Below are positions 1 to 64,000 of a DNA stretch of 64,000 nucleotides, one piece after another. The translations under genes and the position numbers were made by a program. The notes under the pieces are model-generated. The model was not told where the DNA came from. It saw only the letters and a program-made list of their open reading frames with translations, and did not search any database. Source of the DNA: a virus. How positions within the stretch are numbered: the first letter of the stretch is position 1; every line of letters begins with the position of its first letter. The stretch spans positions 32,001 to 96,000 of IMG/VR virus record IMGVR_UViG_3300025009_000051; one strand, written 5' to 3'.

Positions 1-521
1 ATTACATTAAAATCTAATAGATTCTTTTGAAGTGTTAAAGCAGCTTTCACAATTTCGGTAAAAATTCCTTCACTGTGAGTCCACCATTTTAATTCTTTTT
101 CATTTTCTCTATCTACCATGATACAATTATATCTTGGAATTGCTTGTTCTTGAGCAGCATTTTGTTTTCCTCCTAAGATTTCGGTACCAAGAAAATACAT
201 TTTTTTGCCTTCTTCCGGTTGTGGGTTTGTTTTATTGAAAGTTAATTCGTTACCAGCTTTAATTTGTTGAACTGCAAAATCTACAATTGGATCTTGTTCG
301 TTAAAATTCTTTAAGCTTAGTTTCCCGCCCGGACAAACTGCATAGTGCATGTTTAATTTAAGAAATGGATCTTGAGGAGTGTCCTTTAAAGGAATAATTC
401 TAATTCGATTTAATCCGGGTTTAGGTGCCCATAATCTTGGATCCCTTTCAAATGATTTGCCTTCGTTTTTACTCTGAAGGTCTTCGAGTTTTTTTCGTAA
501 ATTGTCTAAATTTAATCCCAT
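1..521 (-). CDS. T4 gp32-like single-stranded DNA-binding protein (runs off the window start)
   Basis: Hand translation from ATG 521: MGLNLDNLRKKLEDLQ...LWAPKPGLNRIRIIPLKDTPQDPFLKLNMHY...FNEQDPIVDFA, resembling gp32-type SSBs; no stop before base 1; absent from ORF track because incomplete. Confidence 0.7.
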   Translation of the reverse strand, partial: MGLNLDNLRKKLEDLQSKNEGKSFERDPRLWAPKPGLNRIRIIPLKDTPQDPFLKLNMHYAVCPGGKLSLKNFNEQDPIVDFAVQQIKAGNELTFNKTNPQPEEGKKMYFLGTEILGGKQNAAQEQAIPRYNCIMVDRENEKELKWWTHSEGIFTEIVKAALTLQKNLLDFNV

Positions 522-598
522 GTTGTAAAAATTTAAATTTGGTTAATAAAAAATTGTTAAGATATTATAGTAAAAAAATTAATATAATCAAAAAATAT

Positions 599-931
599 TT
601 AATGTTTTTTTAAAAAGATTTTTTTCAATTGTTCTTCGTTAGTTAAAATCAATAAATTATTAGGAAACTCGTTCCAATCTATTACATAATTATTATTTAT
701 TTCGATTAATCGATTTAATGAATTTATTGTAAAGTATATATTATAAGGTGTCTTTCTTTGAATTACTATTGTCTTTGGTATTTTGATATCTATATAATTA
801 TAAATTAAAAATACTTCGTCTGAATTATCTTTGTTATAATAAGAATAAATATTATTTTCTGTATGTTTTTTAATTGTATTGTAAGAATCTATTCTTGTTT
901 CCTCGGTGGAGAAAGTGCATAACATCCTCAT
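599..931 (-). CDS. hypothetical protein
   Basis: 110-aa ORF between polA-like and SSB genes, preceded by TATATTTAT motif (945-953). Confidence 0.6.
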   Translation of the reverse strand: MRMLCTFSTEETRIDSYNTIKKHTENNIYSYYNKDNSDEVFLIYNYIDIKIPKTIVIQRKTPYNIYFTINSLNRLIEINNNYVIDWNEFPNNLLILTNEEQLKKIFLKKH

Positions 932-981
932 ATTCTTTTTTATAATAAATATAAGAAATATTTATTTTTTAAAAGAATTTT

Positions 982-2337
982 CTATTTCAATTCATTATAA
1001 TTTGTAGAACTTTGTTTAGTTTTTAAACTGAATACTTTATTAGATAAGATATTTTTTATTTCTTCAATATGCTGCATTTCATCTTTATGAATATCTAACA
1101 ATAAAGAATCATAAGTGTATAATAAAATATTTATTTTTTTGTTTTGAATAAATTCTAATAGATTGTCAATGAGCATTAAGGTCAATTCAAATTCAGACAA
1201 CTGTAAAGAATAATTTAAAAGCTTGCTTGCAGTAACTCCTTCTACATTTTGAATTTTCCTTCCTGTTAGCATTGAATTAATGAATCCATTAGATTGATAG
1301 GTATCAAAATCTTGAATAGTTAATTGCTTTACTTTTTTAAAATAAGGTATAGATAACAAAGTGTCAGGAATGCCTCCATACAAATAATTAAAATTTTTAC
1401 TTTTTGTTTGTTTATATTCTTCTTCATTTAATGTTTCTTTATTAAAATAATATCTACCTAAATATTCATGCATATTAATTCCATTTGGAATTTCATACCC
1501 GACCATTTTTGCTAATATTGCCAAGTGATATGCAGTATAATCAAATTCAATTAATAATCCATTTTCTTTATATTCACTAACAATCCATTTTCTTTTATTG
1601 CTGTTCTTATCTAATGCTGAAAAATTTATTCCTCCAAATTTATTAGAAGCCCTACCAGTAGAAGTATAAATATTATATTCAGAATAGATTTTTGTTTGTT
1701 GTTCATTTAAAATATGATTTTCTATTTTATCTGGAAATGCTGTTATTAATGCTTCTTTATCAAATGGTATTCCAAAAGATTCAATTTTAAATAAATTTAG
1801 AATAATAGAATTATTATAGTATTCGTAATCGGTATCAAATAGATGAGAATTTAATTTTTCTAACTGAATAAGACTTTTATTTATTATAGGAATTAATGAT
1901 TGATAATGAATAGATATAGGAATTATATCACATTTTATTTTTTTATATTTTGAATATTGATTATGATTGTGCTCTACTTCTATCTTTTCAAATTTATCTT
2001 CTTTCAAATAACTCAATAAATTAATATCAAAAATATTTTCAGTATTGCTTACATTTAATTTTAGAAATGATTTTTTGTCTAAAACAAATATATTTTTCTT
2101 TTCATCTATATCTAATTTATCAATTGTAAATTCAATATCATAATGACTGACATTTATGATATAATCAAACTCTAATTCATATGAACTATTTAATAATCCA
2201 ACATAATAGAATAAAATAGAATTTATTTGATAATGAATTTCAGAATAACGATATACAGGTAATATTAATATATTATCGAATTTAGATAACTTATCAATAT
2301 ACTCTTGATAATTTTTATGATTTAAGATTATTTGCAT
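982..2337 (-). CDS. compact, divergent family A DNA polymerase-like protein
   Basis: TSTGR region, motif A LIEFDYTAYHL, motif B KSKNFNYLYGG, motif C LLYTYDSLLLD; only 451 aa. Confidence 0.8.
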   Translation of the reverse strand: MQIILNHKNYQEYIDKLSKFDNILILPVYRYSEIHYQINSILFYYVGLLNSSYELEFDYIINVSHYDIEFTIDKLDIDEKKNIFVLDKKSFLKLNVSNTENIFDINLLSYLKEDKFEKIEVEHNHNQYSKYKKIKCDIIPISIHYQSLIPIINKSLIQLEKLNSHLFDTDYEYYNNSIILNLFKIESFGIPFDKEALITAFPDKIENHILNEQQTKIYSEYNIYTSTGRASNKFGGINFSALDKNSNKRKWIVSEYKENGLLIEFDYTAYHLAILAKMVGYEIPNGINMHEYLGRYYFNKETLNEEEYKQTKSKNFNYLYGGIPDTLLSIPYFKKVKQLTIQDFDTYQSNGFINSMLTGRKIQNVEGVTASKLLNYSLQLSEFELTLMLIDNLLEFIQNKKINILLYTYDSLLLDIHKDEMQHIEEIKNILSNKVFSLKTKQSSTNYNELK

Positions 2338-2392
2338 ACCAGAATTATAAATAAAAAAAAGAAAATAAAAAATTAATTCTTACTTTCTTTTA

Positions 2393-2423
2393 AAAAAACC
2401 TACACATATGTAATATATAATTA
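2393..2423 (-). repeat. 31-bp intergenic element, copy 1
   Basis: AAAAAACCTACACATATGTAATATATAATTA is the exact reverse complement of 54240-54270. Confidence 0.9.
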
Positions 2424-2432
2424 TTATTTTTT

Positions 2433-4811
2433 TTATTTTGGATATACGTTCATTTCATCTATCTTATAAGCAACCCATTTTCCCATTGCTTTACCGTCCA
2501 TTTGAACTGTTCCACCTTCTTCTAATAAAGTAATTAATTTATCTAATCTAGATAATAATGCATCTTCCTCTTTACTCTTACCTTTTTCTTTATTGCCACC
2601 AATTGTCCCTGATGTTAAACTTGTAATTGCACCTAATATTGGAATCAATGGAGCCATAACTGCTAATCCAGCTGCTAATCCTATTAAACCAACTCCCATA
2701 CTTGCAAATCCTGCTCCTATTAAAAATAATTGAGGAGTAATAGAAGCTAATTCAGAAACCATCGGAACAATTGCACCTAAATTATCTTTCATAGAACCCA
2801 TTGCTTCTGATATTGATGATAACCCCGCTCCTAATACCATTAGAGCTCCGCCAAGTGCAATAAATCCTATTACACCCGCTCCAAATATTATTGCTCCTGG
2901 TCCGGCTATTAATGCTCCTAAACCAAATACCATTCCAGTAAATATTACTAAAGCTGCTCCAGCAGTTAATAATGCTTCTCCGTTTATATTTTTTGTAAAC
3001 ATTGATAATCCAAATCCTAAAGGAATTAATGCTGCAGATAATATAGCCATTCCAATTGCACCTTGAATTAATCCTTTTGTATCTTTTCCTATTAATCTCA
3101 TAATTCCTACCATAGCTGCTAACGAACCCATTCCAATTATAGCTGATTGCCATTCTACTTTATTGAACATCATTAATCCAAGAGCTAATAATGGTAATGT
3201 AGCGACTAATACTCCAGTAGCCAATGCAAAATTAACCAATGCTCCTTTATCCATAAATTTCCAACTATTTATCCAATTTACTATTGGATTTCCCATTGCC
3301 ATTCCTTTTACTTTTCCGGCTGCTCCCATTCCTTTACTAATTGCTCCACCTGGTGCAGATGCCGCTAAATTTCTTGAAGATACTCCTGGACCTAACGCTC
3401 CCCCAATTCCTCCGGCTGCTCCGGTTGCTGCTCCTGATATATCTGTTGCTTTTTGTATTGTTTTAATTCTTAATAATTGTTTAATCATTCCCCATAAACC
3501 ACCTACAACAGATTTAATTCCTTTTGCCATTGCACTGAATACATTCAATTGTTTCATATTTACTAACATCAATAGAGTAGAACCAATTGTATCTTTATAT
3601 TCCCACGCCGATTTTCCTATTCCTTTAATAGCTAACCAATTTCTTCCTAACCAACTGTGATGAATAGATTGTTGATTATTTAATTCTTCTTGATTTTTAA
3701 GCATGGTAGAAAATTCATCTAAATCCATTCCGAACATTTCTGCCATTTTCTTTCTTGCTATTATATTTTGATTTTGGAATTCCTCATAAGAACCCATTTG
3801 ATTTAATACTTCTTTTAACATGCCTGCTTCATCTTCCATGAACATTAATTCTCTGGCCTTTCCTAAATTAATATTTTTACCTGTTAATACAGATAATTCT
3901 TGTTCATTTGCCATTGAAGTTTCTACATCTAATAATGATTCCGACATGCTTTTTAACGAAGCCATTTCTATTCCTAATTTATTTGCACTTACAGCTGCAC
4001 TAATTAAATTTTTTGTTGATTCTTTTGTTCTACCCGCAAACATGCTTGAATTTTCTGCTATTTGGCTCATTACTTTTCCTGGAGCGACTCCATTTGCAAT
4101 AGCTAAACTCTCAGCAAATTTTATAGTGTTTAATTCTGTCTTATGTGATAATTCAACTAATTCTGCTCCTGATTCAGCACTGACATTATACCAAGAACTT
4201 AATCTTCCAACTTCTTTAATATTTTCTTTTGTTGCTAATCTTAAAGTATTTGCTTCGCTTACCAAAGCAGCTGCGGCCTCTCTTGATTCTGATAATGATA
4301 CTCCCAAAGCAATTCCTTCTAATGAAGCACCCCCTAAATTTCCAGCTAATGTGAAAGCTTGTTCCCCAGATAAACCTAATTCTTTACTTGCTCCTGCCCA
4401 TTCTTTAACAAATTCTCCAACATGATGACTTAATGAAGTAAGTAATAATGCACTCGAAACTCTCCAATCAGATAATAATGCTTTAATATTTATGTGTACA
4501 GCTCTTAATTTATCTGACCATTCATTAAATATATTATTTTTCTTTAATTCTGCTACTTTGTCATTTATTTCTCCTTGTAGTGTTAATTGTTTTTTTAATT
4601 GAGAGGTAAAAGATTCTAAATCATTTAATTCTGATCCTGTGGCTTTTCCTTTTTCTTTTTGTATTTTTGACAGTTGTCTTGCAATATCTTCTTGAATTCC
4701 CATTTGTTTGGTCAATTCTTCGTTATCACTTAAATATTCGGCTAACTGAGAAGATAAAGAACTAAATTCTTCAAAATAATCATATTTTTGACCTGGAGTT
4801 GGACCTGCCAT
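2433..4811 (-). CDS. tail tape-measure protein
   Basis: 792 aa, helical Ala/Gly/Leu-rich, coiled N-terminus, hydrophobic repeats in the C-terminal half, typical ...VQMDGKAMG ending. Confidence 0.75.
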   Translation of the reverse strand: MAGPTPGQKYDYFEEFSSLSSQLAEYLSDNEELTKQMGIQEDIARQLSKIQKEKGKATGSELNDLESFTSQLKKQLTLQGEINDKVAELKKNNIFNEWSDKLRAVHINIKALLSDWRVSSALLLTSLSHHVGEFVKEWAGASKELGLSGEQAFTLAGNLGGASLEGIALGVSLSESREAAAALVSEANTLRLATKENIKEVGRLSSWYNVSAESGAELVELSHKTELNTIKFAESLAIANGVAPGKVMSQIAENSSMFAGRTKESTKNLISAAVSANKLGIEMASLKSMSESLLDVETSMANEQELSVLTGKNINLGKARELMFMEDEAGMLKEVLNQMGSYEEFQNQNIIARKKMAEMFGMDLDEFSTMLKNQEELNNQQSIHHSWLGRNWLAIKGIGKSAWEYKDTIGSTLLMLVNMKQLNVFSAMAKGIKSVVGGLWGMIKQLLRIKTIQKATDISGAATGAAGGIGGALGPGVSSRNLAASAPGGAISKGMGAAGKVKGMAMGNPIVNWINSWKFMDKGALVNFALATGVLVATLPLLALGLMMFNKVEWQSAIIGMGSLAAMVGIMRLIGKDTKGLIQGAIGMAILSAALIPLGFGLSMFTKNINGEALLTAGAALVIFTGMVFGLGALIAGPGAIIFGAGVIGFIALGGALMVLGAGLSSISEAMGSMKDNLGAIVPMVSELASITPQLFLIGAGFASMGVGLIGLAAGLAVMAPLIPILGAITSLTSGTIGGNKEKGKSKEEDALLSRLDKLITLLEEGGTVQMDGKAMGKWVAYKIDEMNVYPK

Positions 4812-4813
4812 AA

Positions 4814-5107
4814 TTAATCTTTATGTAATTTACCGGTTTTCAAAAAGTTTTTATAAAAATCCATTGCATCATTACTTGACATATCTTTAGTATCTTCTCT
4901 TGCTTTAGCTAATCGTTTTTTAAATTCTTTAGATGATTCATCGAAATCAGGATTCTTTTTTTTCATTTGTTTTAATGCTTCTTTCTCTCTTGCTTTCTTT
5001 CCTATATCGTCTAGATAATTCATTAAGCTATCAAAAATACCTTCATTTATTTTTTTATTTGATTGTATCTCTTCAGTGACTAATTTAGATATGATGGTTT
5101 GTTTCAT
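4814..5107 (-). CDS. hypothetical virion-associated protein upstream of tape measure
   Basis: 97 aa, N-terminus MKQTIISKLVTEEIQSNKKINE resembles the leader family; TATATTTAT at 5123-5131. Confidence 0.65.
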   Translation of the reverse strand: MKQTIISKLVTEEIQSNKKINEGIFDSLMNYLDDIGKKAREKEALKQMKKKNPDFDESSKEFKKRLAKAREDTKDMSSNDAMDFYKNFLKTGKLHKD

Positions 5108-5160
5108 GTATTTTCTTTATAAATAAATATAAAAAAATTTTTTTATTAAAAAATAATTGT

Positions 5161-5168
5161 TACATTTG
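5161..5168 (+). promoter_or_regulatory. Bacteroidota-type -7 promoter element (TACATTTG)
   Basis: Matches TAnnTTTG at the start of the + strand accessory block; -33 element degenerate (TTTT). Confidence 0.5.
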
Positions 5169-5211
5169 TGTTGTGAAACTTAAATATTATGAAAACTAAA
5201 GAAAAAAGATT

Positions 5212-5346
5212 ATGACACCAAATATAGGAGGATGGTATAAACGCAAATGGAAATCATATATACCAACAGATGAAGAAGCAAAATGGGGAATAGAAACATG
5301 GATAGCATTAGTAATTCTGATAGTTGCAATATTACTAACTTTATAA
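5212..5346 (+). CDS. small membrane protein (44 aa)
   Basis: MTPNIGGWYKRKWKSYIPTDEEAKWGIETWIALVILIVAILLTL, C-terminal hydrophobic helix; hand translated. Confidence 0.55.
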   Translation: MTPNIGGWYKRKWKSYIPTDEEAKWGIETWIALVILIVAILLTL

Positions 5347-5406
5347 CTTTTGGGTATAAGCGTATGTTTACACAAAAATTAATCAACAAACTAAAATTTA
5401 AAATAT

Positions 5407-5553
5407 ATGAAAAGTTTAATTGAAAAACTAAAAGCATTACGCTTATACTTTGTTATGAAACGTTCAAAGATTTCTCCATGTGTAAATGATGCTATGTTTG
5501 AAAATAATAGAAGATATTTGGAATTATATAACGATGTTATGAATGTTTCATAA
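5407..5553 (+). CDS. small hypothetical protein (48 aa)
   Basis: MKSLIEKLKALRLYFVMKRSKISPCV...; A-rich start, fits the operon; hand translated. Confidence 0.5.
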   Translation: MKSLIEKLKALRLYFVMKRSKISPCVNDAMFENNRRYLELYNDVMNVS

Positions 5554-5574
5554 CAATAAATTAAAAATAAACAT

Positions 5575-5772
5575 ATGAAAAAATTTAGAATAATATCATC
5601 TACTCCGGGCGAAAAGTAGACAGCATATAAAGCACAGGTTAGGTGTAAATTTATTTTTTGGACCTTTTGGGTAGATGTTTCTGATATTTGGAGATCATCC
5701 ATTTCTACTTGTGAAAACGATATAAAATTTTACAAAGGTGAGATTAGTAATGTAGTTAAAGAAATATCTTAA
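5575..5772 (+). pseudogene. small gene interrupted by in-frame TAG
   Basis: MKKFRIISSTPGEK*TAYKAQVRCKFIFWTFWVDVSDIWRSS...KEIS*; TAG at 5617-5619, frame stays open to TAA 5770-5772. Confidence 0.5.
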
Positions 5773-5812
5773 AAATAATCGTAAAAATATTTTTTATTTC
5801 AAAATATTGTTT

Positions 5813-5820
5813 TAACTTTG
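5813..5820 (+). promoter_or_regulatory. Bacteroidota-type -7 promoter element (TAACTTTG)
   Basis: TAnnTTTG ending 24 nt before ATG 5845. Confidence 0.5.
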
Positions 5821-5844
5821 TAATAAGAAACTAAAACGAATTTT

Positions 5845-6087
5845 ATGATAAACGAAGTATTTTATCCAGAAATGAATCAAACTAATTTATTAGATTCAGA
5901 TTTAATCGTAGAAAGATTATATAAACAATATAAAGTCAAATGTAAAGAAGGAATTGAATTAGTTGAAAATAAATCAATTAAATTTCAATATAAGAAAGAT
6001 AATAGAAATGTTTATTATGTTTCTGAAAGTGGATTAAAAAAACTTGAGAAAAAATATAACATTTCTTATTCCGCTTTATTAGATTAA
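5845..6087 (+). CDS. hypothetical protein
   Basis: 80-aa ORF in operon, ATG start. Confidence 0.6.
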   Translation: MINEVFYPEMNQTNLLDSDLIVERLYKQYKVKCKEGIELVENKSIKFQYKKDNRNVYYVSESGLKKLEKKYNISYSALLD

Positions 6088-6092
6088 GTTAA

Positions 6093-6611
6093 ATGAAAAA
6101 TGATATGAAAATGAATATAACAGAAAAAAATCAATCTACTACACCGCAAGATACTCCCCAAATTTATTTGGCTGTATTAAATATAACATCATATGTGGGT
6201 CAATGTGGAGATGCCGAACACGTCTACGGACATTTAATTTTATCCAATCATGCTGAGGTTACTGTAGATAATGTCGAGGAATGGAATGTGAAATATTTGG
6301 GTGAAACCATCGAAATAACAAGGCCACTTACTTTAGAAATAGCAAAAGCATTAGATAAAAAGGACGGTCATAAAACACACCAAAGACATTTCAGGATGAT
6401 GCAAGACAAGGATAAATTTATCGAAGAATACCCCGAAATTCAGGTAACAATCCGTTTTGATACGTTTGAAGAAGTTGTTAATGCGGGAATTGAAAAGTGG
6501 AAAGAATTGAATATAGAATGTCCGTTCATAAGTCTTTATGAAGGTAAAAAATATAAGGCAAATAGTTATGAACCAACAAGCACGGTTATTCTTCAATATG
6601 AAAAGTTATAA
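6093..6611 (+). CDS. hypothetical protein
   Basis: 172-aa ORF, tightly packed. Confidence 0.7.
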   Translation: MKNDMKMNITEKNQSTTPQDTPQIYLAVLNITSYVGQCGDAEHVYGHLILSNHAEVTVDNVEEWNVKYLGETIEITRPLTLEIAKALDKKDGHKTHQRHFRMMQDKDKFIEEYPEIQVTIRFDTFEEVVNAGIEKWKELNIECPFISLYEGKKYKANSYEPTSTVILQYEKL

Positions 6612-6652
6612 ATGAAAATTAATTAACCAATAAATAAAAATAAATTTAAACA

Positions 6653-8797
6653 ATGAAAGAATTCACAAGGTTAATTCAAGCACAGTTTGATAAAATGTGT
6701 GCTACAGGAAAACTGTTCAGAAGCTCATTAAGTGGGCAAGAAGTTTGGGATTTATATATTAAAGGATTTTTACCTAAGTATAATCCAATATTTAGAGACC
6801 CAGACAGTTCTACGCATAATTGCAATCTTTGCAAAAACTTTATACGAAGATATGGTAATATTGTAGCAATAGATGAAAAATATGATATTGTTACTATGTT
6901 TGATATTTATCCTCCGGAAGAATTTGAAATGGTTGTAAAAAGTTTGTCAACTGCTATTAAGAAAGCTAAAATAAGTGAAGTATTTTTTGAAACATTTGAT
7001 GAATTGAATTCTCTTCCTTATGAACGATGCACTAAAAGCAACGAAAAATTCAAATTGGGAGTAGATGTGAATTACAAACAATACACAAAAGAAGAAGCCG
7101 AAAAATTTGGTGTCACATTCATTAAGCCAGAAGAAATAAGAACATTTGATCATTTACATTTATATTTACCAAAACAATATGTAGATATGAGTGGAAAATC
7201 AATTGAATCCATTATGGCTGAATATCGAGATGCTAAAGAAGTATTTAAAAGAGCAATGGATGAAATTCCGGTAGATACTTTGAATCTTGTAGTTGATTTA
7301 ATTAATCAAGGAAGTTTGTTAAATGGTCAAACACATTTATATAAGATACAACAAATCTTACCATTGAAGAAAAATTACGATGAACTTGCAAAATCAAAAA
7401 CAGATACTTGGTGCTGGGTTAATTCATATAAACTTCCTTTCGCAAAATTTAAAAACGAATTGATAGGAGTATTATGTACTGAGTTAGCTGAAGGGAAAGA
7501 ATTAAACGACGCCTGCCAAGCATGGAATAAAAGAGTTGATCCTGCAAATTATATGAAGGCTACTGCTCCAATCACTAAAAATCAAATTGAAGAAGCAAGA
7601 AAATTTGTAGAAGAAAATGGTTATACCGAATCATTTGATAGAAGATTTGCATCTATAGATGATATTAAAGCTTCTGAAATTAAGCATATTAATGTTGGGG
7701 ATGGAAGAATGAAATCAGTTTCTATTTTTGATAATGTTAAATCAACTTCTACAAGACATAAAAGAAGTGAATTCGATGGAGTTGAAGAAGTATCGATAGA
7801 AAAATTTATGCAAGACATTTTACCTGGTTGTACTTCGGTAGAAGCGTTTTTAGCAAATAAATTTGGTGAAAATATGGTTTCACTCACTACTTCAAACAAT
7901 AAAGAAGGCAAACCCATTTTTAAATGGTCTAATAATTACAGTTGGACATTCAATGGAAATTTGGCAGGTAAAAGTATGATTAAAGAAGCTGTCCAAACCA
8001 AGGGTGGAAAAGTAGATGGAGTTTTGAGATTTTCAATAATGTGGGCAGAAGGTGAAACAAACGATAATTCAGATTTAGATGCTTGGGCGGCAGAACCAAA
8101 TGGAACAGCAATTGGATATTCGTCGGGATATAGAAAAGATCGAGGAAACACCAGAACTTCGATGTCAGGACAATTAGATGTTGATATCACAAATCCAGAT
8201 AGCTATTATCATAAAAACATTGTTGAAAATATAGCTTGGACAGATTTAAGTAAAATGAAAAATGGAAGTTATAGATTTTGGGTTAATCAATTTTCTGCAA
8301 GAAATTCTAAAGGATTTAAAGCCGAAATAGAATTTAATGGAGAAATTTATTCTTATGTTTACGACACGCCAGTTTCAGGGAATGTCAATGTTGCAGAAGT
8401 TACTTTGAATAATGGTGAATTTACAATTAAACACATTTTACCAGAAAGTGAAACTTCATCAAAAGAAATTTATGGATTACAAACAAATGAATTTCACAAA
8501 GTCAATTTAGTATGTTTAAGTCCGAATCATTGGGATGATAATAAAGTTGGAAACAAACATTATTTCTTTATGTTAGAGGGTTGTAAATGTCAGACAAGCA
8601 TTAGAAGTTTTCACAATGAAAATTTAATACCAGACTTATTATTGCACAGAAAAGTATTGGAAGTATTAGGTGCAACGAATATGATTAATCCTACAGAAAA
8701 ACAATTATCAGGATTAGGATTTAATGCTACAGTTCGAGACGAAGTCATTTTAAGATTACAAGGTACATTTAAAAGAGTAATAAAAGTAAAATTTTAA
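6653..8797 (+). CDS. large conserved phage protein with N-terminal CxxC and C-terminal YfaP/DUF2135-like beta domain
   Basis: HNCNLCKNF motif; LRFSIMW...SDLDAWAAEPNG...GQLDVD...VENIAW. Confidence 0.6.
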   Translation: MKEFTRLIQAQFDKMCATGKLFRSSLSGQEVWDLYIKGFLPKYNPIFRDPDSSTHNCNLCKNFIRRYGNIVAIDEKYDIVTMFDIYPPEEFEMVVKSLSTAIKKAKISEVFFETFDELNSLPYERCTKSNEKFKLGVDVNYKQYTKEEAEKFGVTFIKPEEIRTFDHLHLYLPKQYVDMSGKSIESIMAEYRDAKEVFKRAMDEIPVDTLNLVVDLINQGSLLNGQTHLYKIQQILPLKKNYDELAKSKTDTWCWVNSYKLPFAKFKNELIGVLCTELAEGKELNDACQAWNKRVDPANYMKATAPITKNQIEEARKFVEENGYTESFDRRFASIDDIKASEIKHINVGDGRMKSVSIFDNVKSTSTRHKRSEFDGVEEVSIEKFMQDILPGCTSVEAFLANKFGENMVSLTTSNNKEGKPIFKWSNNYSWTFNGNLAGKSMIKEAVQTKGGKVDGVLRFSIMWAEGETNDNSDLDAWAAEPNGTAIGYSSGYRKDRGNTRTSMSGQLDVDITNPDSYYHKNIVENIAWTDLSKMKNGSYRFWVNQFSARNSKGFKAEIEFNGEIYSYVYDTPVSGNVNVAEVTLNNGEFTIKHILPESETSSKEIYGLQTNEFHKVNLVCLSPNHWDDNKVGNKHYFFMLEGCKCQTSIRSFHNENLIPDLLLHRKVLEVLGATNMINPTEKQLSGLGFNATVRDEVILRLQGTFKRVIKVKF

Positions 8798-8828
8798 AAA
8801 AAATATAAACAATTTAAATCAAAAAGTC

Positions 8829-9203
8829 ATGTATAAACAAGCAAGTCAATTAAAATTAAGAGTGCAAACTCGAGTAGGCGGATTATCCGTAGAACAATTG
8901 TGGGATTTAAATCAATCTGATTTATCCAATGCCATTAAAGCTGTTAAGAAAGTATTAAAGAAAACTGATGACGATGAATTATCATTTTTGGAAGATACGA
9001 AAGTAGTAGATGTTGAAAACCAACTTAGGTTTGATATTTTGAAAGATATTTATCTTACCAAGAAGAAAGAAGCTGACGAACTCAGAACTGCCGCAGAAGT
9101 TAAAGAACACAATCAAAAGATTTATGCAAGAATGGCAGCAAACAACGAAAAACAATTGGATAATTTATCTAATGAAGAACTTCAAAAGTTGATTAAGCAA
9201 TAA
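8829..9203 (+). CDS. conserved phage coiled-coil protein
   Basis: MYKQASQLKLR...GGLSVEQLWDL motif; recalled as the usual neighbour of the preceding 714-aa family. Confidence 0.65.
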   Translation: MYKQASQLKLRVQTRVGGLSVEQLWDLNQSDLSNAIKAVKKVLKKTDDDELSFLEDTKVVDVENQLRFDILKDIYLTKKKEADELRTAAEVKEHNQKIYARMAANNEKQLDNLSNEELQKLIKQ

Positions 9204-9268
9204 ACTTTGTTATTTTGAGGAGTGTGATATTAATTGCACTCTTCAAATTTTTATTTAAATTATTTGAA

Positions 9269-9484
9269 ATGATTAAGAAATTAAATATCAATCTAAATGA
9301 TTATGAATACAAATGTGGTGATGGATGTTGCGATAATTATGGCACAATAACCACAATAGATGGAATTGAATTATCGTGCCATAATCAAGATCCAGGAACA
9401 ATAGTAAAACAAATTTTAGAGCATCTTGGATATGAAGTAAAAGTTACTCTAAGCTATAATGGAGAATTAATTGCAGAATGTTAA
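9269..9484 (+). CDS. hypothetical protein (CGDGCCD motif)
   Basis: ORF track 9215-9484; ATG 9269 is the likelier start. Confidence 0.6.
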   Translation: MIKKLNINLNDYEYKCGDGCCDNYGTITTIDGIELSCHNQDPGTIVKQILEHLGYEVKVTLSYNGELIAEC

Positions 9485-9507
9485 AATAAAAAAAAATCAT
9501 AAATAAA

Positions 9508-9867
9508 ATGGCAAAATTAAGAAGAACAAGAGATGGAGAAGGTGAAGAAGGTTCTATGACAGAAGCAATTGCTTGGAATGAAGACGGAACATTTAAAGAA
9601 ATAGTAGGTGAATCACCTGTAGTGGGTTGTTCTATGAGAGTAGGAAGTCCATTTGCAAGATCTTATTCAACCAGAGATTGGTGGATGACCACAGTAATTA
9701 CAGAAATATTGGAAACAATAAAAAATGAAGAAACTCATTATGTTAGGTTTAAAACTCAAAATTCAGAATATGAATGGTGGATTGGAAAATATCCAAAAGA
9801 AAAATTAAAAAGAAACATTTCTTTTGAAAATATAAAAGATACATCTTTTTTCAACTCAGACAAATAA
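9508..9867 (+). CDS. hypothetical protein
   Basis: 119-aa ORF, A-rich start. Confidence 0.65.
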   Translation: MAKLRRTRDGEGEEGSMTEAIAWNEDGTFKEIVGESPVVGCSMRVGSPFARSYSTRDWWMTTVITEILETIKNEETHYVRFKTQNSEYEWWIGKYPKEKLKRNISFENIKDTSFFNSDK

Positions 9868-9889
9868 AAAATAATTAAAATAAAAAATT

Positions 9890-10039
9890 ATGACCACCGA
9901 AATTATTAACATTGCTCTTATACTTGTTATCATTCTTAATTTAATTTCTGTATATAGAAATTATAAAATTAAACAATATGATATTGCAAGTGTAAATTTA
10001 TTTGTAGCAATTTTTTGTATTATTGCATTATTTATATGA
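9890..10039 (+). CDS. small two-helix membrane protein (49 aa)
   Basis: MTTEIINIALILVIILNLISVYRNYKIKQYDIASVNLFVAIFCIIALFI; ATGA overlap with next gene. Confidence 0.55.
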   Translation: MTTEIINIALILVIILNLISVYRNYKIKQYDIASVNLFVAIFCIIALFI

Positions 10040-10293
10040 AATATCCAAAATTGACGACTCAATTTGGAAGATGGACTTGTAATGATTGTGGTAAAGACTG
10101 TATGGAAGATAATAAGGACTATTATATGGTCAAACATGAAATATGGAATGAACACGGAGTCGGAGAAGGAATGCTGTGCATGGATTGCATGGAAAGAAGG
10201 ATGGGCCACAAACTAACCAAAGAAGATATTCTAGAATGTTTTGTAACGACCATATTTAATTCATACACTTCTAAAATATTAAGACAAAAATAA
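10036..10293 (+). CDS. small CxxC...CxxC putative zinc-binding protein
   Basis: CNDCGKDC...YYMVKHEIW...LCMDCMERR; start at ATG 10036. Confidence 0.65.
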   Translation: MKYPKLTTQFGRWTCNDCGKDCMEDNKDYYMVKHEIWNEHGVGEGMLCMDCMERRMGHKLTKEDILECFVTTIFNSYTSKILRQK

Positions 10294-10373
10294 AGAGTCA
10301 TTAAATAAAAAATATTTGAAAATTAGAAGAAAATAACTTATAATTCTATTTATTAATTAAATTTTTAAAAAAT

Positions 10374-10751
10374 ATGTCAACAGAAATTTTAACCAACAAA
10401 GGTGCATTTGTTTCATCCTTAATGAGAAACAACAGAAAGATAAAAGAAGACAGAGCGCAAGCTATTGCAGAAGACGTCGAATTAAAGTATAAACGTCAGA
10501 TCGAAGATTTGGAAATGGAAATCAAACAACAATATCGAAATTTGAATTCCATGATGGATTTATCTCCAGACGATGCTAACAGTTTAGTTCCAGCTAAGAA
10601 TTTTGATGCAAGTAAATATGTTGCAGAAGATCAAGAAATTGCATTGAAAATTCGTAATTTAGAAATTAAATTAGAATTGGCAAGATCAAGATATAAAAAA
10701 TTATTTGTAGAAGAAGCTACTGAAGAATTAATTTCAACTAAAGAAGAATAA
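10374..10751 (+). CDS. coiled-coil hypothetical protein, first gene of vWA/PurA-like trio
   Basis: 125 aa, helical, 2 nt from the vWA gene. Confidence 0.7.
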   Translation: MSTEILTNKGAFVSSLMRNNRKIKEDRAQAIAEDVELKYKRQIEDLEMEIKQQYRNLNSMMDLSPDDANSLVPAKNFDASKYVAEDQEIALKIRNLEIKLELARSRYKKLFVEEATEELISTKEE

Positions 10752-10753
10752 TC

Positions 10754-11641
10754 ATGGGAGGAGGATTTTATTCGTTGGCGAGTAGAAGTACTCGAGCTAC
10801 TTCTTCTGGTTATTATACTAAATCAGCAAATGAGATATTTTCTCATTCAATGAAAGAAAGTATGAACCCAAAGAATGCCAAATTAAGAGAGTCAAGGGAT
10901 TCAACAGATAATCCAAAATCTCTTGCAATTATTGTTGCATTAGATTTAACTGGTTCCATGGGGCATATTCCGCACGATTTGGTTAAAGATGGTTTGCCCA
11001 CAATGGTAGATACAATGTTACAAAAGAAAGTGGTTTCTCCACAAATTTTATTTCTTGGGATAGGAGATCATGAATGTGATAGGGCACCATTACAAGTTGG
11101 TCAATTTGAAACAAGCGATGAATTAATGGATAAATGGCTAACTGACATTTGGATTGAATTCGGAGGAGGCGGTAATACCGGAGAAAGTTATTTATTAGCT
11201 TGGTACTTTGCTGCTTATCACACTGCAACAGATTGTTTTGAAAAAAGAGGACAAAAAGGATTTCTATTTACAATTGGAGATGAAGCAACATTAAAAACTC
11301 TTCCTACACATGCTTTAGATAATATTATGGGATTGGGACAATATCAAAACTTTACTGCAGAGGGATTATTGAAAGAAGCTCAAAAGAAGTATAATGTATT
11401 TCACATTCATGTTACAGAAACCGGAGCAGGAAGAGATGAAAGAGCCCAACAAAGTTGGAAACAATTGATAGGACAGAATGTAATTTTTGTGAATGATTTT
11501 AAAGATATACCAATTACAATTGCAGATTTAGTAGCAAAGAATAATAAAACAAATCATTCTGAAATTATTGATGGGGTATCAACTAAAGAAGAAGTTAAAA
11601 TAAATTCAGACACTGAGCAAATTGAAGAAGAAATATTGTAA
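10754..11641 (+). CDS. vWA-domain protein
   Basis: MIDAS-like ALDLTGSMG, FLGIGDH, GGGGNTGESY, FTIGDE; starts MGGGFYS. Confidence 0.8.
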   Translation: MGGGFYSLASRSTRATSSGYYTKSANEIFSHSMKESMNPKNAKLRESRDSTDNPKSLAIIVALDLTGSMGHIPHDLVKDGLPTMVDTMLQKKVVSPQILFLGIGDHECDRAPLQVGQFETSDELMDKWLTDIWIEFGGGGNTGESYLLAWYFAAYHTATDCFEKRGQKGFLFTIGDEATLKTLPTHALDNIMGLGQYQNFTAEGLLKEAQKKYNVFHIHVTETGAGRDERAQQSWKQLIGQNVIFVNDFKDIPITIADLVAKNNKTNHSEIIDGVSTKEEVKINSDTEQIEEEIL

Positions 11642-11654
11642 ATTTTAAAATGTT

Positions 11655-12773
11655 ATGCAAAAAGTCCAATCAGTAATTGGATTAGGTTTTGGAGACGAAG
11701 GTAAAGGTATAACTACCGATTACCTTTGCTCTAAAGCTGATAATCCATTAGTAATAAGATTTTCAGGAGGCCAACAAGCAGGGCATACTGTTTATCTAAA
11801 TGATAAGAAGCATGTGTTTTCTAATTTTGGCTCTGGTACTCTTCGTGGAGTTCCAACTTATTGGTCTAAATATTGTTCATTTGATCCTGAAGGGGCATTA
11901 AATGAATTAAAAGTTTTAAAAGAAATTGGAATAGAACCGATCTTATATATAGACTGCAAATGTCCTATCACTACACAATTCGAAAAATTCTTTAATCAAA
12001 AAAATAATTTTGCTCATGGTACCGTGGGAGTCGGAGTTGGCCCAACATTCAAAAGAGAAGAAGAGTTTTATTCTTTATTAGCAGAAGATATATTCTTTCC
12101 AGAAGTGGTTAAAATTAAATTAAAATTATTTTATAGCTATTATAATTCTACAGGATCTTTAGAGGAATATTCAAATTATTTTTTAAATTTACTTGAACAG
12201 ATAAAAAATTCATTTATAGTCACAAAGAATATGAATATGAATTTTATCAAGTATGATTTAATTGCAGAGGGTTCTCAAGGATTATTATTAGATCAGCATC
12301 ATGGATTTTTTCCTCATGTTACTCGTTCTAATACCGGAACAAAAAATTTAATTGAAATGGGATTAGAACCAGAATTATTTCTTGTCACAAGAGCGTATCA
12401 AACTCGGCACGGAAATGGTCCAATGTCAAATATAGGATTAGATTTAAATTTAATTAAAAATAAAGATGAAACAAATGTGTATAATGAATATCAAGGAGAA
12501 TTCAAAAAAACTGTTTTGGATTTGAGTCTCTTACAATATGCAACATACAAAGATGAATATATTAGAGATAATATTTTAAATGCTACTCTTGTTATCACTT
12601 GTATAGATCAATTAAATACAAGATTTCCTATAACCTTAACCTTAAAAAATGATATAAAATATTTTGATAATAAAAATGCGTTTGTTAAATTTATTAAAAA
12701 TCAATTAAATGTTAAAGAAGTATATATTTCAGAATCTCACTATGCAGACGATATTAGAAAATTTGAAGAATAA
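11655..12773 (+). CDS. purA: adenylosuccinate synthetase-like (PurA-fold) enzyme, divergent
   Basis: GFGDEGKG, GGQQAGHT, EGSQGLLLD, PHVTRSNT, RAYQTRHGNGP, TCID; aspartate-binding TTGRxRR loop absent. Confidence 0.85.
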   Translation: MQKVQSVIGLGFGDEGKGITTDYLCSKADNPLVIRFSGGQQAGHTVYLNDKKHVFSNFGSGTLRGVPTYWSKYCSFDPEGALNELKVLKEIGIEPILYIDCKCPITTQFEKFFNQKNNFAHGTVGVGVGPTFKREEEFYSLLAEDIFFPEVVKIKLKLFYSYYNSTGSLEEYSNYFLNLLEQIKNSFIVTKNMNMNFIKYDLIAEGSQGLLLDQHHGFFPHVTRSNTGTKNLIEMGLEPELFLVTRAYQTRHGNGPMSNIGLDLNLIKNKDETNVYNEYQGEFKKTVLDLSLLQYATYKDEYIRDNILNATLVITCIDQLNTRFPITLTLKNDIKYFDNKNAFVKFIKNQLNVKEVYISESHYADDIRKFEE

Positions 12774-12978
12774 ATTATATAGATTTTTCTTTCCTTACAA
12801 AGCTTGGATTAAATTAAGAGAAGAAAGTAAAGATGAATTTGGCGATAGAATATGCTATTGTGGACATACTGATAGATGTTCATGTTTAAATCCAGATAAA
12901 ACATTATTTAAAGAATCTCTGAAAAGAGGAGATATAATTTTATGGGATAAAGAAAATGGTTGGAAACAAATGGAATAA
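12742..12978 (+). CDS. hypothetical protein (CYCGHTDRCSC)
   Basis: ORF track 12709-12978; ATG 12742 likelier. Confidence 0.55.
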   Translation: MQTILENLKNKLYRFFFPYKAWIKLREESKDEFGDRICYCGHTDRCSCLNPDKTLFKESLKRGDIILWDKENGWKQME

Positions 12979-12993
12979 AAATATATTAAAAGA

Positions 12994-13025
12994 TTTGTTT
13001 GTTTCGTTTTTTTAGTTTATATTTG
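12994..13025 (+). promoter_or_regulatory. Bacteroidota sigma-A type promoter
   Basis: TTTG-N20-TATATTTG, full consensus, 20 nt before ATG 13046. Confidence 0.75.
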
Positions 13026-13045
13026 TAGTATAAAAACAAAATAAA

Positions 13046-13270
13046 ATGAAATCAATATTTAATGGAGGTTTAGAACTTGGAATTTTTAAAATTGTTGGAG
13101 ATGAAAATTTATCTGAACAAGACTTAGAAAGAAAAAAATATTTAGAATCTCTCCCAAAAAATAAATGGGTAACTTTAGATGAAAATGGGCAAGCAATATC
13201 AGATCAAGAAGCAACTGAATTAGCCAAGAAAGAAATTAAAAAATATGCTATTATTAAAAACAAAAAATAA
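13046..13270 (+). CDS. hypothetical protein
   Basis: 74-aa ORF directly after promoter. Confidence 0.6.
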   Translation: MKSIFNGGLELGIFKIVGDENLSEQDLERKKYLESLPKNKWVTLDENGQAISDQEATELAKKEIKKYAIIKNKK

Positions 13271-13467
13271 TGGAAATACAAATTGCAAAAACTGATTATT
13301 TTAAGAAAGGAAATGAATATTCTTCTAAAGAAGACATTACAAGAATAAATTTAATTTCAACTTTATCTGGCGCGAATCTTTTCAATTATTTTGAAATAGA
13401 TTCCATAGGAACCTACATTTGCATTAAAGATTTAATTTTCAAACAACAAATTTATAATTTGAATTAA
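13270..13467 (+). CDS. hypothetical protein
   Basis: 65-aa ORF, stop/start overlap. Confidence 0.55.
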   Translation: MEIQIAKTDYFKKGNEYSSKEDITRINLISTLSGANLFNYFEIDSIGTYICIKDLIFKQQIYNLN

Positions 13468-13469
13468 CC

Positions 13470-14780
13470 ATGAACCAACCCTTAATTTTCAATTTTTTAA
13501 CTTCTCAAGCATGGATTAACTCTTTATATTCCTTTTCTAATAAAGTTGAAATATATCTTGTTGGAGGATATATTAGAGATATGTTAATGGGGAAAGAAGG
13601 TCATGATATAGATTTATTAATTACCAATATTTCTCATGAAGACATTCAAGAAAAAATAAAGGAATTTGGTCATTTAGTTGAAACAAATGGTCATTTCAAA
13701 ACAATAAAATTCAGACCGTTTAATTGGGATTCTAAATATGAAGACATTGACATAGTAATTCCAAGAATCGATGTTACAATGTCAGATGAAGAGTTTAAAA
13801 TTGCAAAAGAAAAAGATCCTGCCCTAAACAAACATCAAGCATTTAAGATTATTTGGGATATGAATCTCGACGCTAAACATGATTTAATTCGGAGAGATTT
13901 TACTATTAATTCAATGGCAGTAGATATTAAGACACATGAATTAATAGATCCTTTCAATGCTCAAAAAGATTTGTATAATGGCAGAATTAAAATGACTAAT
14001 GCAGATACATTTAAAGATGATCCAGTAAGAATGTTGAGAGCGTTTAGATTTGCATGTAGATATAATTTTGTAATTGAAGCAGATACACTTAATGAAATAA
14101 TCGCCAATAAAGAACTTATAGCGGGGATTTCACCTGAGAGAATATTAATGGAATTTAAGAAAAGTTTCGAACAAATTAATACTGATCCTTTATTAAAAAA
14201 ATACATTAAATTAATTCAACAAACCAAAATATTAGATGAATTAATTTCAAGAGATGAAGAATTAATATCTGACTCTTATAAATGTTATATGCTCAATAGA
14301 CCAATAACATCATTCGCTTGGTTTGTGTATTTAATTTTAGGTACTCACAATTATGTGATTTCTCCTTCAGTCAGTTACTCTGAAATATTAAAAGGAGATA
14401 AAGAAACTGAACTCGAAATTGACACAATAGATAAGATAAATAAATTTATAATTGATAAGAGTAGAGAAGATAATGATTATGTTTATAGAAAATTAGCATT
14501 TTACGTTTATAATAAATGTAAAGCTTGCACCAATTATTTTTTTAATGATAAAATAAACAATGCATTTCGAGAAATAATATCATCTAATTTTATAAAGTCT
14601 ACAAAAGATTTAGCTTTAGATGGAGAGGAAATAAAAAAATTATTAGGAATAAATGATTCTAATTTAAAAATGAGAGCTAAAGAAATTGGTGAAATGCAAA
14701 GAAAATTAATAGATTTGATTTTACAAAACATCGCAAAAAATACAAAAGAAAGTTTAACCTATTTTATTAAAACATTATGA
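13470..14780 (+). CDS. cca: CCA-adding enzyme / poly(A) polymerase family (class II nucleotidyltransferase)
   Basis: LVGGYIRD...DIDLL, DLIRRDFTINSMA, FKDDPVRMLRAFRF, ISPERI; no HD motif seen. Confidence 0.85.
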   Translation: MNQPLIFNFLTSQAWINSLYSFSNKVEIYLVGGYIRDMLMGKEGHDIDLLITNISHEDIQEKIKEFGHLVETNGHFKTIKFRPFNWDSKYEDIDIVIPRIDVTMSDEEFKIAKEKDPALNKHQAFKIIWDMNLDAKHDLIRRDFTINSMAVDIKTHELIDPFNAQKDLYNGRIKMTNADTFKDDPVRMLRAFRFACRYNFVIEADTLNEIIANKELIAGISPERILMEFKKSFEQINTDPLLKKYIKLIQQTKILDELISRDEELISDSYKCYMLNRPITSFAWFVYLILGTHNYVISPSVSYSEILKGDKETELEIDTIDKINKFIIDKSREDNDYVYRKLAFYVYNKCKACTNYFFNDKINNAFREIISSNFIKSTKDLALDGEEIKKLLGINDSNLKMRAKEIGEMQRKLIDLILQNIAKNTKESLTYFIKTL

Positions 14781-14983
14781 AAGAAAATAAATTTACAGAC
14801 ATTAAGAAATTTGAAAATGTTGAATTCGATGGAGTAGATCCGAAAGACGCTCCCGATTATTCAGATGCATTTATTGTAAGTGCAGATTATGATGGAATTG
14901 CATTGACAGAAGAAGAACTTGATGAAATAGATGCAAGTTTAATGTATGAACTGTTAATGATTCATTTTTATGGATGTGTATAA
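14777..14983 (+). CDS. small acidic hypothetical protein
   Basis: VEFDGVDPKDAPDYSDAFIVSADYDG motif; 4-nt overlap. Confidence 0.65.
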   Translation: MKENKFTDIKKFENVEFDGVDPKDAPDYSDAFIVSADYDGIALTEEELDEIDASLMYELLMIHFYGCV

Positions 14984-15044
14984 CAGAAAAATATCAATTT
15001 CTAGACGGTAGGAAATACGAAACTCAAATTAAAAAAAGAAAATT

Positions 15045-15251
15045 ATGGAATATAAATTAAACGCACAAGACGAAAATCCATATTGGAGAAACTATATGGA
15101 TAATGTAAATAATGATGAACAATGGATGAAGGAAGTTAAATTGAACTTACCCATACCATCAAAAAGTTATGTAACATATTCAGAAGAAGAATTTGAACAA
15201 ATGTTGATAAGTGATATTCAATTTAACGATAAATGGGGAAACTGTATTTGA
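15045..15251 (+). CDS. hypothetical protein
   Basis: 68-aa ORF. Confidence 0.55.
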   Translation: MEYKLNAQDENPYWRNYMDNVNNDEQWMKEVKLNLPIPSKSYVTYSEEEFEQMLISDIQFNDKWGNCI

Positions 15252-15260
15252 TTATGGCTT

Positions 15261-15458
15261 ATGAAAACAATTGTATCTAAAACAAATATTTATGAATATT
15301 ACGAATTAAATGACTATGGGCGACGCCAAGCAATAGAAAATTTTGTAAATAGTAAAATATACCAATATTCTTATGCTTGGAGTGATGAAAAACGTATAAG
15401 AACTATTATAAACGACAAAATGTATTTTACATATACAGGAGATATAGTTCCAACTTAA
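15261..15458 (+). CDS. hypothetical protein
   Basis: 65-aa ORF. Confidence 0.55.
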   Translation: MKTIVSKTNIYEYYELNDYGRRQAIENFVNSKIYQYSYAWSDEKRIRTIINDKMYFTYTGDIVPT

Positions 15459-15514
15459 TACGTCATATTGGCATTGAATTAAATAAAAAAATTATTAATT
15501 AAAAATAAATAAAA

Positions 15515-16027
15515 ATGAAAAAATTAAGGATTATTGTGTTATTATCATTTATGGTAATGTTATTTGGATTTGGATGTGGAGAAAGCGGGTCTCCATCAGA
15601 TACAGAAATGAGCAAACAAAATGAACTAATTCTTCAAGAATCAATCAGACAATTGGGTATGCCGGCAATTGTGAATTTTCAAGAAAAGAAAAACTTGAAA
15701 TGGATATACGAATTATGTGATCAAGAAAAATTTATTTGCCATGTATATCTTTATAATGCTATGACAGGTGAAGTAGGTCAATATTTGGGTGAATGTATTG
15801 GATATGGAATTCCTTATTCTACTCAATATAGTAATCCACAAAAAGTAGATATTTGGAATTATTCATCTGAAGGAATTTATACACTACCACAAGCAGAACC
15901 TAATGGATTATTTAAAGCTGAAGGACAAAGTGCCACATGGGTTATTATGATTGATCCAGTAAGCAAAGAACCAAGACCAGTGTATATTGAACCGGATATT
16001 ATTGTATCACCATTTAAATTGAAATAA
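15515..16027 (+). CDS. putative lipoprotein
   Basis: MKKLR + hydrophobic stretch + lipobox-like FGFGC; GYGIPYSTQYSNP, QAEPNGLF, YIEPDIIVSPFKL. Confidence 0.65.
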   Translation: MKKLRIIVLLSFMVMLFGFGCGESGSPSDTEMSKQNELILQESIRQLGMPAIVNFQEKKNLKWIYELCDQEKFICHVYLYNAMTGEVGQYLGECIGYGIPYSTQYSNPQKVDIWNYSSEGIYTLPQAEPNGLFKAEGQSATWVIMIDPVSKEPRPVYIEPDIIVSPFKLK

Positions 16028-16057
16028 TATTAAATTACCATTTAAATTAAAATAACT

Positions 16058-16390
16058 ATGAAAAGAGAAATTGGAATTGGAATCTTTGTATTTGTAATCG
16101 TAATTGTCGTTGGAATAGGATTATCATACGCATTCGGGTGGATTGGAGTTCATCAGACAAAGACAATTTATAAAGAAAAAGAAAATGCAAAGAGAGAAGT
16201 GTTTGAACAAACTCAATCTTATGTAGAAGGTAAAAGACAAGAAGCATTAAAGTTTTATCAAGAATATCAAGCAGCATCATACGATGATAAACAAACAATT
16301 GAAAAAATGGTATCACTTTCGTTTGCTAATTTTGATGAAACTAAATTAGAATCTCCACTTCGAGAATTTGTTTATAATTGTAAATATTAA
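16058..16390 (+). CDS. N-terminally membrane-anchored protein, partner of the lipoprotein
   Basis: TM helix at residues ~6-29, then REVFEQTQSYVEGK coiled segment. Confidence 0.65.
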   Translation: MKREIGIGIFVFVIVIVVGIGLSYAFGWIGVHQTKTIYKEKENAKREVFEQTQSYVEGKRQEALKFYQEYQAASYDDKQTIEKMVSLSFANFDETKLESPLREFVYNCKY

Positions 16391-16401
16391 TTGAATAATT
16401 T

Positions 16402-16444
16402 GAAAAGAGTAAATTAAATTGTTTTTACTCTTTTCTTTATTTTT
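16402..16444 (+). terminator. intrinsic terminator
   Basis: 12-bp stem GAAAAGAGTAAA/TTTACTCTTTTC, 10-nt loop, T-rich tail. Confidence 0.75.
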
Positions 16445-16450
16445 AAAAAC

Positions 16451-16867
16451 ATGACAATGAAATATAGAATTAAACAAAAGACATTCCTAAATTCAGATGA
16501 AAAGATTATATCTAATATTTTTTATATTCAGAAAAAAATGTTATTTTTGTGGGTAAGAGTAAGTACCAGAGTAATACCGAATGACAATAAAGTGCATACA
16601 ACATTTAAAAAAAGTTATTTAACATTTAATTCTTATGAAAACTGTGAATCCCATTATAAAGAATTTTTTGAATGTGAAAATGTGATTACATTTAGAAACA
16701 AAAAAATATTTAAGGTATATGATATATATTTTGATTGTAGTAGATATTTTGTAATGTTTGGTGGAATTTGGGTTACATTTTCTACACCTCAAGAAGCGAA
16801 TAGAGCAATCAAAAAAGATAATGATAAAAAAGTTAAATCGACCAAAATAACCATACTCAATTTATAA
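16451..16867 (+). CDS. hypothetical protein, paralog A
   Basis: MKYRIKQK...KIISNIFYIQKK.LFLW...VKSTKI shared with next gene. Confidence 0.75.
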   Translation: MTMKYRIKQKTFLNSDEKIISNIFYIQKKMLFLWVRVSTRVIPNDNKVHTTFKKSYLTFNSYENCESHYKEFFECENVITFRNKKIFKVYDIYFDCSRYFVMFGGIWVTFSTPQEANRAIKKDNDKKVKSTKITILNL

Positions 16868-16874
16868 CAATAAA

Positions 16875-17276
16875 ATGAAATATAGAATCAAACAAAAAAT
16901 ATCCCTGGATTCAACTGAAAAGATAATATCTAACATTTTTTATATTCAGAAAAAAATATTATTTTTGTGGGCACGAGCCAAGAGTAGAACTGGTATTTCA
17001 AACTATAATGTCTTGACATTTTCTAACTTTGAAGATTGTAAAGAACATTATGATGAAATGTTTACTTGCAAAAATGAAATATCATATAAAAATAAAAAAA
17101 TATTTACAATTTATAATGAATTTAAGATATTTGATTGGAAGTCACATTGCAATTTTGCTGTGTGTTTTTCTAATTGCTGGTTTTATTACGGTAGCATTGA
17201 AAAAGCCAAACAAGCAATAGACAAAAATTTAGATGAACAAGTTAAATCGACTAAAATAAAAATAATCGATGTATAG
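16875..17276 (+). CDS. hypothetical protein, paralog B
   Basis: Tandem duplicate of 16451-16867 at DNA and protein level. Confidence 0.75.
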   Translation: MKYRIKQKISLDSTEKIISNIFYIQKKILFLWARAKSRTGISNYNVLTFSNFEDCKEHYDEMFTCKNEISYKNKKIFTIYNEFKIFDWKSHCNFAVCFSNCWFYYGSIEKAKQAIDKNLDEQVKSTKIKIIDV

Positions 17277-19008
17277 TGATAAATGGTTTCCTCAAAATTT
17301 TTTATTTGATAATAATAATCCTTTTCATTTATATATTTTAAAACAGAATATTTCTAATATCATAAAAATTATTTTTGGTAAAGAATATTCTGTCGATTAT
17401 TATTCTGTAGATGATATTATGAATAAAAACAATAATATTATTTATATAGATCATAATATTAAAAATATAGATAATCAAATTGGTTATGTATTATTATCTG
17501 CATTTCGTAAAAAATGTGATTTTAATATTCATCAAATTATTTCTAATAGTGGTATATCTGATATAGAATATGAAAAATTAGAATTGATATGTCATGTGTT
17601 GAGTTTTCACAATGCGTTAGCTGAAATTAAAAAAGTAGTCCCCGGTTATCTAAAATTTATTAAAAAATATTTAGATTATAATTTCAAAATTTTAAGTCAA
17701 TATACTTCAGAAACAATATCAACAAATAAAATTTTATTACATCAACTATTTAAAAAAGTATTAACAGAAAATAATTGGGATACTTTTTCTTATCATTTAT
17801 TAAAATTTCATTTAGAAGAATCTTCTATATCAGAAATCAAAAATATCCAAGATAAGTTAAAAAAAGAAAAACAATTAGATGAAGAATTATTTTTTAAATA
17901 TTTTACTGAACTTTATACTGTTTTACAATCTATAAACACCAATAAAGAAAATGATTATTCAACTTTAGAAGAAGCAGAAATAAAAAAACTAACTAACACA
18001 ATTGAAAGATATGAATCAATAATTTTCAATAAATTAAAATTAGCTTCTATCAGATATTCATTAAAAAGTAATATTATAAAGTATGATACATTAAAAATAA
18101 AACAAGAGAAAGTCAATTATAAATTAAATGAACCAGTAAATATTTTATATTTAGATGAATTAAATTCAGCTTCTTTAGATAATAAATTATTTGATTTATT
18201 TGAAACAAATCCAACATTATTAAATTACAATCAAAAAATAATCTTACCTGATGGAATTAAAATAGGTAGAAAAATTTTATCTCAGTTGAAATATCGAGAC
18301 AATAATAAGATAGAAAAAAATAATTATTTATTATCAGGAAAACTGAATAAAAGATTTCTATATAAAATACCATTGGAAGATAAAAACATTTATTATCGTG
18401 AAATAGATCAAACAAAGAAACATAGAACCGTTTATATTGTTGTAGATGCATCTAAATCAATGCAGGATGATAAATGGGATAAGACTCAAAAATTTGTAAT
18501 CAGTCTTATTTATGCAATATCAAATATTAGATCATTAGATATTGAAGTGTATTATAGACGAACATTACAGAATCAAAATAAATCTGTAAAAAATTTAGAT
18601 ATTAATCCTTTTGTTTTAAAAGCATATGATAGTAAGAAAGATAAATTTGAAAAGGTTAAAAAATATTTTAAATATCTAAAACCAAGTGGAGGATCTCCTG
18701 AAGGAATTGTATTGGATTATTTATCAAATAAATTAAAACAAGATTCGATAGTAATTAATATCTCAGATGGGTTACCTGAATTTTATAATCATTCAATTTC
18801 ATATACTGGTACTGAAGCAAATGATCATACTAAAAAACAAATAAAAAAATTAATGGATAAGAATATAAATTTCATATCATATTTTATAGGAGATAGAAAT
18901 GATTATGAAAAATATAAAACTATATATAAGCATAAGCATTTCTATGTTCCTGAAGAAATTGATAAATTAGGATTGACCCTAAATGAAGTTTTATTCGACG
19001 AGGTATAA
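17269..19008 (+). CDS. CobT-like protein with C-terminal vWA domain
   Basis: VYIVVDASKSM (DxSxS), GGSPEG, ISDGLPE. Confidence 0.75.
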   Translation: MYSDKWFPQNFLFDNNNPFHLYILKQNISNIIKIIFGKEYSVDYYSVDDIMNKNNNIIYIDHNIKNIDNQIGYVLLSAFRKKCDFNIHQIISNSGISDIEYEKLELICHVLSFHNALAEIKKVVPGYLKFIKKYLDYNFKILSQYTSETISTNKILLHQLFKKVLTENNWDTFSYHLLKFHLEESSISEIKNIQDKLKKEKQLDEELFFKYFTELYTVLQSINTNKENDYSTLEEAEIKKLTNTIERYESIIFNKLKLASIRYSLKSNIIKYDTLKIKQEKVNYKLNEPVNILYLDELNSASLDNKLFDLFETNPTLLNYNQKIILPDGIKIGRKILSQLKYRDNNKIEKNNYLLSGKLNKRFLYKIPLEDKNIYYREIDQTKKHRTVYIVVDASKSMQDDKWDKTQKFVISLIYAISNIRSLDIEVYYRRTLQNQNKSVKNLDINPFVLKAYDSKKDKFEKVKKYFKYLKPSGGSPEGIVLDYLSNKLKQDSIVINISDGLPEFYNHSISYTGTEANDHTKKQIKKLMDKNINFISYFIGDRNDYEKYKTIYKHKHFYVPEEIDKLGLTLNEVLFDEV

Positions 19009-19239
19009 TTTATTATCCAAATCCAAGTCTCCTTCTCCGTGCTGTTTTCTTAAATCATTTATAATTGTTAATTCTTCATTTCGTATTGATTTATATTCAG
19101 AATCTAATTCATTGACTTCTTCTTGAATTTGTTTCTTTCTGATTTCCATATAACCCAATTTTAAAGATATAACATCATATTTTTCTTGTATGCCTTTAAT
19201 TTGATTAATTGTTTCGTCTGATAAATTTATTTGTTTCAT
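18991..19239 (-). CDS. small coiled-coil phage protein
   Basis: 82 aa ending HGEGDLDLD. Confidence 0.65.
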   Translation of the reverse strand: MKQINLSDETINQIKGIQEKYDVISLKLGYMEIRKKQIQEEVNELDSEYKSIRNEELTIINDLRKQHGEGDLDLDNKLYLVE

Positions 19240-19253
19240 AACTCAGTATTAAT

Positions 19254-19442
19254 TTATTTTGCTTGAGCGTGAGATCCTTTTGCTACATAAGGAGGCATTT
19301 CAGCTTGTACTAATGTTTCTACATCTGCTTCACTTGTTATTTGATAATAATCTTCTATTGCATATACCTTAGAGTCTACTTCGCTATATCCATATACAGT
19401 ATGATATTCTTCCGCAATCCATTGTAAAACTTGTTCGTTCAT
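19254..19442 (-). CDS. hypothetical protein
   Basis: 62 aa; TATATTTAT at 19472-19480. Confidence 0.55.
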   Translation of the reverse strand: MNEQVLQWIAEEYHTVYGYSEVDSKVYAIEDYYQITSEADVETLVQAEMPPYVAKGSHAQAK

Positions 19443-19494
19443 TTTTTAGTATTTAGGTGAATAATTTTAAAATAAATATATAATATTTTTATTT

Positions 19495-20232
19495 TTACAT
19501 ATTTTCATCTTCAGTAAGAATGATTTTTGTGGCGCTGTAAGTAACTTCACTCGATTGAATTAATTGTTGTTGCAAGTTTTGAGCTACAATAAATCCATTC
19601 ATATTAATTGTAAATGTACTTTTAACTGCTCTATCTTCACCCATATTCAATTCAATGCTTGTATCAAATCCAGGTATTCTTGCCGCAAACTTAAATTTAT
19701 TTGGTTCTCCCCAATAACTACTCTCGGCAAAATTTATTATTTCTTGAAGTTTATTCATTTGTTGCAATAACCTTGTCCATATAACACAATCATAAGTCAC
19801 TTCGATATATTTAGGTATTATTACATTGTGAAATTGTTTCTGCTTGGTTTTATTATACAACGCACTAAAATGATCATATCTATTATGTTCAGAATATTGT
19901 GAAGCGTGAGTGACATAAATTTCTGGTTTGTTTGCATCCAATTGTCTCGGATATTCTCTTGAATTTGTAAATCCAGTTCTTCTGAACATTATTAATGGAA
20001 CTTGAACCTTATTTTGTTCATCTCTAAAAAAACCATCGTGTCTTGTACTTTTCCATTTATCTGGTGAACCATATATAACAGGAACAGTTATTAGAGTATC
20101 ATTATCAATAACTCTTGGTTTTATCACTTCATTAAAATAATATTGTATTGCCCAATCTATATCATATAAATCATGAGTAACTGGTGCAATATTATCTGAT
20201 GTTCTTTTAGTATCTTTTTCTCGATTTTCCAT
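19495..20232 (-). CDS. T4 gp15-like tail sheath stabilizer / tail terminator
   Basis: ITVPVIYGSPDKW, VPLIMFRRTGF, EVTYDCVIWT...QMNKLQE; start likely ATG 20232. Confidence 0.7.
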   Translation of the reverse strand: MENREKDTKRTSDNIAPVTHDLYDIDWAIQYYFNEVIKPRVIDNDTLITVPVIYGSPDKWKSTRHDGFFRDEQNKVQVPLIMFRRTGFTNSREYPRQLDANKPEIYVTHASQYSEHNRYDHFSALYNKTKQKQFHNVIIPKYIEVTYDCVIWTRLLQQMNKLQEIINFAESSYWGEPNKFKFAARIPGFDTSIELNMGEDRAVKSTFTINMNGFIVAQNLQQQLIQSSEVTYSATKIILTEDENM

Positions 20233-20266
20233 AAATTTGTTTTTAAATAAATATAAGAACATTATT

Positions 20267-21766
20267 TTAATTTATAGATAGAGCAGGAAATAAGTTTATT
20301 TTTTCAAATTCTTCTTTTATTGTATCAATTACAATATCTTTATAAATACTTTCACATAAAATGCTATCATGAATTGTAGCTAATAAAATATTAGGATTTT
20401 TTTCATTTATTTTTTTACATATTTTTCTTATAATTAAATCACTTTCTTCTTTTTGTAGTAGAATAGATAATTGTTTATAATCTTTTATTTTATATGAATT
20501 TATGATACTATATATTAATGGATATTTCTTTAAGAATTTTAATTCAATATCACTTATATATTTTTTCCAATATCTTCCAAAGAAAAGGTATTTGAAAAAT
20601 ATTTCTTTGAATTCATTTCTATTTTCATTTTCTGATATTAACCTATCATAAAATACTCCTTTTTCTGTTTCTTTTTTATATCTACTCCATTCTTCAATTA
20701 TAAATTCTTTCTTTTTTTCTTCCGGTAGAATATCAAGAAATGTAGTTGCTACATAGATCAATTCATCATATAGCAAAGGTTGCAAATTATTATAAAACGA
20801 ATCATAATCATAGATATTATTAATCACTTCATTTAATTTATTTACATTTAATTCTTCTGGATTTATTACTATACCTTGATATTGTAAAGAATTATTTTCT
20901 AAATATTTTTGAATTAGAATGTTGAATAAAAGAGGTTGACTATTCTTTATATCAATATTAATTAATTTATGATTGTTAGATATTTCTAAATTATTATCTT
21001 TTTCATATTGTATTCTATCGAAGTATAAATATTTTCTATAATATCTTGATAGACTGGTTAATTGAGTATAATGTCTAAAACCAGGATTAATCCATGTAAA
21101 GAAAGTATCATCTAATTGATTAAAAGATTTAATCATATAAGTATGATATTTATATTGATAATCTGTTAATATGTCAGAAATAGAATCACAAAAAATTATT
21201 GCTTCATCTTCTTTAATTTTTAAATATTTGTATTGTTTATACATTCTATTTGCATCTTCATCTTTTTCTAAATTATTATTAAATAATTTTTGATTCTTTT
21301 CTTTTAATTTTCCGATATAATCATTAGTTATTACTTTCGTTGAAATATCATCTATATAATCTTTATGCAATCGATATTGTTTAGATTTTGTTCCAACTGA
21401 ATAGGGTTCTACTAATTTTCCTTCTTTATTTTTTTTAGTGAATACATTTATTAAATTATTATCAAGTAAAACAGATCTGATATGATAATATATTCCTGGA
21501 TCATTGCCCAAATCAAAACTCATTTTATTCTTATTTATTGGAACAAAATCATGATAAGATAATTTCTTATATGTTTGTTGATAAATAATGTTATGAACAA
21601 ATAACTGATATTTGAATAATAATTTTGGTTTGTAGTCTGAAAGAGTGATTAATGTGTCTTCTAATTTTCTTGAGTAAAAAATTCTTTTTTGATTATTAGA
21701 CATTGATTTGTTTTTGAATTTTATTCTATGTATATTTGTGTGATGAATATATAAAAAATTCTGCAC
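20267..21766 (-). CDS. second PolA-superfamily palm-domain protein with N-terminal nucleic-acid-binding region
   Basis: R.YTQLTSL, motif A NIDIKNSQP, motif B RNEFKEIFFKYLFFG, LQKEES, motif C TIHDSI; N-terminal YSVGTKSKQYRL. Confidence 0.6.
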   Translation of the reverse strand: MQNFLYIHHTNIHRIKFKNKSMSNNQKRIFYSRKLEDTLITLSDYKPKLLFKYQLFVHNIIYQQTYKKLSYHDFVPINKNKMSFDLGNDPGIYYHIRSVLLDNNLINVFTKKNKEGKLVEPYSVGTKSKQYRLHKDYIDDISTKVITNDYIGKLKEKNQKLFNNNLEKDEDANRMYKQYKYLKIKEDEAIIFCDSISDILTDYQYKYHTYMIKSFNQLDDTFFTWINPGFRHYTQLTSLSRYYRKYLYFDRIQYEKDNNLEISNNHKLINIDIKNSQPLLFNILIQKYLENNSLQYQGIVINPEELNVNKLNEVINNIYDYDSFYNNLQPLLYDELIYVATTFLDILPEEKKKEFIIEEWSRYKKETEKGVFYDRLISENENRNEFKEIFFKYLFFGRYWKKYISDIELKFLKKYPLIYSIINSYKIKDYKQLSILLQKEESDLIIRKICKKINEKNPNILLATIHDSILCESIYKDIVIDTIKEEFEKINLFPALSIN

Positions 21767-21783
21767 TTAAACAAATAAAAATT

Positions 21784-21996
21784 ATGAATGAATTAAATTT
21801 AACCAAAGAAAATGTTGGTGGATGGGTCGAATAAGTTCCATCTCATAAAAGAGGAGAAAAAGGTAGAATTAAATCTTATAATAATGAAATCCAATCTGCA
21901 TTTGTTGTTTTTCACTGCAATGATGAATGGGATAAGTATGTGAATTATACTGGACAATTAGTAAGCTATTCAGACTTAAGATTTTTACAAATTTAG
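21784..21996 (+). pseudogene. small gene interrupted by in-frame TAA
   Basis: MNELNLTKENVGGWVE*VPSHKRGEKGRIKSYNN...FVVFHCNDEWDKYVNYTG...*; TAA 21832-21834. Confidence 0.6.
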
Positions 21997-22401
21997 TTCA
22001 ATTACTACATCTTCAGTATCTGCGGGAACATGAGATAAATTATAGTTTATGCTTATATACACAATATGCTTATCACTATCTACTTCTAAAGTAATGCTAT
22101 TAACAGTAAGATAAGGTAACCAAGTAGCTATTGCAGATTTTATATCTTCTTGAACATTTAATACCAAATTTGAATTATCTGGTTCGAATAAAATTTTTCT
22201 TACATTTGTTCCATAAGAAGGTCTCATTACTCTTTCACCCTTTACAGTATTGATAAGCATTTTTAAATTAGTTCTCGCTTGATCTTTAGTTGTATAATTT
22301 AATTTAAAGAAGTTTTGATTATTACTATTTAAAGGTAAAGCTATACCAACTGCTTTGTTAGCATCTATATCTAATGGGTGTATTTTGGCGGTTAAAGACA
22401 T
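21985..22401 (-). CDS. baseplate wedge protein, T4 gp25-like
   Basis: NLKMLINTVKGERVMRPSYGTNVRKILFE...AIATWLPY. Confidence 0.9.
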   Translation of the reverse strand: MSLTAKIHPLDIDANKAVGIALPLNSNNQNFFKLNYTTKDQARTNLKMLINTVKGERVMRPSYGTNVRKILFEPDNSNLVLNVQEDIKSAIATWLPYLTVNSITLEVDSDKHIVYISINYNLSHVPADTEDVVIELNL

Positions 22402-22431
22402 TTAGTTTTTTTAAATAAATATAATCTTTAT

Positions 22432-22761
22432 TTAAATTCTATTAAAATCTTCTGGAATTGGCTTCGTAATTATAAAATCATATTTTGGTTTTTCATCTCC
22501 TTCTGACATAGAAGAACATACACCGAGTTCATAAAGATTTATATTTTCTTTACCAATTCGATAAGTCAAAAAATCTTTTAAATTTATTTCTTCTATTTCA
22601 TCAAATTCTTCTGATATACCATATATAGAAAGAGTATGATGATTATGTCGATCTTGTTCGATTAGAATTGGCTGAATTTTATCATACATTAACGATAATA
22701 AATTTTCATTAATTACATCTTCAAACATTTCTACAGTTGCTTTAATGTGTCCAATTTTCAT
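22432..22761 (-). CDS. hypothetical protein
   Basis: 109-aa ORF. Confidence 0.6.
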   Translation of the reverse strand: MKIGHIKATVEMFEDVINENLLSLMYDKIQPILIEQDRHNHHTLSIYGISEEFDEIEEINLKDFLTYRIGKENINLYELGVCSSMSEGDEKPKYDFIITKPIPEDFNRI

Positions 22762-22773
22762 TTTATTTTAAAT

Positions 22774-23022
22774 TTAATTTAAATGCTTCGTTAATTTTGC
22801 CACATATTCATATTCTTCTTTTTTTATAAATTCTTGATATATCTCTTTCAATAGTTTTTTAGTATAATTTATCTTGATGATAGAATATATTGAAGGCACT
22901 TCTATTAAGAAATAATCAAACGATAAAGATGAATCGATAATATGCTTAAATATTTTATTTTTATTTGTTATTAATTCTTTAAATTCTTTTCTATCTTCTA
23001 TGATAAGTGGTTTTGGTTCCAT
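22774..23022 (-). CDS. hypothetical protein with C-terminal EEYEYVAKL (UVR-like helix)
   Basis: 82-aa ORF; TATATTTAT at 23052-23060. Confidence 0.55.
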   Translation of the reverse strand: MEPKPLIIEDRKEFKELITNKNKIFKHIIDSSLSFDYFLIEVPSIYSIIKINYTKKLLKEIYQEFIKKEEYEYVAKLTKHLN

Positions 23023-23102
23023 AACTCTAAATTTTTATTTTATATTTATTAATAAATATATTGAAAATATAAATAAAAAAAAATTAATAAACAAATTTTT
23101 TT

Positions 23103-23606
23103 ATGCCGTACACAGATTTAGCCCTTGGATTCAAATACAAAAGTAAAGAAGAGAGAAATACAGAAATACAAATAATAAAAGAATCTCATCATTTAGAATT
23201 ATCAGAAGATAGATATTATGTGTATGCGTATCTTCATCCTAAATTTCCTGGTGAATATATTTATGGCAATTTTAAATTTGATTATGCGCCCTTCTACATA
23301 GGGAAAGGGGTAAATTCTAATATCAGTTCTTATCAAAGATTATTTTCACATTTGTATTATAATCCAAAGAAAATGAAAAGTGATAAACATAAAACAATTG
23401 ATAAAATAAAGAAAGAAATGAATAGATTACCAATTATTATTAAAGTTATAGAAAATGTTTCTGAGGAAATATCATTTGATGTAGAAAACTTTTTAATAGA
23501 AAAAATAGGTAGAATTGAGAATAGAACCGGAATGTTGACTAATATTCAACGCGGTCATAAGACGAAATGGGAAAAAGAATACGAAAAAATTAAAATAAAA
23601 AAATAA
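23103..23606 (+). CDS. GIY-YIG-superfamily (LEM-3-like) endonuclease
   Basis: YYVYAYL...PFYIGKG...RLFSH...VENFLIEKIG...LTNIQRG. Confidence 0.7.
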   Translation: MPYTDLALGFKYKSKEERNTEIQIIKESHHLELSEDRYYVYAYLHPKFPGEYIYGNFKFDYAPFYIGKGVNSNISSYQRLFSHLYYNPKKMKSDKHKTIDKIKKEMNRLPIIIKVIENVSEEISFDVENFLIEKIGRIENRTGMLTNIQRGHKTKWEKEYEKIKIKK

Positions 23607-23647
23607 TTTCTTATATTTATTATAAAAATTTTATTAACTTTGTAAAT

Positions 23648-24052
23648 ATGAAAAAAGAACTTAAAATCAAACTTCAACAGATAATCAAAGAAGAATATCA
23701 GAAATTAATATCTGAAAAAATAAATCCTTCTCAACTTTTAAACTGGAAGCCCGGCCTGCGTAGCCCGAAATTTGAGGCTATTTATGCAAGATTACTTAAA
23801 CCTATAGATCAAGGAAAAAAAATAAAAATTAAATATAAAGACAAAGCAGGATTTGACCGCATGACTCAAATTGAAGTAAATAATAATATTTCCAATGAAG
23901 CCAAAATTGTTGTGATTGATTTAGAAATAGGTTATTATGCACAAAATGAACTTTTTTTTATTAAAGATTTGGGCTTCTTTCATGTAAATAAACCTTATGC
24001 CGAAGAACTTAAAGATTTCCCAGAAGAATATAAAAAATATTTAAACAAATAA
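23648..24052 (+). CDS. leader-family small protein (candidate head-internal protein)
   Basis: MKKELKIKLQQIIKEEYQKLISE. Confidence 0.7.
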   Translation: MKKELKIKLQQIIKEEYQKLISEKINPSQLLNWKPGLRSPKFEAIYARLLKPIDQGKKIKIKYKDKAGFDRMTQIEVNNNISNEAKIVVIDLEIGYYAQNELFFIKDLGFFHVNKPYAEELKDFPEEYKKYLNK

Positions 24053-24058
24053 AAACAT

Positions 24059-24613
24059 ATGAAACCAGAATTAAAAATCAAACTTCAACAGATAATCAAA
24101 GAAGAATATAATTCAATAATGAAAGAAAGTGAATTACAAGATGAATACAATAAATTCTTTGATACATTACTTTCTAAATACAATGTAAAAAGTCCAGAGG
24201 AATTATCAGATGAAAAGAAAAAATCATTCTTCAATAATATTGAAACATATTGGAAAGAGGGTGAAGGAGCAACTGAAGGATGGGAAGATAAGATAACAGT
24301 ATCTGAGAATAAGAAGACTAAATTACATCCTTTTCAAAAAGAAGCATTGAATAAGTTTAAAGAAAATAAATTTAAATTAACTTCATTATTATCAGAATTA
24401 GATATTCAAGATCCCAAAGAAGCGTATAAATTTATAAAAAGAGCTCAAGTATATTGTAAAGAAAATGATGAAGAAGGATATAAGAATATTATGGAAGCAT
24501 TTAATAAATATAATTGTGATAATCCTGAAGAAATAAATTGGGTTAAATTATATGATCAATTAAAACCAGTTTTACAGAAATGTAAGATATATGAAAAATT
24601 AAAAATAAAATAA
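24059..24613 (+). CDS. leader-family protein with FF...SP...FFNNI..YW domain
   Basis: MKPELKIKLQQIIKEEYNSIMKE followed by a domain shared with 25179. Confidence 0.75.
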   Translation: MKPELKIKLQQIIKEEYNSIMKESELQDEYNKFFDTLLSKYNVKSPEELSDEKKKSFFNNIETYWKEGEGATEGWEDKITVSENKKTKLHPFQKEALNKFKENKFKLTSLLSELDIQDPKEAYKFIKRAQVYCKENDEEGYKNIMEAFNKYNCDNPEEINWVKLYDQLKPVLQKCKIYEKLKIK

Positions 24614-24626
24614 TAAATAATCAGTT

Positions 24627-25157
24627 ATGTCGTACAAAAAAATATTTAAAAAAGTTTTTTTAAAAGGTGAAAGAATAGAAGTATCGTTTTTAAAAGAACA
24701 TCAAGAAAGAAAAGAGGGAGATATTTGGGAAGAAAACGGAAAGAAGTGGACAATAGAAAATGGAATTAAAAAGACAGTATCAAGATTCAAAGAATTAAGA
24801 AAAGAAATTTTAATACCATTAACTTGTCCGAAATGTAATGAACCAATGGTAAAGACTAAAGATCCAGAATTCTATCGACTATTTAATATGTGTTTAATAT
24901 GTAAAATAGAAGAAGATGAACAAAGAAAAAAAGATGGAACTTATGAAGAATATGAAAAAGAATTGATTAAAAAGAATAAGAAAGAATGGGTGAATGAATT
25001 AGAATCAGTTCTACATGAATTTGTAGAAAAACATGACAGTGAATATATTCATAATGAATTTGGAGACGTTGAGACGGTTGAACAGAATATGAGTAAAGAA
25101 GAATTGAAAGAACTGTTAGATAAACAATTGAAAGAAATAAAAGAAAATATAAAATAA
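24627..25157 (+). CDS. conserved phage protein with CxxC/CxxC zinc motif
   Basis: KEGDIWEENGKKWTIENGIK...CPKC...CLIC. Confidence 0.7.
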   Translation: MSYKKIFKKVFLKGERIEVSFLKEHQERKEGDIWEENGKKWTIENGIKKTVSRFKELRKEILIPLTCPKCNEPMVKTKDPEFYRLFNMCLICKIEEDEQRKKDGTYEEYEKELIKKNKKEWVNELESVLHEFVEKHDSEYIHNEFGDVETVEQNMSKEELKELLDKQLKEIKENIK

Positions 25158-25178
25158 ACAATTAAAATTAAAATAAAA

Positions 25179-25985
25179 ATGGCAAAATTATCTCCACTTC
25201 AAAAAGCATATAGAAAATATTTTAAATCTATGCTTAAAAAATATGGTGTTGAATCACCTGCGAAAATCACTCCTGAAGAAAAAAAGAAAGCATTCTTTAA
25301 CAATATTAGAAAATATTGGGAAAATGGAGTTGGTTCGAAAGATAAATGGGAAGAAAAAATTAATTTAGTTGAAGAAGCTAAATCAAATAAATCTTTTCCT
25401 GATGTAGTCTTAGAAAATAAAGAACTTATTGAAAAATCAGTTGTTAAAGAAAATACAATTCGAAGAATAATAGGTGAAGAATATAAGAAATTATTGAAAG
25501 AAGAAAATGAATTGTTAAAAGCACAAGATGCTGCAAAAGCAACAATGTTCAAGATTAAAAAATTATATGATGACTTTTATAATAAAATGATAAATTTAAA
25601 ATTAATAGGATCATATAAATCTACAGTTAGACCATATAATAATGGATATGAATTAGATGTTAGAGTAAGAGAAAGTGAAGATTTATGGGATAAAAATTTT
25701 AAAGAAAAATACAATGCCTTACCAAATGTAATTCAAACCATGCTATATTCTTTACCTTCGATTACATTTCAACCTGGACCTTTCCTTCAATCAGATTTAG
25801 ATAAAGGAGAAACTAATAAAATGGAAGGATATTGCTCGGTGATAAAAAATGGTAAAGGAGCTACTTCTTCTTTTAATTATGAAGTTAAAGATAAAAATGA
25901 TATTAAGAAAGCAGCAGATGAATTCTATAAAATAAATGTCGATTTTATTAAAGATGCTACTGCAGAATTAAATAAAGTGAAATAA
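25179..25985 (+). CDS. multi-module head-associated protein
   Basis: N-terminal YF...YGVESP...FFNNIRKYW domain; internal leader-like TIRRIIGEEYKKLLKE. Confidence 0.7.
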   Translation: MAKLSPLQKAYRKYFKSMLKKYGVESPAKITPEEKKKAFFNNIRKYWENGVGSKDKWEEKINLVEEAKSNKSFPDVVLENKELIEKSVVKENTIRRIIGEEYKKLLKEENELLKAQDAAKATMFKIKKLYDDFYNKMINLKLIGSYKSTVRPYNNGYELDVRVRESEDLWDKNFKEKYNALPNVIQTMLYSLPSITFQPGPFLQSDLDKGETNKMEGYCSVIKNGKGATSSFNYEVKDKNDIKKAADEFYKINVDFIKDATAELNKVK

Positions 25986-25992
25986 AAAATTA

Positions 25993-26691
25993 ATGCAAAA
26001 AAACTCTTTAATAGAATATTTTATCATTTTCAATAAAAACCAAATCAAAAAGATAATTTCTGAGATAAGTAATTCAAATGCTATTGAAGTTGAATCTCTT
26101 GGAAAGTATATGGTAGATGATGGTCCACAAGCTTATTTTCAAAAAATGGCAGATTATAAAAATGTAACAAAAGGAAGAGCGGAATTTTTTGGATATCAAG
26201 TTATAAACTATCTTGTACCAGATATGGAATTAGAACAACATAAAACAAATTATCCAGATGGACCAATAGAAGGATCAAGTTATTTTTATGATCAAATAAA
26301 TGATGAAGGAATAGGTAGACCAGAATGGATTAATATTTTATCAAGTAAGCATCCAGCATTAAGAAGATGGAAATGGCATATAGATAGAATTGTTAAAACA
26401 GTTGGAATGGAATATGTATCAACTATTAAAGAAAATAAAGATATTAATTTAAATAATTTCTATATTACTTATAAAGATAATCAACTTAAGATTACCGACG
26501 ATATTAAAAATAAAAAATTATACAACATTGTTTCTATTATAAATGAAAAAACTTCTCCAATTCTTATTTCTAAATTGATCTTAATTAATAATTATCAGAA
26601 TAAAAATAAATTATTCAATAAAGGTAAAAATTTTATATTGTGTGAATTTAAACAAGAAAAATTAAAGATAAAAAAAATGATTAAAGACTAA
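25993..26691 (+). CDS. hypothetical protein
   Basis: 232 aa; DDGP...GYQVINYL...RWKWHIDRI motifs. Confidence 0.65.
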   Translation: MQKNSLIEYFIIFNKNQIKKIISEISNSNAIEVESLGKYMVDDGPQAYFQKMADYKNVTKGRAEFFGYQVINYLVPDMELEQHKTNYPDGPIEGSSYFYDQINDEGIGRPEWINILSSKHPALRRWKWHIDRIVKTVGMEYVSTIKENKDINLNNFYITYKDNQLKITDDIKNKKLYNIVSIINEKTSPILISKLILINNYQNKNKLFNKGKNFILCEFKQEKLKIKKMIKD

Positions 26692-26714
26692 TTTTTAACC
26701 ACTTTTTCTTTTAT

Positions 26715-26749
26715 AATCCAATAAGATTAATTTTTTATTGGATTTTTTT
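26715..26749. terminator. bidirectional terminator between convergent genes
   Basis: Stem AATCCAATAA/TTATTGGATT followed by a T run. Confidence 0.65.
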
Positions 26750-26751
26750 GT

Positions 26752-26916
26752 CTATAATAGTAATGTCTTTATAGTAGCAATCTTATTGTTATTTGTTCTT
26801 CTATTTAATTTGTCTTCTTCAATTAGAAGTAACAACTCTTCTAAATCTTCTTTAGAAAGATTCTTCCACATTCTAATATATTTTTGTGTTTCTTTATTAT
26901 CCGCTTTTGATTTCAT
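26752..26916 (-). CDS. small hypothetical protein (54 aa)
   Basis: MKSKADNKETQKYIRMWKNLSKEDLEELLLL...; hand translated. Confidence 0.5.
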   Translation of the reverse strand: MKSKADNKETQKYIRMWKNLSKEDLEELLLLIEEDKLNRRTNNNKIATIKTLLL

Positions 26917-26929
26917 TTTATTAGTTTGT

Positions 26930-27337
26930 TTATGTGAACAATTCCGAAATATCTATTTTTTCTACAATGGATTCTTTTTTAAATACCACTTGAAATTTAG
27001 ATGTGTGATAATCTGTACAAGTAATTGCATAAACTCTAAAGCCAAATTTATCAATTAATTCTTTGATTTCTTCTAAAGTCAATGCTTCTTTTATTTGATC
27101 CATAGAAAGAAAAGCAAAATGATAAAATTGTATTGCAAAATTATTTATTTTTGAGTTTAATTCGGTGTCTTGTGAATGACTTGGAAATTTTGTTGCATCA
27201 TTGTGCCTATCACTTATTGCTTCATATCTAGAATGATTTAAAAGTTTTAATCCATTATAAAATCCATTAGTAGAACTTCTCCAAAATCCATCTCCTGTTT
27301 CAGGATCTTCTATTCTATAAATTGTTCTTTTTTCCAT
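26930..27337 (-). CDS. hypothetical protein
   Basis: IYRIEDPETGDGFW, FAFLSMDQI, QVVF motifs. Confidence 0.7.
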   Translation of the reverse strand: MEKRTIYRIEDPETGDGFWRSSTNGFYNGLKLLNHSRYEAISDRHNDATKFPSHSQDTELNSKINNFAIQFYHFAFLSMDQIKEALTLEEIKELIDKFGFRVYAITCTDYHTSKFQVVFKKESIVEKIDISELFT

Positions 27338-27378
27338 AATTTTTTATTTTGCTTAATAAAAATTATATATCTATTATC

Positions 27379-27588
27379 TTATCGTAAATATTGTGGAGTT
27401 GTTAAAGAAATACCTAATAAGAATTTTCGTGCTTTATCTACATCTTCTATATTATTTATAAAGATGTTTTTACCATATTTTGAACTGACCTCAGTATAAG
27501 ATATATTCATTTTTTCTAATCCTTTCCTTAGAACATCATTATATTTTGCTCTTTGTTTTGTTAATTGAATGTAGGTTAAATGTGTCAT
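27379..27588 (-). CDS. hypothetical protein
   Basis: Start likely ATG 27588 (MTHLTYIQL), downstream of host-type promoter. Confidence 0.6.
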   Translation of the reverse strand: MTHLTYIQLTKQRAKYNDVLRKGLEKMNISYTEVSSKYGKNIFINNIEDVDKARKFLLGISLTTPQYLR

Positions 27589-27632
27589 AATTATTAATTT
27601 TAATTGTTTACCCTTATAATTATTTATATAAA

Positions 27633-27664
27633 CAAATATACAACGAATAAATGAAACAAACAAA
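27633..27664 (-). promoter_or_regulatory. Bacteroidota sigma-A type promoter
   Basis: Minus strand TTTG-N20-TATATTTG; shares TTTGTTTGTTTC with 12994. Confidence 0.75.
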
Positions 27665-27693
27665 TAATTTTTAATTAATTTTTAAAAAAATTC

Positions 27694-27702
27694 TATATTT
27701 AT
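27694..27702 (+). promoter_or_regulatory. TATATTTAT putative phage late-promoter motif (terminase copy)
   Basis: One of at least 13 gene-oriented copies 13-37 nt upstream of start codons. Confidence 0.5.
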
Positions 27703-27723
27703 TTGTATAAGAAGTTAAGAGTT

Positions 27724-29385
27724 ATGGCTAAAAAATCAGAAGTAATATTAGATAAAAAAACATTCATAAAATTAAAGAGGAAAGAAGAGTTTGCAAAGTG
27801 CAAAAAAGATCCAATTTATTTTATGAAAAAATATTGTAAAATTGCTCACCCTCAAAGAGGAATCATTCCGTTTGAATTATATCCATTTCAAGAAAATGTA
27901 GTACAACAATTAGAAGAACATAGATTAAATATTATATTAAAAAGTAGACAATTAGGTATTTCTACTCTTACTGCTGGATATGCATTGTGGAAATGTTTAT
28001 TTGTTTCTGGATTTAATGTAATTGTAATTGCTACTAAATCTAAAGTTGCTTCTGCATTAGTTAAGAAAGTACGAGTTATGTATAATGGTTTGCCTGATTG
28101 GATGAAAGATTCAAAATTGGGAACTAATAGAACATATGATAATGTTCAATCTCAAGAATTCGGAAATGAATCAAAAATAACTGCAGAAACTTGTTCAGAA
28201 GATGCTGGGCGATCGGGCGCCGCTTCCCTTCTTCTGATAGATGAGGCGGCCTTCATTAAAGAAAGATTAATCAATGATTTATGGTCCGCTGCTTGGCCCA
28301 CTTTGTCAACAGGAGGTAGCGCAGTAATTTTATCTACTCCAAATGGCGAAGGAGGATTTTTTCATAAAAAATGGACAGAAGCAGAAGTAGGAGATAATGA
28401 TTTTAATCCAATAAAATTGCACTGGACAGTTCATCCAGAACGAGGACAAGATTGGAGAGATGCACAGACAAGACAATTGGGAGTAAAATTAGCAAATCAA
28501 GAATGTGAATGTGAATTCACGAGTTCTGGCGAAACTGTAATAGAAGGAGACATTGTCAAATGGTATGAAGAACATGAAAATATAATAGAGCCATTATTAA
28601 AGAAATTAAGAAAAAAGTTTTTCCAATATACCGAAATAGATCCAACTAAATCTTACATAATTCCTGCCGATGTAGCGAGAGGAGATGGAACAGATAGTTC
28701 AGCATTTCATATATTAGATGCAGAAACATTAGAACAATGCGCAGAATTTAAAGATCAATTACCCCCTACTGAATATGCTTTATTATTATATTCAATAGCT
28801 AAAGATTGGAATAATGCTTTATTAATTGTAGAAAATACAGGATTAGGATGGTCAGTAATAGAAAAATTAATTGAATTAGATTATGAAAATTTATACTATT
28901 CTATAAAAGGTAACCCACACCCAGATCCAAATATGTATTTAAGAAAAGGAATAGATTTATTAAATAATGATAGTATGGTTCCTGGATTTTCTAATACATC
29001 TAAATCAAGACCATTAATCATAGAAAAATTTATATCTATAATAGAAAGTAAAGAAGTAATAATTAGATCTAAAAGATTATTAAATGAAATAAAAGTATTT
29101 GTCTGGAAAAACGGTAAAGCTCAAGCAAGAAGTGGTTATAATGATGATTTAATTATGTCATATGCTATTGGAGTATTTGTTCAAGCCTATGCACTTAAAA
29201 TAAAGCAAGCGAGTATAGATTTAACTAAAGCAACTTTAAATAGTTTTGGTAAAGATGTGGTAGAACAGAAAGAACAAATTCCATTGATATTTTCTTCTGG
29301 TTATAATAGAGCAAATCCTTGGAAAATGAATAATGGTAGAGGAACTGAAGATATTACTTGGCTGTTGAATAAAAAATCCAATTAA
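27724..29385 (+). CDS. terL: large terminase subunit (T4 gp17-like)
   Basis: IILKSRQLGIST (Walker A), LLLIDEAAF (Walker B), STPNG, ADVARGDGTDSS, YNDDLIMS. Confidence 0.95.
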   Translation: MAKKSEVILDKKTFIKLKRKEEFAKCKKDPIYFMKKYCKIAHPQRGIIPFELYPFQENVVQQLEEHRLNIILKSRQLGISTLTAGYALWKCLFVSGFNVIVIATKSKVASALVKKVRVMYNGLPDWMKDSKLGTNRTYDNVQSQEFGNESKITAETCSEDAGRSGAASLLLIDEAAFIKERLINDLWSAAWPTLSTGGSAVILSTPNGEGGFFHKKWTEAEVGDNDFNPIKLHWTVHPERGQDWRDAQTRQLGVKLANQECECEFTSSGETVIEGDIVKWYEEHENIIEPLLKKLRKKFFQYTEIDPTKSYIIPADVARGDGTDSSAFHILDAETLEQCAEFKDQLPPTEYALLLYSIAKDWNNALLIVENTGLGWSVIEKLIELDYENLYYSIKGNPHPDPNMYLRKGIDLLNNDSMVPGFSNTSKSRPLIIEKFISIIESKEVIIRSKRLLNEIKVFVWKNGKAQARSGYNDDLIMSYAIGVFVQAYALKIKQASIDLTKATLNSFGKDVVEQKEQIPLIFSSGYNRANPWKMNNGRGTEDITWLLNKKSN

Positions 29386-29404
29386 AATTAATTAACTGGA
29401 TTTT
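29373..29404. terminator. hairpin between convergent terminase and portal genes
   Basis: AAAATCCA...TGGATTTT stem. Confidence 0.5.
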
Positions 29405-29428
29405 AAAAATTATTTCTTAATGTATTTT

Positions 29429-32400
29429 TTACAAAGATTTTTTAACTGTATCTATCTTATGAATAATTTCTTCTTCAGTCAATATATTCTTTTCGTTTAA
29501 TAAATTAGTATTCTTCATTCTTTTAATCATTTCTTTTCTATATTGTTTTTTTCTTTCTACCAATCTTTTATTTGATTTTTCTTTATTTTTATCAAACTGT
29601 TCAAAAGTAGCTTTAATTAATCTTTGTTTTTTAGTATCTAAATCTTCTGCAGTATCTGATTTCTTTAATTTAGATTCTGACCAAGTATCTTCATCAGTTT
29701 TAGTATTAGAAGTTTCTTTAGTAACAGCTGGATCATTACCTTCTTCAGCAATTTGATTATATCTAAACATTCTTTTCAAATCTTCTGGAATATCTTTTTC
29801 TTGCCATTTTTTATAATCGTCTTCTGTCATATTAAATAACTCGGTATAAATCCATTCCATTGGAACTAATCTTGCTTCTATAAAACTCTTAGCTAATTCT
29901 AATTTACTTGTCCATAATTCAACTCTTTCTTGTTCTGCTAATTTAGAAGAAGTAGTTAATTTTAGTTCAAATTGAGTTAATTGTTCATCTGTAAATCCTT
30001 GAGAATATAAGTGTATTAAAGCAAGTTTTGTTAATTCAGTTTCTACTACTCTTTGAACTCGTTCTATTGATCTACTAAATCTAACATCTTCACTCGCGAG
30101 ATTCGATTTCGCATTCATGGATTCTTCGAAAGTTAGGAACGATTTTGGAATCTTTAAACTTGCTAATAAATTATTCATCTCATATTGAATATCTTCTAAT
30201 CCTGTGAATTCCATTCCTGGTAATGTATCAAATTCAGTTCCGCTTTTATCTCCTCGAACGGGTAAAAAGAAATCCTCCAAGCTTGAATTTTTAACAAATA
30301 TACCGTTTCTCGATTCTCCTTCATGAGTAATAGTAGCAAAATTATGATATTCGGCTACCGTCATACAATATACATCTTCTTTTTTTGTTAATAATTCAAT
30401 TTTTTTAATTTTATGATTTATTTTTGATGTAGAAACCTTTTTCATGAATTCATCTACATTTATATATCCTCTTTCTCGAATTGCTCTTTTAATTGTATGC
30501 ATCATAAATTCTTTAGGTTTTTTTCTACCTGCGTTTAATTTCAAATAATATTCATATAATCCATTAATATTATTCATCTCATCACATATTTTTCTTATTG
30601 TCATATTTTCATTTTCTGAAACGATTATCTTAATAGTATTAAATAAATAATCATCAAATTTATCTTTCATTGCATTTGTTACTTTTTCTTTATAATTTTT
30701 ATCTTCCCATCTTCGTTTATTTTCTTGTTTCATAAAATTCCTTTTCTTTAATCTTTCTTCCTTAGACATAGGATTTAATTTTAAAGTTAATTTTATTTTA
30801 TTTTTTATTTCGTTTGCTTTTTCAATTCCAAATACTTCTTCGTAAGATTTTCCCTTTAATTTATTTTCGAATTTTGATTTTTTTCCTTTTTTACTATCGC
30901 TTAATTTTTTTATTGTTTCCTCAGTTCTTATATAGGGTATCATATTTTCTTTCATCCATTTTGAATGTTCCGGTCGTTTTTTATCTTGAAAAGTTGCAAC
31001 CCTACCATTTTTAAATTGTTCAGAAACAACACCAGATATTTTTTCTCCTAATTTTTTTAATCTGATATCTGTTTCTTTAGTCTTGCCTTTGCTCCAAATT
31101 TTTAATTCTCCTGAACTAAACATTTCTTTTAATGTTGCTTTTCTTTTCTCATTAATAATATTTAATTCTTCTTGAGATTTATTATTCCACATCGTATTAT
31201 TTCTATGATATCTAATATGTTCTGAAGATGTCATAGAACAATCTAAATTATCTGGAGAATTGTTTAATTTTTTAAAATCCTTATGATGAACTACATTTTT
31301 GTTTGCATTATACTCATTTAGATTTAAAGCAGATGCAACTAATCTATGAGTATATTCATATTTTTCTGTTTTTGGATTAAAAATTAATTCATAATCTGCA
31401 ATGTTTTTTTGAGTTGATAAAGTAGTATAAAACGGCATTATAGATTCTTCTTCTTTTAAATCTTTAGCCATTTTATAATCTCCATTTCTTAACATTACTG
31501 GATGTGATGGCTCAACATCTAAATAACTACTATCATCTAAAGTTATTCTTATTATATCTGCTTCTTTAATAGTTAATCCGCACCATTCAACTTTTCCGGG
31601 TACAATTTTATTATTATCATTTTTATCTATAGAATATACATAATTTATTTTTCCTTGTTCATATTCTTCTGATAATTCTTTTATTGTTATTTCTCTTCCA
31701 TCTAATAAAGGAATTATTGAATACCATGCAATTGGCATAAGGTTAAATCTCATATTGTATTCACCCGTTTCCGGATCCATATAAGGAACCTTTTTCATAT
31801 TATTTATTACTAAATTCATATGAGCGGCTACTTCATTAGGTGGAATATTTCCTACATCAACTTTAATTACTCTTCTTTCAGGTGCTCTCATTATTCTTGC
31901 TAATAACATTGCATCTTCTAATAAAGTAATTCTTTTCCAAGTTCTTCTACCATTTTCTAAAATACTCTTACCATAAGGAATAAGATTAAAATCAGATAAT
32001 AATCTAAAATGCACTATTTCATAATCTTGAAAAGTTTTAATTTTATATGACGGAGCCATTTGCAAACTTAATGAAGGATCATATTTAAACGAAACATCTC
32101 CATTGTCTCCATCTAATCTTTGTATTGCATAACAAGATAATGGATAAGCATTGGTAATACCAATTTTTTCAGTAATATCTAATTTTAAAAATAAATCTCC
32201 ATATTTTACTAATATTCTAACCCAAGGCCATAAATTAAATTCTATGTTTAATATATCATAAAATAAATTTTCTAATGCATTTTTAATATTTTCATCTTCT
32301 GTATCTATATGAATTATTTCTCCGAACTCGTTCCGAGTTGAGGCCTCATCCGAATATATGTCGAGCGCCGAAGATAGTCTGGCATCTGCATCCATTGCTT

Positions 32401-32647
32401 CATAATCCATATACAAATTCTTTCTGGTAACTTGTATTCCATGCATTAAAATATTATCTGCATAAGAAGATTTCAAAAACCCAGAAGTCGTGTCTGCATT
32501 AACTATGTTTGTATCTAATTTTAATTTTGATTGAATTTTATCAATATCAAAGTTTCTTATCTTTGCATATTCTTGTCCTTTTAATAATATTCCTTTTCTG
32601 AATATTTTTTCTAATCTGTCGAAAAATGTATTGTTTTGTTCTGCCAT
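29429..32647 (-). CDS. portal protein (T4 gp20-like) containing an intein
   Basis: YEAMD..SALDIYSDE, LEDAMLLARIMRAPERRV, EDFFLPVRG..GTEFDTLPG; 589 aa after removing the intein. Confidence 0.95.
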   Translation of the reverse strand: MAEQNNTFFDRLEKIFRKGILLKGQEYAKIRNFDIDKIQSKLKLDTNIVNADTTSGFLKSSYADNILMHGIQVTRKNLYMDYEAMDADARLSSALDIYSDEASTRNEFGEIIHIDTEDENIKNALENLFYDILNIEFNLWPWVRILVKYGDLFLKLDITEKIGITNAYPLSCYAIQRLDGDNGDVSFKYDPSLSLQMAPSYKIKTFQDYEIVHFRLLSDFNLIPYGKSILENGRRTWKRITLLEDAMLLARIMRAPERRVIKVDVGNIPPNEVAAHMNLVINNMKKVPYMDPETGEYNMRFNLMPIAWYSIIPLLDGREITIKELSEEYEQGKINYVYSIDKNDNNKIVPGKVEWCGLTIKEADIIRITLDDSSYLDVEPSHPVMLRNGDYKMAKDLKEEESIMPFYTTLSTQKNIADYELIFNPKTEKYEYTHRLVASALNLNEYNANKNVVHHKDFKKLNNSPDNLDCSMTSSEHIRYHRNNTMWNNKSQEELNIINEKRKATLKEMFSSGELKIWSKGKTKETDIRLKKLGEKISGVVSEQFKNGRVATFQDKKRPEHSKWMKENMIPYIRTEETIKKLSDSKKGKKSKFENKLKGKSYEEVFGIEKANEIKNKIKLTLKLNPMSKEERLKKRNFMKQENKRRWEDKNYKEKVTNAMKDKFDDYLFNTIKIIVSENENMTIRKICDEMNNINGLYEYYLKLNAGRKKPKEFMMHTIKRAIRERGYINVDEFMKKVSTSKINHKIKKIELLTKKEDVYCMTVAEYHNFATITHEGESRNGIFVKNSSLEDFFLPVRGDKSGTEFDTLPGMEFTGLEDIQYEMNNLLASLKIPKSFLTFEESMNAKSNLASEDVRFSRSIERVQRVVETELTKLALIHLYSQGFTDEQLTQFELKLTTSSKLAEQERVELWTSKLELAKSFIEARLVPMEWIYTELFNMTEDDYKKWQEKDIPEDLKRMFRYNQIAEEGNDPAVTKETSNTKTDEDTWSESKLKKSDTAEDLDTKKQRLIKATFEQFDKNKEKSNKRLVERKKQYRKEMIKRMKNTNLLNEKNILTEEEIIHKIDTVKKSL
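30287..31735 (-). mobile_element. 483-aa intein with HNH homing endonuclease and NUMOD-like basic repeats
   Basis: Starts PIAWYSIIPLLDGR, block B EPSHPV, block F DVYCMTV..YHNF, ends FVKN followed by Ser; internal HRLVA...VHHKDF...NN..NL. Confidence 0.9.
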
Positions 32648-32694
32648 TGTTGATTTATTTTATAAATAAATATATGTTTGTTTTATTTCCTTAC

Positions 32695-33129
32695 TTAAAT
32701 TCTACTCTTGTATTCTTTTAATAATGTATTTATCAATTCTGATTTTTTAATGTGTTTATTTTCCAACCAGTCAATTATATCTTTATCCAGAGTTATTTGA
32801 ATATTTTTTTTAAGATTAGCGGGAGAAGATAATTTTCTTGATTCATTGTATTTTGGTTTGTGCTTTCTACCTTGTTGCCTATTATACGTATCAGAACGGT
32901 TTATAAACTCCCATGTCAATAGTTCTGCTTCTTTTTCTCTCATCTGTTCCTCATCATCATAATCATATAAAATTTCTTTCTTAAAATTTTGAAATCCATC
33001 TTGTAATATTGCTTCTGTTAATTCCTTTCCTTTTCCAATATATCCGTCTTGAATGTCTTCTGTTATATGTGAGCCAATGTAGATTTTACCATTTAATTGA
33101 TTTGTAAGCTGGTAGATTAAATAATGCAT
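32695..33129 (-). CDS. Seg-like GIY-YIG endonuclease with C-terminal ribbon-helix-helix-like domain
   Basis: LIYQLTN..NGKIYIGSH...GYIG.G; C-terminus KKNIQITLDKDIIDWL...KKSELINTLLKEY. Confidence 0.7.
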   Translation of the reverse strand: MHYLIYQLTNQLNGKIYIGSHITEDIQDGYIGKGKELTEAILQDGFQNFKKEILYDYDDEEQMREKEAELLTWEFINRSDTYNRQQGRKHKPKYNESRKLSSPANLKKNIQITLDKDIIDWLENKHIKKSELINTLLKEYKSRI

Positions 33130-33140
33130 ATAATTATTTT

Positions 33141-33452
33141 TTAGTTTGATATGAATGCTCTAATTATATTTTGTTCGTTTATTAATTTTCCGTCTGAGTG
33201 AGCCATTAAAACAATTTTTTTATCTTGATATAAATTTAAAAAATTTGAAAAATTTAGTTCTTCATTTAATGTATAAGATAAAACTTGTTTTATTTCACTA
33301 TTTGTGGGTATTTCTTCTAAAGCCGAAATTTCAGTTTCTATTACTTTATCGCCATCCCACAAAAAACAAGGCTTATCAGTTATAGAAATATTTGAATGCC
33401 CCAAAAGAATTAATAATTCATTTACCATTTGTTTGTCTACGAAAGATTTCAT
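33141..33452 (-). CDS. hypothetical protein
   Basis: 103 aa; TATATTTAT at 33485-33493. Confidence 0.6.
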   Translation of the reverse strand: MKSFVDKQMVNELLILLGHSNISITDKPCFLWDGDKVIETEISALEEIPTNSEIKQVLSYTLNEELNFSNFLNLYQDKKIVLMAHSDGKLINEQNIIRAFISN

Positions 33453-33695
33453 ATTTTTATTATTAAATTTGTTTATAATTGTATATAAATATAAGAAATA
33501 AAAAAAGAACTTAATTTTTTCATCTAACTTATATTTATTTTATAAAAGAAGTCTTTTCGGTTTTTTTAATCTTTTTCGTATTTTATTTTTTTATTTTATA
33601 TTTATTTAAAAATAATTAACTTTTTTTAATAGAAAACATCTATCATTTTCACATATCACAGAAGAAAAATAACGAAAAATAAAAATACTGTCAAT

Positions 33696-34547
33696 ATGGC
33701 AAAAAATTTTCATAAGAAATTAAAAAATACCGGAATTATATTTGAGTTGTTAATGAAACAAGTAACCTCAGATATCTTGTCCAACAAATCCAGCAAAGCG
33801 AAAAATATTCTTCAAAAATATTTTAATAAAGATACTGAATTAAGTAAAGAATTATTATTGTATCAAACTCTTGCTGAAGACAAATTCAAAAAATATAAAG
33901 ATGCAGAAATGTTATTAAACCTTTCTGTAAAATCTTTTAGAACTCTTAATTATAAGAAATTACAGAAAGAAAAATATATGCTAATCGGAGAAATTCGAGA
34001 TACATATGAAATGAAAGATTTCTTAAAAAGCAAGGTCAATAATTATGTTCTTTTAGCTTCTATCTATAAACTGTTAGAAAATGCTAAAATTAATATTTCT
34101 CCTTCTGAACTTGTTAAAGCAAAATCATTTTTAATTGAACATATATTAACAAATAAGGCAGCTAATAAAATTCAAACAGAATTAGAAGATTATAAAGGAT
34201 TAAATGAAGATTTAAGAATGCTTACTTATAAGATAATTGTTCAGAAATTTAATGATAAATATAAAGATTTAGATGATAAGCAAAAAAGTATATTGAAAGA
34301 ATATATTAATAATATTTCTGATTCAACTAAACTGAAAGAATATGTTGATAAACAAGCTTTAAATGCTAAGGTGATATTGACTAAATTAATTAAGAAAGTT
34401 AAAGAAGGAAATTTAAAGGTGAAATTAGAAGTAGTGTTGAATGAAATGGAAAATAAATTTAAAGGTAATGTCGCATCAGACGATCAAATATTGAACTTGA
34501 TGAGATATTATGAAATAATTAAAAATTTGAAAACTATTATAATCTAA
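33696..34547 (+). CDS. conserved head-module protein
   Basis: H.KLKNTGIIFELLMKQVTSD...KFNDKY...Q..ILKEYINNIS; first gene of the prohead operon. Confidence 0.7.
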   Translation: MAKNFHKKLKNTGIIFELLMKQVTSDILSNKSSKAKNILQKYFNKDTELSKELLLYQTLAEDKFKKYKDAEMLLNLSVKSFRTLNYKKLQKEKYMLIGEIRDTYEMKDFLKSKVNNYVLLASIYKLLENAKINISPSELVKAKSFLIEHILTNKAANKIQTELEDYKGLNEDLRMLTYKIIVQKFNDKYKDLDDKQKSILKEYINNISDSTKLKEYVDKQALNAKVILTKLIKKVKEGNLKVKLEVVLNEMENKFKGNVASDDQILNLMRYYEIIKNLKTIII

Positions 34548-34555
34548 AAAATATA

Positions 34556-35065
34556 ATGAACATAAAACTCTTAAATAAATACATCAAAAAATATTTAGAG
34601 GAAATAACCACTACTGCAAATGTAGCTGGATATAATACTCCGAATGCTTTTTCTACCGATATGACTCAACAAAAGAAAAGAGCTAAGAAGCAAGGGTATA
34701 AAGTTTTAGATGATTTAACTGGAAATAAAAAATCAGATTTAAAACCAAGAAAAACAAAGAAACCAGAAAAGATAATGAATGTTCCTTCTAATGTAATTGG
34801 TACAATAGATATTGAAAAATTGACCGAAGCAAATTATAAAGAGTTTAAATCAGATGATAAATTATCCACCAAGAAAAAAATTAATCAAGCAGTTTCTAAG
34901 ATAAACGGAGATTTATTTAGATTAGATAGAATGGTAAATCAAATTTATAAATTAAAAACTGAAACAGAATTCAGTTCAGAAAAATATTGGGCGTCTACTA
35001 AAAATAACTTGAATAAAGCCCAAGATAAATTGACTAAATTATTAATTAAAATGAAAAAAATATAA
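34556..35065 (+). CDS. conserved head-module protein
   Basis: YLEEITTTANVAGYNTPNAF motif. Confidence 0.7.
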   Translation: MNIKLLNKYIKKYLEEITTTANVAGYNTPNAFSTDMTQQKKRAKKQGYKVLDDLTGNKKSDLKPRKTKKPEKIMNVPSNVIGTIDIEKLTEANYKEFKSDDKLSTKKKINQAVSKINGDLFRLDRMVNQIYKLKTETEFSSEKYWASTKNNLNKAQDKLTKLLIKMKKI

Positions 35066-35068
35066 ATC

Positions 35069-35347
35069 ATGAATAAAAACGAAATTAAACTTAGAACAAT
35101 CATTCGAGAAGAATTGAAGAAACAATTAACAGAAGCAGTTGACGACAAATGGAAAAAATCAGACTACTCCGTAAATAAAATTAAAAATTTGCATTTTGAT
35201 TTATTTCAAAAATTAATGAAATCTATTCAAGTAGACAATGCAAAATCTACACCAAAAGAAGAATTTGATTTTATTTGGGAATCTTTAACTGCTTTATTTA
35301 ATAATACTAAATTTAGAGATGAAGTTTTTAAAGAAAATAATAAATAA
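35069..35347 (+). CDS. leader-family small protein
   Basis: MNKNEIKLRTIIREELKKQLTE. Confidence 0.75.
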   Translation: MNKNEIKLRTIIREELKKQLTEAVDDKWKKSDYSVNKIKNLHFDLFQKLMKSIQVDNAKSTPKEEFDFIWESLTALFNNTKFRDEVFKENNK

Positions 35348-35367
35348 TATTTTTTAAAACAAAAAAC

Positions 35368-35973
35368 ATGAAAGAATTATTAACATCTGAAATAGTACAA
35401 ATAAGAGTATCTGCTCAATTAATCAATGAATCCAAATTACAAAATAATGGAAGATTAATATTAAGAGGAGTAATTCTTCAAAGAGCAAATGCAAAAAATG
35501 CTAATGGAAGAATATATCCAAAACCGGTATTATTGAGAGAAGCAAATAAATATCAAAAAAACTATATCTCAATAAATAACGCCATTGGGGAATTGGATCA
35601 TCCTGACTCATCTACAATTTCTTTAAGTCGCGGTGCATTAAATGTAGTTAAGATGTGGTGGGAAGGCGACGATTTAAAAGGAGATGTTGAAGTATTAACT
35701 AATCTTCCAAATGGGAAAATCCTGGAAGGTTACCTTCTGCACGGAATAACTGTTGGTATTTCAAGTAGAGGATTGGGGTCAGTAAAAGAATCTGCAAATA
35801 ATACAGTTGAAGTTCAAGATGATTTTGATCTTGTCGCTTTTGATTGTGTGAGTACTCCTTCAACTCAAGGAGCATATATGAGATTGACAGAAGGAAAAAA
35901 TATGAACGCTGTTAATGAATATACTAAAGCATTAGAAACTTTGAACCAACTAATTGATGAAATTATATTTTAA
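35368..35973 (+). CDS. prohead core protease (T4 gp21-like)
   Basis: QRANAKNANGRIYP, AIGELDHP, GISSRGLG, FDCVSTPS. Confidence 0.95.
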   Translation: MKELLTSEIVQIRVSAQLINESKLQNNGRLILRGVILQRANAKNANGRIYPKPVLLREANKYQKNYISINNAIGELDHPDSSTISLSRGALNVVKMWWEGDDLKGDVEVLTNLPNGKILEGYLLHGITVGISSRGLGSVKESANNTVEVQDDFDLVAFDCVSTPSTQGAYMRLTEGKNMNAVNEYTKALETLNQLIDEIIF

Positions 35974-35978
35974 AAAAT

Positions 35979-36449
35979 ATGAATACAAAAGAAAAAATTG
36001 AATCATTGTTTAATTATTCGGGTGTAAGAGTAAAGCAAGCAAAAAACTATTTTGAAGTATTAAATCTTTCCGCCAGTAAGCACGATTATAAATCTGTAAT
36101 TAATGACATAGAAAAAGCTACAAATAAAAAAGTAGTAGATTTCCAATCTGATATGTTTTCAATTAAATTTGAATTAAAAGAATCTTTAAATAAAAAAAAT
36201 AATATGAAACAAAACGAAATAAAACTTAGAACGATAATTCGAGAAGAATTGAAGAAACAATTATCAGAAGGAAAAAACTTTGAACATATAATAAATGATA
36301 CATTATATCAAAAAGCAACTAAAGAAAAATTAAATGATAAAGAAGCTGAAGAATTAGGTAAGCTTCTTAATTGGTCATTAAAAAATCTTTGGTCTTCAAT
36401 TTCTTCTTATGGATATAGTCTTAATTATTCTTCTGATGAAGCAGGGTAA
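35979..36449 (+). CDS. two-module protein with internal leader at ATG 36204; frame reopens after TAA to 36545
   Basis: Internal MKQNEIKLRTIIREELKKQLSE; DEAG*GERDRILIGLKGVLKL...EKLK*. Confidence 0.65.
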   Translation: MNTKEKIESLFNYSGVRVKQAKNYFEVLNLSASKHDYKSVINDIEKATNKKVVDFQSDMFSIKFELKESLNKKNNMKQNEIKLRTIIREELKKQLSEGKNFEHIINDTLYQKATKEKLNDKEAEELGKLLNWSLKNLWSSISSYGYSLNYSSDEAG

Positions 36450-36611
36450 GGTGAAAGGGATAGAATATTAATAGGATTAAAAGGGGTTTTAAAACTGAAT
36501 GCACCAGTTAATGATATGATTAAAATATATGAAAAATTAAAATAAACAATAATTTTCAAACTTTTTATATTTATAATAAGTAAAAAACAAAAAATTTAAA
36601 CACAAATCAAT

Positions 36612-37314
36612 ATGAAAACATTCGTAGACAAAAAAGGTAATATCATTGAACCTTCAGATGAAATTATAATCAACACCAAAAAAGGAAATTTAAAAGGAAC
36701 GATTATATCATTAAAGGAAGGAAAAATAAAAGTAAAAATAGGTAGCAAAGTAAAAGATTTAGATTATAATACATATAAAAATTTAATCTTAATCGAAAAT
36801 ATTTCTGACGCTTATTCAGATAATGGACATAATATTAATCCAATATTAAATGAATTATTAAATGATACAAGAAAAGGAGAAAAAAGAGACGATTCAATTC
36901 AATTAGATGAAATGTTTGGTAAAGGTATTTCTACTATTTCTGTAAATACACCTAAAGCTAAATTTTTGTATAAGAAAAATAAATTGATTGCTTTGATTAA
37001 AGAAGCTAAATCATTAACAAGAGATTATAAAGAATTATTGCCGTTGACAGAACAGTTTAATAAGATGCTGAAACAATTGTCAGATTCAAAAAAAAAAATT
37101 AAATGAAGGAACCGAATATAAGGAAGGAGATATTATTAAATTCAAAGACGGTGAAGAATGGATTGTAATAAAATCAAGTAAACTAAGAACACACGGGCAG
37201 GTTGGATATGGAGATACAATTGCTATAAAGCCTTACAATAAACTCGCTAAAGATAGAAATATTAGTTTAGGAATTGAAGTAACTTCAGATTACATTGAAA
37301 AAAATACAAAATAA
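36612..37314 (+). CDS. hypothetical protein split by +1 frameshift in an A11 run
   Basis: Removing one A from 37088-37098 gives ...SKKKLNEGTEYKEGDIIKFKDGEEW...NTK* ending 1 nt before next ATG. Confidence 0.65.
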
Positions 37315-37315
37315 A

Positions 37316-37738
37316 ATGAATAAAAACGAAATTAAACTTAGAACGATAATTCGAGAAGAATTGAAAAAACAATTGAATGAAGCAATGGAAGGATTTGACA
37401 TTAAATCAGTTCCTTTGGCACCATTAGAAAATAAAATTAAATCTCTTACAGGTGTAGCAATTAAATTTGATAAGGTAGAAGAAACCAATGGAGGATATTT
37501 TTCACTTTCAACAACAAAAAATCTTGTTTCACAAACTGGCATATTTAAAACAGTTTTTAAAGAAGTTTCAATGGGCACTGTTAATGCACAATACAACGAT
37601 AATGTCGAATCTAGTCCGTATTATTGGATGCCAATATATATATCATATAGACATAACGAACGCGGATCAAAAGGTATAAGAATTTTGACTGCTTTGTATC
37701 ATCCAAAAACAGATAAATGGGATTTTGAATTAGAATAA
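37316..37738 (+). CDS. leader-family small protein
   Basis: MNKNEIKLRTIIREELKKQLNE; start ATG 37316. Confidence 0.75.
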   Translation: MNKNEIKLRTIIREELKKQLNEAMEGFDIKSVPLAPLENKIKSLTGVAIKFDKVEETNGGYFSLSTTKNLVSQTGIFKTVFKEVSMGTVNAQYNDNVESSPYYWMPIYISYRHNERGSKGIRILTALYHPKTDKWDFELE

Positions 37739-37745
37739 TTTTTTT

Positions 37746-37778
37746 GAAGAATGAGTATAAAATTTATACTCATTCTTC
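37746..37778. terminator. bidirectional terminator, 33-nt near-perfect palindrome
   Basis: GAAGAATGAGTATAAAATTTATACTCATTCTTC between convergent genes. Confidence 0.75.
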
Positions 37779-38273
37779 ATCTAATAATCTTGCACAATAT
37801 TCAGACACAATCGAGTTATGTTCATTAGCTCTTCCAACAGATAAATGAAATCCATAAAATGGTTCACCCAATCCGAGTCCATTTCTTAAATACAAAAAAT
37901 ATTCTTCTGATTCTGGTAATAATTCTAACCACCAATGTTTACCATTACTTCTAATTTCATTAGATAAATAAACATCAATTATCTTATCATTACATTCATC
38001 CTTAAATTTATTCCAATATTCAGTAATAATCAAATCATTTTCTATTCCTAAACCAAATTTTATATCTTTAACACTATCATTGATTAAGGATATATGGCTA
38101 CCACGAATAGGTTTATTTAATTTTAAAAGATATTTCTTATAGATAAACCAAGAATAATAATCACATAAATCATCATCAAAAGAAATAATAGACATTCTTT
38201 TCCATTCAGATTGTTTTCTATGCTTATTAGTTATATCGTCTGGTTCTACTATAATTTTACCTTGAATGAGCAT
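37770..38273 (-). CDS. 2H phosphoesterase superfamily protein
   Basis: Two Hx(S/T) motifs: GSHISL and GFHLSV. Confidence 0.7.
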   Translation of the reverse strand: MLIQGKIIVEPDDITNKHRKQSEWKRMSIISFDDDLCDYYSWFIYKKYLLKLNKPIRGSHISLINDSVKDIKFGLGIENDLIITEYWNKFKDECNDKIIDVYLSNEIRSNGKHWWLELLPESEEYFLYLRNGLGLGEPFYGFHLSVGRANEHNSIVSEYCARLLDEE

Positions 38274-39256
38274 AAATAAGAATCTAAAATATTTTTTATT
38301 TCTTCATTATAAAAATCACCTGTTGTTTTTCTTTTAAGTTCTGATATATAATCTCGAATAATAAATCCAATTTCTGGAATTGTATGATTTTCTTTTAAAA
38401 ATATAAGAACTTCTTCAAAAGTATCTAATTTAAAATTCTTTTTAATACTATATACTTCAGAGACTATATTCTTCCAATAAGGTATTCTATTATTTATTTT
38501 ATAAGGAATTTTTTCAAATAGTCCTTCAGTAAACGTATGTTCTATATCAGGATGAACAAATCCATATCTTGTTCTTAGAATATTATTATTTGTAAGATAA
38601 TCTTTTATATTCAATTTTTCTAATAAATCATATAATTCTTTCCAATGTTCTTGAATTTCTTCTTTATGAGCAGAATTAAATTTTTTAGTGATAAAAGATA
38701 AATATTGTTCATTGGTATTAAAAATTCCATTAGCTTTCAAACCAAATTTATTTATATTAGAAGTACCGATACTCAATCCTTTTGCTTTAAGCATACTTCT
38801 AATTAATTCTGTACGATGTAATCCTTTTAAAAATGGTTTTGTTTCATTAGAATAAAATCTTAATTCAGTAAGATAACTAAAATTATTTTTATTATTATCA
38901 GATATCATTAAATCTATTTGATATGTATTTTCATCTTGGTTAAGATATAAAGTAATGACATTTGAAAATATAATTTTTCTTGAATCTCCTTCTCTTAAAC
39001 TTACATTATATTCTTTTAATTTTATTTCTAATTCTGGAATTAAATCTTTAAGTTCTTCTTTCTTAAAATTTGAATTTAATTTAATTGCAAAATCTAAATC
39101 TTTTGATTCATCTTTACCCTTTCCTTGTAACATTAATCTGGTACTGCCTAAAGGAGTTAATGAAGTAATATCAAAATATTCTATTTTTTCTAATACAGAC
39201 AATAATTCATTAAAGATACGATATATATTATCTTTGGTTATAACAGTTGTTTCCAT
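38249..39256 (-). CDS. Pol-beta-fold nucleotidyltransferase
   Basis: LGS-x14-DLD plus third acidic residue in YQIDLMI. Confidence 0.65.
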   Translation of the reverse strand: METTVITKDNIYRIFNELLSVLEKIEYFDITSLTPLGSTRLMLQGKGKDESKDLDFAIKLNSNFKKEELKDLIPELEIKLKEYNVSLREGDSRKIIFSNVITLYLNQDENTYQIDLMISDNNKNNFSYLTELRFYSNETKPFLKGLHRTELIRSMLKAKGLSIGTSNINKFGLKANGIFNTNEQYLSFITKKFNSAHKEEIQEHWKELYDLLEKLNIKDYLTNNNILRTRYGFVHPDIEHTFTEGLFEKIPYKINNRIPYWKNIVSEVYSIKKNFKLDTFEEVLIFLKENHTIPEIGFIIRDYISELKRKTTGDFYNEEIKNILDSYLCSFKVKL

Positions 39257-39259
39257 TTC

Positions 39260-40066
39260 TTATTCTTTAAATTTTTCTAAATATTGAGATATCTTAATAT
39301 AATCTTCCAATTCAAATTTATTTTTAATCACTGCAATCAATGTTTCATCAAATGTAAAATCACTTTGAATAAATTCTAAAAAAGAAGTTATTTGTTTAGT
39401 ATTAATAAATCTATTCATTTCTTGTTCTATATACTCTTCTCGAGTGAACATGGCTAAATCAACAATTTTAGTAATAATATCTACATCTATATCAGGAAAA
39501 TTAAATCTATGTAATTCTATTTCTTCTTCTTTATTTAATATATCCATGTCTATATCAATAAATCTTTCTTTAAATGCTCTGTCCAATTCTCTTGTAGAAG
39601 TATATTCATTTCCAATGTTTGCAGTTGCTAAAAAACAAACTCCGTTTGCTACATATATTTCTGGAGTATCTTTACTTTCATCTATTCTTAAAAATCTTTG
39701 TTGTTCGTCTAATACTGACATAAGAATTCTTTCAGCATCCATACTTGACCTTGAAATTTCTTCAAGTAATATTATTGCATTTTTTGTTTGAATTGCATTT
39801 ACAAAATAAGATGAAACCACAAATGTTCCTATCGTAGGATTATAATGTGTATTTCCAATTAGAGTAGCTCTTGCATCTTGGGATGAACCCATTGGTATAT
39901 TAAAAAAAGGACGTTCTGGAAATGTTTCCTTTAATTTGTACATTGTTTTCGTTTTACCTGTGCCTGTTGGACCAGTCAATAATACATTTTTTCCTTTTTC
40001 TATAGCAAAATTCAATATCTTCCAATTAAGGTTTGATATTTTCAAATCTTTCGGTATCTCTCTCAT
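39260..40066 (-). CDS. MoxR/CobS-like AAA+ ATPase
   Basis: NVLLTGPTGTGKT, ILLEEISR, ATANIGNEY...LDRAFKERF. Confidence 0.85.
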   Translation of the reverse strand: MREIPKDLKISNLNWKILNFAIEKGKNVLLTGPTGTGKTKTMYKLKETFPERPFFNIPMGSSQDARATLIGNTHYNPTIGTFVVSSYFVNAIQTKNAIILLEEISRSSMDAERILMSVLDEQQRFLRIDESKDTPEIYVANGVCFLATANIGNEYTSTRELDRAFKERFIDIDMDILNKEEEIELHRFNFPDIDVDIITKIVDLAMFTREEYIEQEMNRFINTKQITSFLEFIQSDFTFDETLIAVIKNKFELEDYIKISQYLEKFKE

Positions 40067-40089
40067 TCTTTAAATATTTTATTAAATAA

Positions 40090-40413
40090 TTATTTCTTTG
40101 TATTTAAATCTCGAATTTTTTTATTTACTTCAAATAAAGTTTTATCAAACTGTTTAAATCTTTCTGTGATTTTTATTGCTTCTTCTTCTGAAGTTTTGTT
40201 TATTTTATTTAAATCTTTTTTAATGCTTTGAATAGCATCAAAGTATCCTTTGATAGTTTTTCTATCTTCCTTGAATACAGATATAAATTCAATAAATTTG
40301 TCTTCGACAAGCTTTAATTCAGTTTCAATTACTTTTTTTCTACGATTGTTTCTTATATGAAGAAATAATGCAGTGACACATGCCATTGCAATGGCAATTT
40401 CTAAAATTATCAT
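40090..40413 (-). CDS. membrane-anchored coiled-coil protein
   Basis: N-terminal hydrophobic helix then heptad pattern. Confidence 0.6.
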   Translation of the reverse strand: MIILEIAIAMACVTALFLHIRNNRRKKVIETELKLVEDKFIEFISVFKEDRKTIKGYFDAIQSIKKDLNKINKTSEEEAIKITERFKQFDKTLFEVNKKIRDLNTKK

Positions 40414-40428
40414 ATGATTGTTATTTAG

Positions 40429-40677
40429 TTAGGTTTCTTTTTTTTGTGAGTTAATATAATAGTCTTCAAGTTTGTCCATCACTTTTGTATATGCTTTTAC
40501 AATTGCAGTATATTCTTTTTCAAAAAAATCTTCTGAAATATTAATATCTCCAACTGTAATATAAAACCCTTCATCTGGATTCATTGGTAAAATGCCGCTT
40601 CCCAATAGTTGAGATTTATAGGCATTTTCTTTCATCCATTTTTCTTTTCTTTCGATTTTATCTTGTTCATAATCCAT
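40429..40677 (-). CDS. hypothetical protein
   Basis: 82-aa ORF. Confidence 0.6.
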   Translation of the reverse strand: MDYEQDKIERKEKWMKENAYKSQLLGSGILPMNPDEGFYITVGDINISEDFFEKEYTAIVKAYTKVMDKLEDYYINSQKKET

Positions 40678-40688
40678 ATTCTAAAATT

Positions 40689-41195
40689 TTAAGGTTTATA
40701 GTTATCACATTTTTCAAAAGCAATTATATCATCAAAATATTTTAATCCTCTAAATTCTCTCCATTTTTTCTTAGAATAAATTCCAGATACAAAGTCGTGA
40801 GCTTTCAAATGATTTCTAATTATTGTTTCTACTTTAATCCAATTAATTGGTAAATCATCAAACAAATGTTTCCATTTACTAATATAAGGTAAAGCCAATA
40901 ATTCATGATTTAAATGACTTACTTTTATATGTGCTAATCCAGTTTTTTCATCTATCACTAATTCTTTTTCTGCTGTATCATCTTTAGCAATATCATGAAA
41001 AATAGCACAAATTTTTAAATCTATATCATCTCCAAAAAATCTTTCTACATTTTCAAATACATTTTTTATATGAATATCTACCCAAATTTCCGGATGATGT
41101 TTTTTACTTTGATATGTACCTGATAGACTGATTCGTTTCCAAATCGGAATTCTTTCCCAATAATCGTAAAATGTCATATTCTTAATTTGTATCAT
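40689..41195 (-). CDS. stand-alone HD-domain phosphohydrolase
   Basis: HHPE...IH...CAIFHDIAK...HLNHE...CD, like the HD domain of CCA enzymes. Confidence 0.75.
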   Translation of the reverse strand: MIQIKNMTFYDYWERIPIWKRISLSGTYQSKKHHPEIWVDIHIKNVFENVERFFGDDIDLKICAIFHDIAKDDTAEKELVIDEKTGLAHIKVSHLNHELLALPYISKWKHLFDDLPINWIKVETIIRNHLKAHDFVSGIYSKKKWREFRGLKYFDDIIAFEKCDNYKP

Positions 41196-41199
41196 ATTA

Positions 41200-41230
41200 C
41201 AAATATAACAATTTTTTTGAACTTAACAAA
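41200..41230 (-). promoter_or_regulatory. Bacteroidota sigma-A type promoter
   Basis: Minus strand TTTG-N19-TATATTTG, 4 nt before ATG 41195. Confidence 0.7.
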
Positions 41231-41262
41231 AAAAATTTTTTAAAACCGTTGTATTATTTCAT

Positions 41263-41526
41263 TTAGAAGATATATTCCAACAAACATTCTTCAAGCACTA
41301 CATTTATTGGTTTTTTTAGCATCCTTTCATTATAATTTGATAGTTTGGCTTTTCCATTATCTTTACCACCTTGTAAAACAATTATATATTTTTGGAGTGT
41401 TACATTCTGTTCCTTTATCAAACTTTCAACAATATCTTCCATAACTTCATCTTCGTTATGTGTGGAGGTAGTTGTAGTGCTTACCGACCGTTCATTAATA
41501 ATAATTGTAAGTTTAAATTTTTTCAT
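41263..41526 (-). CDS. hypothetical protein
   Basis: 87-aa ORF. Confidence 0.6.
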   Translation of the reverse strand: MKKFKLTIIINERSVSTTTTSTHNEDEVMEDIVESLIKEQNVTLQKYIIVLQGGKDNGKAKLSNYNERMLKKPINVVLEECLLEYIF

Positions 41527-41687
41527 ATTAATTTTTCTTTTCTACTTCTATTGTAAATAAATTTGGCTAATTCTTCCGGTGCAGCTGTATCTACCAACGC
41601 AAATATTCCGAACCATTCACTATCCCATATATTTGAACTAATGTTTTTAAACCCAATTTGCAATAAAATTTCTTGTGTTTCTTTCAT
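41523..41687 (-). CDS. small hypothetical protein (54 aa)
   Basis: MKETQEILLQIGFKNISSNIWDSEWFG...; ATGA overlap with next gene. Confidence 0.55.
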   Translation of the reverse strand: MKETQEILLQIGFKNISSNIWDSEWFGIFALVDTAAPEELAKFIYNRSRKEKLI

Positions 41688-41725
41688 AATTTTTTTGTAA
41701 TATGTTTATATTTCATATGTAAAAA

Positions 41726-42000
41726 TTATTCGAAGTTCTCTGCATAATAATTGCCATAGCTAACATTTTCAGTGAGTACTTCTTTAGTAACTTTGTTGAA
41801 CAAAATTAATTCATCTATATTAGATTTACATAAACATACTTTATGATTTTCAAACACAATTTCGGTCATATAAAAATCATCATATTTGAAACGACCTCTA
41901 TCAGAAGTAAATCTTACTTTTTTAGTTGTATTAATTTTTACTGAATGATTTTTATTTGTTGTATTATTCGGTAGATTACGCAATTCTTCGAATTTGTTTT
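41726..42000 (-). pseudogene. 5'-truncated hypothetical gene
   Basis: Frame ...NKFEELRNLPNN...YYAENFE* has no ATG and abuts the TnpB breakpoint. Confidence 0.5.
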
Positions 42001-42767
42001 CTTCAATTTTTGAATTTTATTAGAAGTATTTTTATTATTTACAGTTTTAGTAATCGATTTTAATTTAGATAATTCTTTGTTAAAATATCTATTTTTAGAT
42101 TTAATTAATTTCCCATCAAATAATATTGGTTTTTTATTAACATTATCAATACAAGCCAATAAATTATTAACTCCCAAATCAATGCTAATAAAATTATCAT
42201 TTTTTCCTATTTGTTTATATTCATTTAAATCTTTATAAATATATTGAATTTCAAACCATTTACCATTAAAAATTGGAACAATTCTAATTTCTTTAATTTC
42301 TTTATTTTCAAATAAATTTGAATTAATATTTAATTCCAATTGTTTTAAATTGTATTTTTGCTTAAATTCTTTGCTTAAAGTTAATAATAATTTATCTTTT
42401 TTTATTCTGAAATGGGCAGGAGTAAAAATTAAAACAAAGTAATCATCTTTATTTAGGTATCTTGGTAATTTAATTTTTCTATTATAATTCCCAAGATTTC
42501 TTTTTTTTAATAAACCAAAAAATGATTTAAATGTTCTATCAACTATTTTTAAAGTTTGTTGAGCAGTTTGACTCGGCAATAATTTATAATTTTCGTTTAT
42601 TTTTGCAATATGATAATTTGATTCATATGTTAAATAATTTGAAGTTTGAAAATAATGTTGCCTAATATTATACAATGCTACATTTTAGAAATATGACTCA
42701 TTTCTTTGATAATTTCATAAGAAATATTATCGTAAAATTTTAATCTATTTTTAATTGTTTTAAACAT
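42001..42767 (-). mobile_element. tnpB: IS200/IS605-family TnpB remnant (frameshifted, C-terminally deleted)
   Basis: MFKTIKNRL...SHISK / VALYNIRQ...YKLLPSQTAQQTLK...ISIDLGVNNL (RuvC-I); RuvC-II, Zn finger and RuvC-III absent. Confidence 0.8.
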
Positions 42768-42820
42768 TATCTTATAATATATATAATAAATAATTCTTAT
42801 CACATATAAATATAAGATAA

Positions 42821-42851
42821 AAAAAGAAAACATATTTTATGTTTTCTTTTT
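42821..42851. terminator. 14-bp hairpin (terminator or IS left-end hairpin)
   Basis: AAAAAGAAAACATA-TTT-TATGTTTTCTTTTT between a membrane gene and tnpB start. Confidence 0.55.
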
Positions 42852-42872
42852 AAAAAACTATGAAAAAGAAGC

Positions 42873-43310
42873 TCAATAAAAATACCCAGTAAAAATATAT
42901 AGAACAATTCCCAACAATAACCATCTCCAAACCGTAACAATATTTCTAAGCATTGCTCCATGCTTTTCTGGTTGTTTTAATTTTAAGTATAAAATAGAAT
43001 CATAATTAAACTCATCAATTCCATTCATTGGAAGTTTATTGAATAAATTAAAAGCTATATAGAATCCAGAACTAAATCTTAAAATTAAAAATCCTAATGT
43101 AGCAATTATCATGTCCACAAAATTTAATCCGGTTGTTTGATTAATTGTAAATCCAACCAATAAAATTAAAAGAAAGGTTACAAAAATATTTAACGACTTT
43201 GATAATTTCTTTGACGAAAGGTCTGTTGAATTATCATGCCATACTTGTAAATATATAGTAGCACAAAAATTCAAACCCAATGCAATAATAGCAATTAAAA
43301 ATAAATTCAT
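42873..43310 (-). CDS. multi-pass membrane protein
   Basis: About four hydrophobic segments in 145 aa; TATATTTAT at 43335-43343. Confidence 0.7.
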   Translation of the reverse strand: MNLFLIAIIALGLNFCATIYLQVWHDNSTDLSSKKLSKSLNIFVTFLLILLVGFTINQTTGLNFVDMIIATLGFLILRFSSGFYIAFNLFNKLPMNGIDEFNYDSILYLKLKQPEKHGAMLRNIVTVWRWLLLGIVLYIFTGYFY

Positions 43311-43351
43311 ATCAATTATTATTTAAGTTTGTATATAAATATAAAGTTTTT

Positions 43352-44407
43352 TTATTTTTTTAAACTCACCGAAAAAACACAATTTCTATCTTCTTTCCAA
43401 GAAAAGCTGGAATATCTAATAAAAGATAATTTTGATTTTAAATCTTGTGGATCTTTTAAAATTAAATATTTTGATTTGTCAATTAATATCATATAATTAA
43501 ATTTCGTTAAATGTTGATAATAATCAAACTGAAGAATAAGAAAATTATCTAAAAATTCTTGTCCTTTATTTTCTTTAATATCATCTATTAATTTATCAAT
43601 ATATTTGGTTAATAAAGCTTCTGAAATATCAGTATAAATCATTTTAAAAGTATGAAATAATAAATCAAAAATTTGTTCATATTCACACGCTTTTAATTTT
43701 ATTAATTTTTGAAATCTATTTATTATCCAATCAATTGTTGATTTATTAAAATTCCAGGTATTAGGATCTTCTAATTTATATTCTTCAATTAATAGTTGAT
43801 TATTGTTTAATTTATTCAATATTTCTTGTTTAAAATAATTCCAAGCTATTCTTACTGAATTATATCCATTTACATGCTTAAATCTTGAGAAGTCAGCTTT
43901 CACTTCAATATTTTCTTCATTTATTTTTAAATCTCCAATTAGACTTGATTTCTTTAATTGGGATAGCATTCCTAAAAATAATTCTCCTTTTCCAATACCA
44001 TTGTAATTATATTCAAATAATTCTTTAAAGAAATCTTCCTCATAATAAGAAGAGTAATAATTTGTAATATCTGAAATACTTGATGTGCAATTACTATTTA
44101 AATCTACTTGATATGGATATTTCTTTAATGTATTATCTACTTGAATTAAATCTTTCTTTTTATTTAATTTTAAATATTTTTTATTCAACTCAAAAATTCT
44201 AGAAGAATGCTGTTTAGAAATAAAATTATTCTCCTCCAATTGATTAACAGTAAAAGAATAAATTTCAGATGATAAAGACATATTATTAATTTCATTCAAT
44301 AGAATATGGTTAGTAATATCAATTTCTCCAAATTCTATTATATTGAAATTCTTATATTCTTTCTTTATCTTCTTTAATAAATTTTCTGATATAGATATTA
44401 GTTTCAT
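43352..44407 (-). CDS. PD-(D/E)xK nuclease-like protein
   Basis: GIGKGELFL...IGDLKINEENIEVKA (D...ExK). Confidence 0.5.
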   Translation of the reverse strand: MKLISISENLLKKIKKEYKNFNIIEFGEIDITNHILLNEINNMSLSSEIYSFTVNQLEENNFISKQHSSRIFELNKKYLKLNKKKDLIQVDNTLKKYPYQVDLNSNCTSSISDITNYYSSYYEEDFFKELFEYNYNGIGKGELFLGMLSQLKKSSLIGDLKINEENIEVKADFSRFKHVNGYNSVRIAWNYFKQEILNKLNNNQLLIEEYKLEDPNTWNFNKSTIDWIINRFQKLIKLKACEYEQIFDLLFHTFKMIYTDISEALLTKYIDKLIDDIKENKGQEFLDNFLILQFDYYQHLTKFNYMILIDKSKYLILKDPQDLKSKLSFIRYSSFSWKEDRNCVFSVSLKK

Positions 44408-44479
44408 GTTGAAAATATATACAAATTAAATTTAAAAAACAAGAAATTTTATATTTATAATAAAAGAAATAGAATTTTT

Positions 44480-46213
44480 ATGAAAACAATGCTTCAAGCA
44501 ATACCTTATCCAGAATATACAACGACTCAAAGAGATGCGCTTACAGGTGTTATAAATAATTTCAGAATAAATAATACGACTACCGGCACTGTTCAAAAAT
44601 ATTATAATGGAAGTTGGACAGAAGACGACGGAAATAACATTTATTCTATACCAGAAGACACTTTAGAATTTTGGGATGATAGTCAGACAGATGCAGGAAA
44701 TGAATATTTAATGATACCGAGAATTACAAGAAATCCAAATAATGGAATGTTAATTACTTGTTATGGAATATATTCTTCTCATACTACTTCTACTCAATAT
44801 TTCTTTTTAAGACAGTCAACAGATAATGGTAAGACATGGACTGGATTATATGGAACCGGAACTCAGACAAGAATTGTTACAACAGATTATGGTAGAAATT
44901 GGACTGCAATGTTTACACAGACCGGAAGATTATTGATATTTTATCAATATCGAACTTCGCCGGATGTAACAGCAACAAAATCAAAGGTATTATATACAGA
45001 TGATGTTGGATTAACTTGGTCAGAACCATATGAAATTGTAAACCCGGACATACCAGATATTATATATCAACCATATTTATTTGATAATAAAGCAATATAT
45101 AATGATTTGGGAAATTTAGTTACTCCTTATTGGGTTAGAATTTCAGAAGTCGGAAGATGTGCAGTATGTTTAGCAGAAAGCGCCGATAATGGTGAAACAT
45201 GGGATCCGGATTATTCTGTTGCATTTATTAATGATACGGGTGATATGAAAGAATTTGGAGAACAATCTATGGTTGATTGTGGAAATGGTATTTTTATAAT
45301 GATTATGAGACTTTCAGCATATGAAAATCCAGATGGAGATAATGTACCTGTTATCATGACATCAAAAGACTATGGTAGAACTTGGGCGGACGGCACAGAA
45401 ACACTCACTCAAACAAATATTAATGATAAAGATTATTTAAGCGGATATGCTTATTTAGAAGGAGTAGGTGTGACAATGGGAACAGTAGTAAATTCATGTT
45501 CGGTATTGCCTCAAATGAATATTATTGAAATAAATAACGAAAAATGGTTGACGATAGATTATTGGATTAGAAACAATGGAGTAGAAGTTCAAACCTGGAA
45601 ATTAACTTTGATTAATTTAAGAGAATTTTTATTAGATGGTGTAGATTCAATAAAAACTGATAATGAATATTTACCATATATTATTAATACTTATACTGAT
45701 AATACTGCGGGATATAAAAATGGAGGAAATGGATGTAGCGTTGTAATTAATAATGAATTATTATTAACAAATTATAATCAATCTACATCCTATAGCGAAG
45801 GAGGAACAACTGAATTATCTTATTCTTATATTAGTAGCAATATTATTAATAAAATGATGTCTGCATATTATTCAACAGGAATAAATGTAAATAAAGAAAT
45901 TACTTTTAATGCCACCGAATCAATTCTCGATTATTCAAAATCTAATAATGCTTCTATTACTCTAACTGCTGACCTTGATTTGCTAACAATAAATAATATT
46001 CCTAATCAAGGTGGAGGAGATATTTTTGTATTGCAAGATGGAACCGGAGGATGGATAATATCTGCAGTAGAAAATGAAGATTTGACTACTAAATACATAG
46101 ATGGAACTCCTCCTATAAGTGGAAGTATAAATACTGAACCAAATGGTTATTCGGTTATTAGTTTTAAAAGATTTAATTCTAATTTATTTGTTACGTATGG
46201 TAAATTTATCTAA
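44480..46213 (+). CDS. tail-associated protein with BNR/Asp-box (sialidase-like) propeller
   Basis: Four Asp-boxes: STDNGKTW, TDDVGLTW, SADNGETW, SKDYGRTW. Confidence 0.8.
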   Translation: MKTMLQAIPYPEYTTTQRDALTGVINNFRINNTTTGTVQKYYNGSWTEDDGNNIYSIPEDTLEFWDDSQTDAGNEYLMIPRITRNPNNGMLITCYGIYSSHTTSTQYFFLRQSTDNGKTWTGLYGTGTQTRIVTTDYGRNWTAMFTQTGRLLIFYQYRTSPDVTATKSKVLYTDDVGLTWSEPYEIVNPDIPDIIYQPYLFDNKAIYNDLGNLVTPYWVRISEVGRCAVCLAESADNGETWDPDYSVAFINDTGDMKEFGEQSMVDCGNGIFIMIMRLSAYENPDGDNVPVIMTSKDYGRTWADGTETLTQTNINDKDYLSGYAYLEGVGVTMGTVVNSCSVLPQMNIIEINNEKWLTIDYWIRNNGVEVQTWKLTLINLREFLLDGVDSIKTDNEYLPYIINTYTDNTAGYKNGGNGCSVVINNELLLTNYNQSTSYSEGGTTELSYSYISSNIINKMMSAYYSTGINVNKEITFNATESILDYSKSNNASITLTADLDLLTINNIPNQGGGDIFVLQDGTGGWIISAVENEDLTTKYIDGTPPISGSINTEPNGYSVISFKRFNSNLFVTYGKFI

Positions 46214-46215
46214 TT

Positions 46216-47685
46216 ATGTATTATAATTTATTTTTCTCATTAAATAAAAATCAAGTAGAACCGGCTCCGCCTATACCTGTAAATACATTTTTAACTGATT
46301 TACAAGGATATTGGAAATTTGATGAAAGTAGTGGGGAGCAAGCAATGGATTCATTTGTTTATGAATATGATAGCATTTATAATAATACTTCTTCTTCAGT
46401 TGGTAAAATTAATACTGCTTTTGAATTTTCCGGGTCTTATGTTGATTTAGGAAATGTATTAGCCTTTGATTCTACAGATGCATTTTCATTTTCTGGTTGG
46501 GTAAGTGGGTCTGAATCAAGTGAAACTCAAACTATAATAGCAAATCATATTGGTTCTGGTTCATTAAGAGGATATTTCTTTTTTATTCAAGCAAATGACG
46601 AAGCAACTCCAAATAGTTTAAAATTAGTTTTAAGAAATGACGCAACAAGTGAAAATCAAATTGCGGTTGAAGGAAGCACGGTCGTTCCAGGATGGAATCA
46701 TGTTGCATTTACATATGACGGAAGTTCTACTGCAGAAGGAGTTCATCTGTATTTAAATTCCATTGAAAGTTCTTCAATTGAGTTCAATGTATTGTCTGGT
46801 TCAATAATTTCGTCTGGATCATTAAATTTCGGAATTGTGTCTGGATCCAGTTATCCGTTTAGTGGTAGTATGGATGAATTTGGAATTTGGGGTAAAGAAT
46901 TATCTGAATATGATATAGCAATTTTATATAATAGTGGAAGTGGATTTCCTTTTAGCAACTTTCAAGGAGATACTCCGGTTATAAATAATCTATTAACGAA
47001 TTTACAATCATATTGGAAATTAGACGAGGCGTCTGGAGCACAATCTTTAGATTCCCATGCCAATAATTATGATAGTGTATCTAATACGACGACAAGTGTA
47101 GCAGGTATATTAAATAATTGTGTTAATTGTGATGGCACTCAATATGTATCATACGGAAATGTGTTAGGATATGAAAGAACTCAGCCATTTTCATTTTCTT
47201 GCTGGATAAATCGAGATAATGAAACCTATTTAAATACAATAATAAGTAAAATGGAAGGAGCCGGCGATGGCCGAGGTATGTTATTAATGGCAAGAAATGT
47301 TGGAGCAGCGTTGCAACCAAATAAATTATATTTTTTATTAAGAAATACAACATCAAACTATTTGGCAATTTTTGGAAGTTTGTATGAAATAAATGCTGGG
47401 AGTTGGTATCATATAGTTGTGACATACAACGGCAATTCTTTGTCAACAGGAGTTAAAATGTATGTGAATAATCAATTAGAAGTAAATGATGTATATAATG
47501 ATAATTTATCCAATACGATTATAAATACTTCTAATTTTTGTATTGGTGCGAGACCTACTGCTACTACTCAATATCATATGGGAAAAATAGATGAAGTAGC
47601 ATTTTGGGATAGAGAATTAACTGCTGAGGAAGTAGAGTTATTATATAATAGTGGAGCAGGATTTGCTTATGAAGGGTTTAGTTAA
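46216..47685 (+). CDS. tandem LamG/concanavalin-like domain virion protein
   Basis: Two repeats of YWK.DE.SG...W.H....Y.G...G.(M/I)DE...W..EL...LYNSG.G. Confidence 0.85.
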   Translation: MYYNLFFSLNKNQVEPAPPIPVNTFLTDLQGYWKFDESSGEQAMDSFVYEYDSIYNNTSSSVGKINTAFEFSGSYVDLGNVLAFDSTDAFSFSGWVSGSESSETQTIIANHIGSGSLRGYFFFIQANDEATPNSLKLVLRNDATSENQIAVEGSTVVPGWNHVAFTYDGSSTAEGVHLYLNSIESSSIEFNVLSGSIISSGSLNFGIVSGSSYPFSGSMDEFGIWGKELSEYDIAILYNSGSGFPFSNFQGDTPVINNLLTNLQSYWKLDEASGAQSLDSHANNYDSVSNTTTSVAGILNNCVNCDGTQYVSYGNVLGYERTQPFSFSCWINRDNETYLNTIISKMEGAGDGRGMLLMARNVGAALQPNKLYFLLRNTTSNYLAIFGSLYEINAGSWYHIVVTYNGNSLSTGVKMYVNNQLEVNDVYNDNLSNTIINTSNFCIGARPTATTQYHMGKIDEVAFWDRELTAEEVELLYNSGAGFAYEGFS

Positions 47686-47734
47686 AATAAAAAACTATTT
47701 TTTTATATTTATATTAAAGTAAGAATTAAAAAAC

Positions 47735-49354
47735 ATGAAGTCAATAATACAATCTATATCATATCCTGAATTTACAACTGCAAGTAGAAATGCTTATGTA
47801 GCTGCTACACCGCCACCGGTTAATTTCATTATAAAAAATACAGATTATAATAGATTAGAAAAATGGGATGGAACATATTGGAAAGAAGTGCATAAAACTT
47901 CATTGAAATCTGATTATGAAACACAAAGAGAATTAGCAAATGCCAATGAATTAGACTTTTATGATACAACAAAAGAAATATTAACAATTGCATCTGGAAG
48001 TTTAGGTAATGTTGAATCTTTTACTGAAGCTTATGCGAGATATAGCACAACTCATTTTGGAGACCCGCATGCAATAATTTATCTTAGAGGGCATTTATAT
48101 ATTGGAACAAGGCAAATGCCAGCAAGATTGGCAAAAATAAATGTGAGGGATTTTACTGATTCTACAATTATAACTTTTCCTGGTTCTAATGCTTTATCAT
48201 TATATTCTATTATTGAAACAATTACTTATTCAGAACATACAGATAAATTATATGTTGCATTTTCAGATCCAATAGATGATGGAAGAAAAATAAGAGTTGC
48301 TGAAATTGATCCTGTAGATTTATCATATGAAATAGTAATTGAAGAAACATCTTCAGATTATCAAGCAGGGGTTTGTAAATGTATTGCTAAGAATGATAAA
48401 TTATATGTGGTTACTGCATATGGAACAAAAAAAGTTGTAGAATATGATTTAAATAATTATACAATTTCAAATGAAATAAATATTCCGGTCACAGGAATTG
48501 AAGTTGTTTCATCTGTTGCAATTGATAGTGGTTCATTGTATTTGGCAGAAGTATATGGAGATGCAGCAGTAAAAAAATTAGATTTAGATTCTTTTACCTT
48601 TACAGATAATTACGCATTACCTACCAATGCTTTGGCGAGTAATTTAGTTGTCGTTGGAGATTATGTTTGGGCTTCTTCTTTAAATTCTTTGGATGCGGGA
48701 GCAGATACAAATAGAGGGATTTATAGATTAAATAAAAATGATTTTGCAGATTATATTCATTTATATGTTGAGGATTTAGACGATGCTTGGGGAATGTTGT
48801 ATGATGGGAAATATTTGTGGTGTCCAATGAAAGCTTCTCCTGTAAAATTGTTAAGAGTAAATCCAAATACATTAGAAATAAATTCTGTTACTCTACCAAC
48901 CGGACAAAATAAATTTAATAAATTGGCGACAGATGGAGTTTCATTATTTTTTACAACTTTTGAAAATCCTTGCAATTTAATTAAATTACAAGATACATTT
49001 AGATATGATGAAACATATTTTGCAGATTCTAATTTTGGAGTACCATTTAAAATAGATCATATTTCCGGTTCAATATATTTTGCAGGAAATTTATATGTTT
49101 CTGGTTCTAACTATTTATCTGGTTCCAACTATTTATCGGGTTCAAATTACATGGATGGAACAAACATTATTTCTGGATCTAACTATTTAAATGGTCCGCT
49201 ATATATAAACAATCAAGAATTAGATATTATAAATCCAAATAATAACGATATTATAGCATATAATTCTTCTACCCAAAAATGGGAACATACAACGGTAGAA
49301 GCCGTTACAGGATTAAGTGCGAGTTTCGTAATAGCAATGGCAGCTGCATTATAA
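47735..49354 (+). CDS. tail fibre-like protein: beta-propeller plus SGSNYL repeats
   Basis: N-terminus shared with 44480; repeated propeller blades; hexapeptide repeats near C-terminus. Confidence 0.65.
   Translation: MKSIIQSISYPEFTTASRNAYVAATPPPVNFIIKNTDYNRLEKWDGTYWKEVHKTSLKSDYETQRELANANELDFYDTTKEILTIASGSLGNVESFTEAYARYSTTHFGDPHAIIYLRGHLYIGTRQMPARLAKINVRDFTDSTIITFPGSNALSLYSIIETITYSEHTDKLYVAFSDPIDDGRKIRVAEIDPVDLSYEIVIEETSSDYQAGVCKCIAKNDKLYVVTAYGTKKVVEYDLNNYTISNEINIPVTGIEVVSSVAIDSGSLYLAEVYGDAAVKKLDLDSFTFTDNYALPTNALASNLVVVGDYVWASSLNSLDAGADTNRGIYRLNKNDFADYIHLYVEDLDDAWGMLYDGKYLWCPMKASPVKLLRVNPNTLEINSVTLPTGQNKFNKLATDGVSLFFTTFENPCNLIKLQDTFRYDETYFADSNFGVPFKIDHISGSIYFAGNLYVSGSNYLSGSNYLSGSNYMDGTNIISGSNYLNGPLYINNQELDIINPNNNDIIAYNSSTQKWEHTTVEAVTGLSASFVIAMAAAL
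49100..49189 (+). repeat. five 18-bp tandem units encoding SGSNYL-like hexapeptides
   Basis: TCTGGTTCTAACTATTTA and variants; SGSNYL SGSNYL SGSNYM DGTNII SGSNYL. Confidence 0.85.
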
Positions 49355-49378
49355 AAAAAATAAAATAAAAATTAATTT

Positions 49379-50062
49379 ATGAAAATATTAGTAGGCAAAG
49401 ATATAGGTTCTTATACATTTACTCCAGCATCTGGAAACATAACTCTATCTGGTTTGGAGACAATAAACCTTGAGGATCTGGTTTTAATCACAAACGCCAC
49501 CTCCGGCAGTATTATATATAATTTTGCTTCTCCTACTCAAGGAGGGTCTATATCAAGCAATGTAATTACACTTGAAACAAATACATCTGCAATGTATTCA
49601 ACAGATAATTTACAAATTTTAGTTGAATATGGAGAACCACATATAGATTTTGATATCGGAGCAATGAAAGTATCTGATATATCTCCTTTATATAATAGAT
49701 ATACAGATGTAGAAACTCTTGTATCTGCTCAAAATTTAACAAGCTCATATGCAGATTATGGTGCTGAAATAGATATGAGAGGATACACTCATTTAGGTAT
49801 TTTTGTGGTTGTAGATGCAAACGATAGTCAAGATGCATATATGAAAGCACTTGGAAAACATACAGAAAGTGGAACAGAAGAATTTATTATAGATGGAATT
49901 GGAGAAATTGTTTTATGGGAGAGTAGTTCATTAGATTTCAATAAATATTGGGAATTTGATACAGGTGTAATTCCATACATACAATTACAAGCATATGCGA
50001 CCACAGTTGGAGTGACTCCTGGAGATCTAACAATTTATATTACTAAATATTATAGACCGTAA
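49379..50062 (+). CDS. tail-module protein
   Basis: IGSYTFTPASGNITL...LITNAT...IIYNFA N-terminal fibre-type domain. Confidence 0.6.
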   Translation: MKILVGKDIGSYTFTPASGNITLSGLETINLEDLVLITNATSGSIIYNFASPTQGGSISSNVITLETNTSAMYSTDNLQILVEYGEPHIDFDIGAMKVSDISPLYNRYTDVETLVSAQNLTSSYADYGAEIDMRGYTHLGIFVVVDANDSQDAYMKALGKHTESGTEEFIIDGIGEIVLWESSSLDFNKYWEFDTGVIPYIQLQAYATTVGVTPGDLTIYITKYYRP

Positions 50063-50064
50063 TT

Positions 50065-50731
50065 ATGGCAGGATTCATTGGAAAACCAAATTTTAAAGCT
50101 GCTTATATTGGTAATATGGGCACCGGAAATTATTTAGAAATAAATGAAAATGGAAATATAAGAGCATATGGGGATGCTATCCAATGGGATGTTATGAAAG
50201 TACCTATTACTTCAACAAAAGCGGGAGGATCAAAAGATCCTGGATTTACAGTTGCGTTTAATAGCGGCTCTTCTCAAGGAGTGTTTACTTGGTTTTTTGA
50301 CCCAGATGTAGAAGAAGAATTATATTTTCCTGTTCAATTACCTCACAATTGGGAGGAAGGAACCAATATAGAAGCCCCATGCACATTGGTTTCCTAAAAC
50401 TAACGGTGGAGCGGGTCAAGATGTCTGTTGGGAGTTGGAATATACTTGGGCCAATATAGGAGGAGTTTTTCCAGATACTCAAATAGTGTATGGAGATGTA
50501 AATAATTTATCTGAAGATTTAATTGCTGAAAAGCATTATATAACTGAAATTGGAACGTTATCAGCTATCGGAAAAACCTTTAGTTCTATGATTTTATGTA
50601 GAATTTTTAGAGATGCGACCAGTGCGAGTGGAACAGACGATTACACAGACGATGCAGGCCTAATAGAAATAGATTTTCATTATAAAATTGACAGCCTCGG
50701 TTCAGATGAAGAATACATAAAATATGAATAA
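50065..50731 (+). CDS. tail-module protein split by +1 frameshift (CCCC 50375-50378)
   Basis: Deleting one C gives continuous ...HNWEEGTNIEAHAHWFPKTNGG...WELEYTWAN..., 221 aa. Confidence 0.75.
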
Positions 50732-50751
50732 AAACAATTAAATAAAAATAT

Positions 50752-51093
50752 ATGTTTAATATAACAATTTCAAACCATCCTACATTTTCAGAAATTACAA
50801 GAAAGGTAGAAATATATGATCTTAAATTTGATGAAATAAATAAAAGCATTTCTATAGATTTAAAAGTGAAACATTTTATAGACGAAACTTTTATAGGGGA
50901 TTTAGATAGAACAGTTTCTCTTTTTATTAATAATTCGGCAACTTTCCTAGTTGCAGAAGGTAATCCTGTCGGAGACTATGACTACTTTGTGGGAATGGCA
51001 GAAGCGGGTGCACCTCTGAAAAGCTTAATAGAAGCAGGAGTTTCTGTAAGAGATACAGATGGTATAATAAATTCAAAATGTAATTATAGATAA
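50752..51093 (+). CDS. hypothetical tail-module protein
   Basis: 113-aa ORF in tail operon. Confidence 0.65.
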   Translation: MFNITISNHPTFSEITRKVEIYDLKFDEINKSISIDLKVKHFIDETFIGDLDRTVSLFINNSATFLVAEGNPVGDYDYFVGMAEAGAPLKSLIEAGVSVRDTDGIINSKCNYR

Positions 51094-51227
51094 TGTCTAA
51101 AAAGAGTTTATATACAGGAGATACACAGTTTTTAGGATTTATAAATCAATATAGAGTTTACAATAGACTCTTATCAGCAGCAGAAATATCACAATTGTAT
51201 AATTATCAAAAAAAGAACTACGAATGA
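51093..51227 (+). pseudogene. 44-aa remnant of a LamG-domain gene
   Basis: MSKKSLYTGDTQFLGFINQYRVYNRLLSAAEISQLYNYQKKNYE = LamG C-terminal motif only. Confidence 0.6.
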
Positions 51228-53065
51228 GCAAAATATTTGATATAGATTTTAGAAAGGGCAGCTTGCAAGATAGTGTGAGTAGTGTATTGCCTACTATTAC
51301 CGGAACATTTAATATAGCTCAAAATACCAAAGGTAATTGTTTAAGATATGGGTCAACAAATATGTCATTAAATTATGGTCAGATTGTAAATTATGGTACT
51401 TCTGATTTTACGATTGTTTTATATCTACATACCGAAACGTCTGGAATATTATTTTCAAATGGTTATAATCCGGGATTAGCTTGTTACTATCATTCAGTTA
51501 ATAAAACTCTTTTATTCTACTTAAATTCGGGGGGTGCTACATACACAATACCTAATATTTTGAACAATAAAAATCACTGTGTTTTGTTTAAAAGACAATC
51601 AGACGAATTTTTCTATTCTATAAATGGTGCTTCATTTATATCTTTAGGAACAAGTATAAAAGATTTAACATCTCCAACAGATTTTAAATTGGGGACAAAT
51701 GTTGGATTTACATCAACAAGCATAGGTAATAAAATATATGGATTAAAAATAGAGAGTGTAGCTTATACAGAAAGTCAAAAAAATGAAGCATATGCAGACT
51801 TCCTAAAAGGCAAACCATTAGCAAAACCAAAGTCAAACTTCACATATCCTAAACCTATATCATTAAGTAATGAAACAGGATTGTTGGCTGCTTATAATAT
51901 GAAGATAAGCAATAAGAATCAGATATTGGATATTAGCGGAAATGGTAATCACTTAACAGCATATAACAGTCCAGCTTCAAGAAAAAATGGTGTTTTATTT
52001 AATGGTGTTAATAACTATGCAAGCAAGACAGGATTAAATATAGCTGATTGGACAATAACATTTAGATTTTTATATGTTGGAAATGTCGGGGCAGCATATC
52101 ATTATATTATAGGTATTCAGAGCAGTGTTGGGATATTTGTTGGCGGAAGTATTATTGGATATTGGGGGTTTTATGATGCTTCAACTGTTACATCAGTAAA
52201 TACTCAAATTGCTGGAACATATTATACAATTACCGTGACAAAGGTAGGTACTTTATATAATTTTTATAGAGACGGTGAATATCAAACATCGGCAACAAAA
52301 GTAAGTAGAAGTATAACCGATTTATATGTAGCTAAAAGAGATGCCGGGTATGGCAATACCAATTGCATTATAGAAGATATTAGAATCTACAACCGTGCAT
52401 TATCAATTAATGAAATAAAAGATTATCACAATCAATTTGCTAAGAGAGTTAATTTTAAGGAAGATTTTGATTATGAATTGGGGTTAAGTATTAAACCAAA
52501 AGGGTGGATTAAAGGAACGGGTGGATTCAAAATTGAAGAGTTGACAACAGATGATGCTGTATTGACACATTTGAAGAAAGGTAGTAAGATGCTTACTTGT
52601 ACAACAGCAGGTACTATATCGTTTCCGAGTAAGCAGGCATACGGAATTTGGGAGTTTGATATAAGTAAAACCCAAGGAAACGCTGGAATTGGAATAACAT
52701 TTATAAATAATAAAATTACCAATACTTCCAATAACGGTTATACCATTTATATAAATAGTTCAGAGCAGTTAGATTTTGGTAGATATTCAAGTGGAGTTTT
52801 TACAAGATTAGCTTTATCTACTTCAGCATATTTAGAAGATAATAAAATATATAGAGTAAAAATAACAAGAACTATAGCAGGAGTATTTACAATTTATATT
52901 AAAGGTGGAAATTATGGAAATGTATATCAATTAATGACAGTATCTTCTGGTAATAATCCATCAACCGACAATACGCACACTTCATCAATATATTGTGTTA
53001 TAGCAGGTAGTTATGCAGGAGATAAAATAGGCAGCATCAAATTTACCGAAGGAATTGAGGTTTAA
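51224..53065 (+). CDS. multi-LamG-domain virion protein
   Basis: DISGNGNH, IEDIRIYNRALSINEI motifs; Asn/Thr/Gly-rich. Confidence 0.8.
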   Translation: MSKIFDIDFRKGSLQDSVSSVLPTITGTFNIAQNTKGNCLRYGSTNMSLNYGQIVNYGTSDFTIVLYLHTETSGILFSNGYNPGLACYYHSVNKTLLFYLNSGGATYTIPNILNNKNHCVLFKRQSDEFFYSINGASFISLGTSIKDLTSPTDFKLGTNVGFTSTSIGNKIYGLKIESVAYTESQKNEAYADFLKGKPLAKPKSNFTYPKPISLSNETGLLAAYNMKISNKNQILDISGNGNHLTAYNSPASRKNGVLFNGVNNYASKTGLNIADWTITFRFLYVGNVGAAYHYIIGIQSSVGIFVGGSIIGYWGFYDASTVTSVNTQIAGTYYTITVTKVGTLYNFYRDGEYQTSATKVSRSITDLYVAKRDAGYGNTNCIIEDIRIYNRALSINEIKDYHNQFAKRVNFKEDFDYELGLSIKPKGWIKGTGGFKIEELTTDDAVLTHLKKGSKMLTCTTAGTISFPSKQAYGIWEFDISKTQGNAGIGITFINNKITNTSNNGYTIYINSSEQLDFGRYSSGVFTRLALSTSAYLEDNKIYRVKITRTIAGVFTIYIKGGNYGNVYQLMTVSSGNNPSTDNTHTSSIYCVIAGSYAGDKIGSIKFTEGIEV

Positions 53066-53084
53066 AAAATAAATAAAAAACAAC

Positions 53085-53522
53085 ATGAAACATTTAAAAA
53101 AATTAATTTTTATGATAGTTGCAATATTACTATCAACGGTATTATTCCCAATCGGATTAATAACCAATCTAATTCAAATATATAGAGTAGGGCATTTCTT
53201 TACTTATCTATGGAAATTCCTTGTAGAACTCTATAAATTAGTAATGGACTTCTTCTTATGGGTAGCTCTATTCTTTGATAGACTTGGAAATGTAGTCATT
53301 GGAAATATAATGTTATTCAACTATGTTAGAAAAGAATATAGAGATAAAACATTATTCAATCAATCTGAAATTACAATCTCTTGTTCTTTAGGACATTGTT
53401 TAGAAAACAATTATTTAAGTGAAAGCGGAATAAGATTTGTAATGGTAATAGATTTTATATTAGGAAAGAATCATTGTAAAGATGCATATGAATGGCAAAA
53501 GAATATAGATCTGAAAAGATGA
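53085..53522 (+). CDS. membrane protein (possible holin-like)
   Basis: N-terminal TM helices; DRLGNV...ITISCSLG...HC motif; end of tail operon. Confidence 0.5.
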   Translation: MKHLKKLIFMIVAILLSTVLFPIGLITNLIQIYRVGHFFTYLWKFLVELYKLVMDFFLWVALFFDRLGNVVIGNIMLFNYVRKEYRDKTLFNQSEITISCSLGHCLENNYLSESGIRFVMVIDFILGKNHCKDAYEWQKNIDLKR

Positions 53523-54073
53523 AATATACAATTTACAAGACGATAAATTTAATTAATAACAAAATTTATATTGGTATGCATTTCACTGAAGATATAAATG
53601 ATGATTATTTAGGATCTGGAAAACATTTACAAAGAGCAATTAATAGATGTGGGAGAGAGAATTTCAAGAAAGAAGTGTTATTTATTTTTGATAATGAACA
53701 AGAAATGATCGAAAAAGAAATTGAACTGGTTAATGAAGATTTTATTAAACGAAACGACACATATAATTTGAAGATTGGTGGATTAGGTGGCGGAGGGAAA
53801 CATTCAGATAAATCAAAAAGAAAAATGAGTAAATCTCCTAAAGGTAAAATATTTTCAGATGAAACTAAACGGAAAATCAGTGAAGCTAATAAAGGTAAAA
53901 AATTATCAGATAAAACCAAAAGAAAAATGAGTAAATCAGCTAAAAATAGACCTCCAGTTTCAGATGAAACTAAAAGAAAAATAAGTTCAACAGAAAAAGG
54001 TAAAATAGTTTCAGATGAAACAAGGCAGAAAATGAGAGAAGCTTGGAAAATCAGAAAAATTAAATCTATATAA
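53519..54073 (+). CDS. GIY-YIG homing endonuclease with NUMOD3 repeats
   Basis: TIYKTINLINNKIYIGMH...YLGSG; repeated SDETKRKIS; start ATG 53519. Confidence 0.9.
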   Translation: MKYTIYKTINLINNKIYIGMHFTEDINDDYLGSGKHLQRAINRCGRENFKKEVLFIFDNEQEMIEKEIELVNEDFIKRNDTYNLKIGGLGGGGKHSDKSKRKMSKSPKGKIFSDETKRKISEANKGKKLSDKTKRKMSKSAKNRPPVSDETKRKISSTEKGKIVSDETRQKMREAWKIRKIKSI

Positions 54074-54097
54074 AAATGAATAAGGTGCACCAGATCT

Positions 54098-54226
54098 ATG
54101 TCGGAAGCACTGTTAAATTTACTTAATTCTACATATACAAAAAATGTCATTAATAGATCAGACGATAGTAATATAATTCAATATTTAGATAATAGTAATG
54201 TTCTTCAATATCAAGAAATAAGTTAA
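54098..54226 (+). CDS. possible 42-aa ORF or gene remnant
   Basis: MSEALLNLLNSTYTKNVINRSDDSNIIQYLDNSNVLQYQEIS; short, weak support. Confidence 0.3.
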   Translation: MSEALLNLLNSTYTKNVINRSDDSNIIQYLDNSNVLQYQEIS

Positions 54227-54239
54227 AAAAAATAATTAT

Positions 54240-54270
54240 TAATTATATATTACATATGTGTAGGTTTTTT
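54240..54270 (+). repeat. 31-bp intergenic element, copy 2
   Basis: TAATTATATATTACATATGTGTAGGTTTTTT, inverted relative to 2393-2423. Confidence 0.9.
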
Positions 54271-54328
54271 ATAAAATTTATTTGTTTTTTTAAAAAAATT
54301 TTAATATATTTCTCAAAATTATTTAATC

Positions 54329-54964
54329 ATGCAAAATGATCCAATTATAAACATTCTAACAAGAACTGCAAGTAGACCAAATTATTTTAGACATTGCAGA
54401 GAAAGCATTTTAAATCAAACCTATTGTAATACTAATCATATATTAGGAATTGATGATATTAAAAGTTTAGATTATATTGATGAATATTATTATTCAAATG
54501 ATAATATTGTAAGATTAGACAGACAAACAAAACAAAATATAAATCACGCTCCTTATAATTTGTATCTTAATACCATGTTAAGAATTGTAAAAGATGGATG
54601 GGTGATTATATTAGATGACGATGATAAATTTATGAAAAATGATGCTTTAGAAATTCTTGTTCCATATATGAATAATGAAAGAAATTTATTATTGTGGAAA
54701 GTACAATTTCCTGGTTATACTATTCCTGGAGCCGCTTATTTTGGAATGAGACCAGTTAGTTGCAACATCAGTATGATTGGATTTTGTTTTCATATTAGTC
54801 AATTAAACAATACAAAATTTAATGATGCTCAAACCGGAGATTTCACATTTATAAATGAACTATATAATAAATTAAATCCTGTTTGGATTAATGACATTTT
54901 AACAGGATTGCAAAGAACAAATTCTGCAGGTGGATTTGGAAGTTTAATAGATTTACAAGAATAA
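54329..54964 (+). CDS. glycosyltransferase family 2
   Basis: ILTRTASRP...IILDDDD...GDF. Confidence 0.8.
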   Translation: MQNDPIINILTRTASRPNYFRHCRESILNQTYCNTNHILGIDDIKSLDYIDEYYYSNDNIVRLDRQTKQNINHAPYNLYLNTMLRIVKDGWVIILDDDDKFMKNDALEILVPYMNNERNLLLWKVQFPGYTIPGAAYFGMRPVSCNISMIGFCFHISQLNNTKFNDAQTGDFTFINELYNKLNPVWINDILTGLQRTNSAGGFGSLIDLQE

Positions 54965-54977
54965 AAAAATATTTGTT

Positions 54978-55586
54978 ATGTCGATAAATGAAATACCAAA
55001 ATTTTGTATAAATTTAGAAGAGAGAAAAGATAGATGGAATTCTTTTCTTATTCAAAAAGATAACTATCCATTTTTATCTAATACAGAAAGATTTAATGCA
55101 ATAAAGCATGCAAGAGGAGCAGAAGGATGCAAATTGTCATATTTAACTTTGTTTGATCATTGCATTCAAAATAATATCAACGAAGTATTAATTTTAGAAG
55201 ATGATGTTTTATTTTTAAATGATGTAGAAAATACATTACAATTGGCAATAAACCAACTTCCAGAAAATTGGGATTTATTATATCTTGGTTTAAATACACA
55301 TAAAAAATTAGATAGATATTCTGATAATTTATTTAAAGTTAAAAGTTCTTTTGCGACCCATGCTATATTATATAATAATAGAAATAATGTAATGAATTAT
55401 ATAATAGAAAAAAAAGATTCTTGCCCAGTTATAGATGTATTTTATTCTAATGAAATTCAACCTAAATTTCAATGTTTTACCGTCTATCCAATTATAGCCA
55501 CTCAAAATAATTCTTATTCTGATATAGAAAAAAAAGTTATAAATATGAATTTTATTGTTGATCGATTTTATACCAATACACGATGA
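54978..55586 (+). CDS. glycosyltransferase family 25
   Basis: CINLEERKDRW, GCKLS, LILEDDV, THAILY. Confidence 0.85.
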   Translation: MSINEIPKFCINLEERKDRWNSFLIQKDNYPFLSNTERFNAIKHARGAEGCKLSYLTLFDHCIQNNINEVLILEDDVLFLNDVENTLQLAINQLPENWDLLYLGLNTHKKLDRYSDNLFKVKSSFATHAILYNNRNNVMNYIIEKKDSCPVIDVFYSNEIQPKFQCFTVYPIIATQNNSYSDIEKKVINMNFIVDRFYTNTR

Positions 55587-56365
55587 TAGGATGTAATTTA
55601 AAAGGCGGATTATGCAATATGATGTTTCAAATTGCAACATTAGAATATATTTCTAAAAATTACAATATACCTATAACCTACCCAAACACAGATATTAATT
55701 TAAGAGATATTTCAAATGCGTATGGAAACAATGCAATTGAATACAAAAATATGTTTAAGAATTTTCATTGGAACAATGTTTACATGCAAAATCAAAGAAC
55801 AAAACAATTCCCATTTGAATATTCAGAAGAAATAAAAATACCAATCGAGGATATATTTTATGATGGATTTTTTCAATCAGAAAAATATTTTAATTGTGAT
55901 AAAAATTTTGTATATAATCTGTTTGAACCTGCAGATTTCATAAAAGAAAAATTAAATAGTTTTAAAAAATTATTTAAAGATAAAACAACTTGTTCAATTC
56001 ATGTAAGAAGAGGAGATTATTTAAAATATCCAGATATTCATAATACCCAACCAATAGAATATTATTTAAAAGGAATGAATATAATACCAGTTGACAAATA
56101 CATTATATTCAGTGATGATATTAATTGGTGCAAAAATTATTTTATAGGAGAACAATTTGTGTTCATAGAAAATGAAAAAGATTATGTAGAATTATTTTTA
56201 ATGTCTGTTTGTAATCACAATATTATTTCAAATAGTTCTTTCGGATGGTGGGGAGCATATTTAAATCAAAACATAGAAAAAAAGGTGATAGGACCAATAA
56301 AATGGTTCGAAAACAATACTTATAATAATAAAGATATAATTCCAGAAGCATGGATTCAAATTTAA
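55583..56365 (+). CDS. glycosyltransferase family 11 (alpha-1,2-fucosyltransferase-like)
   Basis: GGLCNMMFQ, SIHVRRGDY, FSDDINWC, IISNSSFGWWGAYL. Confidence 0.9.
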   Translation: MIGCNLKGGLCNMMFQIATLEYISKNYNIPITYPNTDINLRDISNAYGNNAIEYKNMFKNFHWNNVYMQNQRTKQFPFEYSEEIKIPIEDIFYDGFFQSEKYFNCDKNFVYNLFEPADFIKEKLNSFKKLFKDKTTCSIHVRRGDYLKYPDIHNTQPIEYYLKGMNIIPVDKYIIFSDDINWCKNYFIGEQFVFIENEKDYVELFLMSVCNHNIISNSSFGWWGAYLNQNIEKKVIGPIKWFENNTYNNKDIIPEAWIQI

Positions 56366-57237
56366 ATATAATACAATTAACAAAATCTAATTCTTTTGAT
56401 TATGATGATATATTTAAGAATTCTTATAATCTAATAAAAAAAAGAAATAAATTAGATTTAAATGTAATAATTCCAGTTCGTGGAAGAAAAGAATTTTTAA
56501 AACCGTTGCTGCATTATTTTATAGAAGCTAAAAAAAATACTTCAAAAAAAATATCATTCACAGTAGTTGAAGATTCACCAGGAAAAGAACATGAAGAAAC
56601 TTGTAAGGAATTTAAGGTAAATTATATTTGGTTAAAATCTAATAAAATATTTAATAAATGTTTAGCACATAATATTGGAGTTTTATTTTCATCTAAATCT
56701 AAATATTTAATGTTTCATGATTTAGATTGTTTGGTACAAAAAGATTTTTTTATAAATGTATTTGAAAATATAAAACAAAAAGAATTGATTGCAATACAAT
56801 GTTTTAATAAAAGAAGAGTATTATATTGCAATGAAAAATTGACTAATTCATTAATAGAATTAAAAACAAATATAAACGATGTCAATATTAATCATCCAGA
56901 TATAAATTTATTTGAAAATGGCAAAGCTCCTGGAGGATCGATTTTATTAAATCGAGAAACATTTTTTAATATTGGAGGATATGATCCAGAATTATTTAAT
57001 GGGTATTCTCCAGAAGATTCTTTCTTCTGGGAAAAGATTGAGACCCTAACCAAAATTGGCAGCTGTGATTCTCCAATTGTAGAAATATTTCATATGCATC
57101 ACCCCCCTTCATATTTTAGAAAGGATGAGGCATTAACTAAAATGCATAAAATAGATAGATTGTATAGAATATCAAAAATGGAAAATAAATTAGAAATTTT
57201 AAAATATAAATCAGATTTAATTAAAAAATATGAATAA
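56350..57237 (+). CDS. GT-A fold glycosyltransferase (GT2/GT7-like)
   Basis: VIIPVRGR, FNKCLAHNIG, FHDLDCL, GGYD...GYSPED. Confidence 0.8.
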   Translation: MDSNLNIIQLTKSNSFDYDDIFKNSYNLIKKRNKLDLNVIIPVRGRKEFLKPLLHYFIEAKKNTSKKISFTVVEDSPGKEHEETCKEFKVNYIWLKSNKIFNKCLAHNIGVLFSSKSKYLMFHDLDCLVQKDFFINVFENIKQKELIAIQCFNKRRVLYCNEKLTNSLIELKTNINDVNINHPDINLFENGKAPGGSILLNRETFFNIGGYDPELFNGYSPEDSFFWEKIETLTKIGSCDSPIVEIFHMHHPPSYFRKDEALTKMHKIDRLYRISKMENKLEILKYKSDLIKKYE

Positions 57238-57847
57238 ATATTTTGATAAAGCATATTGTATTAATTTAAATAAAAGAATTGATAGATGGAACAAAGCTCA
57301 GCAAGAATTTAACAAATATAATTTAGTTGTTGAAAGATTTCCTGCAATTGAAGGAAATATTCAAAATTTAGAAACTGAAATACTACCTGGAAATATAGGA
57401 TGCGTAAACAGTCATTTAAATATAATAAAAAATGCTAGAAAAAATAATTATAAAAGTGTAGCTGTTTTTGAAGATGATGTCGAATTTAAAGAAGATGTTT
57501 TAGAAAAATTTGAAGAATATTATAAACAACTTCCAGAAAATTGGGATATGATTTATTTTGGGGGCAATCACAATGATAGAGAAGGAGAGAATACATTAAT
57601 TAAAATATCGGATAATATTTATAAAGTGACTAAAACTTATACCACGCATGCTTATATTATTAAAAACACCGTGTATGATGAGGTAATAAAATTATTTTCT
57701 AAATATGAACATGAAGTAGATGTATTATATTCTGAATTGCAATTGAAATTTAATTGTTATGTTTTCAGACCTCATTTGGCGTGGCAAAGAGCAGACTTTA
57801 GTGATATAATGAATACATATGCAGATTATACTTCAATATTAAAATAA
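57230..57847 (+). CDS. glycosyltransferase family 25
   Basis: CINLNKRIDRW, GCVNSH, VFEDDV, TTHAYII. Confidence 0.85.
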   Translation: MNKYFDKAYCINLNKRIDRWNKAQQEFNKYNLVVERFPAIEGNIQNLETEILPGNIGCVNSHLNIIKNARKNNYKSVAVFEDDVEFKEDVLEKFEEYYKQLPENWDMIYFGGNHNDREGENTLIKISDNIYKVTKTYTTHAYIIKNTVYDEVIKLFSKYEHEVDVLYSELQLKFNCYVFRPHLAWQRADFSDIMNTYADYTSILK

Positions 57848-57854
57848 ATATATT

Positions 57855-58457
57855 ATGGATTTAATTCAATTAGAAAAATGGAAAGAAGATAATGGAGACC
57901 AAACTCATAGAATTCAATATGATCTAAATGAATTGTCTACTATAATTGATGTCGGAGGATATAAAGGAGAATGGACCAAATTAATGAGTTCTATTTATAA
58001 GTGCAACATATATACATTTGAGCCAGTTAAAAAGTTCTACGATGAAATGATAATTAATTTATACATGCATGAAAAAATTCATACTTTTAATTTTGGATTT
58101 TCACCTAAAACAGAATATAAAACAATTTATTTAGATGATGATTCTACGTCGTTGTTTGCTCCTTCAAGATATATAAATATTATTCAATTAATAGAATTTA
58201 AAGAATTCTTTATATCTAAGAATTTTCAAACAATAGATTTAATGAAAATTAACATTGAAGGAGAAGAATTTGATTTAATGGATCATATCATAGAAAATAA
58301 TTTACATTTAAAGATAAAAAACTTTCAAATTCAATTTCATGACTGGATGCCGCATGCCGAATATAGAAGACAACAAATATTAGATAAATTATTATTGACT
58401 CATTATCCTACATATCAATATAAATTTGTTTGGGAAAATTATAAATTAAAAGAATAA
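57855..58457 (+). CDS. FkbM-family methyltransferase
   Basis: IDVGGYKG, FEPV, LMKINIEGEEF. Confidence 0.85.
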   Translation: MDLIQLEKWKEDNGDQTHRIQYDLNELSTIIDVGGYKGEWTKLMSSIYKCNIYTFEPVKKFYDEMIINLYMHEKIHTFNFGFSPKTEYKTIYLDDDSTSLFAPSRYINIIQLIEFKEFFISKNFQTIDLMKINIEGEEFDLMDHIIENNLHLKIKNFQIQFHDWMPHAEYRRQQILDKLLLTHYPTYQYKFVWENYKLKE

Positions 58458-58461
58458 AAAA

Positions 58462-58878
58462 ATGGAAAAAATATATTCGAAGATAGAACCAAATAAATTA
58501 CTTCATATAATTTTTAGAAAAGAAGATTTTAAAAGTGGTAGAACAAATTTAATAGATGAAATGGAATTTATTCAATGTTCAGCCTTAAATTTGGTTATTG
58601 GAACAACCTTTAAGCCTCACAAACATATTGAAAGAAATATAACTTTCTCAAATCATATAGCACAAGAAAGTTGGTGTATAATACAAGGTTCAGTGAAATG
58701 TATTTTCTATGATTTAAATGATGAAATTTTAGAAACTCCAATATTAAATGCAGGAGATACATCATTTACGCTTCGCGGCGGCCATACCTATGAAATTTTG
58801 GAAGACGATACGTTAGTCATGGAATATAAAGTAGGGCCTTATTTCGGTCAACAATTAGATAAAATATTTATACAATAA
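58462..58878 (+). CDS. cupin-fold sugar-modifying protein (WbuC-like)
   Basis: PHKH...QE...G...LNAGD...GH...EYKVGPY. Confidence 0.7.
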   Translation: MEKIYSKIEPNKLLHIIFRKEDFKSGRTNLIDEMEFIQCSALNLVIGTTFKPHKHIERNITFSNHIAQESWCIIQGSVKCIFYDLNDEILETPILNAGDTSFTLRGGHTYEILEDDTLVMEYKVGPYFGQQLDKIFIQ

Positions 58879-58881
58879 ACA

Positions 58882-59178
58882 ATGAAAGAAAAAATATTAG
58901 AATATATTAAAGAAAAATATGGAAATCCAATTACAAAAGTACATCAATCACATTGTATGTTTCCAGGTGAAGATTGCTCTTGTCGAAATGTAGAAGAAAT
59001 TACATATGATACCTCTTTAATTCATGGTGGATATGTAGATTCATTAAGTATGGTGCATGTATTAATAATGATTGAAACTCTTTTTAATATTGAAATTCCT
59101 GTAAAAGAATCAATACCAGAAAATTTTGATACTGTAAATAAGATGGTAGAATTGATAAATAGAATAAAAAATGGATAA
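58882..59178 (+). CDS. acyl carrier protein with His/Cys-rich insertion
   Basis: GYVDSLSMV phosphopantetheine site; IE..FNIEIP...ENF.TV. Confidence 0.85.
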   Translation: MKEKILEYIKEKYGNPITKVHQSHCMFPGEDCSCRNVEEITYDTSLIHGGYVDSLSMVHVLIMIETLFNIEIPVKESIPENFDTVNKMVELINRIKNG

Positions 59179-60034
59179 ATTAAAAATAGTTATATATTCT
59201 ACATGCCAAGGCAGGGGGTTAGAAACATTTTTAATGCTCCATAAAAAATTTGTTAGTCAATATACGTTTGTGCAAACAATTTTAAATTATTCTTTTTTAC
59301 ATGAAAAAAAAATAATAATAGAAAATAATGTAATGCTTAATAATATAAAAAATGCTGATATTTTTATATATCAACCATTAGATGATATTTATGGTAAAAA
59401 TGCTACAAATTATGTAAAAACATTTTTAAAAGAAACTTGCATTGCAATATCTATACCTTATGTTTATAACACAAGTTTTTGGCCTCTAATAGTTGGAATA
59501 AAAGGAGACACGACAGACGATTGGTCTGCATTAGATAATTACAAGCATGTAATTGAAAACACTGATATATTAGATAATTTAATAAAACTTGGGCATTCTA
59601 AAGATACTATTTTAAATCTATATGATAATAATGAAATAAATTTTAATTATGATATTAGACATAGAGTTAATATGAATATTTTGAAAAATAAAGAAGAAAC
59701 GATAGATATAAAAATGCATGATTTTATTAATGATAATTTAAAAACAAAAAGATTATTTTTATATCATAGTCATCCTACTTCTTCTGTCTTTATTCATATG
59801 GCAAATCAAATTTTAAATATTCTTAATTTAGAACCTTTAGAAGAACATTCTAATATTGATTTAACAAATTTACAATCTGGAACTGTAATGCCAGGTATTT
59901 CTCCCGCTTTAATGGCATTCCCAAGCTCAGCTATTAGACATTTCGGTTTTGAATTTGAAACTCCACAATATGAAGCAATAGCAAATAATTTCTTTAGACA
60001 TACAATATTGACATATTTAAATAATAAAAGATGA
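59171..60034 (+). CDS. WcbI-like polysaccharide biosynthesis protein
   Basis: IYSTCQ, ADIFIYQPL, ISIPY.Y..FWP, LF....HPT. Confidence 0.7.
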   Translation: MDKLKIVIYSTCQGRGLETFLMLHKKFVSQYTFVQTILNYSFLHEKKIIIENNVMLNNIKNADIFIYQPLDDIYGKNATNYVKTFLKETCIAISIPYVYNTSFWPLIVGIKGDTTDDWSALDNYKHVIENTDILDNLIKLGHSKDTILNLYDNNEINFNYDIRHRVNMNILKNKEETIDIKMHDFINDNLKTKRLFLYHSHPTSSVFIHMANQILNILNLEPLEEHSNIDLTNLQSGTVMPGISPALMAFPSSAIRHFGFEFETPQYEAIANNFFRHTILTYLNNKR

Positions 60035-60960
60035 ATTATACAAAAATAATAGGAACTGGTATTTGCCTACCAGAAGTTTATATAACTAATGACGATTTAA
60101 TAAATAAGTTTAAATTAGATACAACCAATGAATGGATTGTAGAAAATACTAATATTCGACAAAGATATATTTGTAAAGATGGAGAAACATCTACTTCTTT
60201 AGGTTGCACTGCCGTAAAACAAGCTATAGAAAATGCAAATTTAAAAAATGAAGATATTGATATGTTAATTGTAGCCACAACTTCTCCAGATAAAGTTTCT
60301 CCTTCTACAGCCTGTTTAATAAAAGATGAATTAAAATTAGAAAAGGCAATTGCATTTGATATTGCCGCAGTTTGTAGTGGATTTTTATTTGGTATGTCTG
60401 TCGCAGAAAAATATATATCTTCTGGAATGTGTAAAAATATAGTGGTTGTAGGTGTAGATAGGTTTTCAAAGATAACAGATTGGAATCATAAACATAGTAT
60501 CTTTTTTGGAGATGGAGCTGGAGCCGCAGTTTTATCACAATCTAAAACGAAGGGATTTCATGGTTTTACTTTATATTCTGAGAGTGAAAATAAAATTGGA
60601 TTTGAATGTGAATTTAATGAAACATATAAAATGAATACAAAGATGGTTTATGAAGCAGCAATCAAAACAATGCCAATTGCAATCGAAGATGTATTAAATA
60701 ATGAAAATATGAGTATCGATGATATAGATTATTTAATACCTCATCAACCAAGTATTAGAATATTAAAAGAAGTAGCAAAAAGAATAAATATGCCAGAAGA
60801 AAAAGTAATGATGAATATGGATAAATATGCTAATACAGTTTCTGGAACAATTCCTATTCTATTACATGAAACTTGGAGTAAATTAAAACCGGGAGACAAA
60901 ATATTATTTGCTGCTATTGGTTCGGGTTGGACTTATGGTGCGGCTTTATATGAATTTTAA
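60031..60960 (+). CDS. fabH: 3-oxoacyl-ACP synthase III
   Basis: Catalytic C-H-N: AVCSGF, PHQPS, YANT; FGDGAGA. Confidence 0.9.
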   Translation: MNYTKIIGTGICLPEVYITNDDLINKFKLDTTNEWIVENTNIRQRYICKDGETSTSLGCTAVKQAIENANLKNEDIDMLIVATTSPDKVSPSTACLIKDELKLEKAIAFDIAAVCSGFLFGMSVAEKYISSGMCKNIVVVGVDRFSKITDWNHKHSIFFGDGAGAAVLSQSKTKGFHGFTLYSESENKIGFECEFNETYKMNTKMVYEAAIKTMPIAIEDVLNNENMSIDDIDYLIPHQPSIRILKEVAKRINMPEEKVMMNMDKYANTVSGTIPILLHETWSKLKPGDKILFAAIGSGWTYGAALYEF

Positions 60961-60971
60961 ATAAATTTATT

Positions 60972-61496
60972 ATGAATTTTAAATCAATTGGAGAAGATGT
61001 AAGAATTGATCCAACAGCACAAATAACACGACCAGAATTGATAGAAATTGGTAATCATGTTTCCATTGATATGTGCGTTTATTTTTCTACAGGAGCAAAG
61101 ATAGGAGATTACATTCATATAGCCCCACAAGTCAGTATTATCGGTGGCGCAAAGTCGCGATTAATTATGGAAAATTTTAGTGCTATTGCAACCGGTTCAA
61201 GAATTATATGTGCAAGTGATGATTTCACTCAAGGTTTTCTTTGTCCATTTATTCCTATAGAATTTAGAAATGTAATTAATAAACCAATTACATTTAAAAA
61301 ATATTCTGCATTGGGAGTAAATTCAGTGGTAATGCCAGGAGTAACTCTTGCAGAAGGATCTGTTGTAGGTGCAAATTCAGTCTTAACTCAAGATACAGAA
61401 CCTTGGATGATTTATGTTGGTTCTCCTGCAAGGGCGATTAAAATGAGAGATTCAAAATTAATTTTAGAAGGAGCCAAAAAATTAGGATATGATTGA
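60972..61496 (+). CDS. hexapeptide-repeat (LbH) sugar acyltransferase
   Basis: Repeated I/V-G-x-x-x-x-I; PWMIYVGSPA. Confidence 0.85.
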   Translation: MNFKSIGEDVRIDPTAQITRPELIEIGNHVSIDMCVYFSTGAKIGDYIHIAPQVSIIGGAKSRLIMENFSAIATGSRIICASDDFTQGFLCPFIPIEFRNVINKPITFKKYSALGVNSVVMPGVTLAEGSVVGANSVLTQDTEPWMIYVGSPARAIKMRDSKLILEGAKKLGYD

Positions 61497-62265
61497 ATTA
61501 TTTAATACTTGGGGGCCAACCTATTTTTTAGAATATAATAAAGATGTAAATGTATTTGTAGATACTATTGGAAAGGTAGAATCAAATAAAAAAAATATCT
61601 TTGTTATTCTTGAACCATTTAACAAATTTTTTATTGATAAAATTAATAAAAATGATTTTGATTTTATTCTTACATATTTCCAAGAAATAATTGATTCTAT
61701 TCCAAATGCAAGATTATTTAATCCATCAAATACTTGGGTGCATCATTATACTTTTCCAACAAAAGAATTTTCAGTTTCTACATTGGTAGGAGGAAAAAAT
61801 ATTCATAATTTATCTGGATATGCTAAACGACACGAGTTGTGGAATAGGCAAAATGAAATAATAATTCCAAAGAAATTTTATTTGAGTAGTGCCAGTAAAT
61901 TGAATAATATTAATTATAGTAATCAGTTAGTATTATACAAATATAAAGAACCGCTATTTGATAGTCAATTTCACATAGTGATAGAAAACGAAACGATGTT
62001 AAATATGTGGTCAGAAAAAATTATAGATTGCTTTCAAACTAAAACTATACCGATATATGTTGGGTGTAAAAATATTGAAAATTTCTTTAATATTGATGGA
62101 ATAATAAAGGTAGAATCCGTTTCAGATATCATTTTAGCGTGTAATGAATTAACGCCGACTTTTTATAAATCTAAAGAAAAAGCATTGAAAGAAAATTTAA
62201 AAATATCAAATAATTATTTGAGTTTTGACAAACAATTAATAAATAAATTAAACGAAATTTTATGA
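61489..62265 (+). CDS. glycosyltransferase family 10-like
   Basis: QFHIVIEN...SEKIIDCF..KTIPIY.G. Confidence 0.75.
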   Translation: MIELFNTWGPTYFLEYNKDVNVFVDTIGKVESNKKNIFVILEPFNKFFIDKINKNDFDFILTYFQEIIDSIPNARLFNPSNTWVHHYTFPTKEFSVSTLVGGKNIHNLSGYAKRHELWNRQNEIIIPKKFYLSSASKLNNINYSNQLVLYKYKEPLFDSQFHIVIENETMLNMWSEKIIDCFQTKTIPIYVGCKNIENFFNIDGIIKVESVSDIILACNELTPTFYKSKEKALKENLKISNNYLSFDKQLINKLNEIL

Positions 62266-63329
62266 GCAGAATAGTACAATACTCACCAGTAATAGAAAAA
62301 AAATATATTCGTTCTGTCACCAAACAATTAAAAAGTGGTTGGCTTGGACCTGGAGAAACAACTAAAAAAGTAGAAGAAGAGCTATGTAAAATGACAGGAA
62401 ATAAATATTGTGTTGCAACCACCTCTGGAACCTCCGCATTAATAATGGCTATTCTATCTTTAAATATTCCTAAAGACAAAATAATTTTATTACCTGCATA
62501 TACTTTTATAGCTCCGCACAATGCAGCTAAATTTCTTGGATATAAAATTAGATTGATAGATGTCGATCCAAATACAATGTGCATGGATTATGGTGAATTA
62601 TTAAAGATATATTCTAAACATAAAAATAGCATTGGAGCAATTATTTTTGTAAATCATAATTCATATGCAGAAGGAGAATATTCAAAAATAGTAGATTTTT
62701 GTAACCGATATTCTACTCCCATAATTTCAGATGCATCTCAAGCATTGGGAAATATAAAAGCATTTAAAGGAACGGTTTCAGTAATTAGTTTTTCAGTGCC
62801 AAAAATAGCTACCTGTGGACAAGGCGGTGCAGTAGTAACAAATGATGAAAACATATATTTAGAATTAAAGAAAATACAAGATCATGGAGACGATTGGAGG
62901 AAAGATAGAATACATAAAAATTTAGGTGTTAATTTTAAATTTAATGATATATTAGCATCATATCTTTTACCACAATTAAAAGATATAAATAAATTGATAT
63001 TTAAAAGAGATATGATATTCTCTTGGTATCAAATATATTTGAAAAAAAATATAGTTACATATGGCATGGATTCAACTTGGATGGTTATTTATAAAACTAA
63101 AAAAATCCAACAGATTATAAAAGAATTAGAAGAAAATAACATACAATCCGTTCAATACTATAAACCTATTTCTTGGAATCCTCCATATTATACATCAGAG
63201 TTATTTGTTAATTCTGAAAAAATATATCAAGAATATTTATATTTACCAAGTAGTTTATCATTGACAAAAAATCAAATAAAAAGAATTTGTAGAATAATTT
63301 TAAAAATAGAAAATGGACAAAAAAATTAA
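62262..63329 (+). CDS. DegT/DnrJ PLP-dependent sugar aminotransferase (perosamine synthase-like)
   Basis: TTSGTSAL, DASQALG, SFSVPKIATCGQGG. Confidence 0.9.
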   Translation: MSRIVQYSPVIEKKYIRSVTKQLKSGWLGPGETTKKVEEELCKMTGNKYCVATTSGTSALIMAILSLNIPKDKIILLPAYTFIAPHNAAKFLGYKIRLIDVDPNTMCMDYGELLKIYSKHKNSIGAIIFVNHNSYAEGEYSKIVDFCNRYSTPIISDASQALGNIKAFKGTVSVISFSVPKIATCGQGGAVVTNDENIYLELKKIQDHGDDWRKDRIHKNLGVNFKFNDILASYLLPQLKDINKLIFKRDMIFSWYQIYLKKNIVTYGMDSTWMVIYKTKKIQQIIKELEENNIQSVQYYKPISWNPPYYTSELFVNSEKIYQEYLYLPSSLSLTKNQIKRICRIILKIENGQKN

Positions 63330-64000
63330 AAGTCTTATCATAGGAATATCTGGACAAGATGGAAGTTATCTTTCAGAATATTTATTATCTCTCGATCATG
63401 AAGTGTATGGTATTGTTAGACGGCATTCAGTTGCAGAAAACCAACAATATAGATTAGAAAATATAAAAGAAAATATTCATGTGTTTTATGGAGATTTATT
63501 AGATATTTCTTCTATAGAAAAGGTATTGAGAGAAGTAATGCCAGATTTCATATTTAATTTGGGGGCAATGAGCCATGTGAAAATATCATTTGAAATACCA
63601 TTATTTACTGCGCAGACAAATGCTCTTGGAGTTTTAAGTCTGTTGGAATCTTATAGAACTATTTGCCCAAATGCTAAATTTTACCAAGCTTCAAGTAGCG
63701 AGATGTTCGGATTATCTGTAGATGAAGATATGTATCAAAGAGAAACAACTCCAATGAATCCAACTTCACCTTATGGTATTTCAAAAGTTTTTGCATATAA
63801 TATGGTAAGACATTATCGTAGAGCATATGGATTACATGCAGTAAATGGTATATTGTTTAATCATGAAAGTCCAAGAAGAGGAAGTAATTTTGTGACCAGT
63901 AAAATTATTAAAGGAGCATGTATGATAAAACTCGGAATGCAACCAAATTTAGAATTAGGAAATTTAGATTCATTTCGTGATTGGGGGCATTCATATGACT
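63313..64000 (+). CDS. gmd: GDP-mannose 4,6-dehydratase (runs off the window end)
   Basis: Hand translation: IIGISGQDGSYL, GAMSHV, YQASSSEMFG, SPYG.SK, GILFNHESPRRG, RDWGH. Confidence 0.95.
   Translation, partial: MDKKIKSLIIGISGQDGSYLSEYLLSLDHEVYGIVRRHSVAENQQYRLENIKENIHVFYGDLLDISSIEKVLREVMPDFIFNLGAMSHVKISFEIPLFTAQTNALGVLSLLESYRTICPNAKFYQASSSEMFGLSVDEDMYQRETTPMNPTSPYGISKVFAYNMVRHYRRAYGLHAVNGILFNHESPRRGSNFVTSKIIKGACMIKLGMQPNLELGNLDSFRDWGHSYD

Follow-up and report, generated by a model that had tools for sequence, protein, structure and literature searches.

The stretch of DNA from a large uncultured phage analysed here (the window; 64,000 nucleotides of the record IMGVR_UViG_3300025009_000051) ends in a row of closely spaced genes on the plus strand. 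The row is headed by five glycosyltransferase genes (GT2, GT25, GT11, GT2 and GT25 according to Pfam; 54329..57847) with gaps of -16 to +13 nt between them. A gene for an FkbM-family methyltransferase follows (57855..58457; PF05050 and TIGR01444, 45.7 bits), and a methyltransferase of this family between cupin and FabH holds the same position in 13 of 30 related cassettes. Next comes a gene for a WbuC-like cupin metalloprotein (58462..58878), whose TIGR04366 score falls short of the cut-off (37.2 against 42 bits). Between positions 58882 and 61496 lie four tightly packed ORFs, which encode an acyl carrier protein of 98 aa (ACP; 58882..59178; PF00550 PP-binding), a WcbI-family protein of 287 aa (59171..60034; PF18588), a FabH-type ketosynthase (KAS III) of 309 aa (60031..60960; N- and C-terminal ACP_syn_III domains, E = 2.6e-24 and 1.3e-30) and an AntD-like left-handed beta-helix (LbH) sugar N-acyltransferase of 174 aa (60972..61496; Hexapep, E = 1.8e-14). 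The junctions between them are -8, -4 and +11 nt, the ACP and WcbI genes thus overlapping by 8 nt. This gene set had been proposed in a first-pass annotation of the DNA; each ORF lies exactly where it had been placed, and all four yielded Pfam matches. Further downstream are a GT10-like (fucosyltransferase-family) glycosyltransferase (61489..62265) with a weak PF00852 match (E = 0.004), whose homologues in related cassettes score more strongly (e.g. E = 3e-7 in locus L013), a full-length DegT/DnrJ/EryC1 sugar aminotransferase (62262..63329; PF01041, E = 2.2e-59) and a Gmd-like 4,6-dehydratase (63313..64000, continuing to 64296 past the window end; TIGR01472). A megablast comparison of the region with reference phages gave no matches, and scans of this AT-rich DNA for promoters, terminators and motifs found them at chance level only.

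The best PDB matches of the LbH protein are 3vbi to 3vbp, structures of AntD (E = 1.7e-28; residues 2-164 aligned with residues 31-193 of the chain; about 34-38% identity), and the similarity covers the full length with the extended loop region. One of these entries, 3vbn, represents the AntD N-acyltransferase (PMC6031040). AntD binds CoA and a dTDP-sugar, and its pathway employs 3-hydroxy-3-methylbutyryl-CoA. Asp83-Asp84 of LbH are conserved and correspond to the Asp-Asp pair mutated in deposited AntD variants. The genomic context is similar, as the bacterial relatives of LbH always adjoin a DegT gene (Ilyobacter, Azospirillum, B. thuringiensis), one of them in an ant-like operon together with an acyl-supply gene (enoyl-CoA hydratase); at the window locus DegT is located one gene downstream of LbH. 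By comparison, the WcaF and WbbJ O-acetyltransferase models match LbH weakly (59.7 and 50.3 bits, far under their cut-offs). An N-acetyltransferase of the PerB/PglD/NeuD type was rejected as the identity of LbH, because the 174-aa protein has no extra N-terminal nucleotide-sugar-binding domain of this type and TIGR03570 matches only the C-terminal hexapeptide part (residues 103-154) with 57.1 bits, below the cut-off of 160.8. These comparisons support the assignment of LbH as a putative amino-sugar N-acyltransferase of the AntD kind rather than a plain O-acetyltransferase. In the anthrose operon of Bacillus anthracis and B. cereus (antABCD), too, the LbH enzyme AntD attaches a short 3-hydroxy acyl group to the amine of a 4-amino-4,6-dideoxy sugar nucleotide, and its gene adjoins a DegT aminotransferase and an acyl-donor supply gene. 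The two systems differ in that the donor of the ant pathway comes from an enoyl-CoA hydratase acting on a CoA ester of leucine catabolism and not from a ketosynthase, that the sugar is dTDP-linked and not GDP-linked, that antABCD includes no ACP, WcbI or cupin, and that it belongs to a bacterial spore glycoprotein setting and not to a phage.

The nature of the sugar can be narrowed down less well. The Gmd-like gene reached 351.8 bits with TIGR01472, short of the cut-off of 415, and 115.3 bits with the dTDP-glucose dehydratase model. The aminotransferase is 47% identical to that of the WbuC-LbH-DegT-Gmd cassette of the huge phage LR756511, and among its PDB matches C4 and C3 aminotransferases are equally represented (E = 1e-27 to 1e-21), with perosamine synthases (E = 2.7e-25 to 2.1e-24) among many others of both kinds. 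A sugar of the perosamine type, as named in the first-pass annotation, is thus one candidate, since the matches of the aminotransferase do not discriminate between C4 and C3 enzymes and a conserved cupin stands ahead of the pathway. A route to perosamine requires no cupin, yet the cupin, present in 25 of the 30 related loci, is the neighbour that LbH keeps most constantly. His53, His55, Gln68, Glu69 and His108 of the cupin are invariant. Its structural model (pLDDT 91) matches over its full length the GDP-4-keto-6-deoxymannose 3-epimerase WbcA (Z 8.1) and 3,4-ketoisomerases (Z 6.8-8.1; the isomerase domain of FdtD 8.1), and it also matches RmlC (Z 7.1). The cupin may be a 4-keto-sugar epimerase or isomerase. 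If it were a 3,4-ketoisomerase or 3-epimerase, the product N-acylated by LbH would be a 3-amino-3,6-dideoxyhexose or a perosamine epimer, an alternative that the equal match of the aminotransferase to C3 and C4 enzymes would allow and that we regard as possible, though rather doubtful. The Z values for epimerases and isomerases are no higher than those for unrelated cupins (Foldseek E ≥ 0.016, VIA Z ≤ 8.7, level with generic cupins), and the protein shows no FdtA/RmlC family match by sequence. FdtA/RmlC-type enzymes are not known to use a metal, whereas the invariant His/His/Glu/His set of the phage cupin suggests a metal site. Moreover, AntD, the closest solved relative of LbH, works on a C4 amine.

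The ketosynthase scored over its full length above the NCBIfam cut-offs of both NF006829 (326.9 bits; cut-off 249) and TIGR00747 (293.4 bits; cut-off 292.1), and it matched PDB entry 2ebd (E = 3e-71). Alignment with E. coli FabH and 2ebd showed that Cys112, His244 and Asn274 (E. coli numbering) are intact, as the first-pass annotation had claimed, and the triad is invariant in 43 related FabHs from viral and metagenome cassettes. Together with the CoA-primer residue Trp32 and Arg249, these features are shared with the housekeeping FabH of type II fatty-acid synthesis. In contrast to the latter, the gene of the window FabH belongs to a glycan island and neighbours that of an N-acyltransferase, and Phe87, which limits the primer pocket of E. 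coli FabH, is replaced by Ser, the residue found at this position in 40 of the 43 cassette FabHs. Arg249 is the ACP-docking residue of E. coli FabH; it is kept in the window protein, and 36 of the 43 cassette FabHs have Asn instead. This raises the possibility that most cassette FabHs, having lost Arg249, might use malonyl-CoA in the manner of NphT7, an acetoacetyl-CoA synthase. The clade of the window FabH sits beside the Flavobacteriia-type FabH, its nearest named relatives being Flavobacteriia FabHs with about 50% identity, and because of this proximity and the Arg249 type the enzyme would be expected to act on a carrier protein. In scans of viral contigs, single WcbI and FabH sequences found no matches, and alignments were required.

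To place these genes in a wider context we surveyed 30 distinct metagenome loci containing a relative of LbH with 3 kb of flanking sequence on each side. FabH was present within 3 kb of LbH in 22 of these loci and the WbuC-like cupin in 25; Gmd was found in 24 and a FabG-like reductase (SDR) in 14, and a DegT-like gene occurred within 6 kb in every one. The SDR, which resembles FabG and acetoacetyl-CoA reductase, is often located between or beside FabH and LbH, and the gene order varies (FabH-SDR-LbH, FabH-LbH, LbH-FabH-SDR). The association of FabH with LbH spans at least two well-separated FabH clades. At least eight cassettes are devoid of the SDR, so that its absence from the window locus needs no special explanation. 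Relatives of LbH, accompanied by their usual neighbours, are abundant (at least 445 in one metagenome scan; 72 distinct loci examined), and the core FabH+LbH pair occurs commonly in viral and metagenome DNA of aquatic origin. The proximity of FabH to LbH in most of the surveyed loci and the counts of their partners point to a conserved FabH+LbH pair for sugar acylation and not to bulk lipid synthesis; a role of this FabH in bulk fatty-acid synthesis is thus unlikely. Since FabH is tied to LbH in dozens of loci, the dedicated supply of a short 3-oxo or 3-hydroxy acyl group is the best reading. The FabH-less minimal cassettes of LR756511 (WbuC-LbH-DegT-Gmd) and L013 indicate, on the other hand, that some members of the LbH family must draw their acyl donor from the metabolic pool.

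The two other genes of the window locus are distributed differently. ACP was found in none of the 30 well-flanked cassettes and WcbI in one; among about 145 fetched loci, ACP was present in only three, and none of the three has a detectable FabH. In all, the phage ACP is missing from about 90 FabH/LbH cassettes. The complete 340-kb genome of the relative L012 encodes FabH (with Asn249), the reductase, LbH and WcbI, and a scan of this whole genome did not find an ACP; an 87-aa ORF following FabH was considered as a candidate and is not an ACP. Two further loci, L140 and L141, carry a FabH of the Arg249 clade with LbH and SDR and neither ACP nor WcbI. The absence of the phage ACP from so many cassettes and from a complete phage genome indicates that the N-acylation route needs no ACP. 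As ACP and WcbI mostly occur elsewhere and with other partners, the four genes do not form a single conserved unit. The dedicated sugar-acylation module envisaged in the first-pass annotation is hence supported for the FabH-LbH pair but not for the four genes together. Judged from gene content, the addition of an own ACP and of WcbI, a member of a CoA-binding family, to the common core pair is this phage's variation.

The lack of a PPTase and of a ketoreductase had previously been noted for the window only, and it extends to the whole record (183,716 bp, 79% complete, part of a 292-kb contig), in which neither PF01648 (PPTase) nor PF13561/PF00106 (SDR), PF00698 (FabD) or PF00501 (AMP-ligase) was detected. 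Two relatives with 100%-complete genomes, one carrying the ACP, likewise yielded no PPTase, which is consistent with the earlier suggestion that a host PPTase is borrowed. We assume that the PPTase, malonyl loading and any reduction would be supplied by the host.

The ACP itself is divergent. Its PP-binding match is marginal (PF00550, 21.5 bits against a gathering cut-off of 20.8), and NCBIfam ACP and DltC models match it at E = 1e-9 to 1e-6. A search with a subfamily profile retrieved 2693 proteins at E ≤ 0.001, and most of the best 150 are 60-130 aa long, the typical length of carriers. The DSL serine reported earlier is indeed present within the motif GGYVDSLS, and Asp53-Ser54 are invariant in nine homologues. 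An AF2 model (pLDDT 72), in which Ser54 is located just ahead of helix II (57-68), confirmed the predicted four-helix carrier-protein fold: the top 50 Foldseek matches are all carrier proteins (target-normalised TM 0.53-0.79, mostly about 0.7), those of the AcpP type having an rmsd of about 2.8 Å at a target-normalised TM of about 0.7. Seven of the nine homologues share a His/Cys-rich insertion after helix I (H-x-S-x-C-x-F-P-x3-C-x-C). The protein is mildly acidic, with a pI of 5.3 compared to 4.05 for E. coli AcpP, and its helix II (DSLSMVHVLIMIE) is not acidic, in contrast to that of AcpP (DSLDTVELVMALEEE). By its sequence it is classified as a carrier protein of an unusual subfamily and not as a typical FAS AcpP, and the non-acidic helix II makes it a poor fit for docking on a FabH of the Arg249 type. 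In other phages, members of this ACP family are fused to an SGNH-like domain (P0156), to DUF1919 (P0155) or to a further uncharacterised domain (P0228), and in three phages the family adjoins the same SGNH-like and uncharacterised proteins. The association with SGNH-like proteins, together with the scores on DltC models, recalls DltC and DltD of teichoic acid D-alanylation and suggests a possible function in carrier-dependent glycan acylation. Equivalents of DltA and DltB are, however, absent at the window, where the neighbour is WcbI. A view of WcbI as the thiol counterpart of the SGNH partner was dropped, as profile-profile comparisons of WcbI with the SGNH-like, DUF1919-fusion and P0228-domain partners of ACP gave probabilities below 1% each.

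WcbI matches PF18588 well above the cut-off (77.6 bits; cut-off 29.2; E = 1.4e-21) and PDB entry 4bqn at E = 2.2e-5. Its Cys12, Tyr97 and His201 align with Cys14, Tyr97 and His201 of the Burkholderia pseudomallei protein (4BQN/4BQO), and across 17 homologues Cys12 and His201 do not vary and Tyr97 hardly does; the equivalent of Arg167 is uncertain in the alignment. In B. pseudomallei WcbI, Cys14, Tyr97 and His201 contact the thiol or acetyl group of CoA or its pantothenate part (PMC4104973). The solved protein binds CoA with the thiol at Cys14/His201 and is inactive alone, and a partner has been proposed. Both proteins belong to gene clusters for GDP-linked sugars of the 6-deoxy-manno type, a product that is predicted in the case of the phage. 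The two proteins are only about 25% identical, and the window WcbI differs in being translationally coupled to an ACP gene; the B. pseudomallei protein is a putative O-acetyltransferase, in a family whose members are without established activity. Most WcbI relatives adjoin Gmd or fucosyltransferase-family genes and have no FabH or LbH nearby. No ACP was found near WcbI relatives in 44 loci, and no WcbI near ACP relatives in the fetched loci, so that the pairing of the two is seen in one genome.

The first-pass annotation amounts to a single assembly line, in which FabH builds the chain on ACP, LbH transfers it and all four genes serve one N-acyl group; WcbI would then act as an ACP/CoA transacylase that loads malonyl or shifts the product to CoA. 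In its favour, the four genes are contiguous and overlapping, FabH is ACP-dependent by family and has kept Arg249, the WcbI family binds CoA or pantetheine beside a Cys-His pair that could well hold an acyl group covalently as an intermediate, and in the huge phage LR756502 an ACP of the window family is located one gene from an LbH relative. Nevertheless we consider such an assembly line unlikely, as WcbI and ACP are each missing from nearly all FabH-LbH cassettes and are never near each other in the other fetched loci, L140 and L141 combine an Arg249-clade FabH with LbH and SDR in the absence of both, and the complete L012 genome encodes WcbI and an Asn249 FabH but lacks an ACP. Very improbable is an LbH that serves as an ordinary acetyl-CoA-dependent N- or O-acetyltransferase beside FabH and ACP genes that are present by chance as auxiliary metabolic genes for host fatty-acid synthesis: the weak O-acetyltransferase matches of LbH and the cassettes lacking FabH would agree with it, but FabH accompanies LbH in independent loci, in several orders and in separate clades, FabD, FabG, FabZ or FabF-type genes were not found beside the window FabH, and the records matched by FabH in reference phages (tblastn) are for the most part short, lack annotation and take their names from hosts or faecal samples, and none of them is among the LbH matches.

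We therefore favour, with moderate confidence, the interpretation of the window as a variant of a widespread viral cassette for the synthesis of an N-acylated 6-deoxy amino sugar, in which acyl group, carrier and acceptor are all predicted. Judged by their families, Gmd would convert host GDP-mannose to GDP-4-keto-6-deoxymannose and DegT would add the amino group, possibly after epimerisation or isomerisation of the keto sugar by the WbuC-like cupin, the least certain of these steps. The AntD-like LbH would then acylate the amine, as its closest solved relative and its constant adjacency to DegT suggest, and the amino sugar would be destined for a glycan built by the neighbouring glycosyltransferases. 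Because of the conserved FabH-(SDR)-LbH synteny, the acyl group is predicted to be a short 3-oxo or 3-hydroxy group and not acetyl, most simply acetoacetyl or 3-hydroxybutyryl, formed when KAS III joins an acyl-CoA primer with a malonyl thioester and reduced by the FabG-like enzyme where this is present. We infer solely from the synteny with FabH and SDR that LbH prefers a 3-hydroxy-acyl thioester to acetyl-CoA as donor. LbH is 76% identical to its counterpart in an ACP-less FabH-SDR-LbH cassette, so both probably share the type of donor. The earlier proposal of a short beta-keto or hydroxy acyl group on an amino sugar thus agrees with the AntD-like LbH and the FabH(-SDR) synteny, apart from the identification of the sugar as perosamine. 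Instead of the reductase, the window phage has ACP and WcbI inserted between cupin and FabH. These two might constitute a carrier/transferase pair, in which the Cys-His pair of WcbI, next to the site of the pantetheine thiol, takes the acyl group from the arm of ACP; FabH would be the sole enzyme in the island able to load ACP. From WcbI the group would most likely pass to a hydroxyl of a sugar, the role that has been suggested for the B. pseudomallei protein.

A more far-reaching and, in our view, distinctly speculative extension is that the phage ACP represents the missing partner of WcbI-type proteins, encoded here beside a FabH-driven N-acylation of GDP-amino sugars that would be widespread in viral and metagenome DNA of aquatic origin. 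The divergent ACP, with its possible zinc-binding insertion, would carry an acyl group on its pantetheine arm and hand it over at the Cys-His site of WcbI, and in other phages to the fused SGNH or DUF1919 domains. If true, the combinations of ACP with WcbI, SGNH and DUF1919 would represent carrier-protein-dependent O-acylation of glycans.

In the searchable literature we found no description of FabH- or ACP-linked sugar N-acylation, or of a phage FabH together with perosamine genes. The wbe/rfb cluster of Vibrio cholerae O1 shares the route via Gmd and an aminotransferase to a GDP-4-amino-4,6-dideoxyhexose, and its genes include those for an ACP (RfbK) and for an LbH-type transferase (RfbO). 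It differs from the phage locus in that its acyl group is thought to be built via the AMP-ligase-like WbeL and reductases, without a FabH; the phage record, in turn, has no AMP-ligase (PF00501). In V. cholerae O1 the perosamine amine carries a C4 hydroxy-acyl group, tetronate, made by dedicated genes of the same cluster (PMC3441752; PMC6562859), and loss of the tetronate side chain alone leads to resistance to phage ICP1 (PMC3441752). N-acyl groups on perosamine-type sugars govern the recognition of surface glycans. The cassette in the window would represent a fatty-acid ketosynthase recruited to sugar tailoring, and its ACP provides a concrete candidate partner for WcbI, a capsule protein required for the virulence of B. 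pseudomallei. An N-acylated 6-deoxy amino sugar encoded by a phage could mask the virion or remodel the surface of the infected cell against other phages.

The four genes under study belong to a single unbroken row of 14 plus-strand genes (window 54329 to about 64296) with intergenic gaps of -17 to +13 nt. In order, the row encodes five glycosyltransferases, an FkbM methyltransferase, a WbuC-like cupin, the ACP, WcbI, FabH (KAS III) and LbH proteins (58882-61496), a GT10-like transferase, a DegT aminotransferase and a Gmd-like dehydratase. The first-pass annotation had placed the four central genes exactly, and each of its family assignments stands. The Cys-His-Asn triad it reported for FabH aligns with those of the E. 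coli and Aquifex enzymes, and NCBIfam cut-offs are exceeded. The ACP exceeds the Pfam cut-off only narrowly (21.5 bits, cut-off 20.8), several ACP/DltC models also match, the Asp-Ser motif holding the proposed attachment serine is invariant among homologues, and a carrier fold is predicted, all 50 of the top 50 structural matches of the model being carrier proteins. WcbI scores 77.6 bits on Pfam and retains the equivalents of three residues at the CoA site of B. pseudomallei WcbI, in whose structure Cys and His flank the CoA thiol/acetyl group and Tyr touches the pantothenate part (PMC4104973).

The best solved relatives of the LbH protein are PDB 3VBI to 3VBP (E 1.7e-28 over nearly the full length; next best 2e-10), which represent AntD, an N-acyltransferase of anthrose biosynthesis that binds CoA and a dTDP-sugar (PMC6031040); the anthrose pathway uses 3-hydroxy-3-methylbutyryl-CoA (PMC8141488). 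A PerB/PglD-type identity was rejected because TIGR03570 is matched by the hexapeptide tail only and the N-terminal domain is absent. Among replicons in the plasmid collection, bacterial LbH relatives directly adjoin DegT aminotransferases, as in Azospirillum and in Ilyobacter (LbH-DegT-RfbA-RfbB). The ant-like operon of B. thuringiensis consists of enoyl-CoA hydratase, glycosyltransferase, aminotransferase and acyltransferase genes, so that in an anthrose-type operon a gene for acyl-donor supply stands alongside the acyltransferase. Since AntD is the closest solved structure and the bacterial relatives adjoin DegT genes, we infer from these sequence relationships that the LbH family N-acylates amino sugars.

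An alignment search of metagenome contigs returned at least 445 LbH relatives, the best 80 of which were examined; neighbours were counted at the 30 distinct loci where LbH is flanked by 3 kb or more in each direction. The gene order is strongly syntenic: GT11, WbuC-like cupin, sometimes FkbM, FabH, sometimes a FabG-like reductase (SDR), LbH, often a PhyH dioxygenase, a short DegT and Gmd. Within 6 kb of LbH a DegT-like gene occurs at all 30 loci and Gmd at 24, and within 3 kb the cupin is found at 25, FabH at 22 and the SDR at 14. Other arrangements of the FabH/SDR/LbH trio exist; a 214-kb phage has LbH-FabH-SDR. In most related cassettes the DegT gene adjoining Gmd encodes a protein of only about 197 aa (loci L050:8515-9114, L048:12335-12928, L068:9414-10013 and L013:6321-7016), in which the Asp that binds PLP and the Lys of the Schiff base are conserved and about 40 residues of the N terminus, an internal segment and the entire C-terminal domain are missing; the DegT protein of the window, unlike these, is full-length. 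In many cassettes the gene separating LbH from the short DegT encodes the PhyH-family Fe/2-oxoglutarate dioxygenase (e.g. L068:8515-9417, L083:8521-9435), for which either the acyl chain or the sugar is a possible hydroxylation target; the window has no such gene. Related phage glycan islands also carry sulfotransferase genes (L013:2149-3030, L052:8850-9833), one of them fused to a peptidoglycan-binding domain.

Phylogenetically, the window FabH falls within a 10-member clade (SH-aLRT 99) that joins Flavobacteriia-type FabH (17 rows, support 97), and most cassette FabHs belong to another clade, of 31 members (support 99). The FabH neighbours that LbH has retained therefore come from two or more well-separated lineages, and this retained pairing is the strongest argument for what we consider the best reading of the sequence data, namely that the role of FabH is in sugar acylation, as opposed to bulk lipid synthesis. 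The earlier proposal that FabH and ACP together build the acyl group is supported by gene neighbourhood for FabH (22/30 loci) and not for ACP, which is found within 6 kb of LbH at none of the 30. In the E. coli enzyme, Phe87 restricts how large a primer can be, and Arg249 is the docking residue for ACP. The Phe87 position is Ser in 40 of 43 cassette FabHs; Arg249 is replaced by Asn in 36 of the 43 (those of L048 and L068 among them) and retained in the window clade. If the E. coli residue roles apply, enzymes of the main clade may act on CoA thioesters and those of the window clade on a carrier protein; at two loci (L140, L141) an Arg249-type FabH occurs with no phage ACP nearby.

When all ORFs of about 145 fetched loci were searched with a profile, the ACP family turned up in only three, L051, L052 and the huge phage LR756502 (L054), and tblastn detected no FabH in any of these. 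Members of this ACP subfamily are 54-62% identical to each other and share a conserved His/Cys-rich insertion, modelled with low confidence. In a complete 374-kb phage the order is GT-SGNH-ACP-GT25-sulfotransferase-GT11; in L051 the ACP follows heptose-pathway-like genes and precedes the same SGNH-like protein; in LR756502 (642 kb) it lies one gene away from a 483-aa ORF (L054:8065-9516) combining an NAD-dependent epimerase/dehydratase domain with an AntD-like LbH. A library of 1.8 billion representatives yielded fused forms, SGNH-like plus ACP (P0156), ACP plus DUF1919 (P0155) and ACP joined to an unknown protein that neighbours ACP in LR756502 (P0228). At the nucleophile position, the SGNH-like partner (found in P0156, L052:7417-8001 and L051:8312-8953) reads GDS in two members and GDC in L051. 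On account of these fusions and gene neighbours, the ACP subfamily is repeatedly coupled to putative glycan-modifying enzymes.

WcbI relatives were found at 34 viral loci, giant-virus bins among them, and 10 bacterial loci, mostly close to Gmd or GT11/GT10 genes, with FabH or LbH rarely in the vicinity; such neighbourhoods fit the setting of B. pseudomallei WcbI, a GDP-linked, 2-O-acetylated 6-deoxy-manno-heptose. Within 6 kb of LbH, WcbI occurs at a single one of the 30 loci. The view of the four genes as one dedicated module is accordingly not supported: ACP and WcbI are add-ons to the cassette, each occurring independently elsewhere with other neighbours. By analogy, the partner of the window ACP may be the overlapping WcbI gene, in line with the partner requirement already suggested for WcbI in the literature. 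The pairing was found in the window's genome only, and no relation of WcbI to the other ACP partners (SGNH-like, DUF1919 fusion, P0228 domain) was detected.

The suggested perosamine-type cap is reasonable but unproven. The dehydratase is Gmd-like as judged from its profile scores (gmd model 351.8 bits, which is under that model's cut-off; dTDP-glucose dehydratase model 115.3 bits); the aminotransferase matches C4 and C3 enzymes alike, and the cupin, in which a His/His/Gln/Glu/His set is invariant and whose structure is modelled with confidence, matches GDP- and dTDP-keto-sugar epimerases and isomerases no better than generic cupins. A perosamine epimer or a 3-amino isomer is possible.

The source IMG/VR record (183,716 bp, 79% complete; GC about 25%), of which the window covers bases 32001-96000, shares its proteins with a 292,100-bp contig. 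The window contains large terminase and portal genes; the terminase is closest to that of Flavobacterium phage vB_FspM_immuto (47% identity), followed by Microcystis phage Mel-JY01 (45%). Together with the absence of Shine-Dalgarno-like motifs at all 13 gene starts examined (54329-64000), whose upstream regions are A/T-rich, and Flavobacteriia as the nearest named relatives of FabH, this makes a Bacteroidota host plausible. HNH endonuclease matches in the middle (residues about 404-657) of the 1072-aa portal ORF (29429-32647, minus strand) suggest that it is interrupted by either an intein or a homing endonuclease insertion. A NUMOD3/GIY-YIG-like homing endonuclease gene (53492-54073) separates a tail-fibre-like Laminin_G_3 gene (51224-53065) from the glycan island, and a CCA-adding enzyme-like tRNA nucleotidyltransferase is encoded at 13470-14780.

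The suggestion that host enzymes may be borrowed agrees with gene contents beyond the window. Neither a PPTase nor FabD, FabG or an AMP-ligase was found in the whole record, and PPTase is likewise missing from two complete relatives, the 374-kb phage with ACP and a 340-kb phage which carries FabH, SDR, LbH and WcbI and has no ACP. These gene contents are consistent with borrowing of the host PPTase as a rule; for malonyl loading and any reduction, the phage must rely on the host or on genes in the 108 kb of contig beyond the record.

Bacteria are already well known to make 6-deoxy amino sugars that are N-acylated with C4 hydroxy-acyl groups, as in the tetronyl-perosamine of V. cholerae O1 (PMC6562859, PMC3441752) and the 3-hydroxybutanoyl-viosamine of E. 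coli O49, and AntD provides a model for LbH transfer of a hydroxy-acyl group to an amino sugar. The phage cassette differs from these systems in the proposed supply of the acyl donor by KAS III, joined in some cassettes by a FabG-like reductase, in its viral setting and in its high abundance; an in-cassette ACP beside WcbI sets the window's phage apart from all others sampled. In the limited literature that could be searched, we found no prior description of a KAS III-supplied sugar N-acylation cassette or of an ACP beside WcbI.
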